DNA of 64,000 nucleotides from Oligoflexales bacterium (GTDB lineage: Bacteria > Bdellovibrionota_B > Oligoflexia > Oligoflexales > JAPPIL01): the NCBI GenBank assembly GCA_965215515.1, contig OZ244057.1, forward strand, positions 384,001-448,000, in the 5' to 3' direction. Of this stretch, positions 1-64,000 are shown in pieces. Positions within the stretch are counted from its first letter, which is position 1. Every line of letters begins with the position of its first letter. The notes below the pieces were generated by a model. It had not been told where the DNA came from and made no database searches. It worked only from the letters and a program-made list of their open reading frames with translations. Both the position numbers and the translations under genes were made by a program.

Positions 1-1184
1 GTTTGTGTACGTTGCAACGCGTGATAGTGGCGTTCACAACTGATGAAGGCACTGTCCGCGGTGGGCGTGCTGTCGTCGAACTCGGTTACCAGTCTGGCGC
101 GCAATGCCGCGATGCCCTGCCCCGTCTGGCATGAAATGAACAGTGTCTGTGGTGCTGCCGATACTGCGGCGAGGTCGCACTTGTTGATGATCTCCACAAT
201 TTTACGTGCCCCCGTCGCCGCGGGGCGTGCCTGCGGTGCTTCCGCACTGGCGATACGACAGACAAGATCGCAGTCGGCCAGCAAGGTCATTGTTTGACGC
301 ACACCGTGTTGCTCGATGTGGTCACGGCTGTGGCGAATACCAGCGGTATCGATAATTTTGAACAGTCTTCCCTCTAAATACAGTGTGTCTTCGAGATAGT
401 CACGGGTCGTGCCAGGATGGGCGGTGACGATGGCTCGTTCTTTCCCTAACAACAAGTTGAGCAGTGATGACTTGCCGACGTTAGGCAGACCGATCAGGGC
501 GAGACGCAACCCGTCTTTGGCAATACGACCTTGCTGGTAGCTCGCCAGCAACTGTGTACTTTCTTGCTGGGCGGCGTGCAGGGCTTGTGCGATTGTCTGG
601 TGCTGCACAGTTTGTGTTTCCCGTTCGTCAGGAAAATCAATCAGGGCATTGAGCAGGCTCAAGGCGCGCAGCAGTTCGGCACGGAGCGCGGCGATGTGCT
701 GATGAAAAGCACCGAAGGCAAGGCTCTGGGCGGCGCGCCACTGTGTTTCGGTGTCGGCGGCGATCAGCTGGGCGATACCTTCTGCCGCGGCGAGGTCGAG
801 TTTGCCGTTGAGAAAGGCTCGTTTAGTAAATTCCCCAGCGGTGGCGGAGCGTATCCCGTGGTTGTGCAGGAGGGCGAGAATTCTGCGCGGCACGTACCGC
901 CCGCCATGGCAATGAATCTCTACTACCTCTTGCCCTGTGTAGGAGTGGGGAGCGGCAAAATAAACCACCAGCGCTTCGTCGATAACGTCTGAGCTATCGA
1001 CGATGTGGGCGAGGTAGCACTGCCGCGGTTGCCAACGGGGAGTTTTTTTGCGCACGATGTCGGCTAGCAAGGGTAGCAGTTCGTCGCCAGAAATACGCAC
1101 CACTGCGATCGCCGCGCGGTTGTTCCCGCTGGCTAGAGCTGCGATCGGTTCGCGATCGTAAGGGGGGATGGATGTTTCAAGCAT
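1..1184 (-). CDS. mnmE: tRNA modification GTPase MnmE (3' end runs off the window; not in the ORF track)
   Basis: Manual minus-strand translation from ATG at 1184: [86 protein letters not shown]. Overlaps the uppP stop (ATGCTTGA). Confidence 0.95.
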
Positions 1185-1959
1185 TGCCAGACAGCAGCCA
1201 GAGGGTAACGACACCAGCCAGCGCGAGGCGATAGAGGGCAAATACACCGAACCCAAGACGATCGATGCAGCTCAGCAGCAGTTTGATTACCAGCAAGCCC
1301 GTCACCGCGCTGACTGCGACACCGAGCAAGAAATGTGGCTCACGCAGGAATACTATCAGCTCGCGGCTATTCAGCAGCAGTGCCCCTAGCATCACGGGTG
1401 TTCCGAGCAGAAAAGAAAACTTAACGCTGGCTTGGCGTGTCAATCCCAGCATCCGCCCTCCCAGCATCGTCACCCCGCTGCGCGACACACCAGGTACGAG
1501 TGCCAGCACTTGCCATAAGCCGATCAGCATGGCCTGGCGCAATGACAAGGCTGTCACAGCAAACTGCTGTGGGCAGTGGCGATCGTACCACCACAGGGCC
1601 GCGCCCACCACCACCAGCGGCACGATGACGACTGGAGCGTGATGCAGATGGGTGGCGATCAACTCTTGCCCTAGCAAACCGACCACCGCAATGGGCACTG
1701 AGGCTACGCCGAGACGGAGGGTGAGGCGGGGGTGGCGACGTGCCAGCAGTTCGTCCCGTAGCAGTGCGTGCCAATCCCGTCCGAAATAGATGAGCAGCGA
1801 CAGCAGTGTGCCGCTGTGAAACGCGAGGTTCAGCAACAGCGGCAGGTCTTCCTGTGCCAACAGCGTGCTGTAGAGAATGAGGTGCGCCGAGCTAGAGATA
1901 GGGAGGAACTCCGTCACCCCTTGTAAAATTCCCAGCCCCACGATGTGAATGATGCTCAT
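1177..1959 (-). CDS. uppP: Undecaprenyl-diphosphate phosphatase (BacA/UppP)
   Basis: GILQGVTEFLPISSSAHL and PGVSRSGVT motifs; multi-TM; start placed at ATG 1959. Confidence 0.93.
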   Translation of the reverse strand: MSIIHIVGLGILQGVTEFLPISSSAHLILYSTLLAQEDLPLLLNLAFHSGTLLSLLIYFGRDWHALLRDELLARRHPRLTLRLGVASVPIAVVGLLGQELIATHLHHAPVVIVPLVVVGAALWWYDRHCPQQFAVTALSLRQAMLIGLWQVLALVPGVSRSGVTMLGGRMLGLTRQASVKFSFLLGTPVMLGALLLNSRELIVFLREPHFLLGVAVSAVTGLLVIKLLLSCIDRLGFGVFALYRLALAGVVTLWLLSGNA

Positions 1960-2022
1960 CGCAATCCGCCCGCCACCTTCAGTCATCCGTTAAGTAGCGC
2001 AGAGCCGAGGCGGCGCGCAACC

Positions 2023-2050
2023 TGTAGATGACCCCTAAAAACGGACACCC
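2023..2050 (+). repeat. Dispersed IS-end-like motif TGTAGATGACCCCTAAAAACGGACACCC
   Basis: Related copies at 10392-10443 and 28344-28397. Confidence 0.6.
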
Positions 2051-2067
2051 GAGCGGTTGCGATACCC

Positions 2068-2877
2068 TTAACGGCGGTAGCGGTCGGGATGATAGTCGAT
2101 CAAGGCGGTATCGGGGTGAGCGAGATCGCTGCTGTCGCCGAAAGCGTGCACGGTAAGCAAACCCTCCCGCACAGCTACTTCTTCGGCGCGCGGCTCTGCC
2201 TTCATGTAAGCCAGACAGCCGAACAGACGCATGCCCGCACAGCTCGGCAGATTGATATGCGGTGACGAAGCCTGCCAACGCGTATAACTGCGCAGATATT
2301 TGCCCAGAAAATACTTAACGTCACCCACCGTCAACGTTGTCTTGGTCTCGACGATGACTATGTCCCGCTCCCCTGAAACGATGATGTCGATCTGTCCGTC
2401 TTCAGGTTTGCCGTCCTCATCCTGACAACGCACGCCGACATTAGGTAAGGCATCGTCGACGTGGAGATCGTGATGGCGGTTGAGGGTGGTAACGATGCCC
2501 GACTCGATGACAAACTCGGCTAGCTTGCCCCACATGTCGTACAACTTGCCCGTTTCTACCGCTACCACGCGGCGGTGCTCCTCCCGATCTTTGACACGCT
2601 GGGCATCGTATTCCTCACGTTCCCTCTCCAGCTTGGCATCGTACTCCTTGCGCTCTTCTTCTCGTTTGGCATCGTACTCCTTGCGCTCTTCTTCTCGTTT
2701 GGCATCGTACTCCTTGCGCTCGGCGATGCGCTCCTTGCGCTCTTCTTCTCGTTTGGCATCGTATTCCTTGCGCTCGGCGATGCGCTCCTCGCGCTCCTTC
2801 TCCAAGGCGGCCTCAAAACGCGTGGTGAACTGTGCCAGCTTTTTGTCGATGTACGAGGGTTCTTTGTCCGTGCTCAT
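2068..2877 (-). CDS. PD-(D/E)XK nuclease-like protein with N-terminal charged coiled-coil repeats (DUF3782-like)
   Basis: Repeated ERKEYDAKREE units; C-terminal GQIDIIV..IVIVETKTTL nuclease-type motif. Confidence 0.65.
   Translation of the reverse strand: MSTDKEPSYIDKKLAQFTTRFEAALEKEREERIAERKEYDAKREEERKERIAERKEYDAKREEERKEYDAKREEERKEYDAKLEREREEYDAQRVKDREEHRRVVAVETGKLYDMWGKLAEFVIESGIVTTLNRHHDLHVDDALPNVGVRCQDEDGKPEDGQIDIIVSGERDIVIVETKTTLTVGDVKYFLGKYLRSYTRWQASSPHINLPSCAGMRLFGCLAYMKAEPRAEEVAVREGLLTVHAFGDSSDLAHPDTALIDYHPDRYRR
2632..2795 (-). repeat. Intragenic tandem repeat, 33-nt core (ERKEYDAKREE) with ERIA inserts
   Basis: Near-identical cgtttggcatcgtactccttgcgctcttcttct units. Confidence 0.85.
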
Positions 2878-3003
2878 GAGCAGTCGTCCTTGATAATGAA
2901 CACCGCCTTACTTAGATGCTACACCAGCTCCTCGCTGATCAGCAAGTTCTTTCGAGAACGAGAAGCTCGTACAAACAAACACCTGTCCAGTCTTCCCGCC
3001 CAT

Positions 3004-3435
3004 TCAGAAAGGCACATCTTCAAGACCGCTGCCGTTGCTTGTTCCAGCATCGGCGGGTTGTGGCGAAGCTGTCTCTTTCTTGTGCTCTCCCTGTGTTTCA
3101 CCAGGCCTGCTGCCGAGAAACTGCACGTTGGAGGCAACAACCTCCGTAGTATAACGCTTCTGTCCATTCTGATCTTCCCAGGAGCGCGTCTGTAGCCTAC
3201 CCTCGATAAACACAGGACTGCCTTTGTGCAGATACTTACAGCAGTTCTCCGCCTGCCGTCCCCAGACCACCACTCGATGCCAGTCGGTGAAACTCTGTTT
3301 ACCGCCCTCAGCCGTATTACGGAATTCGGTGGTTGCAACGCTGATGTTAGTCAGAGGAGTCTGACTCTGCGTGCAGCGCAACTCAGGGTCTTGACCAAGA
3401 TTACCGATCAACTGCACACGATTGTAAGATGCCAT
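3004..3435 (-). CDS. ssb: Single-stranded DNA-binding protein
   Basis: NRVQLIGNLGQDPELR, WHRVVVWG, C-terminal EDVPF. Confidence 0.97.
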   Translation of the reverse strand: MASYNRVQLIGNLGQDPELRCTQSQTPLTNISVATTEFRNTAEGGKQSFTDWHRVVVWGRQAENCCKYLHKGSPVFIEGRLQTRSWEDQNGQKRYTTEVVASNVQFLGSRPGETQGEHKKETASPQPADAGTSNGSGLEDVPF

Positions 3436-3519
3436 CACATACCTCGTCCGATTCAAATCCGATCCCGAGTGCTAGCAGACGACGAAAAAAATATCCACTC
3501 CTGTTTATCTCGGTATATG

Positions 3520-4506
3520 CTAGCAGTTCCTGAGCTGCGCCGCGATAGCCGCGTAGGGATCATCCCTACTGGCTGGAGGCAGCAGCAAGCGCGGGCTGGT
3601 GAGATTGATTTCGGTGATCAAGCCCGCAATCATGTCAAAACCGACAAAATACACCCCCTCTTGCCACAAACGCTGGGCAACCGTACGCACCGCCTGCACC
3701 TCCGCAGTGCTAGGACGATGTGCCCGCAACTCTGCCCCCTGGGCAGTGTTGGCGAGAAAACTGCCCGCAGCAGGTCGTTTCAAACACCAAGCCACAGGCT
3801 CACCAAAAGCGCAGAAACAACGCACCTCCCCCTGCCACACCTCCTCCTGAAACTGCTGTACAAGCAGCGTCGCCCCCTGCTGTCGCTGCGCGGCGACGAT
3901 CCTGCGTCGTGCCTCCCGCTCACCACCCACCGCCAGCCGCACACGCAGCACACCCTGCCCGCCATGCCTGAACAACGGTTTGATGATCGCATCGCCCCGC
4001 AACTCCTGCACAATGAAAGCTAGCATCTGCGTAACATCGCTGCTTACCAGCGACTTGACGGTCTGGGCGGGGAAATGCAACACCGCCATCTTCTCATTGT
4101 AATCCCGCAAAGCCCGCGGTCGATTGAACACCCGCGTGCTCGCACGATCGAGATGCCACGTGGCGACGACATAAGCTAGATCAAAAGGCGGATCTTTACG
4201 CATGTGGACGGCAGCGAAATCCGCCAACGCCCGCACCTCCACCCGCGGCTCACTAACCACCCCCGTGTGTGCCGCTCCCGTGAAAACCATCCGCCGACAA
4301 CGACACTGCACCTGCCCCCCACTGCGACTAAACAAATCAGCAATGCCAGCCCCGTAAACAGCAACTCCCTGGCAATGCAGAGCATACGCAAGCCTAATAC
4401 TAGTGTTGAGTGACAACGTCGCCGCCTCAGGGGGGTCGATGATAAACAGATGCTCCCTCGCCACGCTGAACTCCCCCAACCATACCCCGCTGCTAGCATT
4501 TTCCAC
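3520..4506 (-). CDS. gshB: Glutathione synthetase (ATP-grasp)
   Basis: MRKDPPFD, DYNEKM, IIKPL..HGGQGV, FLANTAQG, FVGFDMI..ITEINLTSP. Confidence 0.85.
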   Translation of the reverse strand: MENASSGVWLGEFSVAREHLFIIDPPEAATLSLNTSIRLAYALHCQGVAVYGAGIADLFSRSGGQVQCRCRRMVFTGAAHTGVVSEPRVEVRALADFAAVHMRKDPPFDLAYVVATWHLDRASTRVFNRPRALRDYNEKMAVLHFPAQTVKSLVSSDVTQMLAFIVQELRGDAIIKPLFRHGGQGVLRVRLAVGGEREARRRIVAAQRQQGATLLVQQFQEEVWQGEVRCFCAFGEPVAWCLKRPAAGSFLANTAQGAELRAHRPSTAEVQAVRTVAQRLWQEGVYFVGFDMIAGLITEINLTSPRLLLPPASRDDPYAAIAAQLRNC

Positions 4507-4587
4507 GTAAATTCACCACCTTGCAAGCCAAAACGACCCCCGCCAGGAAAACAACGCATCGCCCCTACTTTAAATTTTATAAAATTA

Positions 4588-4615
4588 TTGACATACGTTT
4601 TGTTTTTGATACAAT
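4588..4615 (+). promoter_or_regulatory. Sigma70-type promoter for the 4652 gene
   Basis: TTGACA-16nt-TACAAT with TGn extension, in an AT-rich intergenic region. Confidence 0.65.
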
Positions 4616-4651
4616 CCTGATAGTTTTAATTTAATTTATCCTGGTTATGAT

Positions 4652-5308
4652 ATGAGATACTTATTATTAGTTATGGTGCTATGCGGCACAGCTTGTGGTG
4701 AGCGTAACGGTCGTGAGGGAGACGTGCGTCATCTGGACGCGGCGAACGCTGGTAAGCGGGAGGTTATCCTTGCTACCCAGCGACCTAATGGTCAGTATTG
4801 TTTTTATGGCAATAGTGTGGCAAGCGCAGCAGAGCAGGGTGAAACTTTTTCCGAGCAGATGATCAGGTTGGCGCACGGCAGCGAGTTGTTGACACCGTAC
4901 TCTTTGCACCGCAAAGATGTGCGCGATGCCTTGCTGATGGAAAGTAAAAATATCAACATAGCCACGCATTTACAGGTTAACCCCGTCACCACCCTCGCTG
5001 ATTGGACTTGTTTCGCGTCGATAGCTGCCATTCTTTTTACCAAGAATCCAGTGTTCCTTAAGGTAGCCTGGGTGTCGTGTGGTATCTCGATCTCAGCTCA
5101 GGTGGGGGCATTCATCGCTTATGGCACGGGGATGCGGAAGAACAAGGCGCTCAGCAAAGAGCTTGTTTCGCCCCACATGGACAGCGTCGAGATGGAGACG
5201 ATCGCACGTCTGCGCAAAATTTTCACCTGGCTGGAATCGCGTGATGCCGAGCAGTGCCCTGCTGAGATTGAGATTCCCCTGCCGCAAAGCGAGTTGAAGG
5301 AGGCTTAA
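4652..5308 (+). CDS. Hypothetical lipoprotein with two hydrophobic helices
   Basis: Signal ..LCGTAC lipobox-like; no family recognised. Confidence 0.6.
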   Translation: MRYLLLVMVLCGTACGERNGREGDVRHLDAANAGKREVILATQRPNGQYCFYGNSVASAAEQGETFSEQMIRLAHGSELLTPYSLHRKDVRDALLMESKNINIATHLQVNPVTTLADWTCFASIAAILFTKNPVFLKVAWVSCGISISAQVGAFIAYGTGMRKNKALSKELVSPHMDSVEMETIARLRKIFTWLESRDAEQCPAEIEIPLPQSELKEA

Positions 5309-5310
5309 GC

Positions 5311-6222
5311 ATGCTGTTACGGATTTGTTTTTTATCGTTGTTGTTATCGGCTTGTGGCCAAGCCGAGCACTCACGAGTTCAGGTGGGCGGGCCTGGCGTG
5401 ATCGCAGGAGATGACCCTCTCAATCGCTACACGGTGTTGGTTAAGCTCGCTTTTGAAAGAGGTGACCGCCTTGCTCATGGACACTGTTCGGGCACGTTGC
5501 TCAGCCCCGAGCACGTGCTGTTGGCCGCTCACTGTGTGGAAAACGTGTGGAGTGCCAAAGTGCTGATCGGACACGAGCACAAGGTCACGCTCGCTAACGG
5601 TAGCAAGTTTACCGCCCTCAGCGAAGGTAAGTCTCTCGTCGTCAGTAAATCTTTTCTGGCATATTACGAAAAAAAATTCTACACCGTCTTGTTGAAGAAG
5701 CTCACCTGGCGCGAACCACGGCAGGTTCTCAAAGATATCGCCATCATCAGGTTAGCGCAGCCTTTTGACTTGCCCTATGGAATTGAGTTTACCATTCCTG
5801 AACCTAACCGTGACCTCAGCGGCGAACAGGTAGACATTGCAGGTTACGGGATCGGTGATTTCGCCCAACAGCCTAATCGTGGACGCAAGGCGACAGTTAC
5901 GTTAAAACGTGATTATCAGGTGTCCGATTTGCTGGAGTTTACCAATTATACTGACCGCGTGAATTTTGGCGATTCGGGCGGCCCTGTATGGTGGCGTAAC
6001 GAAGAGGGGCAACTCAACCTCATCGGGGTGCATTCCTTCGGGTTGCCATTGCCATTGCCATTGCCGTTTTACACCTACTCGATCGATATTCGCCAACATC
6101 AGAAATGGATCGGCCAGGCCTTGCGAGTGTTACACCAACGCCAGCCACGCATCACGGCCGCGATGGACATGAGCAAGCGCTTCTTCCCCTCCTTCTTGGA
6201 AGAAAATTATCAGGGCGATTGA
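5311..6222 (+). CDS. Trypsin-like (S1) serine protease lipoprotein
   Basis: LLSAC lipobox; CSGTLL..VLLAAHC, DIAIIRL, GDSGGP triad motifs. Confidence 0.9.
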   Translation: MLLRICFLSLLLSACGQAEHSRVQVGGPGVIAGDDPLNRYTVLVKLAFERGDRLAHGHCSGTLLSPEHVLLAAHCVENVWSAKVLIGHEHKVTLANGSKFTALSEGKSLVVSKSFLAYYEKKFYTVLLKKLTWREPRQVLKDIAIIRLAQPFDLPYGIEFTIPEPNRDLSGEQVDIAGYGIGDFAQQPNRGRKATVTLKRDYQVSDLLEFTNYTDRVNFGDSGGPVWWRNEEGQLNLIGVHSFGLPLPLPLPFYTYSIDIRQHQKWIGQALRVLHQRQPRITAAMDMSKRFFPSFLEENYQGD

Positions 6223-6313
6223 TCTTACCGCACGGTGACAATTTGCCCTGTGCTGACACGCACACAGTTCGGGTATAATAGAAGAGAGATATGCTGGCCA
6301 CCCAAGCGAGTAA

Positions 6314-8686
6314 ATGGCGGAAAATACAGCAAACTTTGCCCTATCACCTCTGTTGCAAGCACGGCTGTTACGCACCGCGGCGCGTGTTATGGAGCGAGAT
6401 AGCTTCGCCAGGCTAAAGGCGAAGCTTAGCACAGCGATCGTGCGCACTAGTCGTCGTCGCCCGCAAGCCCTACATGCTCTAGAACTACAGCGTCTCGTCG
6501 CAAAGAAGGCAGCTTTTACCGCCATGCGTCCCGTGCTGGCCAAACTCTACGCCTACGACCGCAGTCTGCGTTTTCAAGCACAGCTAGTTGAATTGGCATT
6601 CTTGCATGGCGACAGCAACGATGTACAAGATATGCTCCAGTTTCTCGCACAGCGCGGCAAAGATTTCTACCTGCACATCAACACCGCCGTGCGCGAACGC
6701 CTGCTGCCCGCACGTGTGGGCGAAAACTCACCTCTTGCAGATATTTTGTTATTGCATCGCAACCACGATGCCCTGTGTCCCGCTGAACGTCAGCATATTT
6801 TGCAACTGCTGGGTAAACTCGCGGTACCTAGCGAACTGCTCGTTTATTTCGAACAACACAAGACCATGCTGTTGACCGCACTGAGAACGCAAGGGGCTGA
6901 TCTCGACGCACTCTACCTCAGGCTAGGCAAGGCCGCCTTGCAGACGGGTTACCTCGATGGTTGCCGCCAATTTCTCGCCCACATCAGTCCACAGTCGCAG
7001 GCTTACCGTGATGCCTTGCGTATCCTGCTCCTTCCGCCCGCCAAGAATGCCAGCAACAAGGTGTTACAGAGTATGCTGGCGGAACAAAAATGGGAAAACC
7101 GCCTGATCCTACTCGACAGCTACCTCACCACTGCAGCTCGCCGCAATCCTCTTACCGACCGCGATCGCCCCGCACTCAATGCCGTGTTGCGCGACCCGTT
7201 GGCATTGTTGCCGAAGACCAGCGCGGCCTGGACAGCCCTATCCCAGCTGCTGGTACGGCAACGAGGACAACTGCGCTACTACCCTGACCTGTATCGGGTT
7301 TTTGTCCAGCACCGTGCCGTGTTTCACGGCGCGGGATTGGATACCGCACTGTGGTACGGCTTTCTCTCCCTGCAGGCGGAAGACGACAAACACCGTCTAT
7401 GGCGCGGGATTGCACATCTGCACCACTACGTCAACTGCGGCAGCGACAACGAGAAGGCTTTGTGGCGGGCAAAAACTATTCTGCTCGAGTTAGGAGAAAC
7501 AAAACTGTGGCAACGTCTGCACCGCGAAGCTTTGCGTTTTGTGCAGCAGGCAAGAGTAATCCCTATCGCACAACGCCAGCGTATGGTGAACCAACTGCGC
7601 GTCGCTTGTCACGAACGTGACTTGACGCTGCACGAAGTGCGCACTTACCTGCCCCTCAGCACCTCTCGCTACGTGCTGACGGAATTGGAAACAGCCGTGC
7701 GTAAGCAACAAGCCCCCGCTCTTGAGCTGGATATCATCTGGCGCAAGGCAAACCTCGCCCATCTGCACAACCGCGACCTCGATCGGATATGGACATTGGC
7801 ACTCAAACTCGATCGTATCGATCTGGCCTGGCGCACCGCAACACTGCTCAATGCTAGACGAGCACTACATCCGCGGGTGCAAGGGGTATGGCAAGCATCG
7901 GGAGAAAAACGCGCCACCTACCCCTTGCTATGGCAGGATAAAATGCTGGAGACTTGCACGGCAGGGTTTAGCATTACCGAACAAAAGTTTCTACACGCTT
8001 TCTTTAACGTTGCCGCCATGATCCCCGCCCTGTTCGCTCGCCTCGATCCGCAAGCACGCAGCTATCGACGCAAGCTAACGCGGGATGACAGGCCGCGACA
8101 ACAGATCGAAAGGTTTCTCAACAACATCCCGCAGCTGGCCGCGAGTGCGCGTCGCTACTACTTCAGCAGCGATGGGATGCTGGCACGCAATCAGCAGTTG
8201 CCGTTGTTCATCAGAAACATGCCTGACACCGTGTGGAGTTTGCTGTTGGCGAACTTAGCCGAACGCCTGTCACTGAACTTGTGGTCATGGCAGCTGTCGC
8301 TGTTGATGGCACTGGTCGATAAAGTATTGCCACGTTTTATCACTCGCAGCAAAATCACCGCACGTGGTCTGCGCTGGCTGCGTAACCTCAGCCCTCAACA
8401 GCAGCAAGCATGGCACACGTTGGTGGCGACCGCGGTGCGCCTCTCTGACCCACGCGCGGAAGAACTGCTGGGGGGCTTCCTCTGTCGTCTGGCCGCCTGC
8501 ATGTATCAAAACCACTATCAGGCACTGTTGTCCTTGCAATTGATGCACGCACCGCTATCATATATCTGGAGCTTGGAGAAGTTTATTTTGGCCGCCCAGT
8601 ATTCCGACTTGCGGCAACAGCTGGGGTGTCGGCATCGTGTCAAAGCTCCGCAGTCGGTGGTAACGATGGCCAGTATCTTGCGGTGA
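6314..8686 (+). CDS. Hypothetical 790 aa helical protein
   Basis: Long open frame; no motif recognised. Confidence 0.6.
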   Translation: MAENTANFALSPLLQARLLRTAARVMERDSFARLKAKLSTAIVRTSRRRPQALHALELQRLVAKKAAFTAMRPVLAKLYAYDRSLRFQAQLVELAFLHGDSNDVQDMLQFLAQRGKDFYLHINTAVRERLLPARVGENSPLADILLLHRNHDALCPAERQHILQLLGKLAVPSELLVYFEQHKTMLLTALRTQGADLDALYLRLGKAALQTGYLDGCRQFLAHISPQSQAYRDALRILLLPPAKNASNKVLQSMLAEQKWENRLILLDSYLTTAARRNPLTDRDRPALNAVLRDPLALLPKTSAAWTALSQLLVRQRGQLRYYPDLYRVFVQHRAVFHGAGLDTALWYGFLSLQAEDDKHRLWRGIAHLHHYVNCGSDNEKALWRAKTILLELGETKLWQRLHREALRFVQQARVIPIAQRQRMVNQLRVACHERDLTLHEVRTYLPLSTSRYVLTELETAVRKQQAPALELDIIWRKANLAHLHNRDLDRIWTLALKLDRIDLAWRTATLLNARRALHPRVQGVWQASGEKRATYPLLWQDKMLETCTAGFSITEQKFLHAFFNVAAMIPALFARLDPQARSYRRKLTRDDRPRQQIERFLNNIPQLAASARRYYFSSDGMLARNQQLPLFIRNMPDTVWSLLLANLAERLSLNLWSWQLSLLMALVDKVLPRFITRSKITARGLRWLRNLSPQQQQAWHTLVATAVRLSDPRAEELLGGFLCRLAACMYQNHYQALLSLQLMHAPLSYIWSLEKFILAAQYSDLRQQLGCRHRVKAPQSVVTMASILR

Positions 8687-8695
8687 GGAGTGATG

Positions 8696-8815
8696 ATGGT
8701 GACCTGGCTCGCTTTGGCGGGAGGGCTTTTTGTGCTCGGGATAGTGATGTACTGGTTGGTTAGCATGCCGCTGCGAGACTTGATCGCGGTCAGCGGCAAG
8801 AAGAAAAAGCACTAG
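8696..8815 (+). CDS. Small single-TM membrane protein (39 aa), not in the ORF track
   Basis: GAGGAG RBS then MVTWLALAGGLFVLGIVMYWLVSMPLRDLIAVSGKKKKH*; fills the gap exactly. Confidence 0.65.
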   Translation: MVTWLALAGGLFVLGIVMYWLVSMPLRDLIAVSGKKKKH

Positions 8816-8817
8816 CC

Positions 8818-9453
8818 ATGCGCAGTAGAAATTTTTTATGCGGCGCTGCCGTGCTGGTAACCGCTACCCTGAGTGCTGGACAAGCCACCTGGCAAGAAGT
8901 GGGAGCGCGGTTACGGGTCAAGCAGGGCTTGCAGGTTAATTTCGAGCAGCGTGTCTTGACCATCCGCAACAAAGTCCGTCTCACCACAGGTGAGGTTCTT
9001 TTCCACCCCGACGGGCGGTTTCGTTGGGAAATCACGCACCGCGGCAAGACGGTACGCACATACGTCTACGACCGCAAGACCATCACCGAGTACCTGCCCG
9101 CCGAAAAAACCGCCAATGTCTGGAGTATCAGCAGTGCTAAAACCGATGCCATCGTGCGCATCGTTACCGTGATCAAAGCCCCCCACCAACTGCAACGCGA
9201 CTACCTCGTGCGGGAACAGCAGCGTGACAAACGCAGTATGCAACTGGCACTCACGCCCCGCGTCGCCAGCGATATCGACACCATCACGGTATCGGTCGAC
9301 CTCCCCGCTAACTTCATCAGCAAGGTGCGCATCGACTACCGCAACCAAAGATACAACGAATTCACCTTCCGCAACCCCCGACGGCAGACCATCGCTGCGG
9401 CACGCCTCAAGTTCGTTCCCCCCACTGGAACGAGGGTCAACCGCTTGCAGTGA
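8818..9453 (+). CDS. lolA: Outer-membrane lipoprotein carrier LolA family
   Basis: Signal peptide; VNFEQ..GEVLFHPDGRFRWE..YDRKTITEY; C-terminal FVPPTG. Confidence 0.75.
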   Translation: MRSRNFLCGAAVLVTATLSAGQATWQEVGARLRVKQGLQVNFEQRVLTIRNKVRLTTGEVLFHPDGRFRWEITHRGKTVRTYVYDRKTITEYLPAEKTANVWSISSAKTDAIVRIVTVIKAPHQLQRDYLVREQQRDKRSMQLALTPRVASDIDTITVSVDLPANFISKVRIDYRNQRYNEFTFRNPRRQTIAAARLKFVPPTGTRVNRLQ

Positions 9454-9458
9454 CACTA

Positions 9459-10253
9459 TTATCGCCAGCTGAACTCCAACTGCATGTCGAAGCGGATATA
9501 GCCATCCTCCGCCGCGGCACAACCACCTGGACTGATGGCAAAGCTGGCAGCGCCGAAGTCGGCTTGCTGACCTTTCCCCGCACGGGTGGTAACGCACAGG
9601 AGTCTGCCCTCCAAATGCTCTTTGCGCAAAGTAAACTCTGCCGTTTTTTCCCCAAACCTATAGACCGCACGATTATCTTTGTCCGAATCACAAGCTAATT
9701 TTATGTTATCTCCACCGCTGAGGGCCGCGACGGTCTTCTCACCCGTGCCACACATTCTGCTTCTACCCTCCACCACCCGCGGCAATCCCTTATTAATTGC
9801 GCTTTTGGCCTCAACCTTAAAACCATCCCTGCACCCGCCATCTTCTATTTCACACCTCAGAAAATACTCCTCATTCGTGCTACGGTAGAGACAGCCGTAG
9901 TTGTGGCAGCTGGCGGTAACATTTATGGTATGCAGCTTTCTGTCATCCGTGAGGGGCTCGAGCTCTGTCGTGGAGGGAGCATCAGATTCTTCTAGTGATT
10001 CTTCCGCATCGTTTTCGTTTTGCTCAGCCGTATCGTCGTGCATTCTCCTGGACTGCCCCAGGGATGGCGAAGCACACTCGCTGCGTATGGACGCGTCCTG
10101 CCCCACGCAGTCGCCCGTGGCGGGGAGGGCTTGGCCTCCTACGGGCTGTGGTAGGCGCGGGGCGCGCTTGTCGGGGCGTGGGAGACAGCTACCCAGCACT
10201 GACCAGGCAACGACGACAACGATGAAACCACCTGCTGATTTCGGCACAGCCAC
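9459..10253 (-). CDS. Hypothetical Cys-containing lipoprotein
   Basis: VLGSC lipobox, acidic linker, several Cys; GGAGG RBS. Confidence 0.55.
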   Translation of the reverse strand: MAVPKSAGGFIVVVVAWSVLGSCLPRPDKRAPRLPQPVGGQALPATGDCVGQDASIRSECASPSLGQSRRMHDDTAEQNENDAEESLEESDAPSTTELEPLTDDRKLHTINVTASCHNYGCLYRSTNEEYFLRCEIEDGGCRDGFKVEAKSAINKGLPRVVEGRSRMCGTGEKTVAALSGGDNIKLACDSDKDNRAVYRFGEKTAEFTLRKEHLEGRLLCVTTRAGKGQQADFGAASFAISPGGCAAAEDGYIRFDMQLEFSWR

Positions 10254-10391
10254 CTCCTCCCTCGCCTGTCATCGGAGAATCGGCAGTAAAGCTTTAGTTG
10301 CAGGGAAATTTTGTTTGCCTGTGGTGACGAGTGAAGGCTGTCATAATGTCTGTATCAATAGAGAAAATAAGTACAGGCACTACAGAATGCC

Positions 10392-10443
10392 GTAGATGCC
10401 CCCGTAAAAAGCGGACACCCTATCGGCTTCTAACAATCACGTA
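10392..10443 (+). repeat. Dispersed IS-end-like motif, copy 2
   Basis: GTAGATGCCCCCGTAAAAAGCGGACACCCTATCGGCTTCTAACAATCACGTA; nearly identical to 28345-28397. Confidence 0.75.
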
Positions 10444-10537
10444 GACAACGGTATCGGCACGCCTCCGTCCAGCAGATTTTACCGCATTGCCAATCATGGT
10501 GTTTTATGCGATGATAAGGGGTTGGGGGAGGGGTGTC

Positions 10538-11203
10538 GTGATATGTGATTTCAGTTACTACGAGTACAAGTACTTCGTGGCCAACGAGCGGCTCGGTTAT
10601 GTCAATGCGCTGCTCGAGTCATTTGCGGGTGGCAGCGACCCTTTTCCCGCGGGCTGCGTCGACTCGATCTACTACGACACCGCCGACGCTCGCTGCTATC
10701 ACGAATGTTTGAACGGTGAAAGTGTTAAACGCAAGTTTCGCATTCGTGGCTACGGTGATGGAGTCTACCGACAGATGCACCAGAAGGAAAAACTCCTCAC
10801 AGGAGTGGGCAAATTCAAAACTGCCCTACAGCCACTGCGTATCGTCGCTGCACAACCACCGTCATGGGATAGTCTCTGTCCCGCACAGCCTGATGACGCA
10901 TATTTTTACAAAATAAAATCGCTCGGTTTGCAGTATGGCATACTACTGCCCGCAGTGCGCGTCCGCTATCGACGTCAACGCTATCGCCTCTTCGATTTTC
11001 GCCTGACACTCGACACCAACATCGAAGTTTTCGGCTACGACGACAGAATTGTGACCGCCCTCGGTCACGAGGTCTTGCCTTATCACGTGCTAGAGGTTAA
11101 AACCCGTAAGAGAAGACCCAAACTGCCATTTATGGGCTTGGTCAAGCTGCCCCAGATATCTTTTTCCAAGTTTTATCTGGGACTGACAGCATTGCGTTTT
11201 TAG
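10538..11203 (+). CDS. VTC-domain (CYTH-like polyphosphate polymerase) protein
   Basis: YEYKY, SIYYDT, KFRIRGY, RYRR, RLTLD, VLEVK, FSKF motifs. Confidence 0.85.
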   Translation: MICDFSYYEYKYFVANERLGYVNALLESFAGGSDPFPAGCVDSIYYDTADARCYHECLNGESVKRKFRIRGYGDGVYRQMHQKEKLLTGVGKFKTALQPLRIVAAQPPSWDSLCPAQPDDAYFYKIKSLGLQYGILLPAVRVRYRRQRYRLFDFRLTLDTNIEVFGYDDRIVTALGHEVLPYHVLEVKTRKRRPKLPFMGLVKLPQISFSKFYLGLTALRF

Positions 11204-11216
11204 AGGAGATCGGCAC

Positions 11217-11918
11217 ATGGAAGGCTTGTTCGACATGTTTAACAAACAAGAGCTGTGGGAGCCCATGGCCGATAACCTCGATCTCGTTTCGTATCTCTAC
11301 ACACTGCTGATTTCGCTAACTTTCGGTGCGATCCTGTCGGTCGTCTACCACCTCTATTTTCAAGACAACGAGCCACAGGATGCCAGTTTGTCCCGCAGCC
11401 TGGTGTTGCTTACCCCATCCTTGACCACAATTTTTTGGATCATTCAGTTCAGTATTCCCATGTCATTGGGGCTACTGGGCACGCTGTCGTTCGTGCGTTT
11501 TCGCACCCCCGTCAAGCGCTCCGAAGATGTGGCTTTTATCGTTATTGCCTTGACGGTGGCCATCTCCTGTGCGATCGCCAAATATCTCGTCGGAGGTATT
11601 TTTATCGTATTGCTGGTAAGTTACGCCATCGTGCGCAACTCTTTTTTTATGCGCGGCATGTTCCGAAAACGCTTTGCTGTTCTCACCCTCAACACTACCA
11701 AGCAGTTGCCACTACACGCGTTGCAGGATGAGGTTAACGGCATCTGTCGGCAGAGTGATTTTGTCAGCGCCCGCAGCTACGATGGTATCACCTCTTTCGT
11801 TTTCAACATTCCACACTTCAGTGAACGCATGCACGAACAGCTGGTAGCAGCCCTATCGCAGCGTGATCAACAGGCACGACTAAATGTCTTTTTCCCCAAC
11901 GAACGCCTCGGCACCTGA
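11217..11918 (+). CDS. DUF4956 membrane protein
   Basis: SLGLLGTLSFVRFRTPVK..D motif; the usual neighbour of VTC genes. Confidence 0.85.
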   Translation: MEGLFDMFNKQELWEPMADNLDLVSYLYTLLISLTFGAILSVVYHLYFQDNEPQDASLSRSLVLLTPSLTTIFWIIQFSIPMSLGLLGTLSFVRFRTPVKRSEDVAFIVIALTVAISCAIAKYLVGGIFIVLLVSYAIVRNSFFMRGMFRKRFAVLTLNTTKQLPLHALQDEVNGICRQSDFVSARSYDGITSFVFNIPHFSERMHEQLVAALSQRDQQARLNVFFPNERLGT

Positions 11919-11928
11919 AGACGAACGC

Positions 11929-12990
11929 ATGACACGCCGACGGACGCGCCTACTACTGCGCGCAGTGGTAGTAGTCGCGGGCTTGGCACTCATCTGCGTA
12001 CTGGTATTGCTGCGCGGTGGCAGTACTCTCAGGCAAGATAACCGCGGGAAGTTGCGTATTTTGCGAACCTTTAGCGTACCGCTGCGCGAAATTTCAGGCT
12101 TGGGCAAGTCTGGTACGCACATCTTTGCCGTCGGTGACGGTGAGCCACTGTTAGGAGTACTGCAATTCACAGGTGACGAACTCAAACTGCTGCGAACGAT
12201 CAACTTCACCACCCCGTTGTGGCGCAATTATTTTCTCTGCCCCCGTCCGCACAACAGCATCTGTCGCTCGCTAGCAGGTATCATCGACAAGCAGTGGGAA
12301 GGCCTCTATTACGAAGCTGCCACGGATACGCTGCACGTCCTCCAAGAGAGCACAGGCTCTATCTTCGTTTTCAATCGCACGATGGATCGTATCCTATCAC
12401 GCACAATGCTCGATTTTTTCCCCGACCGTTACGAAAAATCAGCCCGCACCAACAACTCGCTCGGCGAAGGGTTTGTGCCGCTAGCCGATGGCAGAATACT
12501 GGTAGCCAAAGAAAAATTCCCCGCGGCCGTCATCGAGTTCGGCGCACAAGACAACGCACCACAGGGCTACGATCCACATCGCCCCCCGCATCCCGAAACC
12601 TACACCGAGACAGTACGCACACTCTACCCACGACACTACTGGCACTTGCCCAAGAGTGCGAACGAACACTGCGATCTGAGCGACGTAGTCCTGGACGATG
12701 ACGGTGCGCTATTCGGCATCAGCCAAGTTTGCCGCCGCATCTACCGCTTCGCCGCCCTCAACCCCCGCACAGAACAACTACAGGTCACGCAGAGCTGGCA
12801 AATCAACAGCACCATCAAAGCTCCTGAAGCACTGCTCGTCATCTCCCCCCACATCTTCCTAGTCGCTTCGGATGTGAAAAACTTACACCACAACCTCTGG
12901 TTACTCGCCACCCCCGCTTACCGAGCGAGCGCAACCGTGGCACAAGACAACGACAAGAGGCAGCGACGACATTCGCCCCGCACCAACTAA
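11929..12990 (+). CDS. Membrane-anchored beta-propeller (SdiA-regulated/YjiK-like) protein
   Basis: N-terminal TM; REISGL, QWEGL, NSLGEG, VAKEK, DLSD, APEAL motifs. Confidence 0.6.
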   Translation: MTRRRTRLLLRAVVVVAGLALICVLVLLRGGSTLRQDNRGKLRILRTFSVPLREISGLGKSGTHIFAVGDGEPLLGVLQFTGDELKLLRTINFTTPLWRNYFLCPRPHNSICRSLAGIIDKQWEGLYYEAATDTLHVLQESTGSIFVFNRTMDRILSRTMLDFFPDRYEKSARTNNSLGEGFVPLADGRILVAKEKFPAAVIEFGAQDNAPQGYDPHRPPHPETYTETVRTLYPRHYWHLPKSANEHCDLSDVVLDDDGALFGISQVCRRIYRFAALNPRTEQLQVTQSWQINSTIKAPEALLVISPHIFLVASDVKNLHHNLWLLATPAYRASATVAQDNDKRQRRHSPRTN

Positions 12991-13001
12991 AAGCTTAATT
13001 C

Positions 13002-13385
13002 CTAAGGTGATGTCGATTTCCTGCCACGTTCTCTCTGACGATCCCACGCTGGTCTCCCCGAGTCGGGGGAATCGGGCGATGTCGATCTACCTTTGCCGCG
13101 ACTAGGGCGATACCGCCAGGAGCGCACCTGGTCAGGGGAAGATGACGATTCGTCGCTTCTCGATATTCGGTCGGGCATCCCATCGTTACTCACCAAAACG
13201 AAAGATAGCACTGCAGGTGAAGACACGCCGACCGACAGCAGTTGTGACAGCAAGATGCTCTTCTGCATCTGCTGTGCGAGCAAAACACGGCTAGCAACTC
13301 TCGCCTTGAGTTGCCGCAAGCCACGCCCCTGCGCACCTTCGCTCGACAACAGAACCACGACTGACATCAACACCATTTTCAGCAT
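13002..13385 (-). CDS. Hypothetical secreted protein with Ser/Arg-rich tail
   Basis: Signal-like MLKMVLMSVVVLLSS; GAGG RBS; low-complexity C-terminus. Confidence 0.45.
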   Translation of the reverse strand: MLKMVLMSVVVLLSSEGAQGRGLRQLKARVASRVLLAQQMQKSILLSQLLSVGVSSPAVLSFVLVSNDGMPDRISRSDESSSSPDQVRSWRYRPSRGKGRSTSPDSPDSGRPAWDRQRERGRKSTSP

Positions 13386-13540
13386 AAAACACCCCTTCGA
13401 TTGGACAAAAATGCGAAAACACTGACCCGTATAATGCAGCAAGTGGCTTGGTCAATACTTTTTTTGTTTTTTTATTTTTTACTGAATGAGAAGGACAATG
13501 GGTGAGGGTTGTCTTGTCGATTATGCTGTGATACGCCCGT

Positions 13541-14410
13541 GTGGTCGCCTCACCGCACGCCTGGTTTGTTTTGTTAACTGCTCTGCCTCCTACTAAACCT
13601 GTCGTCATTGCTGGCCCCTGTCTTGCCGAGTCTTACGAACTGCTGCAGCGAGTGGCACGACCCTTGCTGGCCTTGCAGCGGCGGCATGATTTTACCCTTA
13701 TTTTCAAAGCCAGCTTTGACAAGGCCAACCGTTCCTCCGCGAGCAGTGTGAGAGGGCCTGGGTTGGCAAAATTTCTGTCTTGGGTGGTGGCTTTGAAAGA
13801 AAAATTTTCTCTGCCCATCATCACCGATGTGCACGAGACAAGGCAGATTGCAGCAGTGGCAGAGGTGTGTGATGCGTTGCAAATTCCTGCTTTCCTCTGT
13901 CGGCAGACCGATTTAGTTATGCAGGCACTGACCAGCGGACGTTTGGTCAACATCAAAAAAGGACAGTTTATGTCACCCTGGGCGATGCGATTGTTGGTGA
14001 ACTCTATCGATCGACAAGCAAAACCGTCTAACTGCATGCTTACAGAACGTGGCAGTAGTTTCGGTTATGGGCGCTTGGTGGTAGATATGGGGGGGTTGCG
14101 GGTCATGGCAGACAGTGGTCTACCGCTCATCTACGATATTACACACAGCGTGCAATGTCCTCCCGCCGTGGCGGGCGAGACTACATCACGCGGCGAGCGC
14201 CATCTCGCCCCCACCCTAGCGCGGGCGGCCGCGGCCAGTGGCTATGTCAGTGGGTTTTTCCTAGAAGTGCACACCGACCCCGCACGTGCCCACAGCGACG
14301 CAGCCTTACAGCTTTCTCTCCCGCAAGCTACGCAACTTGTCCCCCAACTCCTACAACTGCTGCGTGTGGCTCGTCCCATGACTGCCATCGACCAGCAGTT
14401 TCATGTCTAA
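13541..14410 (+). CDS. kdsA: KDO 8-phosphate synthase
   Basis: IAGPC, FKASFDKANRSS, QIPAFLCRQTD, NIKKGQF, ERGSSFGY; start uncertain. Confidence 0.95.
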   Translation: MVASPHAWFVLLTALPPTKPVVIAGPCLAESYELLQRVARPLLALQRRHDFTLIFKASFDKANRSSASSVRGPGLAKFLSWVVALKEKFSLPIITDVHETRQIAAVAEVCDALQIPAFLCRQTDLVMQALTSGRLVNIKKGQFMSPWAMRLLVNSIDRQAKPSNCMLTERGSSFGYGRLVVDMGGLRVMADSGLPLIYDITHSVQCPPAVAGETTSRGERHLAPTLARAAAASGYVSGFFLEVHTDPARAHSDAALQLSLPQATQLVPQLLQLLRVARPMTAIDQQFHV

Positions 14411-15052
14411 TGCCGCACTGGGCGTGCTTCTCGCAAAAAAATTTTTGATAGCCATCAGTTTGGCTAGGGCACGTTGCACGCTGGGGTCGCAGAAGGTACA
14501 GGCTTCCTCCCAGCTGAACCAACGTAGGTCGTGTGACTCCGCACTGCGCGCCAGCGGTGCGGTGCGGGGAGCAGAGATGATGTAGCTGATATCGTAGTGA
14601 AGATGGTCGCTATCGCCGCCCAGAGCGGGGATACGATGAATGTCGATATCGAAAGGAATTACAGCAGGCAAGTCGGGCATCTGCCTGAACAGCGGACGTA
14701 CATCGAAAAAACGCAAGTCAGTCAAGCCCGATTCTTCGCACGCTTCTCGATAAGCGATATCTCGCACATCGCGCTGCCCTTCATCGGCATGTCCGCCGAG
14801 TTGTAGCCAGAGATTGAGTTTGGCATGCAGAGTCAACAGCACTCGCCGCATGGAGGAATCGATAACGAAAGCAGAGGCAGTGATGTGGCCAGGCCGCGTC
14901 GGGCGCGCCAACGGATCGACTGCAAGTGTCAACAGGGTTCGAAAACGTCGTAAACAGGCACGCTGAGCGCTAAGATGGGGGTCGTCGTAGAAAGGCTGGT
15001 CGAGCCAACTCTGCTCGTAAAGAGCGAGAGCTTGCTGAAGATGGGTGGTCAC
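14351..15052 (-). CDS. NUDIX hydrolase
   Basis: GHITASA, WLQLGGHAD..AYREACEESGL Nudix box, HYD. Confidence 0.9.
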   Translation of the reverse strand: MTTHLQQALALYEQSWLDQPFYDDPHLSAQRACLRRFRTLLTLAVDPLARPTRPGHITASAFVIDSSMRRVLLTLHAKLNLWLQLGGHADEGQRDVRDIAYREACEESGLTDLRFFDVRPLFRQMPDLPAVIPFDIDIHRIPALGGDSDHLHYDISYIISAPRTAPLARSAESHDLRWFSWEEACTFCDPSVQRALAKLMAIKNFFARSTPSAALDMKLLVDGSHGTSHTQQL

Positions 15053-16845
15053 GTGTTTTTTTGCCCCAGGATAGCGCGCACCTCTGTGTAAACAAACTCT
15101 GCCGTCAGAGGCAAACCATCGTAGCTGCGTAGCGAAGTGAGCCTGTTCTTAGTCAAAGGGGTTTCCGCGATCAACAAAGTGTGCAGTTGCGCGTCACGGT
15201 TTTGTTCGACAACGATGTTGAGCCTGTGCTTGGCGAGGAAGGTGACCACTTGCGGTTGAAAGGGGAAAGCTTTGATCCGCAGGTAGTTGATGGCGATGCT
15301 CTGTTCTTCCAGCATCGCGCGGGCCTCGCTGATGGCCTCGTGGCAACTGCCGAGAGTGACAAGGGCGATGTCGAGATCGTCTTCATAAACGATCAACGGC
15401 AGCGGAAGGTACTCTTCTGCAGTCTTGTGTTTGCGTTGCAGACGATCGAGTACCTCCTGATATTCGGCCCCGTTTTCAGTATAAGCTCCGAATTTATTAT
15501 GCCCCGACCCTCTGGTGAAAAACGCCCCCGCGGGGTCAGTGCCAGGCAGGGTACGGTAGCAAATACCGTCTTGATCACGATCGTGGTAGCGCAAAAAAGT
15601 TTCACCAGCAGAGAATTTTTGTAAAATCTTGCCTCGTTCTGGTCGGTAGCTATCGTTCCAAGTCAGACGTGGGCACAGCCAGTCGTTCATGCCGATATCG
15701 AGATCCATCATCACAAACACAGGGGTTTGCAGCAAATCAGCCAGATCGAAGGCAGCGATGGTAAGGTGAAAGCTTTCCTCAGGGTCGGCGGGGAAAACGA
15801 GCACGTGCTTGGTATCGCCGTGCGAGGCATAAGCGCAGGTGAGCAAGTCACTCTGCTGTGTGCGGGTGGGCATGCCTGTCGAAGGGCCGACACGTTGCAC
15901 GTTGAAGATAACCGCGGGCAGCTCGGCATAGTAGGCAAAACCGATTAACTCTGCCATCAGCGAGATGCCAGGCCCGCTGGTGGCGGTGAAGGCACGTGCT
16001 CCGTTCCAAGTCGCACCGAGTACCATGCCTAGTGCCGCCATCTCGTCTTCAGCTTGCAAGATGCAGTAGTTGTTGCCAGCGGTGTCGCGACGGAATTTAC
16101 GGCAAAAGTTTTGAAATGCGTCGAGCAATGCCGTCGAAGGGGTAATCGGATACCACGCGGCGACCGTTGCTCCCGCATAGACGCTGGCAAGCGCGGCACT
16201 GGAGTTGCCATCGATCAGGATATGCTCGGATGTCGCATGCGTGCCTACTAGCTGGATAGGGAGGGGACAGGAAAAATTTTTCTGGGCGTAATCGTATCCT
16301 AACTCGACAGCTTTGAAGTTGGAGGCAAGCAGTTTTTGTTTTTTTTGAAATTTTTCGCTGAGCAGGGTTTTGATGATCTCCATATCGATCGCGCACAGGG
16401 CAGCGGCGACTCCCACGTAGCAGATATTTTTCATCAGGGTGCGTTCACGCGTTTGCTTGAAGTGGCTGTTGGTTATTGCGGCGAAGGGGACAGCGAGTAG
16501 GTTGAGGTCGGCACGTTTTACCTTTGTCTGGGTCGGTGGCCAGGTCGCGTCGTAAAGTAGATAACCGTCTTCTCGCACATCCCGCACATCTTGTTGGTAG
16601 GTCTGAGCGTTCATGGCGATGACGAGATCGAAGCTTGTCTTACGCCCCAGATATCCGCCGCGGTTGACTCTTATTTCGTACCAGGTAGGCAAACCTTGAA
16701 TGTTGGAGGGGAAGATATTTTTACCCGCGATGGGCACTCCCATGCGGAAAATCGCCTGCACCAGCAGGCTGTTAGCACTGGCCGAACCCGTGCCGTTGGG
16801 CGTAGCAATCTTGATGGCAAAATCGTTGATGCTGATGTCGGGCAT
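15049..16845 (-). CDS. korA: 2-oxoacid:ferredoxin oxidoreductase alpha (fused gamma-alpha) subunit
   Basis: NGTGSASAN, FPSNIQGLPTW, WYPITPST, QAEDE, TATSGPG, QRVGPSTGMPT. Confidence 0.92.
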   Translation of the reverse strand: MPDISINDFAIKIATPNGTGSASANSLLVQAIFRMGVPIAGKNIFPSNIQGLPTWYEIRVNRGGYLGRKTSFDLVIAMNAQTYQQDVRDVREDGYLLYDATWPPTQTKVKRADLNLLAVPFAAITNSHFKQTRERTLMKNICYVGVAAALCAIDMEIIKTLLSEKFQKKQKLLASNFKAVELGYDYAQKNFSCPLPIQLVGTHATSEHILIDGNSSAALASVYAGATVAAWYPITPSTALLDAFQNFCRKFRRDTAGNNYCILQAEDEMAALGMVLGATWNGARAFTATSGPGISLMAELIGFAYYAELPAVIFNVQRVGPSTGMPTRTQQSDLLTCAYASHGDTKHVLVFPADPEESFHLTIAAFDLADLLQTPVFVMMDLDIGMNDWLCPRLTWNDSYRPERGKILQKFSAGETFLRYHDRDQDGICYRTLPGTDPAGAFFTRGSGHNKFGAYTENGAEYQEVLDRLQRKHKTAEEYLPLPLIVYEDDLDIALVTLGSCHEAISEARAMLEEQSIAINYLRIKAFPFQPQVVTFLAKHRLNIVVEQNRDAQLHTLLIAETPLTKNRLTSLRSYDGLPLTAEFVYTEVRAILGQKNT

Positions 16846-16908
16846 GTGCAACACGCTCCCCGTCACCCTCGTCTATCTGCGCACAGCGTTTATTTCAAGA
16901 AATTTTGT

Positions 16909-17478
16909 TCAGCTGACGAAGATGTGCTGGCGGTAGAAGCGCAGCTCCGCGATGCTTTCTTCGATGTCGGTAGTGGCACGATGGGAGTGTTGTTTCTGTT
17001 TTTCGTGCTTATGGTCGGGATACCACAGGGCGTTGAGTTGCTTGATACTGCTAACATCTATCATACGGTAGTAGCAAAGCTTGTCCAGTACGGGCATGTG
17101 CCTGATGATAAAACGGCGGTCTTGCCAGATGGAGTTACCCGCGAGGATCAGTCTGTTGTCCAGACAGTGCTGTTTGAGGAAGGCAACGGTGCTAGTTTCG
17201 GCTTCGTGCAGCGTGGTAGTGGAGGCAAGTACTGCCTCCCACAAGCCTGATTTACGGTGTTGTCTGCGATTCCAACTGTCCATAGCAGTGAGGGTAGCGA
17301 GGGGGTGGTGGATAACGACGTGCGGGCCGCGTGCGGTGATGTGGAGATCGCTGTCGGTCAAAAGCAATGCTGTTTCGAGAATCTGATCGTGGTCGGGGTC
17401 GAGGCCTGTCATCTCCAAATCAAGCCAGACGAGTTGATCTGTTGTCGGAGTTTGCTTGCTTTTTTCGCTGTCGCTCAT
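16909..17478 (-). CDS. orn: Oligoribonuclease
   Basis: LVWLDLEMTGLDP, GNSIWQDRRF, YRMIDVSSIK, HRA..DIEESIAELRFYR; real start at ATG 17478. Confidence 0.95.
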   Translation of the reverse strand: MSDSEKSKQTPTTDQLVWLDLEMTGLDPDHDQILETALLLTDSDLHITARGPHVVIHHPLATLTAMDSWNRRQHRKSGLWEAVLASTTTLHEAETSTVAFLKQHCLDNRLILAGNSIWQDRRFIIRHMPVLDKLCYYRMIDVSSIKQLNALWYPDHKHEKQKQHSHRATTDIEESIAELRFYRQHIFVS

Positions 17479-17545
17479 GTGCGCCTCGGCGTACAATTTT
17501 GGAGATGGAACTTTTGGCAGTTTTATTCTACCATAGGAGGGGTGC

Positions 17546-18625
17546 GTGGTTAACAAAATTGGAGCAATGGAGGTGGTTGTGCTGAGTGTTCGCACTGGTG
17601 TGCTGGCAGTGTTGTTGTTCTGGAGCGGGATAGCTTGGGGGGAGAAGGCATTCACTATTAACGGGGTTACGACGACAATCAAGCAGATTGCGAGCAAGGA
17701 GAAGGCCGCGTTTTATGAGATAGAAAAACGCCGTTTCCAGCTGGTCGAGCGGCTGGCACGGCAGAGGTATCTGGAGTTTTTCTGGCAGCAGCGGGCGGCG
17801 AAGAACAAAAAGTCTATCGCCCAAGAGAAAAAAAGCTATTTTGACAAAAATATCAAAATTACTAAGAAACAGATCGACGAGGCCGCTGAGCGCTTCAAGG
17901 ATCATCCGCAGTTGTCGAAGCTTGCCGATGCTGAACGAGAGGCGGAGGTCAAAAAATTTCTGCAAGATAGCGAAGAACGTAGACTGCTTGACAGCATTAT
18001 TGCCACAGGCTTGCAGGACAAAAAGCTACGCATCGACTACCCTCGTCCGCAAGAACCGACCTTCGACTTTACCATTCGCCGTGATGAGCCTGTCAAGTAC
18101 GGCCCCGAGGATTCCGACATCAAGCCCGTCGACTGTCGCGGTGACGATTGTATTACCATCGTCGAGTTTTCTGAATTTCAGTGTCCCTTCTGTGCACGGG
18201 TATTACCTGCCACCAGGGAGGTCATGACACGTTACAAGGGCAAGGTCAGGTGGGTGGTTAGGGATTTCCCCCTCAGTTTTCATGGCCGTGCCAAGCCTGC
18301 GGCGATCGCAGCACGTTGTGCGTTAAAGCAAGGCAAGTATTGGGAAATGTACACTACTTTGTTTGAAAACCAAAAAGCGCTTTCGGACAAGGACTTTGTT
18401 TCCTATGCGACGAAGATCAAGCTTGACAAGAGCAAGTGGCAGGCTTGTGTCGACAAACCAGCAGCCGAGCTGGCGTTTATCGATCGGAATATGCAGTCGG
18501 GCATCAGAGCGGGTGTTACAGGCACACCTGCCTTCTTTATCAATGGTCGTAGGTTATCGGGGGCGGTGCCGTTTGAGCGTTTTAGAAGTATTATCGACGA
18601 CGAGTTAGCAAAAAAGAAAAAGTAA
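17546..18625 (+). CDS. DsbA-family thioredoxin-domain protein with N-terminal helical domain
   Basis: EFSEFQCPFC, RDFPLSFH, GVTGTPAFFING. Confidence 0.9.
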   Translation: MVNKIGAMEVVVLSVRTGVLAVLLFWSGIAWGEKAFTINGVTTTIKQIASKEKAAFYEIEKRRFQLVERLARQRYLEFFWQQRAAKNKKSIAQEKKSYFDKNIKITKKQIDEAAERFKDHPQLSKLADAEREAEVKKFLQDSEERRLLDSIIATGLQDKKLRIDYPRPQEPTFDFTIRRDEPVKYGPEDSDIKPVDCRGDDCITIVEFSEFQCPFCARVLPATREVMTRYKGKVRWVVRDFPLSFHGRAKPAAIAARCALKQGKYWEMYTTLFENQKALSDKDFVSYATKIKLDKSKWQACVDKPAAELAFIDRNMQSGIRAGVTGTPAFFINGRRLSGAVPFERFRSIIDDELAKKKK

Positions 18626-18700
18626 AAGCGCAGTTTCCCCTAAAGCTCTCTTGTCAACTACCGAAATCGCACACGGGACGTGGTTTAGTTTTGTGGGGGG

Positions 18701-19321
18701 GTGTCGGTGGTTAATATCAGCAGGGAGAACCGACGTTATGGTCGGGTCATCATTGAGAAGGGTTTGCGGGTTGCGATGCGTTCGATCGGTTCGGAGACGA
18801 GCTACAACATGGAGACCCGTAATGTTTCCGATACGGGTTTTTTCTTGCGTTTTGAGAAGCCAGGGCGTTTTCCGTTTACGCCTTCCAGTATTATGGAGGT
18901 GTGGCTGACCCTTGAGGAGGGCAGTACGATTTTCTTCAACGGCAAGATGACGCGGGTGGTGTATCCTGAAGAGGCGGTTTCTTTGGAGACCGAGCCTGGT
19001 ATTGCCATCAAGATAATTCAAATTGAGCAGGAGGAAGAAAACGTTCTGCGTGAGTTTATCCGCAAGAAGGCCGTGGAGAATGAGGCAAAGGATAGAGGAA
19101 AAAAAGCGCAGGCTGAAGCTTCTCCATCGCTGCGCAAGAGTAAGGTGACGAAAAAAAAGCGGAAGAAAAAAACCACCACCACCACCCGCAACAAGAAGGT
19201 GAGCGTCGGAAAGAGAATGGCACGTGCGAGTGGGCCTCCTTCTCCTGTGAAAGACAAACAACAACCAGAAGAAGAGATGTCGGTGTTCGACGATCTGCTG
19301 GCAAAAAAGAAAGCTGGCTAG
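18701..19321 (+). CDS. PilZ-domain protein with basic tail
   Basis: RRYGR (RxxxR) and NVSDTG (D/NxSxxG) c-di-GMP motifs. Confidence 0.8.
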   Translation: MSVVNISRENRRYGRVIIEKGLRVAMRSIGSETSYNMETRNVSDTGFFLRFEKPGRFPFTPSSIMEVWLTLEEGSTIFFNGKMTRVVYPEEAVSLETEPGIAIKIIQIEQEEENVLREFIRKKAVENEAKDRGKKAQAEASPSLRKSKVTKKKRKKKTTTTTRNKKVSVGKRMARASGPPSPVKDKQQPEEEMSVFDDLLAKKKAG

Positions 19322-19567
19322 GGTGGCGAAGGTTTCTGTTCCAGATCTTTTGCTGCTCAGGGGCAAAATGACTGGAAGACTTAGGCGTATTCTAAATGAA
19401 CTGATTTCGGAGGGTGAGCTATGCGCCAAAGAAAATTTAAGACCGTATATCGGGATGGAAGCCAAACTCTTCCTACTAGCGAGATGATCTGCCGCAAGGC
19501 AAACGACAGTTGAATGGCAGTTGTTGGAGTTACCCCAGAAAGTTGTGGTGGAGGCAGCGCGAGTAGG

Positions 19568-20533
19568 CTATTTATTCAACAGCTCCTTAAATTTTTTCGT
19601 CAGCAACGGGACAACTTCGAACAGATCACCGACGATGCCATAGCTGGCGATGGTGAACACGGGTGCCTCCTCATCGGTGTTGACGGCAACGATGACTTTG
19701 GAAGTGCGCATCCCCGCCATGTGTTGCACCGAGCCGCTGATCCCGCAGGCTATGTAGAGGTTGGGATTGACGGTTTTGCCCGTCTGTCCCACCTGCATGT
19801 CGTGCGGAGCATAGCCTGAATCGACTGCAGCCCGCGACGCACCGACGGTGGCGGAGATAACCTCCGCACACTCGTGCAGAATCTTAAAATTATCAGCACT
19901 ACCCATCGCCCGCCCGCCAGAGATAATCGTAGGTGCTTCAGTCAAATCAGGTTTTTCGCTCGTGCCTTGGCGTATCTCTTTGGTCACCAGTGACACGTCG
20001 GGAAATTTGACCACCACTTCCTTAACCTGTGGGGTATCCGTACCGCTCTGTCGCGCAGGAGGAAAGACATTGGGACGCAAAGCCAAGATACCCAGCGGAG
20101 TACAACACAACTTCATCTGCGCCAAACACTTGCCCGCGTACAGCGGTTTCAACGCCTGCACCTCGTCGCCACTGACCTCCGCCTGCACAGCATCGCTGAT
20201 CAGGCCACAATCAAGCCGTGCCGCCAACCGTGCCAACAGATCACGCCCCAAAGGCGAAGCGATACCCAGCAATAACTGCGGCTCACAAGCCGCGACCACT
20301 GCCTGCATAGCTGTCGCCCAGTGTAGCGGGTTGTATAACTCCAGTACCTCGGCATCGACGAGGTGCAACTTGCCGATGCCATACCCTCGCAGCTGTTCCA
20401 CTAGCCCGCCGACATCCTTGCCGAGCAACACCGCATGCAGTTCGCTGCCGAGTTCCTTGCCCTTCGCCAAAGCCTCGTGCGTCGATGCCTTGATCTTGCC
20501 CGCACGTTGTTCAATGAATACCAGTACCCTCAC
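19568..20533 (-). CDS. etfA: Electron transfer flavoprotein alpha
   Basis: GASRAAVD, QVGQTGKTVNPNLYIACGISGSVQH. Confidence 0.97.
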   Translation of the reverse strand: MRVLVFIEQRAGKIKASTHEALAKGKELGSELHAVLLGKDVGGLVEQLRGYGIGKLHLVDAEVLELYNPLHWATAMQAVVAACEPQLLLGIASPLGRDLLARLAARLDCGLISDAVQAEVSGDEVQALKPLYAGKCLAQMKLCCTPLGILALRPNVFPPARQSGTDTPQVKEVVVKFPDVSLVTKEIRQGTSEKPDLTEAPTIISGGRAMGSADNFKILHECAEVISATVGASRAAVDSGYAPHDMQVGQTGKTVNPNLYIACGISGSVQHMAGMRTSKVIVAVNTDEEAPVFTIASYGIVGDLFEVVPLLTKKFKELLNK

Positions 20534-20544
20534 GCCGCCTCCCC

Positions 20545-21318
20545 TTAGATAACCTTCGCCTCTTCCCGCAACGAACGCACTACCTCTGTCACCATCTCCT
20601 CCAGCGGTCTGTCCTTCAACAACTTGCCTGGTGGTTTCTCAGGCGGATACTGATAGCCAGTAATCTTACTCTTGGCTGCGCTAGCCTTGACCCCCAAATC
20701 CGCTACTGTCAACACCGCCAGCGGTTTGCGTTTAGCCTTCATGATCCCAGGCAACGATACGTAGCGCGGCGAGTTCAAGGCCTTGTTCGCTCCGACGACG
20801 AGCGGTAGCGGTGTTTCGTAGATCTCCAGCTGCCCGCCCTCGACCTCACGCTCCACCGTAACCATGCGCTCGACGAAGGTTAGCTTGTTGACCACATTGA
20901 CATGCGGCCAGCCGAGATACTCAGCCACCATAACCCCGACATGCATATTGTCGTCGTCAATACCCTGCTTGCCACAGAAAACAAGATCAGGCTGCTCCTT
21001 CGCCACCGCTTTGGCCAACACCCTGCTAACACCGAGCGAGTCACACCCTGCATCGGCTGTAATGAGCATGCCACGATCCGCCCCCATCGCCAAACTGCGC
21101 ACGATAATCTCACGACTAGCCTCCGTGCCGTAACTACAAGCGATAACCTCGCCTGTGCCGAGCTTCTCCTTGATCTGCAACGCCTCCTCAATGGCAAACT
21201 CATCGTAAGGATTGAGAATAAACTGCATACCCTCGTCATCAATCTCCTTACCGTCGGCAGACAACTTGATATGCGCCTCCGTATCGGGAGTACGCTTCAA
21301 CAACAACATGATTTTCAC
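20545..21318 (-). CDS. etfB: Electron transfer flavoprotein beta
   Basis: KRTPDT, LNPYDEFAIEEA, AMGAD, GKQGIDDD, PRYVSLPGIMKAKRK. Confidence 0.97.
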   Translation of the reverse strand: MKIMLLLKRTPDTEAHIKLSADGKEIDDEGMQFILNPYDEFAIEEALQIKEKLGTGEVIACSYGTEASREIIVRSLAMGADRGMLITADAGCDSLGVSRVLAKAVAKEQPDLVFCGKQGIDDDNMHVGVMVAEYLGWPHVNVVNKLTFVERMVTVEREVEGGQLEIYETPLPLVVGANKALNSPRYVSLPGIMKAKRKPLAVLTVADLGVKASAAKSKITGYQYPPEKPPGKLLKDRPLEEMVTEVVRSLREEAKVI

Positions 21319-21510
21319 CAGAACTCCCCCCTTCCAACACGGCAGGCCGCCACCATAACAATAAGCTTTACTCAAAACAAGCGCTTTGGACGGCGGGAAA
21401 ACATCTTGACTTTTTGCGTTATTTAAATAATCTCCCCTTGCCTACCTGTCGCTAGCCGCGGATAATAGACGGAAGCGATACCATGTTAAATTTAGGAGCG
21501 AAGCGAGACT

Positions 21511-21924
21511 ATGAGTAGCGATAGCGAAGCGTTGACCCAACGAGAGTTGGACGAATTCAAGCGGCAACTTCTGCAAGCAAGACAAGACATTCTCGACAAA
21601 GCGAAGCAGGCGGTAGTCAGTGGTAACATTCATCTCGACAAGAACGAGATGATGGACGAGGTCGACCTCGCTTCCGCGACCGTCGAGCAAAACCTTACCT
21701 TCAGGTTGTTGGATCGCGATCGCAAGTTGTTGGCGGAAATCGATCACGCACTGAAAAAAATCGACAACGGCACATACGGTGTTTGCGAGGGTACGGGCGA
21801 GCTGATACCCAAGCAAAGACTAGAGCTGCGCCCCTGGTGTCGGCACAGCGTACGCTACAAAGAAAGAGTCGAGAGAATGCGGGTTGCAGGACGAGGTGTC
21901 TCGGACGAAGAGGAACTAGGTTGA
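21511..21924 (+). CDS. dksA: DksA/TraR-family RNA polymerase-binding factor
   Basis: DEVDLA (DxxDxA) tip; DRDRKLL..IDHAL..YGVCEGTGELI..RLELRP. Confidence 0.88.
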   Translation: MSSDSEALTQRELDEFKRQLLQARQDILDKAKQAVVSGNIHLDKNEMMDEVDLASATVEQNLTFRLLDRDRKLLAEIDHALKKIDNGTYGVCEGTGELIPKQRLELRPWCRHSVRYKERVERMRVAGRGVSDEEELG

Positions 21925-22025
21925 GCCTCCGTCCACGTTGCTGAGCGTTACCACCCTTCCCGTAAGGATAGACAAGTGCACAGCGATGGTGCTATCCTAC
22001 CCCTCGGTACGCTGAAGGGGGTGTT

Positions 22026-22799
22026 GTGTCATCAAGGCCGTTGCTAGAAATCACCGATCTACGGGCAGGTGTCGAGGGACACGTGGTACTGCGTGACCTC
22101 TGCCTGACCATCAACGCAGGCGAAGTGCACGTTATCATGGGGCCGAACGGCTCGGGCAAAAGCACCCTAGCAGGCGTGCTGGCGGGGAACGCGGCCTACA
22201 CGGTGGAGGCGGGGCAAGTTACCTACTACAAGGATGGCAAGGCTCTCGATCTGCTCGCGCTGGATGTCGATGCCCGTGCCCGCGCGGGACTGTTCCTTGC
22301 TTTTCAGTACCCCACCGAGATTGCGGGTTTGAGCAATGCGGTGTTTCTACGCGCTGCCTTCAATGCAATCTGCGCCGAACAGGGGCGACCACCCCTCGAT
22401 GCACTCGATTTTGATGATCTGTTGCAGGAAAAAGCACGCCTGTTGCAGATGGACAAAGGCTATATCTACCGTCCGCTCAACGCGGGGTTTTCGGGCGGAG
22501 AAAAAAAACGCAACGAGATTTTGCAGATGGCAGTGCTTGCCCCGCAACTGGCAATCCTCGATGAAATCGACTCTGGACTCGACATCGATGCACTGCGGGT
22601 AGTGGCTGAGGCTATCAGCAGTTTGCGTTCTGAACACAACGCTGTCGTGTTAATCACGCACTATCACCGTATTTTGAACTTCATCACTCCGCAACACGTG
22701 CATATCATCCAGCGCGGCCGCATCGTTGCCAGTGGTGGTAGCGAGCTGGCACGACGCACCGAGCAACAAGGCTATGAACAACACCACCACAGCCAATGA
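22026..22799 (+). CDS. sufC: Fe-S assembly ATPase SufC
   Basis: GPNGSGKST, FLAFQYP, GFSGGEKKRNEI, DEIDSGLDIDAL. Confidence 0.96.
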   Translation: MSSRPLLEITDLRAGVEGHVVLRDLCLTINAGEVHVIMGPNGSGKSTLAGVLAGNAAYTVEAGQVTYYKDGKALDLLALDVDARARAGLFLAFQYPTEIAGLSNAVFLRAAFNAICAEQGRPPLDALDFDDLLQEKARLLQMDKGYIYRPLNAGFSGGEKKRNEILQMAVLAPQLAILDEIDSGLDIDALRVVAEAISSLRSEHNAVVLITHYHRILNFITPQHVHIIQRGRIVASGGSELARRTEQQGYEQHHHSQ

Positions 22800-24069
22800 C
22801 CACAGCCGTTTCGTTACCCCTGCGCTGACCCGCAGACATGACGATCCCAGCTGGCTGCGCGACAAACGTGCCGTACTGCGACGGCGGTGGCAAGCGACAC
22901 CTCCTCCCACTTTGCGCAGCGAAGCCTACCGCTACACCAACCTCAAACCCCTACTGGCAGAAAACTTCGGTATCGTGACGGGTGAAAGCACAGTGGCTAC
23001 CGCGGATTACGAGGCCTTGCTACATACCGACGAATACCGTTGTGTGATCGCCGAGGGTGAGTTCGTCGTGGGAACAAATTCCTTGCCTACAGGAGTGCAG
23101 TGCCTGAGCCTGCGACAAGCCATCGCTAGCGGTACAGTATCCGCGGCCGCCCTACAATTGCAAACAGACGAGGATTATTTACAACTGCTCACCGACGTGT
23201 GTTTCTACGACGGTATCTATGTGCAAGTCGCAGCGGGAGTGAGACTCGACCGCCCCCTGCATATCATTTTCGTCAACGGCGCACGTGCGGCACACAACGC
23301 TATGTTCAGTCGCAATGTGATTAGGGTCGAAGACCAGGCCACGGCGCACATTATCGAAAGCCACTACGGCACGATTGCTGCCAGTTATCTGGCACAGGTA
23401 CGTACTATCGTGCACGTGGGGGCGGGTGGTGATTGTGCGTTGGCCAAATTTCAACACGAAGGCACAGAAGCTTACCACTACAGTGCGGTCAGTGCACGGC
23501 AAGAGCAAGACTCGCATTTTAGTTTGCTGAACATATCTTATGGCGGTAAGTTGGCGCGTCTCGACAGCCACATCGTCCAGCTTGCCGCGGGGGCGTGCTG
23601 CGATTTCCGCACCCTGTATCTAGGCAAGGCACGGCAGGTGCTCGACAATTATTCACACGTCGAACATCTCGATGAAGGCGGCACAACCCGCCAGCACGTG
23701 CGCGGTATCGTGCGTGAACAGGCACGGGGGATATTCTCAGGCTGTCTCAATGTTCCACGGCAAGCACAGCGCACCGATGCCACCCAGCTGACCAAGAACC
23801 TGCTGTTCGGAAAAGAGTGTGCGGTGTACATCAAGCCGCAGTTGCGGATTGAGGCTGACGATGTGCAATGTTCGCACGGTGCAACTTCTTCTCGTATCGC
23901 CGCTACCGACCTTCATTATCTGGCTAGCCGCGGCATCGACCCCTCTACCGCCGCACAACTGTTGTGTCGTGCACATGTGGAAGAATTGTTGCAAGACTTG
24001 CCGATCGCTACGGCGCAGCGCTTTTTTGAGATGGTGTTAGCTGATTTTTTGCGAGAACAAGAGAAGTGA
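22774..24069 (+). CDS. sufD: Fe-S assembly protein SufD
   Basis: EAYRYTNL, GIFSG, QRTDATQ..NLL, KPQLRIEADDVQCSHGAT, YLASRGI. Confidence 0.9.
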   Translation: MNNTTTANDHSRFVTPALTRRHDDPSWLRDKRAVLRRRWQATPPPTLRSEAYRYTNLKPLLAENFGIVTGESTVATADYEALLHTDEYRCVIAEGEFVVGTNSLPTGVQCLSLRQAIASGTVSAAALQLQTDEDYLQLLTDVCFYDGIYVQVAAGVRLDRPLHIIFVNGARAAHNAMFSRNVIRVEDQATAHIIESHYGTIAASYLAQVRTIVHVGAGGDCALAKFQHEGTEAYHYSAVSARQEQDSHFSLLNISYGGKLARLDSHIVQLAAGACCDFRTLYLGKARQVLDNYSHVEHLDEGGTTRQHVRGIVREQARGIFSGCLNVPRQAQRTDATQLTKNLLFGKECAVYIKPQLRIEADDVQCSHGATSSRIAATDLHYLASRGIDPSTAAQLLCRAHVEELLQDLPIATAQRFFEMVLADFLREQEK

Positions 24070-25244
24070 TCATCGGTCTGGAGCGTTTGCATGCCGATCC
24101 ATCGTTGGCTGTCTCGTGGGGACGGTGTGGTCTGTTGTGCAACCAGGCTTCGGTGACGGCTGACTTCATCCCCGCGTGGCAGGTGTTGGCACGTAGTGCG
24201 ACACTCACCTGCCTGTTCAGTCCGCAGCACGGCTTGGAGGCGACGGTGCAGGATAACATGATGGAAACTCCGCACGGGCAACATGTGCCGACGGCTGTGC
24301 CGATTTACAGTCTCTATCATCAGCAACGTGTCCCGAGCGCGGCGATGGCGGCACAGCTGGATACTTTCGTTGTCGATTTGCAGTTGACGGGCACTCGCAT
24401 TTACACCTTTAAGTATACGATGGCCGCGGTGTTGCGGGCCGCGGCACGTTATGGCAAGCGAGTGGTGGTGCTCGATCGCCCCAATCCGCTCGGTGGGGTG
24501 CGTCTTGAAGGGCGAGTGCTGCACCCTGCGGTCAAGTCTTTTGTCGGTGAATACGAGATACCGATGCGGCATGGGTTGACGACAGGTGAGGCGGCGCGCT
24601 TTTTCAACGTGACGATCGGGGCGGAGCTGGCGGTAGTCACTTTGCACGATTGGCAACCTGAATATCTGTGGCAGCAATTAGCGCGACCGTGGGTACTGAC
24701 TTCGCCTAATATGCCGACTGCGGAGACGGTGTCGGCGTTTGCAGGTCTGGTGTTGTTGGAGGGCACGAATGTTTCCGAGGGGCGTGGGACATGTTTGCCG
24801 TTTCAACTGCTCGGGGCACCGTGGTTTAACGATGGGGAGCGGTTGGTGCGACGTATGCACGACCTCTATCCTGCTATGGGGGGAGTGTATTTGCGTGCCA
24901 CCCAGTTCATGCCGACCAACCAAAAGTGGCGGGGACAAGTGTGCCACGGCTTGCAGGTGCACATCATCGATCCCGCCCAGGCTCGTATTTTTCGCGTCGG
25001 TATCGCCGCGCTACGAGCTTGCCTTGAGCTAGGAGGAGAAAACTTCCACTGGCAGCAACCGCCTTACGAATACGAGTACGAAAAACTACCGATACGACTG
25101 CTGCTCGGTGACGCTAGTGCCGATCGCATGTTCGCGGCGGCTAGTTTTGAGGTGGAAGCAGATTATTGGCACAGTGGACAAGAAAGCTATCGCAGCGCGG
25201 TTGCTCCGCACTTGCTTTACGAGCGACGGATGTTGTGCTCTTAG
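24066..25244 (+). CDS. Exo-beta-N-acetylmuramidase NamZ (DUF1343) family
   Basis: LFSPQHG, SLY, DLQ..GTRIYTF, LDRPNP, RHGLTTGE, TSPNMP, EGTNVSEGRGT. Confidence 0.92.
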   Translation: MIIGLERLHADPSLAVSWGRCGLLCNQASVTADFIPAWQVLARSATLTCLFSPQHGLEATVQDNMMETPHGQHVPTAVPIYSLYHQQRVPSAAMAAQLDTFVVDLQLTGTRIYTFKYTMAAVLRAAARYGKRVVVLDRPNPLGGVRLEGRVLHPAVKSFVGEYEIPMRHGLTTGEAARFFNVTIGAELAVVTLHDWQPEYLWQQLARPWVLTSPNMPTAETVSAFAGLVLLEGTNVSEGRGTCLPFQLLGAPWFNDGERLVRRMHDLYPAMGGVYLRATQFMPTNQKWRGQVCHGLQVHIIDPAQARIFRVGIAALRACLELGGENFHWQQPPYEYEYEKLPIRLLLGDASADRMFAAASFEVEADYWHSGQESYRSAVAPHLLYERRMLCS

Positions 25245-26203
25245 GAAAAAGCTGAGTTCCTCACCCCTGCATGCATGATACAGTCGCGGCCTCTGTTTTT
25301 GGCCTGGTAGAGGAGTTCGTCGGCGGCGCGTACGAGTTCGCTGCTATCTTCTTTGGCTAGTTTGTCGCTGCCTGTGAAGGTATGGATGCCGAGGGAAGCG
25401 GTGATCCGCACTTTGAATTTGTCGAGCACGAAACGGCTGTTGCGGACGGAGTTGGCAATCCTCGTGGCCAGTGATAATGCGCCTTTGGCACTTGTGTGGG
25501 GTAGCAGGATGACGAATTCGTCCCCACCATAGCGGGCGGCGATGTCTTCGCTGCGCAGCTGTTGTTTAACCTTTGCTCCTACCTGTGCCAGCACGTACGA
25601 CCCCATGATGTGGTTGCAGGAATCGTTGACGCGTTTAAAGTGATCGAGGTCGAGCATGATGACCGAGATATCGTAGTGGTAACGGCAGGCGCGGGAGTGT
25701 TCTTCGTTGAGGCGATTGGTGAAAAAACGCATCGTGTGTAGCCCTGTCAGTTCGTCAGTGATGGTGAGGTGGGCGAGTTTTTTGTTTTCTTCTTGCAATT
25801 TTTTCTTTGACAGTGCCAGTTCGTCGGTAATTTTTTTGATGCGTAGGTTGGTTGTGATGCGAGCTTTCAGTTCTAACAGCGAACAGGGCTTAGCAAGGTA
25901 ATCGTCAGCACCTGTCGACAGTCCGACGACGAGGTTTTCCCGTGAAGAGTTGCCACTCAAAAAAATTATGGCGACGTAAGGTCCTTCTCTGGTGAGTGCC
26001 CGCATCCTGCGACAGATTTCGATGCCTGTCTGTTGCGGCATATCGACATCGAGAATGACCACGTCGGGCTTGAAAGCGACGAACAGCGTCAGCGCGGCAT
26101 CGCCGTCTTGTGCTGTCTTTACCTCGTAGTCATTGCCCAGCACGCTGAGGTAGAAAGCACAGACATCGTGATCATCATCAACTATCAGCAGTTTGTTCTT
26201 CAA
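25241..26203 (-). CDS. Response-regulator diguanylate cyclase (REC-GGDEF)
   Basis: LLIVDDD, ILDVDMP, DDYLAKP; TDELTGL, DLDHFKRVND, RSED I-site, RYGGDEF. Confidence 0.95.
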   Translation of the reverse strand: MKNKLLIVDDDHDVCAFYLSVLGNDYEVKTAQDGDAALTLFVAFKPDVVILDVDMPQQTGIEICRRMRALTREGPYVAIIFLSGNSSRENLVVGLSTGADDYLAKPCSLLELKARITTNLRIKKITDELALSKKKLQEENKKLAHLTITDELTGLHTMRFFTNRLNEEHSRACRYHYDISVIMLDLDHFKRVNDSCNHIMGSYVLAQVGAKVKQQLRSEDIAARYGGDEFVILLPHTSAKGALSLATRIANSVRNSRFVLDKFKVRITASLGIHTFTGSDKLAKEDSSELVRAADELLYQAKNRGRDCIMHAGVRNSAFS

Positions 26204-26909
26204 GTCCTGCCTGCTGCAAACGCATAACTTCGTACAGCATAAATTCTATTGCTGTAACCGAACGCACGTTAATCACGGGTGCATCGTTCTGTGCGATACT
26301 TAGCTGGAGAATTTCAGTTTGCAAAAATTCGTACAGTGTTTTCTTGTCGAGGTCGGTCTGGCTTTTCTGTCCCGCAACGACGATAGCCAGTATCTGCGCT
26401 GACAAAGTCGGGGCACGCCACTGTTGCTCACGGAAGAAAAAACGCCCCGCCTTCGTTATACTGAAATGCGGGAGATATGCAGTGATGCGTTGCCACAGAC
26501 CGTGATGATGATGGTGATTGCAGGCAGCACTTTTCCCGAGCATCTGTATTACTTTTTCCTGGTGTAATTTACGCACTGTCAGTAGCACACTGGTGGTGGT
26601 CAGGGCGAGCAGTCCCCACCTTATCTTCTGCCAGAGGGCGGCGCTGTGTGTGGCATGGTCGGCTTTGGTCTGCAGGCGCTGTTGCAGAAGTTCAAAATCT
26701 TGGCTACGCAAACCTTCGGTGTTGAGCGGTCGGCAGGCGGACAGTCGTTGTGCCGTCATCGCTGACTGTGCTTTGTAGTGGCAACGGGCAAAAAAATAGT
26801 AGCCGTCACGGTAGGTTGTTTTGATGGCGTAGTCACCACCATCGGTCAGCAGTGCGTATAGCGGCGAGGTGAGTAGCAATGTAGAAATAAAAAGTAGTGT
26901 TGTTCGCAT
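26178..26909 (-). CDS. Hypothetical secreted/membrane protein
   Basis: Signal peptide, one TM helix, His5 run. Confidence 0.55.
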   Translation of the reverse strand: MRTTLLFISTLLLTSPLYALLTDGGDYAIKTTYRDGYYFFARCHYKAQSAMTAQRLSACRPLNTEGLRSQDFELLQQRLQTKADHATHSAALWQKIRWGLLALTTTSVLLTVRKLHQEKVIQMLGKSAACNHHHHHGLWQRITAYLPHFSITKAGRFFFREQQWRAPTLSAQILAIVVAGQKSQTDLDKKTLYEFLQTEILQLSIAQNDAPVINVRSVTAIEFMLYEVMRLQQAGLEEQTADS

Positions 26910-26918
26910 GTAGGCTTC

Positions 26919-28223
26919 TCATTTTTTAGTGGTTATATTCAAGATAAAATCGTGTTCGGCAAATTTAGCGATGTGCTGTGACATAAGCGTGGTGGCGCTG
27001 ATCTGAAGGGCGAAGATGCGCTGCAAGTCAGCGAGCAGTGCTTGCAGTGAGTGTTGGGTCAATTTGGCTGGTTGCTGGAAATTGAGTAGTACCGTGTCGC
27101 GGTGACTGTTGTCGAGCACTTGTGTAATGACGATAAGTTTTTTCAGATACAGCGCTAGGGTGAGCACATCGCGCTGCAACGCACCGAGCTGTCCTTGTAG
27201 TTGGCGGTAGTTGGCGGCTGGCAGGGTGCCGTCTTGCAGGCGTGCGCCGAGATGACTGAGGTGCAAGGCGATCAGGGTTTGGGCGGCGGCGATAGTGGTG
27301 GTGACGAAATAGACCCGTCGTTGTTGCTGAGTGTGGGTGAGTTCGCGTTGGATGTTTTGCCACATCGGTGTGGTGTCGGAGTTTGTCAGCGGTTGTGTCT
27401 GTAGCAGTGCCGCGGCGATGACGGGGCGTAGTGGCGACGACAGCAGGCGTATCAGCACGGTATCGTCCAGTTCGTCAGCGATGTCTGGGGTGATATTTTT
27501 GCTGTGTACTTCTTCGCCTGCGATGTGCCAGATTCCGTGAGGAAAACGCTGCTGACTCCGCAAGGCCAGCTTGAGGCGACTGTCCAGGGTAAGCGCATCG
27601 CCGCCGAAGGTCATGCTGTGGCGGAGGTTACGGTAGAGGGTGTGGGTGAAGTTGAGGGTACCGAAGTAGGCGACTTGAAACAGCGGGCAGATGGTATGCA
27701 GCGGTCCGATGAGCATCGGCTCGATAACTCCTTCGGTGATGGCGGTGTAGGGTAGCCAGGTCAAGCCGACGAACACGGCGCTGAGGATACCGCGTTCGTG
27801 GTAGAGGCGGTGGAGAAACCCTCGTGCCCGTTGGCTGGTGTCACGCCACCAGGTGACTTGGGTCAGTTTTTTTGCGCTCTGTAGATGGGTGTGTAGTTCC
27901 TCCGTCCAGGCGTGTTGGGTACGTAGGTGATCTCGTGTTCTAGCGGTGTCGCCGTACAGGAAGCAGGCACGACAGACTTGGTAGAGGTTTGTGCCTTGCA
28001 GACGTGGTGGCACGAGGTGGGCGAGCCAGGCGTACACAGGGAGGTCGAGTACCTGTCGTTTGGTTTGTAGCTGTAGCCAGTTGGTGGCCGCGAACCAGTT
28101 GTGTTCTTGTCGGTAGGCGGCATGAATCTGTTGTAGGTCTGAGCTGAGCTGGTCGGCACTCTTTGCCAGTGCAGGTAACAACAGCAGTAGCAAGCAGGGG
28201 GGCAGTTGCATCAGTTTTCGCAA
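26919..28223 (-). CDS. Hypothetical secreted/membrane protein
   Basis: Signal-like N-terminus; internal hydrophobic segment. Confidence 0.55.
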   Translation of the reverse strand: MRKLMQLPPCLLLLLLPALAKSADQLSSDLQQIHAAYRQEHNWFAATNWLQLQTKRQVLDLPVYAWLAHLVPPRLQGTNLYQVCRACFLYGDTARTRDHLRTQHAWTEELHTHLQSAKKLTQVTWWRDTSQRARGFLHRLYHERGILSAVFVGLTWLPYTAITEGVIEPMLIGPLHTICPLFQVAYFGTLNFTHTLYRNLRHSMTFGGDALTLDSRLKLALRSQQRFPHGIWHIAGEEVHSKNITPDIADELDDTVLIRLLSSPLRPVIAAALLQTQPLTNSDTTPMWQNIQRELTHTQQQRRVYFVTTTIAAAQTLIALHLSHLGARLQDGTLPAANYRQLQGQLGALQRDVLTLALYLKKLIVITQVLDNSHRDTVLLNFQQPAKLTQHSLQALLADLQRIFALQISATTLMSQHIAKFAEHDFILNITTKK

Positions 28224-28343
28224 GATTGAACCTCATGCTCATGGCGCGGGGGTCCTCGGCTTTGGATAGAGCCGAGGGCGAGGAGTGAGGAAAACAGAAC
28301 TCATCTCGTATGTCAAGTTTAATCATTGCGGTGCGAGGCGCAC

Positions 28344-28397
28344 TGTAGATGCCCCCGTAGAGAGCGGACACCCTATCGTCTTCTAACAATTCACGTA
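28344..28397 (+). repeat. Dispersed IS-end-like motif, copy 3; left arm of an inverted pair with 35412-35427
   Basis: TGTAGATGCCCCCGTAGAGAGCGGACACCCTATCGTCTTCTAACAATTCACGTA. Confidence 0.75.
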
Positions 28398-28426
28398 CAG
28401 GAGTGAGGAAGCAGGGGTATAGTTCA

Positions 28427-29485
28427 CTATTCTTTTTTCAGTTCACCCCAGGTGGTGGTTTGTTTGCCTTGTGCTTTAGGGAGGGCGGCGATGCGGGCAG
28501 CGAGGCGTACCATTCTGAACTGGCGGGCAAAATCGAGGGCGGTGTACCCGTCTTTGCTCTTCAGGAAGGGGTTGATGTCCTGATGCTCGATGAGTTTAAT
28601 CACTAAGTCATCGAAGCGGTTTAGTATCGCGTGGTGCAGGGCGGTCAGACCGTCTTTATCCTGGGCGTTGATGTCGATGTCAGGATCGTACTTAAGCACC
28701 TCGAGTGCCAAGTGCTTATGTCCCTGCTTGAGTTCAAAGATCAGCGGATACTTGGGGCGACAACCCATGGGATCCTCCTCTAGTTCGTATTCAGGGAAGA
28801 AACAGTTCTCTAGCGGTAATCCTTCGTGCACATGTTTGTAGAGCCAGACGATGCCGTTGATGTCGTCTTGGCCGAGATCGCCAATCTTATTCACAAAATG
28901 TGAGTGTGAACTCATTATGGAAGCGGGCTGTGTGCCCTTAGTGCTAGGTAAACCGCCTGTGCTAGGGCCTGGCTTGCCCTTGTAGGTGTCGGAGAGACCG
29001 AAAGCATGCCCAACTTCGTGGATAAGGTTGTTCATAAAGATTGCTGTCCTCATGCCGCGACGCATGTTGATGACAGGGCGATTGTCCCTCAGTTGGGCAT
29101 TGGAGGTATCAAAATTACAGTGGAAAATGACCCGCAGATCTTCGTCGTGGGGGCGGGGAACGGCGACGCGCTGAGAGCGGAAATCTTCAACGATCGGCTT
29201 GTCAGTGTAGTCGCGCAATGGCTGCAACCAGGCACGTAAGGCTTTGCCGATGGCGGCGGTAAGTGCCTCGTCGTTATCCCTTTCCTCGGGCGGACAATTG
29301 TCACCGTAGGTATAAGCGATGTCCAGGTGCGGCGCGTGCACCTTATTGATGAGCTGACCATCAAGATTAAAACCTTCCCGCCACCAGCGATGTTGCTGCG
29401 CGATAAACTTCGTATCCGTGCTCTGCGGACGCACTATGCAGGACAATAACAACAGAGCGAACGACAAAAAAAGTGAGTGTCTCAT
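28427..29485 (-). CDS. Lipoprotein: metzincin-like Zn protease + ankyrin repeats
   Basis: LLSC lipobox; HEVGHAFGLSD and SIMS Met-turn; DINAQDKDGLTALHHA and KDGYTALDFA ankyrin repeats. Confidence 0.85.
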   Translation of the reverse strand: MRHSLFLSFALLLLSCIVRPQSTDTKFIAQQHRWWREGFNLDGQLINKVHAPHLDIAYTYGDNCPPEERDNDEALTAAIGKALRAWLQPLRDYTDKPIVEDFRSQRVAVPRPHDEDLRVIFHCNFDTSNAQLRDNRPVINMRRGMRTAIFMNNLIHEVGHAFGLSDTYKGKPGPSTGGLPSTKGTQPASIMSSHSHFVNKIGDLGQDDINGIVWLYKHVHEGLPLENCFFPEYELEEDPMGCRPKYPLIFELKQGHKHLALEVLKYDPDIDINAQDKDGLTALHHAILNRFDDLVIKLIEHQDINPFLKSKDGYTALDFARQFRMVRLAARIAALPKAQGKQTTTWGELKKE

Positions 29486-29497
29486 GAGCGTATCCTC

Positions 29498-32400
29498 CTA
29501 AGGACAGACTTCGTTACCCTGCAAGGTTTTAGCACTAGCAGCATCGCAACCGCCGACAGCACATCGATCGAGTGCTTCGAAGAGATAGGGAGTTGATTTG
29601 TCGAGAAGGCTTGGAACTGGATGACCAGGATCGTTGCCTAGTAGTTGTCTATCTATAAATTCTCTACATTCTCTGCTCATGCTACTCTTGCTTGTTGTAC
29701 CCGCATAGAAATAATCCCACCACAGTTTTTGAGAAAGAGCACCCTGGTACTGATTGCCGAAAATAATATTACTTAGTGCATCATTATTATTATAATCTTT
29801 ACAGGCTTCAGGTATCCTACCCCCTCCCCCGCCAGTAGTGAGAATGTTTTGTACCTCACCAAGCTTGAGACGACTATAGCTAGTGCAAGCGTCCATGGCT
29901 TTAATGGGGTCGTAGCAGTCGCACGTTTTGTTGCCAGGAGGCCAGGAGACAGATGCATAGCCCTCGGGGCAGGAGGGAACACATGGCTCATCTTCTTCTG
30001 GTGGTTTAGGCACGTTGCAGGTACAGTCAAACGCTAGGTACTTCCCTGAAATCGATGTTCGACTAAGATCATGCGTGCAGTTTTTTTGTGCCTCTTCGAC
30101 AGTCGGCGGGGATAAAGTGCTAGCATAGTCCTGACCAAGGGCATCACTGTAACGATACGTTTCACATTTGTTTTCGCAGGTACATGCAGCGCCCGTCGAT
30201 GAGAAGTAACCCCCTCTAGTACTTTCACAGTGACTCGTTACCTCCGCAACTTCAGTATTTTTGGCGGGAACATCGCCCCCACTATAATCAGCTGGGTAGC
30301 TAACGCTATTACAGACAGGATCAGGCGGTGTCTCTGTCGGTGTCTCTGTCGGTGTCTCTGTCGGTGTCTCTGTCGGTGTCGGTGTCTCTGGCGGAGGTGG
30401 AGGAGAGACGCTGTATTTGCAACTCCCCGTACACTTATCAGTGTCGAAACTCCAGCTCTTATCAGCCCCGCTGCAGGTGCAGCCGCCACTGTTCCACGTG
30501 CCGCTAGCTTTGGTGCAAGCAGTCTGTTCAGCATCGGAAAGACACACGCACTCGCCTGTAGAACCAACCCCGAACACAGACAGCGCCTTGTTGAGCAGGC
30601 TGAATGAAGTACGAGCAGAGAAGTTCCATACCTTCTTGGGATCAGAGCAAGTGCACTTGCACCTATTATCGTTCCAGGTTGCCTCACTCACGTTGCCGCA
30701 TGCGTTTTTCTCATTACCAGTACTATCAGGGCACTGACACGTACAAGTATTCGGATTGTATACTCTGTTCACGTATGTCGTCCCATCGCTGCTGTTGCAA
30801 TTGCAGCCACTACCATATGTAGCCTCTTCCTGACAGCTGCCGTCCCTTGTCCCATCCAAACAGGCACTCTCACACTCTCCCACTTGCACCGCCTGCCCTC
30901 CCGAGCATTCTTCTTCAGTTTCAGTAATGGGTTCTGTTGGCTGTTCTGTCTCTGACTTCTTCGCACACACGCACCTACCCACCGTCCAGGGAGTAGGAGC
31001 CGTCCAGATGACGGTGTAGTCTGAAGTTGGATTTGTACAAGGTTTAGTTTGAAGCACGCCCCCATCGCTGCAGCAGTAGTGGGTATTGTGGTTGTCCTCC
31101 TTGCATCCTTCGGGCTCCTCAGTTTCAATGGCGGAGCAGTCACACGCATCTTGGTCCAAGTCCGTGTTCCAGCTGATTGTGTATGCATCATCACAGTTAT
31201 CACCGCTGGGAATGACACCACCAGTACCTTCCTCACTGCAGCAGTAGTGGGTATTGTGGTTGTCCTCCTTGCATCCTTCGGGCTCCTCAGTTTCAATGGC
31301 GGAGCAGTCACACGCATCTGGGTCCAAGTCCGTGTTCCAGCTGATTGTGTATGCATCATCACAGTTATCACCGCTGGGAATGACACCACCAGTACCTTCC
31401 TCACTGCAGCAGTAGTTGCTCATGTTGCGCTGTCGGCATGCTTTGTTTTCAACCTTAGAAGGGCAGGGGGGACTGGTACACTCGCACTGGCAGGCAGTGG
31501 AGTTCCAGTTCGGTGTGGCAGAGGGGCAGGTGATGCCAGCCGCCGCAGCTTCTGCAGCAGTAGCATGTGGACACTCGCACTGGCAGGCAGTGGAGTTCCA
31601 GTTCGGTGTGGCAGAGGGGCAGGTGATGCCAGCTTCTGCAGCAGTAGCATATAGACACTGGCACTGGCAGGTTGTGGAATTCCATGTGTAGTTGCCAGTA
31701 CAAGACTGTGGAGCACATCCACATTGGCAGTGACTGGGAATCCAGGTGTAACCTGGAGCACAATCATCTGCGCTTTTTTTACATATACAACAATCAGGCT
31801 GACTTATATCTGTTTCCCACCCGCCAACTTTGGCGCAGGTGGTGCATGGGGGAGGTGGCGTTGGCGTTGGCGTTGGCGTTGGCGTTGGTGTTGGTGTCGG
31901 ATCAGGCGTTGGCGTTGGTGGCGTTGGCGTTGGTGGCGTTGGCGTTGGTGGCGTTGGCGTTGGTGGCGTTGGTGTTATGCAAACCTTCGTCCCTATAACT
32001 GTTACCCGCCTATTTCGTGCCTCTCTTGGACAGGGAGGCCATCCACTACAGGTTCTCGTCTGTGGTTCATATTCATATCTCGATTCGCCCTCACAAGCGT
32101 TGGGATCTGTCCTACTATCACTCACCGCAGGCTGCCAAGGAGTACATCCGCATCTCCTACAGCAGCCCTTATTAGGGGCACTATCATTGAACGTCCCCCA
32201 CCACCCGTTGCAGGTTAAGCTAAATGTATTAGCCACCTCGGTATTACCATCACAGCACTGTGTTGTCGGATCACATGGTGGCGGAGGCGGTGGTGTTGGT
32301 GTTGGCGGCGGCGGCGGAGGTGGTGCCCCTAAGCCTGCGGGGCAGTACTTGGTGATGTTGCGGCAGACCGTGGGCTTGGCATCGCGCAACGCCATCCTCA

Positions 32401-32899
32401 CCGCATCACCCCGCGTATAGTCACACTCCTCGCTCCCCCCGCCATGACAATCGGGATAAATATACCTGCCCTCAGCATCGGCATAGGCAAAGGCAACCGC
32501 AACATTACCAGGACGCAACTGATAAAAATAACGTAACTGTCCACAGGCTTGCGGACGGAAACCCAAACGGTTATTCAACCCCAGATCGCGATCATCGGCG
32601 TAGTCCCCACAATCACCCCTAGTACCGTCCTCATTCTTGTAGCCGATACCACCATCAGGGGCGAGCAACGCGGAGCCACTATAGTAATTACCGTGCTCGA
32701 CTTTATACATATCTTGTAAGGTGGCCAGGTGGGCGAGATTGCTCTTCGCCTCCCCCCGCCGTGCCTGCGCCAAGAAAGCATGATAACGCGGCACTGCCAA
32801 GGCGACCAAAATGCCGATAATCGCCACCGCGACCATCAACTCCACCAAACTTAAACCCGCCTTCGTCCGCACCACTTCCCTTTTTTTGGCTAAAAACAA
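29498..32899 (-). CDS. Giant type IV pilin-like protein with Pro-rich and Cys-rich repeat extension
   Basis: Class III signal KAG|LSLVELMVAVAIIGILVALAVPRY..RRGEAKSNL, followed by ~940 aa of Cys/Pro/Thr-rich repeats; start may be a GTG near 32872. Confidence 0.85.
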   Translation of the reverse strand: MFLAKKREVVRTKAGLSLVELMVAVAIIGILVALAVPRYHAFLAQARRGEAKSNLAHLATLQDMYKVEHGNYYSGSALLAPDGGIGYKNEDGTRGDCGDYADDRDLGLNNRLGFRPQACGQLRYFYQLRPGNVAVAFAYADAEGRYIYPDCHGGGSEECDYTRGDAVRMALRDAKPTVCRNITKYCPAGLGAPPPPPPPTPTPPPPPPCDPTTQCCDGNTEVANTFSLTCNGWWGTFNDSAPNKGCCRRCGCTPWQPAVSDSRTDPNACEGESRYEYEPQTRTCSGWPPCPREARNRRVTVIGTKVCITPTPPTPTPPTPTPPTPTPPTPTPDPTPTPTPTPTPTPTPPPPCTTCAKVGGWETDISQPDCCICKKSADDCAPGYTWIPSHCQCGCAPQSCTGNYTWNSTTCQCQCLYATAAEAGITCPSATPNWNSTACQCECPHATAAEAAAAGITCPSATPNWNSTACQCECTSPPCPSKVENKACRQRNMSNYCCSEEGTGGVIPSGDNCDDAYTISWNTDLDPDACDCSAIETEEPEGCKEDNHNTHYCCSEEGTGGVIPSGDNCDDAYTISWNTDLDQDACDCSAIETEEPEGCKEDNHNTHYCCSDGGVLQTKPCTNPTSDYTVIWTAPTPWTVGRCVCAKKSETEQPTEPITETEEECSGGQAVQVGECESACLDGTRDGSCQEEATYGSGCNCNSSDGTTYVNRVYNPNTCTCQCPDSTGNEKNACGNVSEATWNDNRCKCTCSDPKKVWNFSARTSFSLLNKALSVFGVGSTGECVCLSDAEQTACTKASGTWNSGGCTCSGADKSWSFDTDKCTGSCKYSVSPPPPPETPTPTETPTETPTETPTETPPDPVCNSVSYPADYSGGDVPAKNTEVAEVTSHCESTRGGYFSSTGAACTCENKCETYRYSDALGQDYASTLSPPTVEEAQKNCTHDLSRTSISGKYLAFDCTCNVPKPPEEDEPCVPSCPEGYASVSWPPGNKTCDCYDPIKAMDACTSYSRLKLGEVQNILTTGGGGGRIPEACKDYNNNDALSNIIFGNQYQGALSQKLWWDYFYAGTTSKSSMSRECREFIDRQLLGNDPGHPVPSLLDKSTPYLFEALDRCAVGGCDAASAKTLQGNEVCP
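30327..30390 (-). repeat. 12-nt tandem repeat (TETP)
   Basis: ggtgtctctgtc units. Confidence 0.85.
31068..31416 (-). repeat. 168-nt (56 aa) tandem duplication within the pilin
   Basis: Copies start at 31068 and 31236 (partial at 31404); one visible substitution (DPD/DQD). Confidence 0.92.
31478..31685 (-). repeat. 93/84-nt repeats encoding CxCxC modules (WNSTACQCEC)
   Basis: Copies start at 31478, 31571 and 31655. Confidence 0.88.
31855..31975 (-). repeat. (PT)n/(PTP)n linker microsatellite
   Basis: ggcgtt/ggtggcgtt iterations. Confidence 0.9.
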
Positions 32900-32923
32900 A
32901 ACTTTCCCGCGCGAACACCATCG

Positions 32924-33051
32924 GCGTTTTTTTTTTCACTTTAGTTACGTTGCCAAAACCCCCAAATTACAGTTGTCTGCCTGCAATATTGCGGGAGAGA
33001 GGGAAGATGGGGCGCTGCCCCATACCCCGCACAACTTTTTGAAAAAAGTTG
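32924..33051. repeat. ~125-bp direct repeat block, copy A (upstream of the pilin)
   Basis: Matches 33872-33996 and 35287-35411; hairpins ATGGGGC-GCT-GCCCCAT and CAACTTTTT..AAAAAGTTG. Confidence 0.92.
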
Positions 33052-33206
33052 GTACAGAAACTTAATTAACCTCAGGGGGTTGGAGCAGTTGTTTGATTTT
33101 GCCGTGTGATTTTATCTTAGCGGTGAGCAGAAAATTTTTGCTGTCGTGGCTGTGCTATCTACGGCAAGCAGTGCCTGCTGGCACTTGCACAGCATCGAGC
33201 TGTTTG

Positions 33207-33395
33207 CTAGCTGCAATTAAGAGTGCGCTTAATGTCGGCCAGCTCCTCTCCGCTGAGCTGTATAACGTCACAAATCTGCTCGTCAGGCATACCTTTCGCC
33301 AGCATCCGAGCGACAACATCCCGCTGCTTCCGTTCGATACCCTGTTCGATACCACGCCTCTCCGCCTTGTCAAGACTGAATTCTATCGTGGGCAT
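33207..33395 (-). CDS. Putative internally translated Rpn C-terminal small protein (RpnS-type), 62 aa
   Basis: GAGGAGGAG RBS then ATG: MPTIEFSLDKAERRGIEQGIERKQRDVVARMLAKGMPDEQICDVIQLSGEELADIKRTLNCS. Confidence 0.6.
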   Translation of the reverse strand: MPTIEFSLDKAERRGIEQGIERKQRDVVARMLAKGMPDEQICDVIQLSGEELADIKRTLNCS

Positions 33396-33786
33396 AAGTC
33401 TCTCCTCCTCACGTAGACCTGGCCAATACTCCCGCTCAATGCGATCAAACTCACCCCTCCCAAACCCCCCATCGGTATATTCATAGTAGTCCGTTAGCGG
33501 AATCATCACAATACCCCTGTGCACAGCTGGAATCTCACGCGCTTTCCGCAACAGCAACGCCACATCTTCTTCCGTCGCACGCCAAAAACGGCGAATAGCC
33601 TCGATAACTACCCCCGTAGATTCAGCCCGACGCAAAACACTGTCCGACAGTTTGTGCAGATTTATGATTTTACAGAAAAAATTAGGATTGAGATGTGACA
33701 GCGACTGCACCGCCGCAGGTATCTCCCCCCTCCTATTCCTGAACACCCAAATGTGGATGGCCAGCCTGCAGTTGCCTACCCCGCAT
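33207..33786 (-). pseudogene. Internally deleted, frameshifted copy of the Rpn gene
   Basis: Near-identical to 34152-35201 but lacks the 374 nt equivalent to 34792-35165; the native ATG gives MRGRQLQAGHPHLGVQE*. Confidence 0.88.
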
Positions 33787-33871
33787 TCCCCTTTGCTCTC
33801 CAGCCACAAACCTATCTCCCCAAATCAAATAACTAATTAGCAAGGTAGCACAAAGAAACATGGAGACTCTA

Positions 33872-33996
33872 GCGTTTTTTTCACTTTAGTTACGTTGCCA
33901 AACCCCCCCAATTACCATTGTCTACCTGCAATATTGCGGGAGAGAGAGAAGATGGGGCGCTGCCCCATACCCCGCACAACTTTTTGAAAAAAGTTG
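33872..33996. repeat. ~125-bp direct repeat block, copy B
   Basis: Appears identical to copy C; a few differences from copy A. Confidence 0.92.
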
Positions 33997-34151
33997 GTAC
34001 AGAAACTTAATTAACCTCAGGGGGTTGGAGCAGTTGTTTGATTTTGCCGTGTGATTTTATCTTAGCGGTGAGCAGAAAATTTTTGCTGTCGTGGCTGTGC
34101 TATCTACGGCAAGCAGTGCCTGCTGGCACTTGCACAGCATCGAGCTGTTTG

Positions 34152-34436
34152 CTAGCTGCAATTAAGAGTGCGCTTAATGTCGGCCAGCTCCTCTCCGCTG
34201 AGCTGTATAACGTCACAAATCTGCTCGTCAGGCATACCTTTCGCCAGCATCCGAGCGACAACATCCCGCTGCTTCCGTTCGATACCCTGTTCGATACCCT
34301 GTTCGATACCCTGTTCGATACCCTGTTCGATACCCTGTTCGATACCCTGTTCGATACCCTGTTCGATACCCTGTTCGATACCACGCTCAACACCACGCCT
34401 CTCCGCCTTGTCAAGACTGAATTCTATCGTGGGCAT
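34152..34436 (-). CDS. Putative nested RpnS-type small protein, 94 aa
   Basis: In-frame internal ATG preceded by GAGGAGGAG; includes GVER(GIEQ)8GIER. Confidence 0.6.
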   Translation of the reverse strand: MPTIEFSLDKAERRGVERGIEQGIEQGIEQGIEQGIEQGIEQGIEQGIEQGIERKQRDVVARMLAKGMPDEQICDVIQLSGEELADIKRTLNCS

Positions 34437-35201
34437 AAGTCTCTCCTCCTCACGTAGACCTGGCCAATACTCCCGCTCAATGCGATCAAACTCACCCCTC
34501 CCAAACCCCCCATCGGTATATTCATAGTAGTCCGTTAGCGGAATCATCACAATACCCCTGTGCACAGCTGGAATCTCACGCGCTTTCCGCAACAGCAACG
34601 CCACATCTTCTTCCGTCGCACGCCAAAAACGGCGAATAGCCTCGATAACTACCCCCGTAGATTCAGCCCGACGCAAAACACTGTCCGACAGTTTGTGCAG
34701 ATTTATGATTTTACAGAAAAAATTAGGATTGAGATGTGACAGCGACTGCACCGCCGCAGGTATCTCCCCCCTCCTATTCCTGAACACCCAACTGTTGTAG
34801 TCACTAGGAGGAGCGAAATTCTCGTCCTCGCAACACAGCAAAACGATAGGAATGACGATGCCACCTGTGCGACGACACAGTTCCGTGTGGTACTCCTTGA
34901 TCTGTAGAAGAACATCGTTTACCCTATGCGCCTTGAACTCAAAAACTATGCAGATGGTTAGCGGCGGCTCACCTGCATCGCCTTTGAGATCGACAGAGAC
35001 GACAAGATCAGGGCGGCGACTCTTGCCTGCAATATCCCTCGCTTCGCTCTCATCGATGCGCACCCTAGTTAAGTCTAACACCTCTAACTCTGCCTCGGTG
35101 AAGCTTAGCGCCACAATTTCTTGCACAAATTCTTTATTTTTGTAGATCTTTTGAAAGATGGCATCATGTGGATGGCCAGCCTGCAGATGCCTACCCCGCA
35201 T
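34152..35201 (-). CDS. Rpn-family (YhgA-like) PD-(D/E)XK nuclease
   Basis: PHDAIFQK, RRPDLVV..VFEFKAH, IVIPIVL; C-terminal (GIEQ)n repeats then ARML.KGM..EQI...QLS. Confidence 0.88.
   Translation of the reverse strand: MRGRHLQAGHPHDAIFQKIYKNKEFVQEIVALSFTEAELEVLDLTRVRIDESEARDIAGKSRRPDLVVSVDLKGDAGEPPLTICIVFEFKAHRVNDVLLQIKEYHTELCRRTGGIVIPIVLLCCEDENFAPPSDYNSWVFRNRRGEIPAAVQSLSHLNPNFFCKIINLHKLSDSVLRRAESTGVVIEAIRRFWRATEEDVALLLRKAREIPAVHRGIVMIPLTDYYEYTDGGFGRGEFDRIEREYWPGLREEERLMPTIEFSLDKAERRGVERGIEQGIEQGIEQGIEQGIEQGIEQGIEQGIEQGIERKQRDVVARMLAKGMPDEQICDVIQLSGEELADIKRTLNCS
34277..34382 (-). repeat. 12-nt tandem repeat (GIEQ)x8
   Basis: gttcgataccct units; the deleted copy has only one GIEQ. Confidence 0.95.
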
Positions 35202-35286
35202 TCCCCTTTGCTCTCCAGCCACAAACCTATCTCCCCAAATCAAATAACTAATTAGCAAGGTAGCACAAAGAAACATGGAGACTCTA

Positions 35287-35411
35287 GCGTTTTTTTCACT
35301 TTAGTTACGTTGCCAAACCCCCCCAATTACCATTGTCTACCTGCAATATTGCGGGAGAGAGAGAAGATGGGGCGCTGCCCCATACCCCGCACAACTTTTT
35401 GAAAAAAGTTG
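35287..35411. repeat. ~125-bp direct repeat block, copy C
   Basis: See copies A and B; followed directly by the inverted TGTAGATGCC motif (35412-35427). Confidence 0.92.
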
Positions 35412-35444
35412 TGCGGTGGCATCTACACTTCTAACGTGCATATT

Positions 35445-36563
35445 TCAATCGTCAAACTTAGGATTAATAGGGGTCTCGTGCGGTGTTTTGACAAATGACC
35501 CCATAGCACGACCCACTACGTGGGCGGCAACAATCACAGGAATAATTATGCCGAACCTCGCCGCACTCTTCCCAAGTCGTGTAGCACTCGGTAAGGCTGT
35601 GTCTCCTTTGCCAAAAACCCTGCGCATCCACGCAGCTACACCTTCAGCTCTCCTGTCTAGCCATTTCGTCAGACGCGTACTTTCTTTGCCCGCCAACTTT
35701 TTTCCTCTATCTATCATACCATTGGCAGCAAAAATAGAGGCTGCCAAGTACGTACCGAAAGCGGGAAACAAAAGGGCATACGAACTTCTGACATCTTCAC
35801 TAGCTCCGTGCTCCGCAGTAAATTCAAATGCCTTCCCCGTTGCTACTGCTTCTTGATAGAGCTGTATGGGGAAAAAGAATCTTCCCAATGTATATAGGCC
35901 AGGACCAAGCCCCTTTTTCTGTTTTTCAGAAAAATCTATCGCGTGACCAGCTTCATGGAGAGCAAGATCCAAGTTATCAGAGTAGAGTACCACGGTGTCG
36001 GCAAAAGGGTTGTAGTGATCACCCATCCCATACAGCAACCGCCCTGGCATTACCGTATAGATCAAAGCATTCATTGTCCCTAGAGTGAGCTTAGTTAGAA
36101 CAGATGTTTTGTCGTTTCTAAAGGTGCGTTGCCAGATTATTTTTGGATTATATTCATTGACAGATACGTGTGTGCTCGCCGAGTCTCCATCGGCAAGAGC
36201 TAATCTTACCGCCTTTTCCGCATCTTCATGCAACTCACCAGAACCGACGGTGCGATTCCAAAGCAATAGCTTTTGGGGCCAAGAAAAGAAACTACGCAGT
36301 GCATCGACGATCTTATTCTCCTTACCTCGGGTTACCAGCACCTCATGCAGTTTTTCCTCCAGCTGAGGGTCATTTTGAAGACGCTTTTCGATCTCATTAT
36401 CAGAATCTTGCGTCAACAGCACAACCTGCCTAGCTACAGGCTGACCTTGATCTTTGGTTGCGACACTAGGGGAAAACACCTGCCCTTGGCGCACAAGTGG
36501 CTTGCATGCAGTGGCAAAAAAGACAAAGACCAGCACCCATTCCTTCGTAACCCAGCTTCCCAT
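35445..36563 (-). CDS. Lipoprotein with HExxH zinc-metallopeptidase motif and C-terminal hydrophobic helices
   Basis: FATAC lipobox; LALHEAGHAID followed by YQEAVA. Confidence 0.65.
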   Translation of the reverse strand: MGSWVTKEWVLVFVFFATACKPLVRQGQVFSPSVATKDQGQPVARQVVLLTQDSDNEIEKRLQNDPQLEEKLHEVLVTRGKENKIVDALRSFFSWPQKLLLWNRTVGSGELHEDAEKAVRLALADGDSASTHVSVNEYNPKIIWQRTFRNDKTSVLTKLTLGTMNALIYTVMPGRLLYGMGDHYNPFADTVVLYSDNLDLALHEAGHAIDFSEKQKKGLGPGLYTLGRFFFPIQLYQEAVATGKAFEFTAEHGASEDVRSSYALLFPAFGTYLAASIFAANGMIDRGKKLAGKESTRLTKWLDRRAEGVAAWMRRVFGKGDTALPSATRLGKSAARFGIIIPVIVAAHVVGRAMGSFVKTPHETPINPKFDD

Positions 36564-36819
36564 AACATCACCTCACAGTATTGAAACAAAAACCAAAAAC
36601 CGACATTCGATGTGCTCATCGTCCGTTTTTTTTTTTTTTTCTTTAATGTTTTTCTATATCATACCGATTTAATTTAGAAATTTCGCTAATTTCACCCAGA
36701 AGTATAATCTCCCATCGACTCGCAACCCGTCCATCATTATACCTGAGTGCACAACACCTTTGCTAGCTGAGATGCAAAGGTTCAACCACACAGGTATAAT
36801 GATAGACAGGAGGTGTTGC

Positions 36820-37305
36820 ATGCAAGACGGCTGGATCTCTATCAACGACTATGCGCGCAAGTTCAGTGTTTCGGACATAACCGTGCGCCGACGCATCAAA
36901 CAAGGCAAAATTCCCGCCGAGCTTAAAAACGGCAAGTACTACATCAAAGCCGACTACCAAGATGCAAGCACACCGCCCGAGCAAAACCATACCCCGCCAG
37001 GAGTCGTGCCTGCGACACGTCCCTCGTTTTCTCCGCCCCCCCCTATCGCTAGCGAACAAATAACGACAGAACTGCCCCTTACCAACACCCCCACGCCCAG
37101 TACACAAGACAAAGAACTGCTGCAATTCTGCGACCGTTACCTCGCTGAACTTAAAACCAGAGAACAGCACCTCACCAAATGCCACGCGACCGAAATCGCT
37201 CTACTCGAAGCCAGACTTGCCAAGAAAGATAGCGAAATTAATGCTTTAAAACAACAAATAGAAGATTTGCAACTGCTAGTTAAAATTCTCGAGAACAAAA
37301 TTTAA
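36820..37305 (+). CDS. Helix-turn-helix DNA-binding protein with C-terminal coiled coil
   Basis: AGGAGG RBS; WISINDYARKFSVSDITVRRRIKQGKI..GKYYI; coiled-coil tail. Confidence 0.75.
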   Translation: MQDGWISINDYARKFSVSDITVRRRIKQGKIPAELKNGKYYIKADYQDASTPPEQNHTPPGVVPATRPSFSPPPPIASEQITTELPLTNTPTPSTQDKELLQFCDRYLAELKTREQHLTKCHATEIALLEARLAKKDSEINALKQQIEDLQLLVKILENKI

Positions 37306-37321
37306 GCGAATACAATTATTG

Positions 37322-37621
37322 CTACAGCTGAGCGACTTCGCGACGAGTCAAGCCAGTAGTTTTGCAGATGACGGTGTGCGCAAAACCCATCTTGAGCATA
37401 CGTTGTGCAATGCAGGCACGTTCTTGTTGCCGTCCTTGCCGCTTGCCTGTGCTGACACCACGGCGGTAAACAAAGCGGGCAGCCGTTATCGCTCCTCTAT
37501 ACTTGCGACGTAAATCGGCAAAAAGACTACCGCTGCTACCGATACGGCGTTTGATGAACGGTAATAGCCGCTCGATAACTTGTACGGCAAAGAGCAGACC
37601 TGTGAAAAATTTTCTGGCCAT
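37322..37621 (-). CDS. Stand-alone Rpn C-terminal-like small protein
   Basis: ..RRGVSTGKRQGRQQERACIAQRMLKMGFAHTVICKTTGLTRREVAQL*; ATG 4 nt after the secDF stop. Confidence 0.6.
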   Translation of the reverse strand: MARKFFTGLLFAVQVIERLLPFIKRRIGSSGSLFADLRRKYRGAITAARFVYRRGVSTGKRQGRQQERACIAQRMLKMGFAHTVICKTTGLTRREVAQL

Positions 37622-37625
37622 CGTT

Positions 37626-40319
37626 TCAGTTGCTTGCCGTGGCAGGACGGCGATGCTTTTTGCGTAGTAACTGAAGTTTTTCCGTCCAAATAACAAACGA
37701 ACTGGCGACGAAAGTTGAAGACAACGTTGCGATCAACACCCCTAAAGCCATTGCCATAGCAAAGTTCCAAATCTGCCCTGTGCCAAAAATCAAAATGCCA
37801 CTCAAGGCAAGCAGCGTTGTCACCGACGTGTTGATGGTGCGGGATAGAGTTTCATTGAGCGAAGTGTTGATGTTCTGTCGTAAATCACGCTTGGCATGAG
37901 TAAGTAAATTCTCCCGAATACGGTCGTAAATAACGATAGTGTCATTTACCGAATAACCGACAACGGTTAAGAAGGCTGCCACTGAAGTTAAATCAAAAGT
38001 GCGGCGGAAGAAAATATAAAAACCCAGCATAATGAAAATGTCCATTGTCATCTTGACCACCGCACCTGGTGCAAAACGCATGTCGAAACGAAACCCAATG
38101 TACAGCAAAACCCAAAAAATCGCATAGATAACCGACAACATACCTTGATTGCGTAACTCCGCACCTATTTGCGGCCCGACAAAATCCGCCTGCAATACCT
38201 CTGGTTGATGAACTTGCAAGTTACTCAGCAACGCCTCTTGGAATTCCTTGTAGTTGCGTGTCGCATCCTCTTGCCTGCTGTCGAAACGCAACAGATACTG
38301 CGTCTGCCCGCCTTCTAGTGCTTGGATCGAGACGTTGCGCAAACCACTGGTAGTAGCTGACTCCCGTATTGTGGTGGCAGACACATCGTTGGCAAAACCC
38401 AGCCGCATCTCCATTCCGCCTGCGAAATCAACACCCCAATTGACTCCGCTGATTGCTCCCGTGCCGAGCACGGATACGCCCAGCACAAGTGCGATGCCGA
38501 CAGCAAGACGGGCAGGCTTGAGAAAATTAAAAACTGTCTTCTTATCGCCCAAAACCTTGCCCGACAAAATCCAATGACGCAGCTGTGTGTCAGAATTCAT
38601 ACGGGCAACCACCGCAGCAAAAATCGCTCGTGAACAGTAGAGTGAGGTGAACATAGAGACAATCAAGCCGAGAATCAAAGTCACCGCAAAACCCTTAATC
38701 GGCCCTGAACTGTTCGTTTCAATCAATACGATTGCAGCAATCAAAGTCGTGACGTTGGCATCGACAATTGTCCAGAAGGCTTTTTGAAAACCATTACTTA
38801 CTGCATTCTTGGCATTGCGTCCTTCCCGTAACTCTTGGCGAATGCGTTCGTTAATCAAAACATTGGCATCGACCGCCATCCCCAAAGTCAGAATAAAACC
38901 CGCGATACCAGGCAATGATAACGCAAAACCAAAACTCGCCATCATCGCTAAGAGCAGAACGCCATTCAATAACAAGGCAAGGCAGGCGATCACTCCTGTG
39001 CGGCGGTAGAAGATGATCATAAATAGGAACACCAAACCCAATCCTAACAAGACACCCAGCACACCTTGATTGGCAAGCTCAGGGCCAAGACTTGCCCCGA
39101 CCTGTCGTTCCTCCATCACCTCGATCCTGGCGGGCAGTGCCCCCGACTTGAGAATAAGCGAGAGGTCGTTCGCCTCCTCCAGAATTTCATTGTAGCTGCG
39201 GCCGCTGCCAAGCGTGATGGAGGCTCGTCCCCCAGCAATTTTTTGCTGTATAACAGGGGCTGATTCAATCAAACCATCGAGCACGATGGCCATGCGTTTC
39301 TTGACATTGTTGCCTGTCACCGCGGCAAAACGCCGTCCGCCAGGGCCTGTGAAGCGCAACAGAACTTCAGGAGTGCGGTCGATGTTGTCGCCTTGCCCTA
39401 CCTGTGCATCGAGTACATCTTCGCCACCGACATCCGACTGAGGAAAAACTACCCACGAAGTAAAACGCGACTGTTTGCCACCTGCCATGACTTCACGCTG
39501 GAAAAGTAACTCACGATCATCAGGTACCGCGGGCTGCAAAAATTCACGCAGCACCTCCTGATCGTAAGAAGTGAAGGCCAACTGGCTGCCAGATTCATCG
39601 ACCAGCTCAACACCCTCAGGTAAATTGTTCTTGAGTCGATCGAAGCCTGTGAACTCATCATCGACAATCTGAAACTTCAACTGCGCCGTGCGTCCCAACA
39701 ACTCCTTTGCTTTTTCGGGATTCTTAAAACCAGGCAACTGCACCAAAATCGAGCCGTCAACACGTCGATTGATAACGGGCTCGGTCACACCCCACTTGTC
39801 GATACGGTTGCGTACCACCCGCTCGGCTTGCTCAAGGGCACTGTTCTTGATACGTTCCAGTTCGTCTTCCTCAAACTGAAAATCAAGATAATTATCGCCT
39901 CGCCCACTCTGCCTGAGACCAGGGTACTCCTTGCGCAGCTTGCCGCTGAGGTTAGCAGGCTGCTCGCCCTGCCACTCAACTCGTAGTGCCTGCCGTTGTT
40001 TGAGCGCACGCGCCGACTGCAATCCCAGCTTCTCAGCTTCGCTCCAACGCATAACCTCCGCAGCTAGTCGCCCAATCTTGTTCGCGACCGCCTCGCCTAC
40101 CGTCACCCCCAAGACCAGCTGCACCCCTCCCTGTAAGTCGAGGCCGAGCTTGACATGCTTGCGCGGCAACCACTGCGGGACACGTTTTTGAAATTCGGCA
40201 TCGTCGTTGCGAATCTCCTTCGGCAAGCTGAAATAAATAAGCGAGGGGGCGACGGCATACACGCCAAGTACAGCCAGACACGTTATGAACAACAACTTTC
40301 CCTTGAGCGCAGCAGACAT
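37626..40319 (-). CDS. secDF: Fused protein translocase SecDF
   Basis: LGLDLQGG, RNRIDKWGVTEP, VGASLG, GMAVDANVLINERI, GVDFAGG, GYSVNDTIVIYDRIRE. Confidence 0.97.
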   Translation of the reverse strand: MSAALKGKLLFITCLAVLGVYAVAPSLIYFSLPKEIRNDDAEFQKRVPQWLPRKHVKLGLDLQGGVQLVLGVTVGEAVANKIGRLAAEVMRWSEAEKLGLQSARALKQRQALRVEWQGEQPANLSGKLRKEYPGLRQSGRGDNYLDFQFEEDELERIKNSALEQAERVVRNRIDKWGVTEPVINRRVDGSILVQLPGFKNPEKAKELLGRTAQLKFQIVDDEFTGFDRLKNNLPEGVELVDESGSQLAFTSYDQEVLREFLQPAVPDDRELLFQREVMAGGKQSRFTSWVVFPQSDVGGEDVLDAQVGQGDNIDRTPEVLLRFTGPGGRRFAAVTGNNVKKRMAIVLDGLIESAPVIQQKIAGGRASITLGSGRSYNEILEEANDLSLILKSGALPARIEVMEERQVGASLGPELANQGVLGVLLGLGLVFLFMIIFYRRTGVIACLALLLNGVLLLAMMASFGFALSLPGIAGFILTLGMAVDANVLINERIRQELREGRNAKNAVSNGFQKAFWTIVDANVTTLIAAIVLIETNSSGPIKGFAVTLILGLIVSMFTSLYCSRAIFAAVVARMNSDTQLRHWILSGKVLGDKKTVFNFLKPARLAVGIALVLGVSVLGTGAISGVNWGVDFAGGMEMRLGFANDVSATTIRESATTSGLRNVSIQALEGGQTQYLLRFDSRQEDATRNYKEFQEALLSNLQVHQPEVLQADFVGPQIGAELRNQGMLSVIYAIFWVLLYIGFRFDMRFAPGAVVKMTMDIFIMLGFYIFFRRTFDLTSVAAFLTVVGYSVNDTIVIYDRIRENLLTHAKRDLRQNINTSLNETLSRTINTSVTTLLALSGILIFGTGQIWNFAMAMALGVLIATLSSTFVASSFVIWTEKLQLLRKKHRRPATASN

Positions 40320-40539
40320 CTCGACAAACCCCCGCGGTGATAGAAGCACAAACCGTGAAGCCTCCTTGTACCGCTAAGCACACAGTAGTTAAAGACAAAA
40401 GTGCCCCCAGCCCCAGAACCCCAACCCCACGATATGATCGGGATGCAAGAAGCTAAACCCTTTTTCGATACCATGGCTTGTATTCGCCCCCCCATGTATG
40501 CGAACATGCACGACACTGCGTGCTTGCAACGAGAGACGA

Positions 40540-41601
40540 ATGCCCGAGCTGATCACCGCCCGCAAAGAACAACACATCGACCTCTGCATAAACCGCGATG
40601 TCGAAGCAAGCGAGCACAACACAGGTTTCGAACAGGTATGCTTCCTCCCCCGCACCCTACCCGAGCTTGCCTGGGACGACCTCAATATCCACACCAAAAT
40701 GTGGGGTCGCACCTTCTCCGCACCCTTCATCATCAGCGGTATGACCTTCGGTATAGAACGCAGCACCACCATCAACCGTAACCTTGCCCGCTGCGCCGCA
40801 CACCACAACATCCCCCTAGGAATCGGCTCGCAACGCATCGCTCTCGAACAACCTGACCTCGTCCAAAAAAATAACCCCCGCCACCATGCCCCCGATATCT
40901 TTCTGCTCGCTAACCTCGGCATCTCACACCTACACCGCGATCTCTGCCTGCGGGCGGTGGAAATGATCGAAGCAAACGCCCTCGCTATCCACCTCAACGT
41001 CATGCAAGAGCTCATCCAACCCGAAGGTAGCCGCAACTTCCACGGTATCCTGCAAAAATTACACGATCTGACACAAAATTTTCCCGTGCCAATCATCGTC
41101 AAAGAAGTTGGTTTTGGCCTCGATGTACAAACGGCAACACACCTCCACGCAAGCGGTATCGCCGCACTGGACGTAGGCGGCAAAGGTGGTACGTCATGGA
41201 GCTGGATAGAAGGACTACGCAGCGACGATCCCGCAACATACCAATTGGCGCAAACATTCCGTAACTGGGGTATCCCTACCGCCTACAACACCGCAATGCT
41301 GCGCGTCGCCCTACCACATTGCCCCATACTAGCCACAGGCGGCATACGCGACGGCTTGATGGCTGCAAAAGCACTAGCACTCGGCGCAAATATGGTCGGC
41401 CTCGGCTTGCCCCTGCTGCAAGCAGCAACAATCAACGAAGAAGAAGTGATCAAAGTTATGGACAACTTCATCAAAGGACTGAAAATTACCATGCTAACCA
41501 CAGGCAGCAGCAACATAAACGAACTAACACCCTCACTCCACCTCACCGCACCCTACCACCACGAATTCATAAACCTCATGAAGCGGGGAAAAGGGGAATG
41601 A
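40540..41601 (+). CDS. fni: Type 2 isopentenyl-diphosphate isomerase
   Basis: RKEQHI, ISGMT, GSQR, HLNVMQELIQPEG, IVKEVGFG, GGTSW, WGIPT. Confidence 0.95.
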   Translation: MPELITARKEQHIDLCINRDVEASEHNTGFEQVCFLPRTLPELAWDDLNIHTKMWGRTFSAPFIISGMTFGIERSTTINRNLARCAAHHNIPLGIGSQRIALEQPDLVQKNNPRHHAPDIFLLANLGISHLHRDLCLRAVEMIEANALAIHLNVMQELIQPEGSRNFHGILQKLHDLTQNFPVPIIVKEVGFGLDVQTATHLHASGIAALDVGGKGGTSWSWIEGLRSDDPATYQLAQTFRNWGIPTAYNTAMLRVALPHCPILATGGIRDGLMAAKALALGANMVGLGLPLLQAATINEEEVIKVMDNFIKGLKITMLTTGSSNINELTPSLHLTAPYHHEFINLMKRGKGE

Positions 41602-41620
41602 AGGGAGAGAAGAGGAGAAA

Positions 41621-42856
41621 ATGAAACAGCGCTGGACAGCACGAGCAGGACAACAACAACGACAATTTTCCTCGCGCCTACCTGGTTTCTACCGCTTGCC
41701 ACTGCGAGAACGTACCCGCATCGCCACACATGTCGGTAACCTGTCCGAAAACGAAACAACCAGCATCGAAAACTACCACAGTATCACACGAGAACTAACC
41801 GACACCTTCGTCGAAAATGCCATCGGTACTTACAGCCTACCCCTGGGAATCGCCACCAACTTTCTCATCAACAACAGCGAATACCTGTTGCCCATGGTAG
41901 TGGAAGAGACCAGCGTGCTGGCAGCAGCTAGCCACGCGGCAAAGATGGTACGAATCGGAGGAGGATTCTACTCACAAAGCACCGAACCAATTATGACAGG
42001 ACAAATACAACTCTTCCTCAAAGAAAACTGCGATTTCGACACAGTGCTGCACACACAGCGCGCACAACTAATCGCCACGGCTAACGCACGGCAAGAACGC
42101 CTCGTCGCACGCGGCGGTGGAGTATGCGGGCTCGACTGGAGATTCATCAAACCACTCTCCACCCTCGTCGTGCTCGTACACGTCAACAGCGGGGAAGCAA
42201 TGGGGGCAAACATCGTCAACACCATCTGCGAACACCTGTCGGCGCAACTAATTAAACTACTGCCATGCGAAGTCGGCCTGCAAATCCTTACCAACCTCAC
42301 CGACCACCGCCTCGTACGTGCCACCTGCGAAATTCCCGCCTCGGCACTATCCTGCTCACGGTTTCAAGGCACAGACATCATCGACCGCCTCGTACGTGCT
42401 CACCAATTCGCCTGCCACGACCCCCACCGCGCCGCTACCAACAACAAAGGGATCATGAACGGGATCGACGCAGTAGTCATCGCTACAGGTAACGACTGGC
42501 GCGCCGTAGAAGCAGGTGCACACGCCTATGCAGCCCGCAACGGCAGCTACCAACCCCTCGCACAATGGAGCAAACTCGGCAACGAGTGCCTACACGGAAA
42601 ACTGGAACTGCCGCTGGCAGTCGGCACAGTCGGTGGTGTAACTAAACTACACCCCGCAGCACGTGCCGCCCTCAAAATTCTCGGTTCACCATCAGCACAA
42701 GAACTAGCGGAAATTATTTGCTGCGCAGGACTAGGACAAAACCTCGCCGCCCTGCGCGCGCTCAGCAGCGAAGGTATCCAACGCGGCCACATGAACCTCC
42801 ACCACAAAAACCTCCTCCACCACCGTCGCCAGCCCAACGAACTTGCCCTTTCCTAA
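41621..42856 (+). CDS. mvaA: Class II HMG-CoA reductase
   Basis: ENAIG, PMVVEETSVLAAAS, EAMGANIVNT, RAATNNKGIMNG, GNDWRA, EGIQRGHMNLH. Confidence 0.95.
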   Translation: MKQRWTARAGQQQRQFSSRLPGFYRLPLRERTRIATHVGNLSENETTSIENYHSITRELTDTFVENAIGTYSLPLGIATNFLINNSEYLLPMVVEETSVLAAASHAAKMVRIGGGFYSQSTEPIMTGQIQLFLKENCDFDTVLHTQRAQLIATANARQERLVARGGGVCGLDWRFIKPLSTLVVLVHVNSGEAMGANIVNTICEHLSAQLIKLLPCEVGLQILTNLTDHRLVRATCEIPASALSCSRFQGTDIIDRLVRAHQFACHDPHRAATNNKGIMNGIDAVVIATGNDWRAVEAGAHAYAARNGSYQPLAQWSKLGNECLHGKLELPLAVGTVGGVTKLHPAARAALKILGSPSAQELAEIICCAGLGQNLAALRALSSEGIQRGHMNLHHKNLLHHRRQPNELALS

Positions 42857-42934
42857 AGACGCACTAGCGAGGTTTTGTTTGACAACCATACGCCGTCTGT
42901 CCTACGCTGCCCCCTCTACCTCTTTGGTTGACAG

Positions 42935-44077
42935 ATGCTGTTCAGTAACCGCGATCGCCTGTTCACCCCAGGGCCAACTCCCCTGTCACACGAAGTCCAG
43001 CAACAACTCAACTACAACTGCTACCACCGCCAGCAAGACTTCACCACCCTCTTCCAAAACTGTCGGCAAAAACTCGCACACCTAGTCGGAACTGCATCAC
43101 CACCCGTGCTGCTAGCCACCTCAGGTAGCGGCGCGATGGAAGCAGCACTGGCAAGCTTGACCGCACCAGACACCCAAGTGTTAGTGCTAAACGGCGGAAA
43201 ATTCGGTGAACGCTGGCAAGAAATAGCACTGACGCACGGCTGCAAGGTTATCAGCCATACCTTCGCTTGGGGTAGTGCACCCGACTTGGAACAGCTGGAA
43301 GACCTGCTACAAAGCACGAAAACTGCCAACTGCAAAGCACTCTTCATGCAGGCTTGCGAAACCTCCACCGCAGTGTACTACCCTGTGCTCGAAATAGCCG
43401 CACTGCTGCGTAGACACCGCCCTGACTGTTTGCTGGTCGTCGATGCCATATCCAGCCTCGTTGCACACGAACTGCACATGGACAAATGGGATATCGATTG
43501 CGTGGTGGCAGCTTCTCACAAAGGGCTGGGATTGCCGCCAGGCCTCTCTTTCATCTTCCTCTCGGCACGAGCACAACACAATTTTTCGGCACGGGCACAA
43601 TTCTACCTCGATCTCAAGGCGGAACTGCGCACCCAGCAGGAAGGCCACCCCCGCTTCACCCCCGCGATCAATACCATCGCTGCACTCAACCACGTGCTCG
43701 ATCGCCTGCTTGCCACAGGCACCGCGCGGCTGCAAGAGCAGCACGCAGCCCTAGCCCGTGCCTGTCGTGCCGCGGGCACAGCACTGCAACTCGAACCCTT
43801 CGCGGGCACGCACCCTGCCAACTCGTTGACTGCCCTACGTACCCCTATCGATGCCAGCAAACTGTGTGCCGCGTTGCACAAAAACCACCGCATGCAGTTC
43901 GCCGCGGGCCAAGGCAAGATGCGGATACGACTGCTGCGCATCGCACACCTCGGCCACGTCGATGCCTTCGACCTATTGACAGCCATCAGTGCTCTGGAGT
44001 TTGCTCTGCACACCTGCCGACACGACTTTACCCTCGGCGCTGGCACGCAAGTGGCAATGCAATGCCTAGCGAGCTGA
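42935..44077 (+). CDS. Class V PLP aminotransferase (serine-pyruvate/alanine-glyoxylate type)
   Basis: LFTPGPT, SGSGAMEA, GKFGERW, ETST, VVDAISS, SHKGLGLPPGL. Confidence 0.92.
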   Translation: MLFSNRDRLFTPGPTPLSHEVQQQLNYNCYHRQQDFTTLFQNCRQKLAHLVGTASPPVLLATSGSGAMEAALASLTAPDTQVLVLNGGKFGERWQEIALTHGCKVISHTFAWGSAPDLEQLEDLLQSTKTANCKALFMQACETSTAVYYPVLEIAALLRRHRPDCLLVVDAISSLVAHELHMDKWDIDCVVAASHKGLGLPPGLSFIFLSARAQHNFSARAQFYLDLKAELRTQQEGHPRFTPAINTIAALNHVLDRLLATGTARLQEQHAALARACRAAGTALQLEPFAGTHPANSLTALRTPIDASKLCAALHKNHRMQFAAGQGKMRIRLLRIAHLGHVDAFDLLTAISALEFALHTCRHDFTLGAGTQVAMQCLAS

Positions 44078-44275
44078 ACCAGCCCTGTTCCTGTTCCGCA
44101 AATACCAGATGAGCGCTCCAATGAACAACAGCGGCGCAAGACTTAACAAGATGGTTGTCAAGACAAACGCTGTCCGTGAGGCAGGAGCGGCGTAACCACA
44201 GACACTACAGGCCAGCACCGATTCTGCGAAATACAATGCTGTTAGAAGTACACTAAACCGTATAACAATGGCCAT
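44066..44275 (-). CDS. Small membrane protein with CxxC after the signal peptide
   Basis: ..VLACSVCG.. then a TM helix; overlaps the 3' end of the oxidase subunit III gene. Confidence 0.6.
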   Translation of the reverse strand: MAIVIRFSVLLTALYFAESVLACSVCGYAAPASRTAFVLTTILLSLAPLLFIGALIWYLRNRNRAGSAR

Positions 44276-44799
44276 ATCCCCACCACAAACCACCAGAACA
44301 TCCGCAAAGCTCGCAAACTAGTGACATGCTCCCGCCGCAGATAAAAGTATGCCATCACCAAGACAGTCGCGGCGGCATGCAAGGCATGTGACCCCACAAG
44401 CAGAAAAAAACAAGCGGCAAAGATACCCGATGTCATCGTCATGCCATATGAGAGCAGCCTGACCCATTCATAGCCCTGTGCGGTAACGAAAACCAACCCT
44501 CCCACGATAGCAGCAAGAAAGAAACCTTCTCCTACTCTGCGCTTCTCTTCCCATCGTAACGTAGCAAGATGCAAAAAGTAACCGCTTAACAGCAATATCA
44601 CCGTGTTCAGACCAGTCGCTAAAACGGGCAACGTTACGTGCGCAGGGAGCACGAACGCCTCCCCTCGCCCCGCTTTGATAATCAAGAACGCACTTACCAA
44701 GGCGACGAAAAACATCAGCTCTGTGCCGATGAAAATAAGCGTGCCCAACTCCGCATCGCTCAACAACGGACGCGATCTGTAAGTAGCCGTGGTTGCCAT
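44242..44799 (-). CDS. Heme-copper oxidase subunit III-like
   Basis: FIGTELMFF, NTVILLLSG, QGYEW, FFLLVGSHALH, FWWFVVGIWP. Confidence 0.85.
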   Translation of the reverse strand: MATTATYRSRPLLSDAELGTLIFIGTELMFFVALVSAFLIIKAGRGEAFVLPAHVTLPVLATGLNTVILLLSGYFLHLATLRWEEKRRVGEGFFLAAIVGGLVFVTAQGYEWVRLLSYGMTMTSGIFAACFFLLVGSHALHAAATVLVMAYFYLRREHVTSLRALRMFWWFVVGIWPLLYGLVYF

Positions 44800-44935
44800 C
44801 GTCCTGAGCTAAAAACAACAAACCGAGCACAGCTAAACATTTTTCGCTAAATTGTCAAGCTTCCTATCCCCCCGTCAGAAGAACTCTACACCCGCGGCCA
44901 TCTACACAAGTAGCACATAAATGCAGTGGTGCGTG

Positions 44936-44964
44936 TTGACAATTTTGGGAAGCGAATGTATAAC
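44936..44964 (+). promoter_or_regulatory. Sigma70-type promoter for the 45015 gene
   Basis: TTGACA-17nt-TATAAC. Confidence 0.65.
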
Positions 44965-45014
44965 CCGCGGTAGAGCAATCGTGCTGAAAATAACATTTCG
45001 GAGGGAGAGAACCG

Positions 45015-45743
45015 ATGCGGATTTTTTCTGTGGTGGTTAGTTGTGGGCTGAGTTTGATGTGTATGGTGGGCAATGCCGAACAGGCACGGGGCGAGGTTAA
45101 CCGAGACGGTGTCTTCGAGTCGCTCGATAACATGGAAGCTGCACACGCGGGTACGCTGGCACATTTACAGCGTCACCGCGACATGCTGGGCATGATGCTA
45201 GGTGCTCTAGGAGCAGAACTGAAGACCGTGGCAGAGTGGCGCACCGAGTGGGCGAAAAGCGGAAAGACGGAGCGTATCGCACGTTACCTGAAAGGCAAAG
45301 CGGACAGCACTCGCCTGTGGTATCTGAGCCAAAACAAAGCCCATGCCGCTGAGATGGCCGCAATGGGCATGGGTGACATACGTATCGGTTACGTCGAGCA
45401 CTGGTATAAATTCCAAGAACTTGCTGACGAGTACAACGAGATTACACAAAACATCCGCAGACTGATGCGTTTGCAGTTTATCAGAGACATCAAGCATTTG
45501 CGTAAACGCCTGCGAGCACTCAACGGCGATCTCGGTGCGGTGCACGAGGATATCGTGACTCTGCGCAAACAGGTGAAAGAACAGAAAAAAATTGTGAAAC
45601 GCCTGCTCGAGAAAGTAAACACACAGAACTTCGGGTTACAACTCGTGCTCGCTTTTCTACACGGTGCACTGTATGCCTGGGGCGAAATCGACGAAGATGC
45701 CGATGACACGTCCTCCTGTGCAGACGATGACACACCTTGCTAA
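45015..45743 (+). CDS. Hypothetical secreted coiled-coil protein
   Basis: GGAG RBS, signal peptide, heptad-rich body, acidic tail. Confidence 0.6.
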   Translation: MRIFSVVVSCGLSLMCMVGNAEQARGEVNRDGVFESLDNMEAAHAGTLAHLQRHRDMLGMMLGALGAELKTVAEWRTEWAKSGKTERIARYLKGKADSTRLWYLSQNKAHAAEMAAMGMGDIRIGYVEHWYKFQELADEYNEITQNIRRLMRLQFIRDIKHLRKRLRALNGDLGAVHEDIVTLRKQVKEQKKIVKRLLEKVNTQNFGLQLVLAFLHGALYAWGEIDEDADDTSSCADDDTPC

Positions 45744-45826
45744 ACAACCTAGCTATGCGTTCGCGACTAGGGCTGCCACGCGGGCGGTTCTAGCCGCGAC
45801 ATCGCCGTTGTCGCTCAGCCAGTTTT

Positions 45827-47272
45827 TTGCTACACACCTGCCTGCCCATACATCGAGCGAGAGGCAGGGTTATCGCCATCAAACGTATCCTCATCGCTAA
45901 CCGCGGCGAAATTGCCGTGCGCATCGCACGTTCGGCACAGGAACTCGGCATCGAGACGGTTGCCGTCTACAACGCTGCCGACGCAGCCAGCGCACACCGT
46001 TTTACCAGCGACTATGCCGTGCAGTTGCACGGTGAGACGCTGGCCGAGACCTACTTGAACGCCGCCCTGCTCGTCACCGTCGCACAACGCAGCGGTTGCG
46101 ATGCCGTGCATCCTGGCTACGGGTTTCTGTCCGAGAACAGTGCCTTCGTGCAGGCCAGTGAGGAGGCAGGCCTAACCTTCATCGGCCCCCAAGCCGCCGC
46201 CGTGCGGCTACTAGGCGACAAGCTACGTGCCAAACAAACGCTCGCCGCGCACGGTATCCCCACCGTGCCTGGCGCGACACAGGCGTTACAAAACGTGGCG
46301 GAAGTCGACGCACCTCCCGATGCCTACCCGATTTTGCTCAAGGCTTCCCTCGGCGGAGGTGGTAAGGGTATTCGGGAGGTTAACAGCACCGCAGAGTTGC
46401 CCGCCGCCTTTGCGGCTTGTCAGCGCGAGGCACAGAATTATTTCGGCCACAGTGCTCTGCTGTGGGAAAAAAAATTAACCCAGCCGCGCCACATAGAGGT
46501 GCAAATTCTCGCCGACCAACATGGCAATGTCGTACACCTCTACGAACGCGACTGTTCCCTGCAACGCCGTTATCAGAAAATTTTAGAAGAGGCACCGAGC
46601 TGCTACCTCAACGCAGCGCAACGTGACCAGCTCGGTGCGTTGGCCGTGCAAGCCGCACGTGCTGTCAACTATCACGGTGTGGGCACGGTGGAATTTATCT
46701 GTGCCAGCCCCGACGAATGTTATTTTATGGAAGTAAACACCCGCATTCAAGTCGAGCACCCTGTGACCGAAATGGTGACGGGTATCGACCTTATCAAAGA
46801 GCAGATCGCCGTCGCGGCAAAGCAAGAACTACCTTTCACGCAAGCAGACATCGCGCTGCGTGGACACGCCATCGAAGTGCGCCTCAACTGCGAAGATGCG
46901 CAGCGGAACTTCGTCCCTTGCCCTGGCCTTATCACCGCACTCAGTTGGCCTGCAGGGGCGTTCGTACGGGTCGATTCGCACATCTATCGCGGGTATCGAG
47001 TACCTGCCGAGTTCGATTCCTTGCTGGCTAAAATCATCTGCCAAGGACGCGATCGCCGTGAGGCTATCGCCCGTACCTGCCGTGCCTTGCAAGAACTACA
47101 CATCGAAGGTGTGCCGACCACCGCAGCTTTTCACCGTCTGCTGTTGGAGCAAGAAGAATTTCGCACAGGTAATTTTGACACCGCTTTTCTCGAGCGCATG
47201 GCAACTCGTGATTTCGCCCCTGACCAGCATGCAGCACTGCTCGCCACCTTAAGCAGTCGAGGCACGGGATGA
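45827..47272 (+). CDS. accC: Biotin carboxylase
   Basis: ILIANRGEIAVR, HPGYGFLSEN, GGGGKG, RHIEVQ, ERDCSLQRR, EVNTRIQVEH; start uncertain. Confidence 0.95.
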   Translation: MLHTCLPIHRARGRVIAIKRILIANRGEIAVRIARSAQELGIETVAVYNAADAASAHRFTSDYAVQLHGETLAETYLNAALLVTVAQRSGCDAVHPGYGFLSENSAFVQASEEAGLTFIGPQAAAVRLLGDKLRAKQTLAAHGIPTVPGATQALQNVAEVDAPPDAYPILLKASLGGGGKGIREVNSTAELPAAFAACQREAQNYFGHSALLWEKKLTQPRHIEVQILADQHGNVVHLYERDCSLQRRYQKILEEAPSCYLNAAQRDQLGALAVQAARAVNYHGVGTVEFICASPDECYFMEVNTRIQVEHPVTEMVTGIDLIKEQIAVAAKQELPFTQADIALRGHAIEVRLNCEDAQRNFVPCPGLITALSWPAGAFVRVDSHIYRGYRVPAEFDSLLAKIICQGRDRREAIARTCRALQELHIEGVPTTAAFHRLLLEQEEFRTGNFDTAFLERMATRDFAPDQHAALLATLSSRGTG

Positions 47273-47826
47273 AGTGGCAGGTACAAATTAACGCGGACAA
47301 TACCCACCACTGCTCGCTACCCGTGCAGTTGTGTGACGGTGTGCCGTTTGTGGCGGAAGTCGATGGAAAACAAGTGCACATTGTGCAACACGGGCGACAG
47401 GTATCGTTGTTGCGCGACATCGGCAGTGGTTTAAGTTTGGAAGAACACGTGACTATACTGACACAGAAGCGCTCGCCGTTACCGCACGGGCGACAGGCAG
47501 TACAGGTGTTATACGCGACGCACACAGGTGAGGTGCATAGCTGCCATGCCTGTGTGGGACTAGCGGCCGTGGTTACACCGCCGCGGCAGGCAGATAACAT
47601 GCCACCTGCGGAAATCATCTCGCCCTTGACAGGCAAGGTTATCAAGGTTTTGGTGGCGCGGGGGACGAGGGTACGGAAGGGTGCAGCGCTGCTGATAGTG
47701 GAAGCCATGAAGATGGAAAATATCGTGCACGCGGAAGGAGAGGGGGTAGTTGCCGCTCTCAACGTCAAAGTTGGCGACGCAGTGCGTAGCGGAGACGTGC
47801 TGTTAGTGTTACGGAGGGAGAATTGA
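47269..47826 (+). CDS. Biotin carboxyl carrier protein
   Basis: SPLTGKV..EAMKMEN biotinylation motif. Confidence 0.92.
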   Translation: MKWQVQINADNTHHCSLPVQLCDGVPFVAEVDGKQVHIVQHGRQVSLLRDIGSGLSLEEHVTILTQKRSPLPHGRQAVQVLYATHTGEVHSCHACVGLAAVVTPPRQADNMPPAEIISPLTGKVIKVLVARGTRVRKGAALLIVEAMKMENIVHAEGEGVVAALNVKVGDAVRSGDVLLVLRREN

Positions 47827-48482
47827 ACGCTGATCCACAACAGGACGATGCTCGGTTGGAAAATTTTTTTGCCGCTGTTGCTGATCCGTGTGCGAACATC
47901 TGTGCAGCGGAGAAACAAGCGGCCTTGCGATTGTTGCAAAAAAAAGTCGCGGTTTGCACTCACTGCGATGAATTAGCTCGTCAGCGGCACAAGACAGTGT
48001 TCGGTGTCGGTCATCCTGCGCCAGAGATATGCTTCGTCGGCGAAGCCCCTGGCGCTGATGAAGACCACCAAGGCGAACCGTTCGTCGGCCGTGCGGGGCA
48101 GCTGCTAACCCGCATTCTGCAAGCCTGCCACTGGACACGAGAGGATGTTTACATCACTAATATTTTGAAGTGCCGTCCCCCTGGCAACCGCAACCCCCAG
48201 CCCGCTGAGGTCGCTAACTGTGTGCCTTACTTGCGCAAACAGCTGCGTATTATCCAGCCGCGGGTTATCTGTGCCCTAGGTGGTGTTGCCGCCCAAACTT
48301 TGTTGCACAGCGCAGAGAGCATCGGCAAATTGCGTGGTCGCTGGCATCGTTGGCAAGGTTTGCCGTTGCTTTGCACCTATCACCCCGCCTACCTGTTGCG
48401 TAATCCCTCGCAGAAGCGTGCTGTATGGGAAGACATGCAGGTACTGATGCGTTTCGTGAAAGGTGAAGCAAAGGCGACTTGA
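47823..48482 (+). CDS. Uracil-DNA glycosylase family 4
   Basis: [41 protein letters not shown]. Confidence 0.95.
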
Positions 48483-48508
48483 AGCGCGGGAGGCAAGCCT
48501 GCTATAAT
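48479..48508 (+). promoter_or_regulatory. Putative mreB promoter
   Basis: TTGAAG-18nt-TATAAT with TGn extended -10. Confidence 0.5.
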
Positions 48509-48528
48509 CCTGAGGAGCTGTGGGTTAA

Positions 48529-49584
<1,056 letters not shown>

Positions 49585-49585
49585 C

Positions 49586-50446
49586 GTGGCGGCACGTTCT
49601 GCGCGGGTGGTGCGATGGTTGCTGGTACTGGCGATGGTGGTCGTACCGTTTGTGTTTTTTTCCAGCGGCCTGCGCCCGCATCAAGATCGGGTCACATCGT
49701 CCTTGCAGGAGATCGTCTATCCGTTTGAATACGCTATGCATGCCAGTGCTGCCTTTATCGCACGTATCTGGCATGGCTACATCGACTTGCGACGTGTCGC
49801 CGCCGACAATGCGCGCCTCAAGCTTAGGGTAGTGGAACTACAGACGAAACTGCAACTTTACGAGGAAAAGGAAGCCGAAAGCAGGAGGCTACGTGCTTTG
49901 CTTGGTTTGTCGCGGAGTTATGCGGTGGCAACGGTCACTGCGGAGGTCGTTGCCAAAGCGGGGTCGTTTCCTTTTCTCGCGGTACGGGTCAATCGTGGAC
50001 GGCAGGCCGAAATCGCCGCGGGTATGCCCGTCATCGGTGCGGCGGGGGTCGTAGGACGTGTCTTACGGGTGGGGCACAATTATGCGGATGTGCAACTGTT
50101 GGTCGACAGCGGTTTTTATCTCGACATCCTTGTGCAGCGCACTCGTGTGCGTGGTTTACTGCGCGGCAACTTGCGCAACTGTATACTACAAATGCCACAG
50201 GAGGCAGAGCTGCGCATCGGCGACACGATTGTGACTTCGGGGTTGACGGGTAGTTTCCCGAAAGGTGTGCTTGTCGGTCGTGTTGTGCGCATCAGCTATG
50301 AGGCGAACCGTGTCACACAACAGATAACCGTCGAGCCTGCGATCGACCACCGCCAACTCGAGGAGGTCAGCATTTTGCAGCAACGTGCTCCCAGTACGCA
50401 ACGTATCGTCGCTGCCACCCGCACACCGTCGGACGACAGTCCCTAA
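49586..50446 (+). CDS. mreC: Rod shape-determining protein MreC
   Basis: N-terminal TM, coiled coil, GVVGRV, GDTIVTSGL..FPKGVLVG. Confidence 0.92.
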   Translation: MAARSARVVRWLLVLAMVVVPFVFFSSGLRPHQDRVTSSLQEIVYPFEYAMHASAAFIARIWHGYIDLRRVAADNARLKLRVVELQTKLQLYEEKEAESRRLRALLGLSRSYAVATVTAEVVAKAGSFPFLAVRVNRGRQAEIAAGMPVIGAAGVVGRVLRVGHNYADVQLLVDSGFYLDILVQRTRVRGLLRGNLRNCILQMPQEAELRIGDTIVTSGLTGSFPKGVLVGRVVRISYEANRVTQQITVEPAIDHRQLEEVSILQQRAPSTQRIVAATRTPSDDSP

Positions 50447-50536
50447 CGGGCGGTGTCGCTGGTGTGCACAAAATCACGCTAGACGCGGTGTTGTGCAAGT
50501 AGTTCTGTGTGCTTACAAAAAATTAAATTAAGTGCC

Positions 50537-51196
50537 CTACCCACGGAACTCAGGAAAAACACACAGATCGTTGATGACACATCCGTCGCAGGCTGGACGA
50601 CGGGCATGGCAGGTGTCGCGCCCGTGGGCGATGAACAGATGATGAGCGTGAGGCAGATGATGACGTGCGATGACGGTAAGCAGCTGCTGCTCGCAGGCCG
50701 TCGCACTTTTGGCGGCGTGAAGACCGAGACGCAAAGTGGTGCGGAAAACATGGGTATCGACAGCCAGTACCCGCTGCTGGAAAAGTTCACCGAGTATGAC
50801 GTTGGCGGTCTTGCGTCCGACCCCAGGCAAGGCCTCCAGTGCCTGGCGCACATCAGGCACCTGTCCCGCATGTTGGCGGTGGAGCATTTTGCTCAAGGCA
50901 ATGATATGCTTGGCTTTGGTCGGGGCTAGGCCGATCCGTTCGATAGTGCGTAGCAGCCGTACATAGCCCCACCGCAACACGGTGGCGAGATCAAAACCGC
51001 GTTCGTAGTGCGGCCGCATGCAACGATTGACGGTGCGGTCATTGGCCTGCGCCGAAAGCACCACCGACACGAGCAACTGGTAGGGGGTTTCATAGTAGAG
51101 AGCGCACCCCGCCTGCGGATAGGCGGTACGCAAACGGGCGAGAATAGCCTCAACTCGCGCCACCAATTTCCCATGTCCCGTGCCTGCACACCCCAC
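50537..51196 (-). CDS. nth: Endonuclease III
   Basis: LLVSVVLSAQ, LPGVGRKTAN, VDTHV, C-x6-C-x2-C-x5-C cluster. Confidence 0.95.
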   Translation of the reverse strand: MGCAGTGHGKLVARVEAILARLRTAYPQAGCALYYETPYQLLVSVVLSAQANDRTVNRCMRPHYERGFDLATVLRWGYVRLLRTIERIGLAPTKAKHIIALSKMLHRQHAGQVPDVRQALEALPGVGRKTANVILGELFQQRVLAVDTHVFRTTLRLGLHAAKSATACEQQLLTVIARHHLPHAHHLFIAHGRDTCHARRPACDGCVINDLCVFPEFRG

Positions 51197-51477
51197 TACT
51201 CAGAAACTTCGAGACGCACATCGCCGCTGACCCGACATTGACAAGCAAGGCGTTCGTCAGGCTCAGCAGCCATCGTCTCCAAGAAATCGCGCTCGTCATC
51301 CTGCATGGGGGACAAGTTCTCCGCCCCGTCAAGGACGCGCACCATGCAAGCCCCACACGCACCGTCACGACAGCCGAACAGAATAGAAGTGTCGTGATCG
51401 TCACACATGTCGATCAAAGCGTAGCCGTCGGCGACATCGATGACCTTCGCATCGGTGGTAATTTCTACTTTAGGCAA
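51196..51477 (-). CDS. 2Fe-2S ferredoxin
   Basis: FGCRDGACGAC..RLACQC. Confidence 0.93.
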   Translation of the reverse strand: MPKVEITTDAKVIDVADGYALIDMCDDHDTSILFGCRDGACGACMVRVLDGAENLSPMQDDERDFLETMAAEPDERLACQCRVSGDVRLEVSE

Positions 51478-51600
51478 TATCAGGCCGTGGCTTGTTATCC
51501 ATCATGCAACACACCCTAGCACCCGTGCACTGTAGCCGAAAGACACGGCAGAGGTAAAGCAGAATTTTGTTGCTCTTGAGTTCCGTGGGTAGGGCGCTTT

Positions 51601-52377
51601 CTAGGCTACCACGCACATGAATACGCCTTCCATTTCTTGGCGAATCAGTTGGAGGGCTTGGCGGGTGACGGGGGAGTTGAGGTCAACTTTGTCGCGGAAA
51701 TAGTCGCCTTCGTTCATTCTGGTACGCAGCATTTTTGTCTGCCAGATGTTAGCATTGTTTATTTGGTGGTCGCAGCAGCGGTAATCTTGCAGTGTGGTGG
51801 TATCGATGTAGTCTCTGATGCTGGAGATTTGGTGGTCGAGGTAGACTCTTTTTCCTTGTTCGTCTCTGGTGAAACCGCGCACGAAGTAGTCGATAACCAC
51901 GACATCGGATGCGATCGCGTTGAGCATGAAGTTAAGTGCTTTCAGGGGCGAGATGTCCCCGCAGGTGGAGATGTTGATATCGATTCTGAACGAGCATACC
52001 TGTCCTTCGCCGCGAAAGTCTGGGTAGGTATGGGCACAGACGTGGCTTTTGTCGAGGTGCAGGGCTTGCAGGGCGGGGGCGGCGGCGGCATCACCGAGCA
52101 GCAGTAATGAGCTTGCTCCCCACGGCTCGTAGTCTTGTGACGAGGCAGCTAGCACGCGGGCGTTGATGATACGGGCGATACTGTGCAGCAGGTCAGCGAT
52201 ATGGTGACGGTTGAAGTTGCGATTGATGTAGGCGACGTATGAGTCTTTTTCCGCGGGGGTACGGGCAGCACAAAAGTCGTAGAGGTTGAAGTTCAGGGTT
52301 TTGGTTAGGTTGTTAAACCCTTGCAATTTGATGCAGGGGGGCTTGATCAGGCGTTGCATTTTAACATCGCTGTTCAT
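51601..52377 (-). CDS. speD: S-adenosylmethionine decarboxylase proenzyme (E. coli type)
   Basis: GFNNLTKTL, QDYEPWGAS, HLDK|SHVCAHTYP, STCGDISPL, VRGFTRD. Confidence 0.93.
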   Translation of the reverse strand: MNSDVKMQRLIKPPCIKLQGFNNLTKTLNFNLYDFCAARTPAEKDSYVAYINRNFNRHHIADLLHSIARIINARVLAASSQDYEPWGASSLLLLGDAAAAPALQALHLDKSHVCAHTYPDFRGEGQVCSFRIDINISTCGDISPLKALNFMLNAIASDVVVIDYFVRGFTRDEQGKRVYLDHQISSIRDYIDTTTLQDYRCCDHQINNANIWQTKMLRTRMNEGDYFRDKVDLNSPVTRQALQLIRQEMEGVFMCVVA

Positions 52378-54693
52378 TCAACTTTCCTCCTCGTAGGAGG
52401 GGGTAGCAAAATTAACTTGTAGAGACAACATATAAGAGGCCTCGTGTTCGTGTTCGTCCCAATCTTTCACGCGACGGAAGGCAAGTCCCCAGCATTGTTG
52501 CTGTCCTCGGTATTCACCACCGACCTGCCAGCGGTATTGCCGTTGTCCGTGTGCGGCCAGTGGTTTACGGGTGGCATATGCTGCTTGCAACTCCGTATGT
52601 CTTGCCAGTCGTGCAGCAATTTCCAAGCGTTGCACCTGTACTCGTGGTACAGCCGCCTCTCCTGTAACGAACACGTGGGGCATTATTTCCCAGCTTGGTT
52701 TGAGTTGCACCTTATCGCCTAAGGGCAGGCTTAGGACTAGCCGCAGCTGTTCGAATTCGTGTCGGTAGGTGTTCCATGCCAGTTCTTGTCGCAGTGAGAG
52801 CGAACCGTATTGCAGGCGCAGGTCGAGTTGTAGTGGACTCCATGCTTGGGGCAACACGGCATCACCGCGTCGTTTTGCCCTTGTGCGTCGTGTCGCTTGT
52901 CGTCGATCCCAGGTTGTGCTGACTCGCAGGCTGAGGGGGGTGTGGATGGGCGTGGGTGACATGCCTGCTAGTTCTCGGGAGGGCGAGGGTTGTGTGTTGA
53001 TTCGCCAGGCTTGCTCGAGTTCTAGTTCCCACACCTCGCTGCTCACGAGGTATGGGGTGGTGGGGTGGTCATCGTTGTTGTCGTGGAGTTGAAAAGCACC
53101 TGTCTTCCATACTTGTGGTTGTACAACTATGCCTGTGTTGAGGCGCACGAGGTGTTGCAGGAGGCGGGTTTGTTCTGGAGGGGAGGGGAGAAAGGTGTGT
53201 CCTGTGAGTGGTAAACTGAAACGCAGGCCTGTGCGCCAAGTGTATTGCTGGCTGTGTTGGTGGTCGAGCAGGTGGTGTGCTTCTACTTCCCAGAACTGTG
53301 TGACATCGAGTATTTTTTTATCCGTCAGGATGTTGGTGATGTGCAGTTGTGCTTGTCGGTGGGTGTGTATCTGTGACCATTTTCCGTAGTGTTGTTGTCG
53401 TAGGTGTAGCTGTGTCCAGGTTTGCAGGGGGGGCAGGTTGAGCAGTTGCAGGTGGCGTGATTGCAGGGTGAAGTTAGCTGGCAGTTGTACATTGTTGGGG
53501 GAGTAAGCATTATCACCAGCTAGGTGGCTGCTAGCTCCTATGTAGAGCTCGGGATGATCGAAGTGCAACCATAGTCGGCGAGCTGTGTAGGGGTGAAGGT
53601 CGTACGGTGCCTCGCCGCGTCGTGTTTGGTATAGGTTTTGGTTGTAGGCCATATCGCTGTGCAGGTCACCTTCACTGCCCAGGGAGAGTCGTGGGGTAAG
53701 AAAGTGTAGGTGTCGCCATTTCAGTGTCCCTCGCCAGGGTGGTTTATCGTTGTCGTTGCTGTGGCGGTTGTACAGTCCTTCGGCCAGCAATTGCCAGTGT
53801 TGTTGTTCCGAGAGGCGGCCACGGCTGCTCAGTGCGAGACGTAGGCCGTGTTGTTGTAGCCAGTCGAAGTAGATGGTGGCATCGGCTTCAGGGTTGAAGG
53901 CAACGAAGGCTGGTTGGCTGAGACTGAACCCTGTGTGCTTACGCCATCTGAACACGGGTCGTAGCAGCCCTGATTTGCGTTTCAGGGGCAGGCGCAGGAA
54001 GGGCAGGAAGAGTACTGGCCAACCGTGCACTTTCAGCACTGCGTGGTTAAAGTCGATGTGTTCGTCCAGGGTTGCGTTAATTTGTCGTGCTTGCAGTGCA
54101 AATACGGGTGGTTCGTCGTCTTGGCAGCGGCAGGGTGTGAGCGTTGCGGCGTTGGCTTGTAGTAGGTTTTGTTGTTTTTGTCGTGTGAGTTGGGTGCTGT
54201 GGAATTTGAGATAGTATGACGATTGTGTTGTGGGTGTATTGGCGTGGCGTGTTTGCAACCAGAGCTTTTGGCGGCGAGCGTGACGTGTTGTGTTGCTTGT
54301 GCCGTGTGTGAGGATTTGTTGGCGTAGGCGTTTACTTGCGGTGGGGTCGGAGATTATCAGTTGAGCATTGGTAACGATGAAGTCGTGTGTTTTCAGCCAG
54401 TAGCGTGCTGTGTCGGCGGACAGGGTGTGTTTTTCGCTTGCTGCGAGTATGTTACCTTTTGCTTCTAGTATTCCTGTATGTCGGTCGATGCTGATGTGGT
54501 CTGCTGTCATGACATAGCCGCCGCCGATGATTACTATGTTGCCGTTGAAGATTTGTCGTGTGCCGTTTTGTCGGAAGTAGGCTTCCGTCGCGTCGTAGAA
54601 CATTTTTTTGGTGGTGGGCAGTGGGGTTGCCGCGATGGTTTGGCCGCACAGTAATATCGTGTGCAGGGCGAGTGTAGGTGCGGTAGCTTGCAT
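52378..54693 (-). CDS. lptD: Divergent LPS-assembly protein LptD-like
   Basis: N-terminal OstA-like beta-jellyroll, TPCRC, PVLFLPFLRLP..RKSGLL.P, QQCWG near the C-terminus. Confidence 0.7.
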   Translation of the reverse strand: MQATAPTLALHTILLCGQTIAATPLPTTKKMFYDATEAYFRQNGTRQIFNGNIVIIGGGYVMTADHISIDRHTGILEAKGNILAASEKHTLSADTARYWLKTHDFIVTNAQLIISDPTASKRLRQQILTHGTSNTTRHARRQKLWLQTRHANTPTTQSSYYLKFHSTQLTRQKQQNLLQANAATLTPCRCQDDEPPVFALQARQINATLDEHIDFNHAVLKVHGWPVLFLPFLRLPLKRKSGLLRPVFRWRKHTGFSLSQPAFVAFNPEADATIYFDWLQQHGLRLALSSRGRLSEQQHWQLLAEGLYNRHSNDNDKPPWRGTLKWRHLHFLTPRLSLGSEGDLHSDMAYNQNLYQTRRGEAPYDLHPYTARRLWLHFDHPELYIGASSHLAGDNAYSPNNVQLPANFTLQSRHLQLLNLPPLQTWTQLHLRQQHYGKWSQIHTHRQAQLHITNILTDKKILDVTQFWEVEAHHLLDHQHSQQYTWRTGLRFSLPLTGHTFLPSPPEQTRLLQHLVRLNTGIVVQPQVWKTGAFQLHDNNDDHPTTPYLVSSEVWELELEQAWRINTQPSPSRELAGMSPTPIHTPLSLRVSTTWDRRQATRRTRAKRRGDAVLPQAWSPLQLDLRLQYGSLSLRQELAWNTYRHEFEQLRLVLSLPLGDKVQLKPSWEIMPHVFVTGEAAVPRVQVQRLEIAARLARHTELQAAYATRKPLAAHGQRQYRWQVGGEYRGQQQCWGLAFRRVKDWDEHEHEASYMLSLQVNFATPSYEEES

Positions 54694-54772
54694 GAGGTTC
54701 TCTGTTCCCTCTCCCTGTCAGCCTAGCAGACGTTGTAGGGGGGAGCAAGTGTGGTCAGTTCAGGATTATTTT

Positions 54773-56131
54773 TTATCGTAGTTCCCATTCGTGGTCGGTG
54801 TCGATTATGTTTAGTGCCTCACCCAGTCCGTAGAATGAGCCGCAGATGACTAGGGGGTGTGTGTCGTGTTTATTGGCGATGTTGTGCCAGGCGGCGGTGA
54901 AGTCATTGTACCAGAGGTGTCGGTATGGTGTGGGCAGTTGGGAGCGGATCATGCTGCGTTCATTTTTTAGGGCGAAGATTGCCAGTGGTTTTAGCCGTGA
55001 TGCGAGTAGGGGGATGATTTTATTAATTTCTTTATCGTGCAGCAGGGAGAGCATACCTGTTACGGTATGGTAGCGTGTTTTTAGTTCTGTGACCAGTGCT
55101 AGTGTTCCGTCGTAGTTGTGGCAGGCATCGAGCAGTAGTGGTCGTTTTTGTTTTGTGTAGCGGTGGTGTAGGTGCCGCAGTTGAAAGCGGGCGGGCAGGT
55201 GGGGGGGGAGTGTTATCGTGTGGTTGTGGCTGGTCGTGGTGGTGAAGTTTGGCGTGGAGAGGTTGGGGTAGTGTAGCAGCCACCAGTGCAGGGCGGAGGC
55301 GAGGCAGAAGTTGTGTTGTAGCCAGTGTGGTTGTGTTTGCAGGTGGAGGGGGAGGGGAAGGTTGAGGGGGGGGAGGTCGGGCAGGGTGATGTTGAGGGCG
55401 TGGTCGGGGTTAAGCTTGAAGTCGTGTCCTGCGCTGAATAGGGTAAGTTGTTTTTGTGTGACGATTTTTTGCAGGGTGTGGTGTAGGCCGCTATCGTTTG
55501 CGCCTGAGCCTTGCTTACCCCAGAAGAGGGGGCGGTGGGGGCGGGCGATGCCTATCTTGTCGGCGAGGATGGCGCGGTAGGTAGTGCCGAGGTATTGTTG
55601 GTGGTCTGTGCCGATTGAGACGATAGCTGCGGCGAGTGGTTCGCAGATATTGACGGCATCCCAGGTACCGCCGAGTCCGACTTCCAACACGTTGATGTCG
55701 GTGGCGTTGTTATTGAAGACGTGGAAGGAGAGTAGGGTGGTACATTCGAAGAAGGTCAGTTGTCCGTGCCAGCACGGGGTGAGAAGCGTTTCCAGTTTTT
55801 GCCATTCGTTGAGGAGGGTCGTATCGTCCAGTGGTATGTGTGAGGTTTGGATACGTTCGCAGAAGTTTGATACATGTGGCGAAGTGTAGAGTCCCACTTT
55901 CAAGCCCGCGATTTTGCTCAGCAAGGAGAAGAGAAAACCCGCGGTTGTTCCTTTCCCGTTTGTGCCTCCGATGAGCACGCAGGGGGCGTGTAGTTGCAGT
56001 TGAGGTAGGGCGGTAGTCACGGCGCGCATTTGCACGAGGCTTGGGTTAATGCGGTGTGGGGAGGAACGGGCGAAGGCGAGAATTTTGTTGATGATCGTGG
56101 ATATGGCGGTAGTCCTAGGGTGTGTTAGCAA
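54773..56131 (-). CDS. folC: Folylpolyglutamate/dihydrofolate synthase
   Basis: IGGTNGKGTT, YTSPHV..ERI, TFFE, LEVGLGG..DAVN, DHQQYLG, LDACHN, CGSFY. Confidence 0.93.
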   Translation of the reverse strand: MLTHPRTTAISTIINKILAFARSSPHRINPSLVQMRAVTTALPQLQLHAPCVLIGGTNGKGTTAGFLFSLLSKIAGLKVGLYTSPHVSNFCERIQTSHIPLDDTTLLNEWQKLETLLTPCWHGQLTFFECTTLLSFHVFNNNATDINVLEVGLGGTWDAVNICEPLAAAIVSIGTDHQQYLGTTYRAILADKIGIARPHRPLFWGKQGSGANDSGLHHTLQKIVTQKQLTLFSAGHDFKLNPDHALNITLPDLPPLNLPLPLHLQTQPHWLQHNFCLASALHWWLLHYPNLSTPNFTTTTSHNHTITLPPHLPARFQLRHLHHRYTKQKRPLLLDACHNYDGTLALVTELKTRYHTVTGMLSLLHDKEINKIIPLLASRLKPLAIFALKNERSMIRSQLPTPYRHLWYNDFTAAWHNIANKHDTHPLVICGSFYGLGEALNIIDTDHEWELR

Positions 56132-56963
56132 TTTGGTCAGGGGTGGTAGGCCAGAGGATGTGGAGAATTTTGCTTATGGTGCCGCGCAGTTGGGCGCGAT
56201 GGCAGATCATGTCGAGCATACCGTGTTCGAGAAGGTATTCGGAGCGTTGAAAGCCTGGCGGTAGTTTTTCTCTGATCGTTTGGCTGATAACTCGTGGACC
56301 AGCGAAGCCGATCAGGGCGTTTGGTTCTGCGATGTTGACATCCGCGAGGAGGGCGAAGCTTGCTGCCACTCCTCCTGTGGTGGGGTTGGTGAGGATGGAG
56401 ATGAAGGGTATGCCCTCTTGTTGCAGTTCGGCGAGGGCGGTGCAGGTTTTGGCCATTTGCAGCAGGCTGATTAGTCCTTCTTGCATTCGTGCGCCACCTG
56501 AGGCGGAGAAAATAACTGTCGGTTGGCGTGCGGTGCGGGCGCGATCGAAGAGGCGGGTGATTTTTTCGCCTACCACCGCTCCCATGCTTCCGCCTAGGAA
56601 GGCGAAATCGAAGGCGGCTACCATGATTGGCATACCGTTTAGTTTGCCTTGTCCGCTGACGACAGCATCGCGATGTTTGAGTTTTCGTTGCAGCTCGGCG
56701 AGGCGTTGGGCGTAGGGTTTGCGGTCGGCGAATTGCAGTGGGTCGGTGCTGCGCAGTGTTTGGTCGTGTTCGTGGAAGCTGTTGCCATCGAGAAAGAGGG
56801 CAAGGCGACGGTCGGCGTTGAGCGGCACGTGATGGCCGCACAGCGGGCAGACGTTGAGGTTATTCTCGAAGTCGTCGCGGTAGACAATTTCTTTGCACTT
56901 ACTGCATTTGTGCCACAGTGCTTCGGAGGTAACACGGCGTTCGTGGTCGCTATCGCTGCTCAT
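56115..56963 (-). CDS. accD: Acetyl-CoA carboxylase carboxyltransferase beta
   Basis: LWHKCSKC..VCPLC zinc finger, FLGGSMG, SGGARMQEG, PTTGGV, IGFAGPRVI. Confidence 0.97.
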   Translation of the reverse strand: MSSDSDHERRVTSEALWHKCSKCKEIVYRDDFENNLNVCPLCGHHVPLNADRRLALFLDGNSFHEHDQTLRSTDPLQFADRKPYAQRLAELQRKLKHRDAVVSGQGKLNGMPIMVAAFDFAFLGGSMGAVVGEKITRLFDRARTARQPTVIFSASGGARMQEGLISLLQMAKTCTALAELQQEGIPFISILTNPTTGGVAASFALLADVNIAEPNALIGFAGPRVISQTIREKLPPGFQRSEYLLEHGMLDMICHRAQLRGTISKILHILWPTTPDQIANTP

Positions 56964-56996
56964 GCTTGCCTCTCGGGGGTAGCGTGCAGGGGGCTA

Positions 56997-57977
56997 TCAC
57001 TTATCTAGCGTTATTTCCATCAGCCGTGTCTTTCTGTCTAAACTCCCGCGTCGTAGTTTTTCGTTGCCTTCGTAGACCTTGTAGGTGATGTAATTCAGCC
57101 TTGATCCGTTCAGTGCCATTATCATTCTCGAGGTAGGCATGAGGTATTCGACCAGCAGTTTACCGTCTGGCTGGGTAATGCGGCCTAGTTCCCGCAGTGC
57201 GGCGGTACACTCGTCAAATGGACAGGTTACCCTCTTCAGTGGCCCGCCGAGCGCGATGACAGCCCCGAAGGTATCGTCGGGCAACCCAGTGCTATACATG
57301 CTACCGAACAGGTACCAGGGATTATCGCTGAAGGTGCGGTATGTGCCGCTGATATCGAAACTAAAAACCGTCATATTTTTCCATTCGGCACGTGGTGTAC
57401 CTGCTTGCTCTTGTCGGATGGCGCTCAACTTGCGGAGCAGGTAGGAGAAGTGGTAACCGCCTGCGGCGACATTTAGTACTGGCGGCTCAACTCGAGCGAG
57501 GAAATCTTCAAAACGAAAACCCGATTCTTCGAACAGTCCGTGCAGATAGTTAACCATACGTTCGCTGTAGATGTATTCGCCTTGCACGTTCCCTTCGGAG
57601 TCACTGATGCTGACGACTGTAGGGGCGTTGTTCCTTGCTGTGCGGTGCTTAAATTGTCCATAGCCAGGAGTTTCTTCGGCGACGATGTGGTGAGTTGTCA
57701 CCGTGCCATCCGCATATGTCAACACGGTGCGTTTATATGAAAGAAAGTCGGGCGGCAGCCCTGGCGCAAGAAAATTATCTCGAAAAACATGTAAGGCATA
57801 GCCATCTTCGACAGATGCAGTGGGCTGTTCTAACTGTTTCAGCCAGGGGTAGTGAAGGACAATCCTGCCTATTCTCCCCCGCGTAGGTTGGGACGCTACG
57901 GAGAAGCGTTGCAGATAGCTAGCGACAGCAACTTGTGACACACAAGCGATCGACAGTAAGGCAATTAAGGTCTTCAC
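56997..57977 (-). CDS. Signal-peptide-bearing protein with C-terminal class I SAM-methyltransferase-like domain
   Basis: MKTLIALLSIACVSQVAVA; VLNVAAGG, FDIS, LPDDTFGAVIA, ALRELGRITQPDGKLLV. Confidence 0.55.
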   Translation of the reverse strand: MKTLIALLSIACVSQVAVASYLQRFSVASQPTRGRIGRIVLHYPWLKQLEQPTASVEDGYALHVFRDNFLAPGLPPDFLSYKRTVLTYADGTVTTHHIVAEETPGYGQFKHRTARNNAPTVVSISDSEGNVQGEYIYSERMVNYLHGLFEESGFRFEDFLARVEPPVLNVAAGGYHFSYLLRKLSAIRQEQAGTPRAEWKNMTVFSFDISGTYRTFSDNPWYLFGSMYSTGLPDDTFGAVIALGGPLKRVTCPFDECTAALRELGRITQPDGKLLVEYLMPTSRMIMALNGSRLNYITYKVYEGNEKLRRGSLDRKTRLMEITLDK

Positions 57978-58252
57978 AGTTCGTAAAACTCCCCTCTCAC
58001 GAGTACCACCCCGCCGTCAGGATAACGACAACGGATGCGCCGCCTTGTATCGCACAAGGCATGATCTGTCAAGAGTAAACCATGAACATCAGCTTTCATA
58101 AAATAAAGATAATAAAATCAATCAATTATCCAGAGTTTTACGTACAAAGCCTTACCTATCCTGAAATATTGTCAAGATAGGGGATGAATAGCCACTGATT
58201 TTTCTCTTTTGATGCTGCTGTGTTAAAATGTAGTTAGCCTAATCATGATCGG

Positions 58253-59386
58253 GTGGTCTCTGTGCACGGTAAGCCGCAGGTCTATTTTGACAACAATGCA
58301 ACGACGCGGCTTTCACGCAGAGTCGAAGCTTGGCTTAGGAGCGATTTTGTCGCTAGATACGCTAACCCCTCTTCCACACACCTGCTAGGGCAAGAGCTGA
58401 GCGCCGAGATCGACAATGATCGAAGCTATATAGCTGATTTTGTTGGTGCAAATCCAAGCAATATCTTTTTTACCAGTGGTGCGACGGAGGCAATTAACAG
58501 CATCTTGCATCCGCTGTTTTTACAGGAGAGTGGCATTGAGGTAGTGCTCACCTCGCGACTTGAACACAGTGCTGTCGATGGTTGTATAGAGAGATTGAGA
58601 CAGCATCATACCAAGGTGATCTACCTCAACAATGGTAGCAATGGCCTGCTCTGTCCCGAACATTTGGCGGCACAAGTGCGGGCACATCCGCATGCGTTAG
58701 TGACCTTGCTTGGTGCAAATAATGAAACTGGCGTTGTGCAAGATATTGTACAGCTTACCACAATATGCCAAGCACACGACTGTCTTGTGCATCTTGATGG
58801 TGTGCAGATGCTTGGCAAGTTGCCTGTCAATCTCACCGAGATGGGTGTTAACTTCGCTAGTTTTTCCGCACACAAGCTCGGTGGTTTGAAGGGCGTGGGT
58901 TTTACTTATGTGCGTGAGCCATCACAATTCACCCCACTTATCGTCGGCGGAGGCCAGGAAAGTGGCTTACGTGCTGGCACATACAACGCGGGTGGTATTA
59001 AGAGTTTGCGCTTGGCGTTAGAGGACACAAGACATTGGGATTTACAAAAAATAAAAAGCATCCGTGATGCTTTTGAAGATGAGATAAAAAATTTCAAAAT
59101 AAAAGCAGAGGTTAATTGCCAAAATGCTCCTCGCTTGTGCAACACTAGCAACATACATCTCCCTAGCTTGCCTGCTCAAGCAATAGTAATGGGGCTTGCT
59201 ACGCGAGGAGTATACGTTTCGGTAGGGTCAGCTTGTCATGGTGCAGAACCAAGCCGTGTGTTAATGGGGCTCGGCTTTGACAGAGACTATGCGGCATCGT
59301 CTTTGCGGTTTTCTTTTGCTGATTTTAACCGCAGTGCAGAAATTGAATATGCTACTGAAGTTTTGCGTGAGATATTAGATAGATGA
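58253..59386 (+). CDS. Cysteine desulfurase (IscS/NifS group I; SspA/DndA-like)
   Basis: YFDNNATT, FTSGATE, NNETG, SAHKLGG.KG, GGGQE..RAGT, SVGSACH. Confidence 0.92.
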   Translation: MVSVHGKPQVYFDNNATTRLSRRVEAWLRSDFVARYANPSSTHLLGQELSAEIDNDRSYIADFVGANPSNIFFTSGATEAINSILHPLFLQESGIEVVLTSRLEHSAVDGCIERLRQHHTKVIYLNNGSNGLLCPEHLAAQVRAHPHALVTLLGANNETGVVQDIVQLTTICQAHDCLVHLDGVQMLGKLPVNLTEMGVNFASFSAHKLGGLKGVGFTYVREPSQFTPLIVGGGQESGLRAGTYNAGGIKSLRLALEDTRHWDLQKIKSIRDAFEDEIKNFKIKAEVNCQNAPRLCNTSNIHLPSLPAQAIVMGLATRGVYVSVGSACHGAEPSRVLMGLGFDRDYAASSLRFSFADFNRSAEIEYATEVLREILDR

Positions 59387-60252
59387 AATTTGGTGGTCAC
59401 GAAACATTTCATCTGCGTGATAATTGGCTGTTCAAAGGCCTGCGAATGCTAGCAAACGAGGGCGATTTGTTCAGCGATAGAGACGAAGCGATTGCGGTGC
59501 TCGGTGTTGGCACAAACATGGTAAAGTCAATGCGCTATTGGCTGTTAGCGACAGAGTTTGCCACAATTACAGACGGAACACTTACCTCGAGCCATATCGG
59601 CAAACTAATGCTGGCACGTGATCCATACTGCGATTGGCTAGGCTCGGCGTGGTTACTACATTATTCGTTAGCTTGTAACAAGAGCTATGCCACTACGTGG
59701 TTTTGGTTTTTCAATAAGTTTGGTATAAGCGAGTTCACCCCCGAATCAGCGGTGTATTATCTTGAAAACTACTGCTTACTCAACAACAAAAAAATAAACC
59801 GCAACACCCTCACTAAAGACATCAACACGCTTTTACGCATGTATGTTGAGCCAATCTTTGATGGACGCAGAACACCAGAAGATGTTGATGTTTGTCCTTT
59901 AACGAGGCTGTCCCTAATTAAGAAAGATACTAGCAATACTTATCGCTTAAATACACCTGATATTGATGAATTACCTGTGCAAATTTTTGGCTATACTCTA
60001 GTGCAGTTTTGGACACAGCAGTTGCAAAAGGTTGCACAGTTTTCTTTTGATGAGTTGCTTAAACGTGATTGCTCCCCTACGAAAGTATTTTGCTTGAACA
60101 CTGAGCGCACCATAGATCTACTGAATAAACTGGTGGAAAAGTTCCCACGTTGGTTTAGCTATCACCATACAGGAGGATTTTTTTCTATTGAAATAAATAC
60201 TAAAGTGCGGGAAGAAAAATTGCTAGACAGCTACTATGGAGAGGCAACTTGA
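59383..60252 (+). CDS. DUF4007 protein (SspB-like)
   Basis: FGGHETFHLRDNWLFKG, LGVGTNMVKSMRYWL, DPY..WLLHY, WFWFFN. Confidence 0.88.
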   Translation: MKFGGHETFHLRDNWLFKGLRMLANEGDLFSDRDEAIAVLGVGTNMVKSMRYWLLATEFATITDGTLTSSHIGKLMLARDPYCDWLGSAWLLHYSLACNKSYATTWFWFFNKFGISEFTPESAVYYLENYCLLNNKKINRNTLTKDINTLLRMYVEPIFDGRRTPEDVDVCPLTRLSLIKKDTSNTYRLNTPDIDELPVQIFGYTLVQFWTQQLQKVAQFSFDELLKRDCSPTKVFCLNTERTIDLLNKLVEKFPRWFSYHHTGGFFSIEINTKVREEKLLDSYYGEAT

Positions 60253-63200
60253 AAAATATTTTTGTAAAAATAAAACGTAATTTTTCTCGCTCTAGCAATA
60301 TAAAGATTGATTTTAGCGACGATATAAATATCAAGAACATTGTATTGTCCGATAAGTTACAACGTGCTTTCGTTGATATCACTACTTCTATGCTCAACGA
60401 TAAGTCTAATCAGCGTGTGCATGTCTTAGCTGGCACACCTGGCACGGGCAAGTCAACTTTTGCTTTATTTACGGCACACAATCTTACTGCAAATAGCAAA
60501 GCAAAAGTTACCGCAACAGTTAAAAAACAGCGTCATATTGCTTCTCCTGATTTTTACAAAATATGGTCAGCGGTGAAGAATGTTAACTACCTACCTGTCT
60601 TTCTCAATGGCGATGAGGGTGAGATAGAAGAGGCTTTTCATGCGGCACTCAACGATGCTTTTGTTGCACATGGCTGGCGCAAGGAATTTGAACAACTGTC
60701 TATGAGCTGCTCGATACGGGCGGTAGCAATCATCAATGGCTGGCAAAAGAATTATCCCGATAAGCATCAGGAGTTGCAAAATTTTATTGCCGCACAGCCA
60801 ATTGGTAGCTTCCCAAAATTTATGCGTGCGTTACGTCAACACAGACGCTATGCACAGAAACTTTTTGTCGAGGCTTATCGTCAGATTACTGGTGGGGCAA
60901 GTGTAGGTTCGTATCGTCATGGTCAAGTTGTGGCTCTGTATCGTGGTGCTGTGAAATTTTTGCAGGAAGCAAAGGGGTTTGAGGGTATCTTTATCATCTA
61001 CGATGAGTTTGGCAAATATCTTGCCCGCGGAGTGCGCCAACCACATGATTTTGATCTACATTTTCTACAGGATATAGCAGAGCTGTGCAACAAGAGCGGC
61101 AAGCTGCACCTTCACATGCTGTTGATTACGCACTTGCCTGTTTCACAGTATACAACACAGTTGCCCAATGCTATTCAACAGGAATGGAAAAAAATTGAGG
61201 GGCGATTTCAGCAATCTTCTTTCAACAGCGGCTACGAGTCAAGCTATACACTGGTTGCAGCGGTGTTTTCCTCTGACATAAAACGGCGCAGCAAAAAGCT
61301 TTGGCAACACTTGTGTGCCTTGACCCGCGAGTGGCAGACACACAACAGAGCTTCAGGCAACATCGCCTCAGCGTGTGATTGTGCTGCAGAAACACTGAGC
61401 GACTGTTATCCCCTGCATCCGTCGGTGTTTGCTTTATTGCCGTTGTTGAGTGAAAAGGTTGCTCAAAATGAGCGCACCATGTTTTCTTTTCTTACCCGTA
61501 ACGAAGAGTTTTCATTGCCACATTTTCTGGAAAAAACGGCACTTAGCGAGAACAATTTACACTTTATGCGCCCCTATGATCTCTATTGCTACTTTCGTCC
61601 TTTGCTTGCTAGTGATGTTGGTATAGGTGGTGCTTGTAAGATAGCTATTGTTGTTGATAGTGTGTTAAACAGCCTTGATGCTGAGCAGAGCTGTGCGCAA
61701 GACATCGTTGCTGTGTTAGGTATTGCTGCCATTATCAACAATCGTTCGCTGCTTAAGACAAGCGAGCAATCACTCTTATCATTGCTGCATGGATTACATG
61801 ACTCGCAAGACATTGACGACACGCTGAAATTTTTACAGAAAAACAAAATGATCATCTTCGACAAAATAAAAACAGAATTCAGTCTTTTTGAGGGTTCTCC
61901 TGTTGATTTGCGAGAGGAGTTGAATAAAATCAGACAAAAAAGGCTTACAACGGATGGCTATACCAAAAATTTTCGAGACAATTTTCACGTTAATTTTGTC
62001 GTTCCCAAAAAATATAATTACGACAACGGTATCACGAGATTTTTTCGTGAACAACTACTATCTTTAGAGGAACTTGCCGCAGGTAAATATCGTGTTGACT
62101 ACAGCAAAGAAGACGGGCGAGTTTTTTATGTTGTGCCCTTCAACAACGAAGAAGTTCTGCGTATTAAAGATTATTGTCAACAAGCATCGTTAGCGTCTGC
62201 TCTGTTTGTAACTACTGATAAGCCAGTAGAAATAACTTCCGAGTTACTTGAGTTACAGGCAGTGACACAGCTGTATTCACACAAAGAGCTGCTGGCTACA
62301 GGAACGATGGTCAGCAAGGAGCTTAACCATTATCGTGAGACAGCACGTGAGTTGATCAGGAAAGCGTTGCGCCGTGTGCGCTCTAATCTGCATATGGGCG
62401 TTTCAGTTTTTTATCGTGGCAAGTGTGTAGAGGAAGGGGTAAAGACGATGGCGAGGTTAGCACAACTTGCCAGTCAGGTATGTACTGATGAGTATAGTAG
62501 TTATCCGTGCTTTTACAATGAGATGATTAACAAGCATCGTGTTAGCAACCCGATAATTCAGGGACGTATTCGTTTTGTCGAGGCTTGCCATAACAACTTT
62601 GCTCAACCTCGCTTTGGTATTGAGGGCGGCGGGCCTGAGTTTGCTATGTATCAAGCACTGATACGCACTAACAGCTTTGTATCCAAGGGTAGCAAGTGTG
62701 GATTTAAGCAGGGCAGTGCTCTGTTACCATTATTTAAAGATTTTTGTTCTCATCTACAAGCATCCGAGCGATCACCTATTAGCATGTTTGAGTTGATTGA
62801 GCGTTGGCAAAAACCACCGTTTGGGGTGCGTTTAGCATTGGTCCCTATCTATCTTAATATTTTTAGCAAGATGTCGCCCTCGCCGCTCAGTTTTTTCTAC
62901 GAGGGTCTTTATGTCAGCAAAGTTGATACCGATATGTTTGAGGCTTTGATCAAGCAACCCAAAAAATACAACCTACGCATGGTGATTATAGATACTAAAA
63001 AACGCAGCTATCTTCATGAACTTGCTAGTAAGTTTGCAGCACATCGACCCGATGCTTCATCTGTGGATAAGTCAACACTTGATTTTATTGCCGTTGCCAA
63101 GATTATCACGCGCTTTTATGCTCTCATCCCTAATTACACTCGCCGACACCCTTCATTGACAACGAGGGAAAAGCAACTGATCACTGCCCTTGATGGGTTT

Positions 63201-63965
63201 CGGCAGCCAGAAAATTTTATTTTAACAGAGTTACCGCTGTTGTATGCCAAGAAGCCGTTTAGTGATCTGGCTTTGCAGGAGCGGTCGTTATTTTTGCAGG
63301 CGTTGGAGCACGACATCGCTTCTTTATTCGGGCGTTATGTTGAGCTGATCAAGTGTTTAGCGCGGCATCAGAAGTCTGCTTTACAAAAACTACAACGCCT
63401 GAGTGGCAAGGTTGTTGTTGAAGAAATTACACGCGGCGCACCGCTGGCAACGTATTGGCAGCAGGTTGTGGGTAATTTTCCTGCGGATGTGTTGCTGTTT
63501 CCTTTTAGTGCCGTGACTACACGCTTTGTCAATCGAGCTATACAGTTAGGCAGTGATGCCAGCAATCAGCAGGCAGTTGAGAATATTGCCGATGCCTTGA
63601 CAGGTGCTAATCCCAAGAACTGGAGCGAGAAAGGCGAGACGTTGTTCAACTTCAATTTACGCCGCACTATTGCCGAAATTGAAGAAGTCAGCTGTTTGAA
63701 GGCACACAACAACACCAATCTTGTGAGAATTTCCAGTCTCCACCGAGCAGACAGCGAACCAGTCGTGCGTGAAATAGTGCGTGCCGAATTGCAACAGGAC
63801 AAGCACAAGCGTCTGCTAGAACGTTTCTGTCGCGAACTATCACACCTGCCAGACGAAGAAAAGAACAGTATCCTTCTGGCTGTGCTTGAACGCGTCAACA
63901 ACAAGGAACTACCCTCGCCATCAAAAATCACGGGCGAGGCCAGCATCAGTGCAGCTTGGGGTTGA
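60249..63965 (+). CDS. Large P-loop ATPase (SspC-like)
   Basis: Walker A GTPGTGKS, Walker B IIYDEFGK, FLQDIAE, EWKKIEGRF, YPLHP, QNERTMFSFL, PPFGVR. Confidence 0.82.
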   Translation: MKNIFVKIKRNFSRSSNIKIDFSDDINIKNIVLSDKLQRAFVDITTSMLNDKSNQRVHVLAGTPGTGKSTFALFTAHNLTANSKAKVTATVKKQRHIASPDFYKIWSAVKNVNYLPVFLNGDEGEIEEAFHAALNDAFVAHGWRKEFEQLSMSCSIRAVAIINGWQKNYPDKHQELQNFIAAQPIGSFPKFMRALRQHRRYAQKLFVEAYRQITGGASVGSYRHGQVVALYRGAVKFLQEAKGFEGIFIIYDEFGKYLARGVRQPHDFDLHFLQDIAELCNKSGKLHLHMLLITHLPVSQYTTQLPNAIQQEWKKIEGRFQQSSFNSGYESSYTLVAAVFSSDIKRRSKKLWQHLCALTREWQTHNRASGNIASACDCAAETLSDCYPLHPSVFALLPLLSEKVAQNERTMFSFLTRNEEFSLPHFLEKTALSENNLHFMRPYDLYCYFRPLLASDVGIGGACKIAIVVDSVLNSLDAEQSCAQDIVAVLGIAAIINNRSLLKTSEQSLLSLLHGLHDSQDIDDTLKFLQKNKMIIFDKIKTEFSLFEGSPVDLREELNKIRQKRLTTDGYTKNFRDNFHVNFVVPKKYNYDNGITRFFREQLLSLEELAAGKYRVDYSKEDGRVFYVVPFNNEEVLRIKDYCQQASLASALFVTTDKPVEITSELLELQAVTQLYSHKELLATGTMVSKELNHYRETARELIRKALRRVRSNLHMGVSVFYRGKCVEEGVKTMARLAQLASQVCTDEYSSYPCFYNEMINKHRVSNPIIQGRIRFVEACHNNFAQPRFGIEGGGPEFAMYQALIRTNSFVSKGSKCGFKQGSALLPLFKDFCSHLQASERSPISMFELIERWQKPPFGVRLALVPIYLNIFSKMSPSPLSFFYEGLYVSKVDTDMFEALIKQPKKYNLRMVIIDTKKRSYLHELASKFAAHRPDASSVDKSTLDFIAVAKIITRFYALIPNYTRRHPSLTTREKQLITALDGFRQPENFILTELPLLYAKKPFSDLALQERSLFLQALEHDIASLFGRYVELIKCLARHQKSALQKLQRLSGKVVVEEITRGAPLATYWQQVVGNFPADVLLFPFSAVTTRFVNRAIQLGSDASNQQAVENIADALTGANPKNWSEKGETLFNFNLRRTIAEIEEVSCLKAHNNTNLVRISSLHRADSEPVVREIVRAELQQDKHKRLLERFCRELSHLPDEEKNSILLAVLERVNNKELPSPSKITGEASISAAWG

Positions 63966-64000
63966 TGTGGATGTTAACTTAGTCTTCACTTAGCTGCCGT

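Follow-up and report, generated by a model that had tools for sequence, protein, structure and literature searches.

Closest described systems

The Neisseria pilE/pilS system combines a constant N-terminal pilin part with variable C-terminal parts, which are renewed by gene conversion among many copies; expression takes place from one locus, and the other copies are partial, silent and lack promoters. In Vibrio cholerae, the large minor pilin TcpB sits at the pilus tip and docks a secreted partner, TcpF. CofB of ETEC is likewise a large tip minor pilin, with CofJ as its secreted partner (PMC8179133). Modular pilins are predicted to be tip-exposed according to the same source; in Streptococcus sanguinis they include PilB, with a vWA module, and PilC, with a lectin module. 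The large tip adhesin PilY1/PilC does not belong to the pilins and is carried by minor pilins (PMC8179133). Outside the pili, the vlp genes of Mycoplasma hyorhinis are each switched by the length of a poly-A promoter tract, while internal repeats vary protein size (PMC10502178). Bdellovibrio bacteriovorus displays 21 MAT surface fibres, in which one shared scaffold bears a variety of C-terminal binding domains that address many targets (PMC10769870).

The gene described here lies in a window of 64,000 nucleotides (the whole stretch analysed) and encodes a giant type IV prepilin. Like S. sanguinis PilB and PilC as described in PMC8179133, it joins an N-terminal pilin module with a class III signal to a linker and C-terminal module(s), with supposed adhesion at the tip. 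Unlike them, it has a tail with no known domain family and a fixed protease-like partner gene, and it belongs to 12 recombining paralogues with a common promoter instead of being a single gene in a pilus operon; its predicted 1118 mature residues compare with 860 in the largest modular pilin named in that text. With CofB and TcpB it shares extra C-terminal domains and a partner encoded nearby, which is pilus-dependent in those two; those two are type IVb pilins present as single copies inside a pilus operon, and binding of the giant pilin to its partner is hypothetical. It resembles PilY1/PilC as there described in being a large putative adhesin with variable modules and a putative tip location, but is itself a pilin. 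A search for PilY1 (PF05567) gave no match here, and the control search likewise matched no genome, so that the negative result carries no weight.

A constant N-terminal part, variable C-terminal parts and gene conversion among copies recall Neisseria. Here, in contrast, the 12 giant pilins are full-length, each with its own promoter and start; homogenisation affects the constant part, and exchange involves entire modules. Like Vlp as outlined in PMC10502178, the family is a multigene family, putatively of surface proteins, with a poly-A tract in each promoter; protein class and anchor differ, the promoter is of sigma-28 type, and switching is predicted here and known in Vlp. The MAT fibres, from a related predatory lineage, also carry differing C-terminal domains on a common scaffold; they are described in PMC10769870 as phage-tail-fibre-like trimers, not pilins, and no sequence relation to the giant pilins was found.

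Our best explanation, held with slightly better than even confidence, is that the giant pilins are phase-variable, recombining, pilus-displayed modular adhesins. If this is true, the cell would have a built-in way to vary what its pili stick to.

The giant prepilin and its head

The preliminary description gave a reading frame for 1133 aa and a protein far above usual pilin length. Both claims are borne out: the frame lies where it was placed and has no internal stop (Table 1), and the predicted mature protein is about seven times normal pilin size (up to about 1190 residues in one paralogue). Cysteine accounts for 96 of the 1133 residues (8.5%), 90 of them in the tail. The true start is probably the second GTG, since database gene calls begin there in four paralogues and leaders of 4-11 aa are found in relatives. 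The prepilin motif reported earlier, G15/L16-S-L-V-E20, is matched by Pfam N_methyl (23.4 bits, cut-off 21.2) and TIGR02532 (21.5, cut-off 16.3).

Table 1. Features of the giant pilin locus (positions in the window) and blocks shared with paralogues.
Feature	Position	Strand	Basis or remark
CTAAAG box, -35 of predicted sigma-28 (FliA)-type promoter	32939..32944	-	motif
Poly-A tract, 10 A, promoter spacer	32927..32936	-	8-11 A in 14 family copies
GCCGATGG, -10 of predicted sigma-28-type promoter	32918..32925	-	consensus GCCGATAA as given in PMC12784957
Giant prepilin ORF	29498..32899	-	1133 aa from TTG, stop codon included; probable start GTG 32872
Leader peptide, 6 aa, Gly at end	32855..32872	-	predicted prepilin peptidase cut before L16
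Mature pilin head, aa 16-189	32333..32854	-	alpha-1 helix with Glu at +5, beta-sheet, 6 Cys
Linker 1, Pro-rich, aa 191-208	32276..32329	-	edge of homogenised head block; composition scan
Cys-rich module, C..TQCC...W.G....CC, aa 209-250	32150..32275	-	pattern; recurs in paralogues and database relatives
Three-stranded Cys module, aa 251-307	31979..32149	-	AF2, pLDDT 72-84; 'TSP1-like' segment of the preliminary description
Linker 2, (PT)n, aa 308-351	31847..31978	-	recombination joint
CxC-type modules, aa 352-649	30953..31846	-	3 of 5 W-N-x3-C-x-C units and tandem 56-aa repeat
Tandem 56-aa repeat, aa 497-552 and 553-608	31076-31411	-	184 nt, 98.9% identity, offset 168 nt
Linker 3, T/E/P-rich, aa 650-664	30908..30952	-	p1915k and p1038k blocks begin at aa 651 and 659
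Cys-rich block, aa 665-830	30410..30907	-	nt identity: p1915k 94%, p1871k 92%, p1038k 89%
Linker 4, (ETPT)n and Pro, aa 831-862	30314..30409	-	p1871k block stops at aa 841
Pre-terminal Cys module, aa 863-972	29984..30313	-	p1915k match stops at aa 909
C-terminal domain 'type A', aa 973-1133	29501..29983	-	putative tip or ligand-binding end
Partner gene, 352-aa lipoprotein, MMP-like metzincin and ankyrin repeats	28427..29485	-	13 nt downstream of pilin
Shared block, upstream region to aa 331			p1915k, 98.7% nt
Shared blocks, aa 348-449 and aa 551-841			p1871k
Shared block, aa 651-909			p1915k
Shared block, aa 965 through partner gene			p1871k, 90% nt

The pilin head, earlier put at about 190 aa, is present and measures about 174 aa. 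It is modelled with confidence (AF2 pLDDT 66-95), and VIA places nothing but pilins and pseudopilins at ranks 1-13 (Z 7.5 to 5.4), among them PilV (Z 7.5) and M. xanthus PilA (Z 7.4 over 119 residues). PilA is also the best solved relative by sequence (8tj2_C, E 6.3e-9). Judged by sequence profiles and predicted fold, the giant pilin is a type IV pilin, as had been proposed. In the VIA ranking the head is as similar to major pilins as to minor pilins; it is thus analogy that suggests a tip location.

Modular tail

The tail is a modular stalk of the disulfide type, as first described. A composition scan located the poly-Pro and (PT)n linkers that had been noted (linkers 1 and 2). There are two further P/T/E linkers (3 and 4). 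The 56-aa duplication is real, and W-N-x3-C-x-C modules are present, numbering five by strict pattern where 'many' had been reported. The C-terminal domain is distinct, as claimed, and is found only at giant-pilin ends: it recurs in paralogues p1871k (72%) and p1602k (45%) and in three other giant pilins (P0019, P0034 and P0052).

The segment CTPWQP..QTRTC also exists, within the sole tail part that AF2 models confidently. It has no Pfam TSP_1 match, and its module gives only weak fold matches (VIA Z 2.1-2.7). Pfam TSP1 and CXCXC have no match in the giant pilin at E<=1, nor do they match any of the 60 family members scanned at E<=0.01; Foldseek matches of the tail to TSR proteins are non-significant (E 2.4-4.8), and VIA returns no TSR protein at Z>=2. 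Membership of the tail in either eukaryotic family is not supported by these Pfam and fold results. Searches with the tail returned no eukaryotic relative. AF2 models the aa 209-250 module without confidence and places 754 of 1124 modelled residues below pLDDT 50; consequently, tail shape and C-terminal fold have no confident model.

Paralogues, recombination and selection

The 2.18-Mb one-contig genome, which among named genomes is closest to Oligoflexales MAGs, contains 12 intact giant pilins and two truncated copies. A search for paralogues with the same head and different tails, suggested in the preliminary description, thus succeeded; the open frames behind the common head range from 612 to 1211 aa. 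Three related genomes contain seven giant head-bearing frames, and 47 of the best 150 database hits are at least 450 aa long and Cys-rich. Since all of these share the layout, the fusion of head and tail cannot be put down to a single assembly error. In two public runs, contigs account for every one of the 30 bins of the stretch, with pieces of up to 1089 nt at 100% identity; none of these contigs was found to bridge head and tail.

The head is 92-99% identical in nucleotides to those of 11 further copies, of which 10 are intact paralogues and one is a pseudogene. Over 55 pairs, the median synonymous difference (pS) is 0.084 in the head versus 0.753 in the partner gene just downstream; against p1915k the values are 0.000 and 0.800. 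In sister genomes, giant-pilin heads share only 50-62% identity with one another (six pairs among four of six heads, as the head-cutting motif missed two). Tail cassettes are 88-99% identical in nucleotides, each matching different paralogues along the gene, and the CxC modules are shared at 83-97% nucleotide identity with p1871k, p240k and the pseudogene G000:1599142-1600343. Block boundaries fall mostly inside the four linkers. Blocks shared with six copies, all but one of them intact paralogues and the sixth a pseudogene, stop at aa 203-209, at linker 1; at linker 2, blocks stop at aa 308-345 and the next start at aa 348-349.

Constraint changes along the tail. From 0.1-0.3 near the head, pN/pS climbs to about 1 at the C-terminal domain: it is 0.08-0.31 against three paralogues and 0.67 against a fourth at aa 206-331, 0.80-0.95 at aa 551-908, and 1.08 against p1871k in the C-terminal domain, where 10 of 10 Cys are kept. 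Across shared cassettes Cys is conserved at 123 of 123 positions (24 of 24 in the aa 652-908 block against p1915k), compared with 45-94% for other residues. The values near 1 could reflect relaxed constraint instead of diversifying selection.

In the adhesin reading, prepilin peptidase would process the head for insertion into a type IV pilus, most likely in low copy or at the tip, and the string of about 940 residues of disulfide modules and Pro/Thr linkers would hold a variable C-terminal adhesin domain off the cell. Gene conversion would keep promoter, leader and head near-identical, while recombination, mainly at linker DNA, would shuffle tail cassettes and C-terminal domains; the two together would produce a repertoire of differing tips on one common anchor. 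The variable tip proposed earlier is supported as to tail and C-terminal variation, more strongly than could be seen from one gene, and its display on a pilus is putative. We infer pilus incorporation, tip location, adhesion, population switching and a role for the partner; host mimicry by the giant pilin is likewise conjectural. A point against the adhesin reading is that a tail of about 100 kDa would have to traverse the secretin.

Predicted promoter and poly-A tract

The preliminary description missed the paralogue recombination, the MMP-like/ankyrin partner and the sigma-28-like promoter with its variable poly-A spacer. The order CTAAAG, poly-A, GCCGAT is found in all 13 close copies (11 intact, two truncated), with GACGAT in place of GCCGAT in p240k; the diverged p1343k has a degenerate form. 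The same layout, with an A9-A10 tract, occurs at three of seven relatives' loci in two genera. The CTAAAG box matches the -35 element of P. aeruginosa fliC, TCTAAAG, as given in PMC12784957. FliA is encoded in the genome (274.6 bits, cut-off 189.6); flagellin and FlhA were sought there and neither was found. In the Bdellovibrio attack phase, FliA drives cell-surface proteins and proteases, according to PMC3627812. The motif match suggests sigma-28 dependence of the giant pilin genes.

The pattern TAAA-N12..16-GCCGAT occurs 74 times in the genome versus 18.1 +/- 4.3 in shuffles. Non-pilin sites number 60; 35 of them have N15-16, and 20 of these 35 are situated outside long ORFs, versus 0 of 17 with N12 and N14. 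Long ORFs span 84% of the genome. The three A11 pilin copies correspond to N15. The A10 tract of this gene corresponds to N14, one short of the genome's other candidate sigma-28 sites; the 13-14 nt that follow the -35 box in relatives suggest that A10 might work too.

Nine of the 24 A/T runs of at least 10 nt in the genome are at this site before giant pilin genes. Slippage in the tract (8-11 A) would switch each copy's promoter between functional and non-functional spacings. The observed differences in length separate one paralogue from another and do not come from a single locus; forms with +1 and -1 occur in contigs of two runs and are unassignable to a copy since paralogues confound them.

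Partner gene and alternative readings

A partner gene follows the giant pilin in 12 of 12 cases here and in 6 of 6 in two sister genomes, at a gap of -100 to +99 nt, some ends overlapping. Its model (pLDDT 79.5) is MMP-like (Foldseek MMP-7, E 3.6e-5, TM 0.54), and HExxHxxGxxD and the Met-turn are invariant or nearly so in 74 sequences. Among 131 genomes of the class, the partner N-domain occurs in 4 of 4 from the giant-pilin taxonomic family and 0 of 127 elsewhere (E<=1e-15). Possible roles of the lipoprotein are processing of the pilin or action on the surface that the pilin targets.

This metzincin, encoded behind every giant pilin, with its conserved catalytic motif and, as a lipoprotein, an expected place in the envelope, also fits an unlikely alternative, in which the head exports the tail through a T4P/T2SS-like piston and the partner frees a secreted matrix, holdfast or soluble factor. 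The genome does hold a T2SS with its own pseudopilins. However, no cleavage site is known in the giant pilin, and Pro/Thr linkers are usually protease-resistant. Partner homologues also exist without a pilin (6 of 9 further loci inspected in relatives), and a variable C-terminal domain that conserves its Cys and has pN/pS near 1 suits a ligand-binding tip no less well.

Rather improbable is a protein whose alpha-1 helix stays in the inner membrane with a periplasmic tail that never enters a fibre. For many prepilin-type proteins, assembly into fibres is not known, and the gene is at least 110 kb from the pilus gene clusters. Against this, 12 mosaics whose heads are homogenised, whose pN/pS approaches 1 distally and whose promoters vary individually fit exposed, selected surfaces rather than periplasmic proteins, and Glu+5 and the full pilin fold are retained.

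We give little credence to the idea that one expressed giant pilin polymerises as major subunit into a thick brush-like fibre. The head is nearest by sequence to a major pilin, M. xanthus PilA, but a tail of about 940 residues per subunit would not fit the secretin channel, and five pilins of normal size, their heads related to this one, are encoded in the genome. The known modular pilins covered by PMC8179133 are minor subunits.

The conserved N-terminal region, alternative C-terminal domains and adjacent gene recall polymorphic toxin loci, and C-terminal type mostly tracks partner clade. It is nevertheless very improbable that the C-terminal domains are pilus-delivered toxins or effectors against which the downstream gene protects or which it matures: the partners are one family with a protease motif, not diverse immunity proteins; p1915k joins a type-B end to a partner of another clade; and none of the tails matches a toxin family.

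It is scarcely credible that the gene is an artefact, part of a repeat family which is misassembled or decaying and is not translated in one piece: the unbridged head-tail junction and the two truncated members would fit, but 12 open frames in one closed contig, identical architecture in three other genomes and 47 database proteins, complete Cys conservation and pN/pS well below 1 near the head all contradict it.

Pilus machinery and genomic setting

By the preliminary description, a genome that lacked prepilin peptidase and T4P/T2SS machinery would refute its reading; both are present, and this refutation fails. The peptidase gene is at G000:2163506; in addition to the T2SS, the genome encodes eight T2SSE ATPases (PilB- and PilT-like included), two PilC/GspF-type genes with two T2SSF domains each, PilM and three secretins. 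No pil genes were reported next to the giant pilin, in agreement with a scan of the window in which 0 of 51 ORFs are pilus machinery. The DsbA-like gene mentioned earlier is in the window at 17546-18625 (+) (PF01323, E 1.5e-18).

Architecture of the giant pilin

The giant pilin is encoded by an uninterrupted frame of 1133 codons, read from a TTG at window 29498-32899 on the reverse strand; residues are numbered here from this TTG. A second GTG at window 32872, giving a six-residue leader, is the likelier start, since the database gene calls of four paralogues begin there and the leaders of relatives are 4-11 residues long. The frame has a class III (prepilin) signal, in which a basic leader up to Gly15 is followed by Leu16 and a hydrophobic N-terminal helix with Glu20 (Glu at +5). 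Profile searches of the protein match Pfam N_methyl (PF07963) at 23.4 bits against a cut-off of 21.2, and TIGR02532 at 21.5 against 16.3.

The protein has a modular-pilin layout in the sense of PMC8179133: a pilin head, a Pro linker and about 925 residues of Cys-rich modules. Four linkers are free of Cys and the Cys-rich modules lie in between; the head has 6 of the 96 Cys, the tail the other 90.

Layout of the giant pilin, its partner gene and the blocks shared with two paralogues (p1915k and p1871k) elsewhere in the genome
Feature	Position	Strand	Paralogue	Nucleotide identity	Basis
Pilin head	aa 16-189	-			Ruler print and composition rule
P/T/E linker 1 (Pro)	aa 191-208	-			Composition rule
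P/T/E linker 2	aa 308-351	-			Composition rule
P/T/E linker 3	aa 650-664	-			Composition rule
P/T/E linker 4	aa 831-862	-			Composition rule
C-terminal domain	aa 973-1133	-			Composition rule
Partner gene	window 28427-29485	-			Downstream of giant pilin
Shared block	150 codon-equivalents upstream to aa 331		p1915k	98.7%	BLASTN against genome
Shared block	aa 348-449		p1871k	95%	BLASTN against genome
Shared block	aa 551-841		p1871k	92%	BLASTN against genome
Shared block	aa 651-909		p1915k	94%	BLASTN against genome
Shared block	aa 965 through 870 nt of next gene		p1871k	90%	BLASTN against genome

The preliminary description reported W-N-x3-C-x-C modules and duplicated 56-residue modules in the tail, and both are present: the strict pattern is matched five times, and the duplication is a tandem repeat with 98.9% nucleotide identity. 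It also likened parts of the tail to the TSP1 and CXCXC families. Judged by sequence, membership of either family is unsupported; neither Pfam TSP_1 nor CXCXC gives a match in the giant pilin (E<=1), in its 11 paralogues (E<=0.1) or in 60 family members (E<=0.01). N_methyl matched 52 of these 60 members in the same scan.

An AlphaFold2 model was built on an alignment of the 60 family members (mean pLDDT 48, with 754 of 1124 residues below 50). The sole confidently modelled part of the tail is aa 251-307, with pLDDT 72-84 and three long strands. Entries of the thrombospondin repeat (TSR) type, namely the pleiotrophin N-domain, properdin (twice) and BAI1, appear in Foldseek only at E 2.4-4.8 (ranks 11, 13, 48 and 49); these matches are too weak to decide for or against a TSR fold, which is defined by three antiparallel strands, a Trp/Arg ladder and three disulfides. 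A second look with the VIA structure search gives weak and mixed matches for aa 251-307 at Z 2.1-2.7 (G5/E domains, sclerostin, VEGF-F and IL-17), and no TSR at Z>=2.

Other searches with the tail returned little. Foldseek with the whole 1124-residue model found nothing at E<=0.001, and its top four entries are pilins. A protein atlas holds no usable match to aa 960-1133 or aa 218-335, and a word-based search with aa 375-960 found three proteins only, all from the same genome. When the C-terminal domain was searched against longer proteins, the sole match was one paralogue from the same genome. No eukaryotic relative of the tail was found in these homology searches, which are of limited reach.

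Pilin head and pilus machinery

The head is modelled well (pLDDT 66-95), with one long helix (model residues 9-60) and a four-stranded sheet whose strands lie in 116-171. Pilins and pseudopilins fill ranks 1-13 of the 48,161 solved chains in the VIA search, and all VIA matches fall in model residues 1-186. PilV is matched at Z 7.5 (rmsd 2.7, 88 aligned) and Myxococcus xanthus PilA at Z 7.4 (rmsd 3.4, 119 aligned); Myxococcus PilA is also the best solved relative by sequence, at E 6.3e-9. In the model, the head thus has the pilin fold, a long alpha-1 helix on an antiparallel beta-sheet.

As the preliminary description observed, no other pil genes are adjacent: none of 51 ORFs scanned in the window encodes pilus machinery. 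The DsbA-like gene that it mentioned lies at window 17546-18625. Machinery is found elsewhere in the genome, on the closed contig of 2,180,710 bp that includes the window. Among named genomes, two 'Oligoflexales bacterium' MAGs are closest to this one. The prepilin peptidase and the T4P/T2SS components whose absence would have spoken against a pilin are present: profile searches identify a prepilin peptidase (Peptidase_A24), eight T2SSE ATPases including PilB-, PilT- and GspE-like ones, three secretins, two PilC/GspF genes (T2SSF) and PilM. PilY1 (PF05567) had no match here, but the control search matched no genome either, so that this negative is uninformative.

A family of twelve giant pilins

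A motif scan in all frames finds 12 giant prepilins in the genome, with 576-1191 residues past the cleavage motif, and two truncated copies with an identical leader. With a profile of the head, 12 open frames are again detected (612-1211 aa), together with one copy that is interrupted by two TGA stops and one short fragment. Paralogues with a common pilin head and different tails, for which the preliminary description proposed a search, are thus found as 12 giant copies. Together with their partner genes, the 12 genes occupy approximately 48.6 kb, or 2.2% of the 2.18-Mb genome. Since such a share of the genome is spent on 12 gene pairs, the system is probably central to the encounter of this uncultured lineage with its host or prey.

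Relatives are found beyond this genome. Two congeneric genomes have at least four and at least two giant copies, and one genome of a sister genus has at least one, among the 150 matches listed from a search of 95 genomes in the order. A library of 1.84 billion representatives contains 42 proteins that match at E<=1e-30; 47 of the best 150 library matches are at least 450 aa long and contain 5.7-10.7% Cys.

One remnant was seen on the genome contig at G000:C1 ~2171200-2172600 (-), where the family promoter (A9) and no more than the first 31 giant-pilin codons come after a partner gene. The sequence into which the 31 codons run resembles, as judged by eye, hicA/hicB toxin-antitoxin genes. The locus is taken to be a decayed or replaced family member.

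Upstream of the giant pilin, a full YhgA/Rpn-like gene (PF04754) occupies window 34152-35276 (-), and its 3' part is present a second time in tandem, as a fragment at 33207-33809. The pilin upstream element follows both the full gene and the fragment, as part of a tandem repeat of about 945 bp with 98.6% identity; a four-residue repeat has eight units in the full gene and one in the fragment. The genome has 18 PF04754 matches, three of which lie upstream of giant pilin loci (the giant pilin under study, p1915k and p240k, another paralogue). That these YhgA/Rpn-like nucleases drive cassette exchange is only an idea, and none of the 18 matches is tied to an exchange.

Conserved heads and shuffled tails

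The giant pilin is a mosaic of blocks shared with p1915k and p1871k. Block ends fall mostly in the four linkers; those outside are at aa 420, 449, 558, 787, 904 and 909. Synonymous differences between the 11 close copies (55 pairs) have a median of 0.084 in the head versus 0.753 in the partner gene, which is only a few kb downstream. Between the giant pilin and p1915k the corresponding values are 0.000 and 0.800. These copies are old duplicates, yet their 5' ends are still alike; this is explained by gene conversion. The 3' end has the opposite pattern, so the giant pilin gene is a recombinant; compared with p1871k, its synonymous difference is 0.134 in the head and 0.122 in the partner gene. 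Homogenisation of the head is special to this genome, since giant heads in the sister genomes are mutually just 50-62% identical (6 pairs, from 4 of 6 heads).

Tail modules differ in how they change. The pN/pS ratio for aa 206-331 is 0.08-0.31 against three paralogues and 0.67 against a fourth; it is 0.80-0.95 at aa 551-908 and 1.08 in the C-terminal domain. Cys is retained at 123 of 123 positions in the common blocks versus 45-94% for other residues. The pattern agrees with a scaffold of disulfides in which the loops and the tip may change freely or are driven to do so, although counts are small and relaxed constraint may also explain it.

This arrangement differs from the Neisseria pilE/pilS system. 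There, one expression site is supplied by silent, promoter-less donors; here, all 12 intact copies have promoter, leader and head, and the only remnants without full length are the two truncated copies, so that the family is not of the pilE/pilS type.

No contig from four public sequencing runs bridges the head-tail junction, because repeats fragment the contigs; none of the public runs listed is on record as RNA. Two runs from two other studies with other labelled organisms (X5 and X6) contain parts of the gene, within window 28400-33200. Some of these parts are 151-318 nt long and 100% identical, and one from the head differs at 38 of 629 nt; the same cassettes therefore circulate in related strains or other contexts. 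Between p1343k, a further and diverged paralogue, and the copy that adjoins rpoC in a sister genome, synteny did not extend beyond the pilin and its partner.

A predicted sigma-28-type promoter with a poly-A spacer

Approximately 95 nt 5' of all close copies are conserved. The upstream element consists of CTAAAG, a poly-A tract, C and GCCGATGG; CTAAAG and GCCGATGG are the -35 and -10 boxes of a predicted sigma-28 (FliA) promoter. In such promoters a TAAAG-type -35 box and a GCCGAT-type -10 box stand about 14-15 nt apart; the consensus is taken from two other organisms. In Pseudomonas aeruginosa, fliC is reported with TCTAAAG and GCCGATAA separated by 14 nt (PMC12784957), and in Bdellovibrio, TTAAG-N16-CCGATA is reported in 92 of 140 attack-phase promoters (PMC3627812). 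The boxes of the giant pilin copy are separated by 13 nt (TG, A10, C), and those of A11 copies by 14 nt. A sigma-70 scan found no site within the conserved upstream element. A sigma-54 promoter was ruled out by eye, as there is no GG/GC pair at the correct spacing.

FliA is encoded at G000:C1:1447257-1447928 (TIGR02479, 274.6 bits versus a cut-off of 189.6), while flagellin and FlhA were not found in the genome, for which completeness is estimated at 93.9%. The pattern TAAA-N12..16-GCCGAT occurs at 74 genomic sites versus 18.1 +/- 4.3 in shuffles. Sixty of the sites are unrelated to the pilins; 20 of the 35 with N15-16 lie outside ORFs of at least 200 aa (such ORFs make up 84% of the genome), compared with none of the 17 with N12 or N14. 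Since N15-16 sites are often intergenic and N12 or N14 sites never are, N15-16 is likely to be the working spacing in this genome. About 20 intergenic sigma-28-like sites with N15-16 are found outside the pilin family. The presence of FliA, the failure to find flagellin or FlhA, and these intergenic sites together suggest that the FliA regulon has been re-purposed.

An A8-A11 homopolymer separates the promoter boxes in 14 family copies. The tract is A11 in four copies, A10 in five (including the giant pilin under study), A9 in three (two intact genes and the promoter of the pilin remnant) and A8 in the two truncated copies. Counted in the TAAA-N12..16-GCCGAT pattern, the spacer is N15 in p1488k, p1915k and p1947k; it is N14 in the giant pilin, in three more copies with the GCCGAT box and in p240k (variant box GACGAT, counted by hand). 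The spacing of the giant pilin copy is therefore 1 nt below that of the other intergenic sites of the genome. Nine of the 24 genomic A/T runs of at least 10 nt are pilin promoter tracts, and an A9-A10 tract is found at the equivalent place in three of seven loci of relatives, from two genera. We infer from these sequences that individual copies may be switched on and off by tract length, although the spacings in relatives suggest that the A10 form might work too. At window 32926/32927, two public sequencing runs (X1 and X3) have +1 forms on three contigs each and -1 forms on four contigs each. The flanks are common to A9 and A11 paralogues, from which these forms can stem.

A homopolymer as promoter spacer is described as a classic device of the Mycoplasma hyorhinis vlp genes (PMC10502178). 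In this genome, the same promoter core as in the pilin family (CTAAAG, A10, GCCGATGG) also precedes a small gene at G000:C1:2088615 (-) that is unrelated and whose product begins with what resembles a signal peptide.

The partner gene

A homologous gene of 352-563 codons lies 3' of all 12 giant pilins and of the pseudogene, always on the same strand. It is separated from the intact pilin genes (12 cases) by -100 to +99 nt, and from the pseudogene by about 1.1 kb. In two sister genomes the partner adjoins six of six giant pilins. In another genus there is one assessable case: a Cys-rich frame, truncated at the contig end, terminates 4 nt ahead of the partner. At six of nine further loci inspected, partner homologues stand alone, with no pilin.

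An alignment of 74 partner sequences has a lipoprotein-type signal, HExxHxxGxxD with a Met-turn and four invariant Cys; E157, G159, H160, G163 and M191 are invariant, and H156 and D166 are present in at least 90% of the sequences. The number of ankyrin repeats varies among copies, and ankyrins are the only Pfam families above threshold. Peptidase_M10 (matrixin) falls below its cut-off (18.3 bits versus 24, E 0.0023), and in the partner of one paralogue DUF4953 ('Met-zincin') scores 24.2 bits, which equals the cut-off. The structure model (pLDDT 79.5) matches MMP-7, -2, -9, -3, -13, -12 and -10 in Foldseek, at E 3.6e-5 to 2e-4, probability 1.00 and target TM 0.51-0.57, and ankyrin proteins as well. 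By this model, the partner has a metzincin catalytic-domain fold.

The N-domain of the partner was sought in 131 genomes of the class; at E<=1e-15 it is confined to the family that bears giant pilins (4 of 4 genomes versus 0 of 127 elsewhere), with one weak further match at E 1.1e-14. Metagenome data contain 462 members of the partner family at E<=1e-5; these relatives form a bacterial MMP-like/ankyrin lipoprotein family hitherto labelled just 'ankyrin'. Two partner paralogues (G000:C1:1486522-1488213 and 1564826-1566463, both on the reverse strand) end in what we take to be two dockerin-like Asp/Gly repeats, and have a tail of about 80 residues that presumably resembles a T9SS C-terminal sorting domain.

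An HExxH motif is present in a 372-aa ORF at window 35445-36563 (-) that has no Pfam match; its product could be a further metalloprotease near the locus. Directly past the partner stop, a 61-nt element at window 28344-28404 has at least 14 other genomic copies with 88-94% identity and resembles either a dispersed repeat of the REP type or a terminator.

Possible function of the system

Type IV pili are among the commonest surface machines of bacteria, and how one fibre acquires many binding functions is an open theme. The best-supported reading of the sequence data is that modular pilins with variable disulfide-rich stalks and tips would be displayed on type IV pili. The family would be renewed through recombination, a FliA promoter whose spacer is prone to slippage would control each copy individually, and an MMP-like lipoprotein would be co-encoded with each pilin. 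Tip display has been argued for modular pilins in a 2021 survey of more than 1,200 such proteins in 264 architectures; the largest given in the survey text has 860 residues (PMC8179133), compared with over 1100 here. In Bdellovibrio, FliA is reported to govern attack-phase surface proteins and proteases (PMC3627812), and prey is reported to be recognised by a 21-member mosaic fibre family (PMC10769870).

A fuller scenario is put forward tentatively. A non-flagellated bacterium with a small genome would keep a combinatorial 'pilus-tip wardrobe' of 12 full-length giant pilins. Gene conversion would hold their common anchor and common FliA promoter identical, and exon-shuffling-like recombination at linker DNA would rebuild the tails. 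Poly-A slippage would switch each copy, sigma-28 having been taken over from the control of flagella to vary the surface. With every pilin that is expressed would come an MMP-like protease of its own, and the cell could thereby both grip and cut the extracellular matrix or envelope of a eukaryotic host or prey. The target may be a prey envelope or an animal or protist host matrix; the sequence is compatible with either.

That the pilin head only exports the tail and the neighbouring lipoprotein then releases it is unlikely. Residence of these pilin-like proteins in the periplasm is less probable again, and assembly into fibres as major subunits is somewhat more doubtful than that. Use of the system to deliver effectors is very improbable, and an artefact can practically be dismissed.

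Modular pilins, gene-conversion families, homopolymer switches and metzincins are known kinds; the novelty lies in how they are combined, in the size and in modules that are unclassified. The full-text literature covered, which includes few subscription journals, contains nothing on such pilins. If the reading is true, it would describe modular pilins of more than 1100 residues built from unclassified disulfide modules, and so a new family of small Cys-rich modules; a genomic repertoire with a homogenised anchor, in which business ends are shuffled at linker joints; and a sigma-28 promoter with a mutable homopolymer spacer in an organism with FliA in which flagellin and FlhA were not found. 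Within the literature covered, these three features (size, repertoire and promoter) have not previously been described together.

Other features of the window

Just 3' of the partner gene, window 26178-28223 (-) contains two ORFs of 243 and 434 aa with no Pfam family, the longer of which has a signal-peptide-like start. The low-GC end of the window (58253-63965, forward strand; 0.42-0.46 versus approximately 0.54) encodes an SspA-SspB-SspC phosphorothioation gene set, identified by PADLOC at E 1.9e-95, 4.7e-67 and 2.1e-143, respectively. Window 37626-44077 encodes a fused SecDF of 907 aa, and an HMG-CoA reductase beside an FMN-dependent dehydrogenase gene; the adjacency of these last two is a hint that the bacterium may have a mevalonate pathway.
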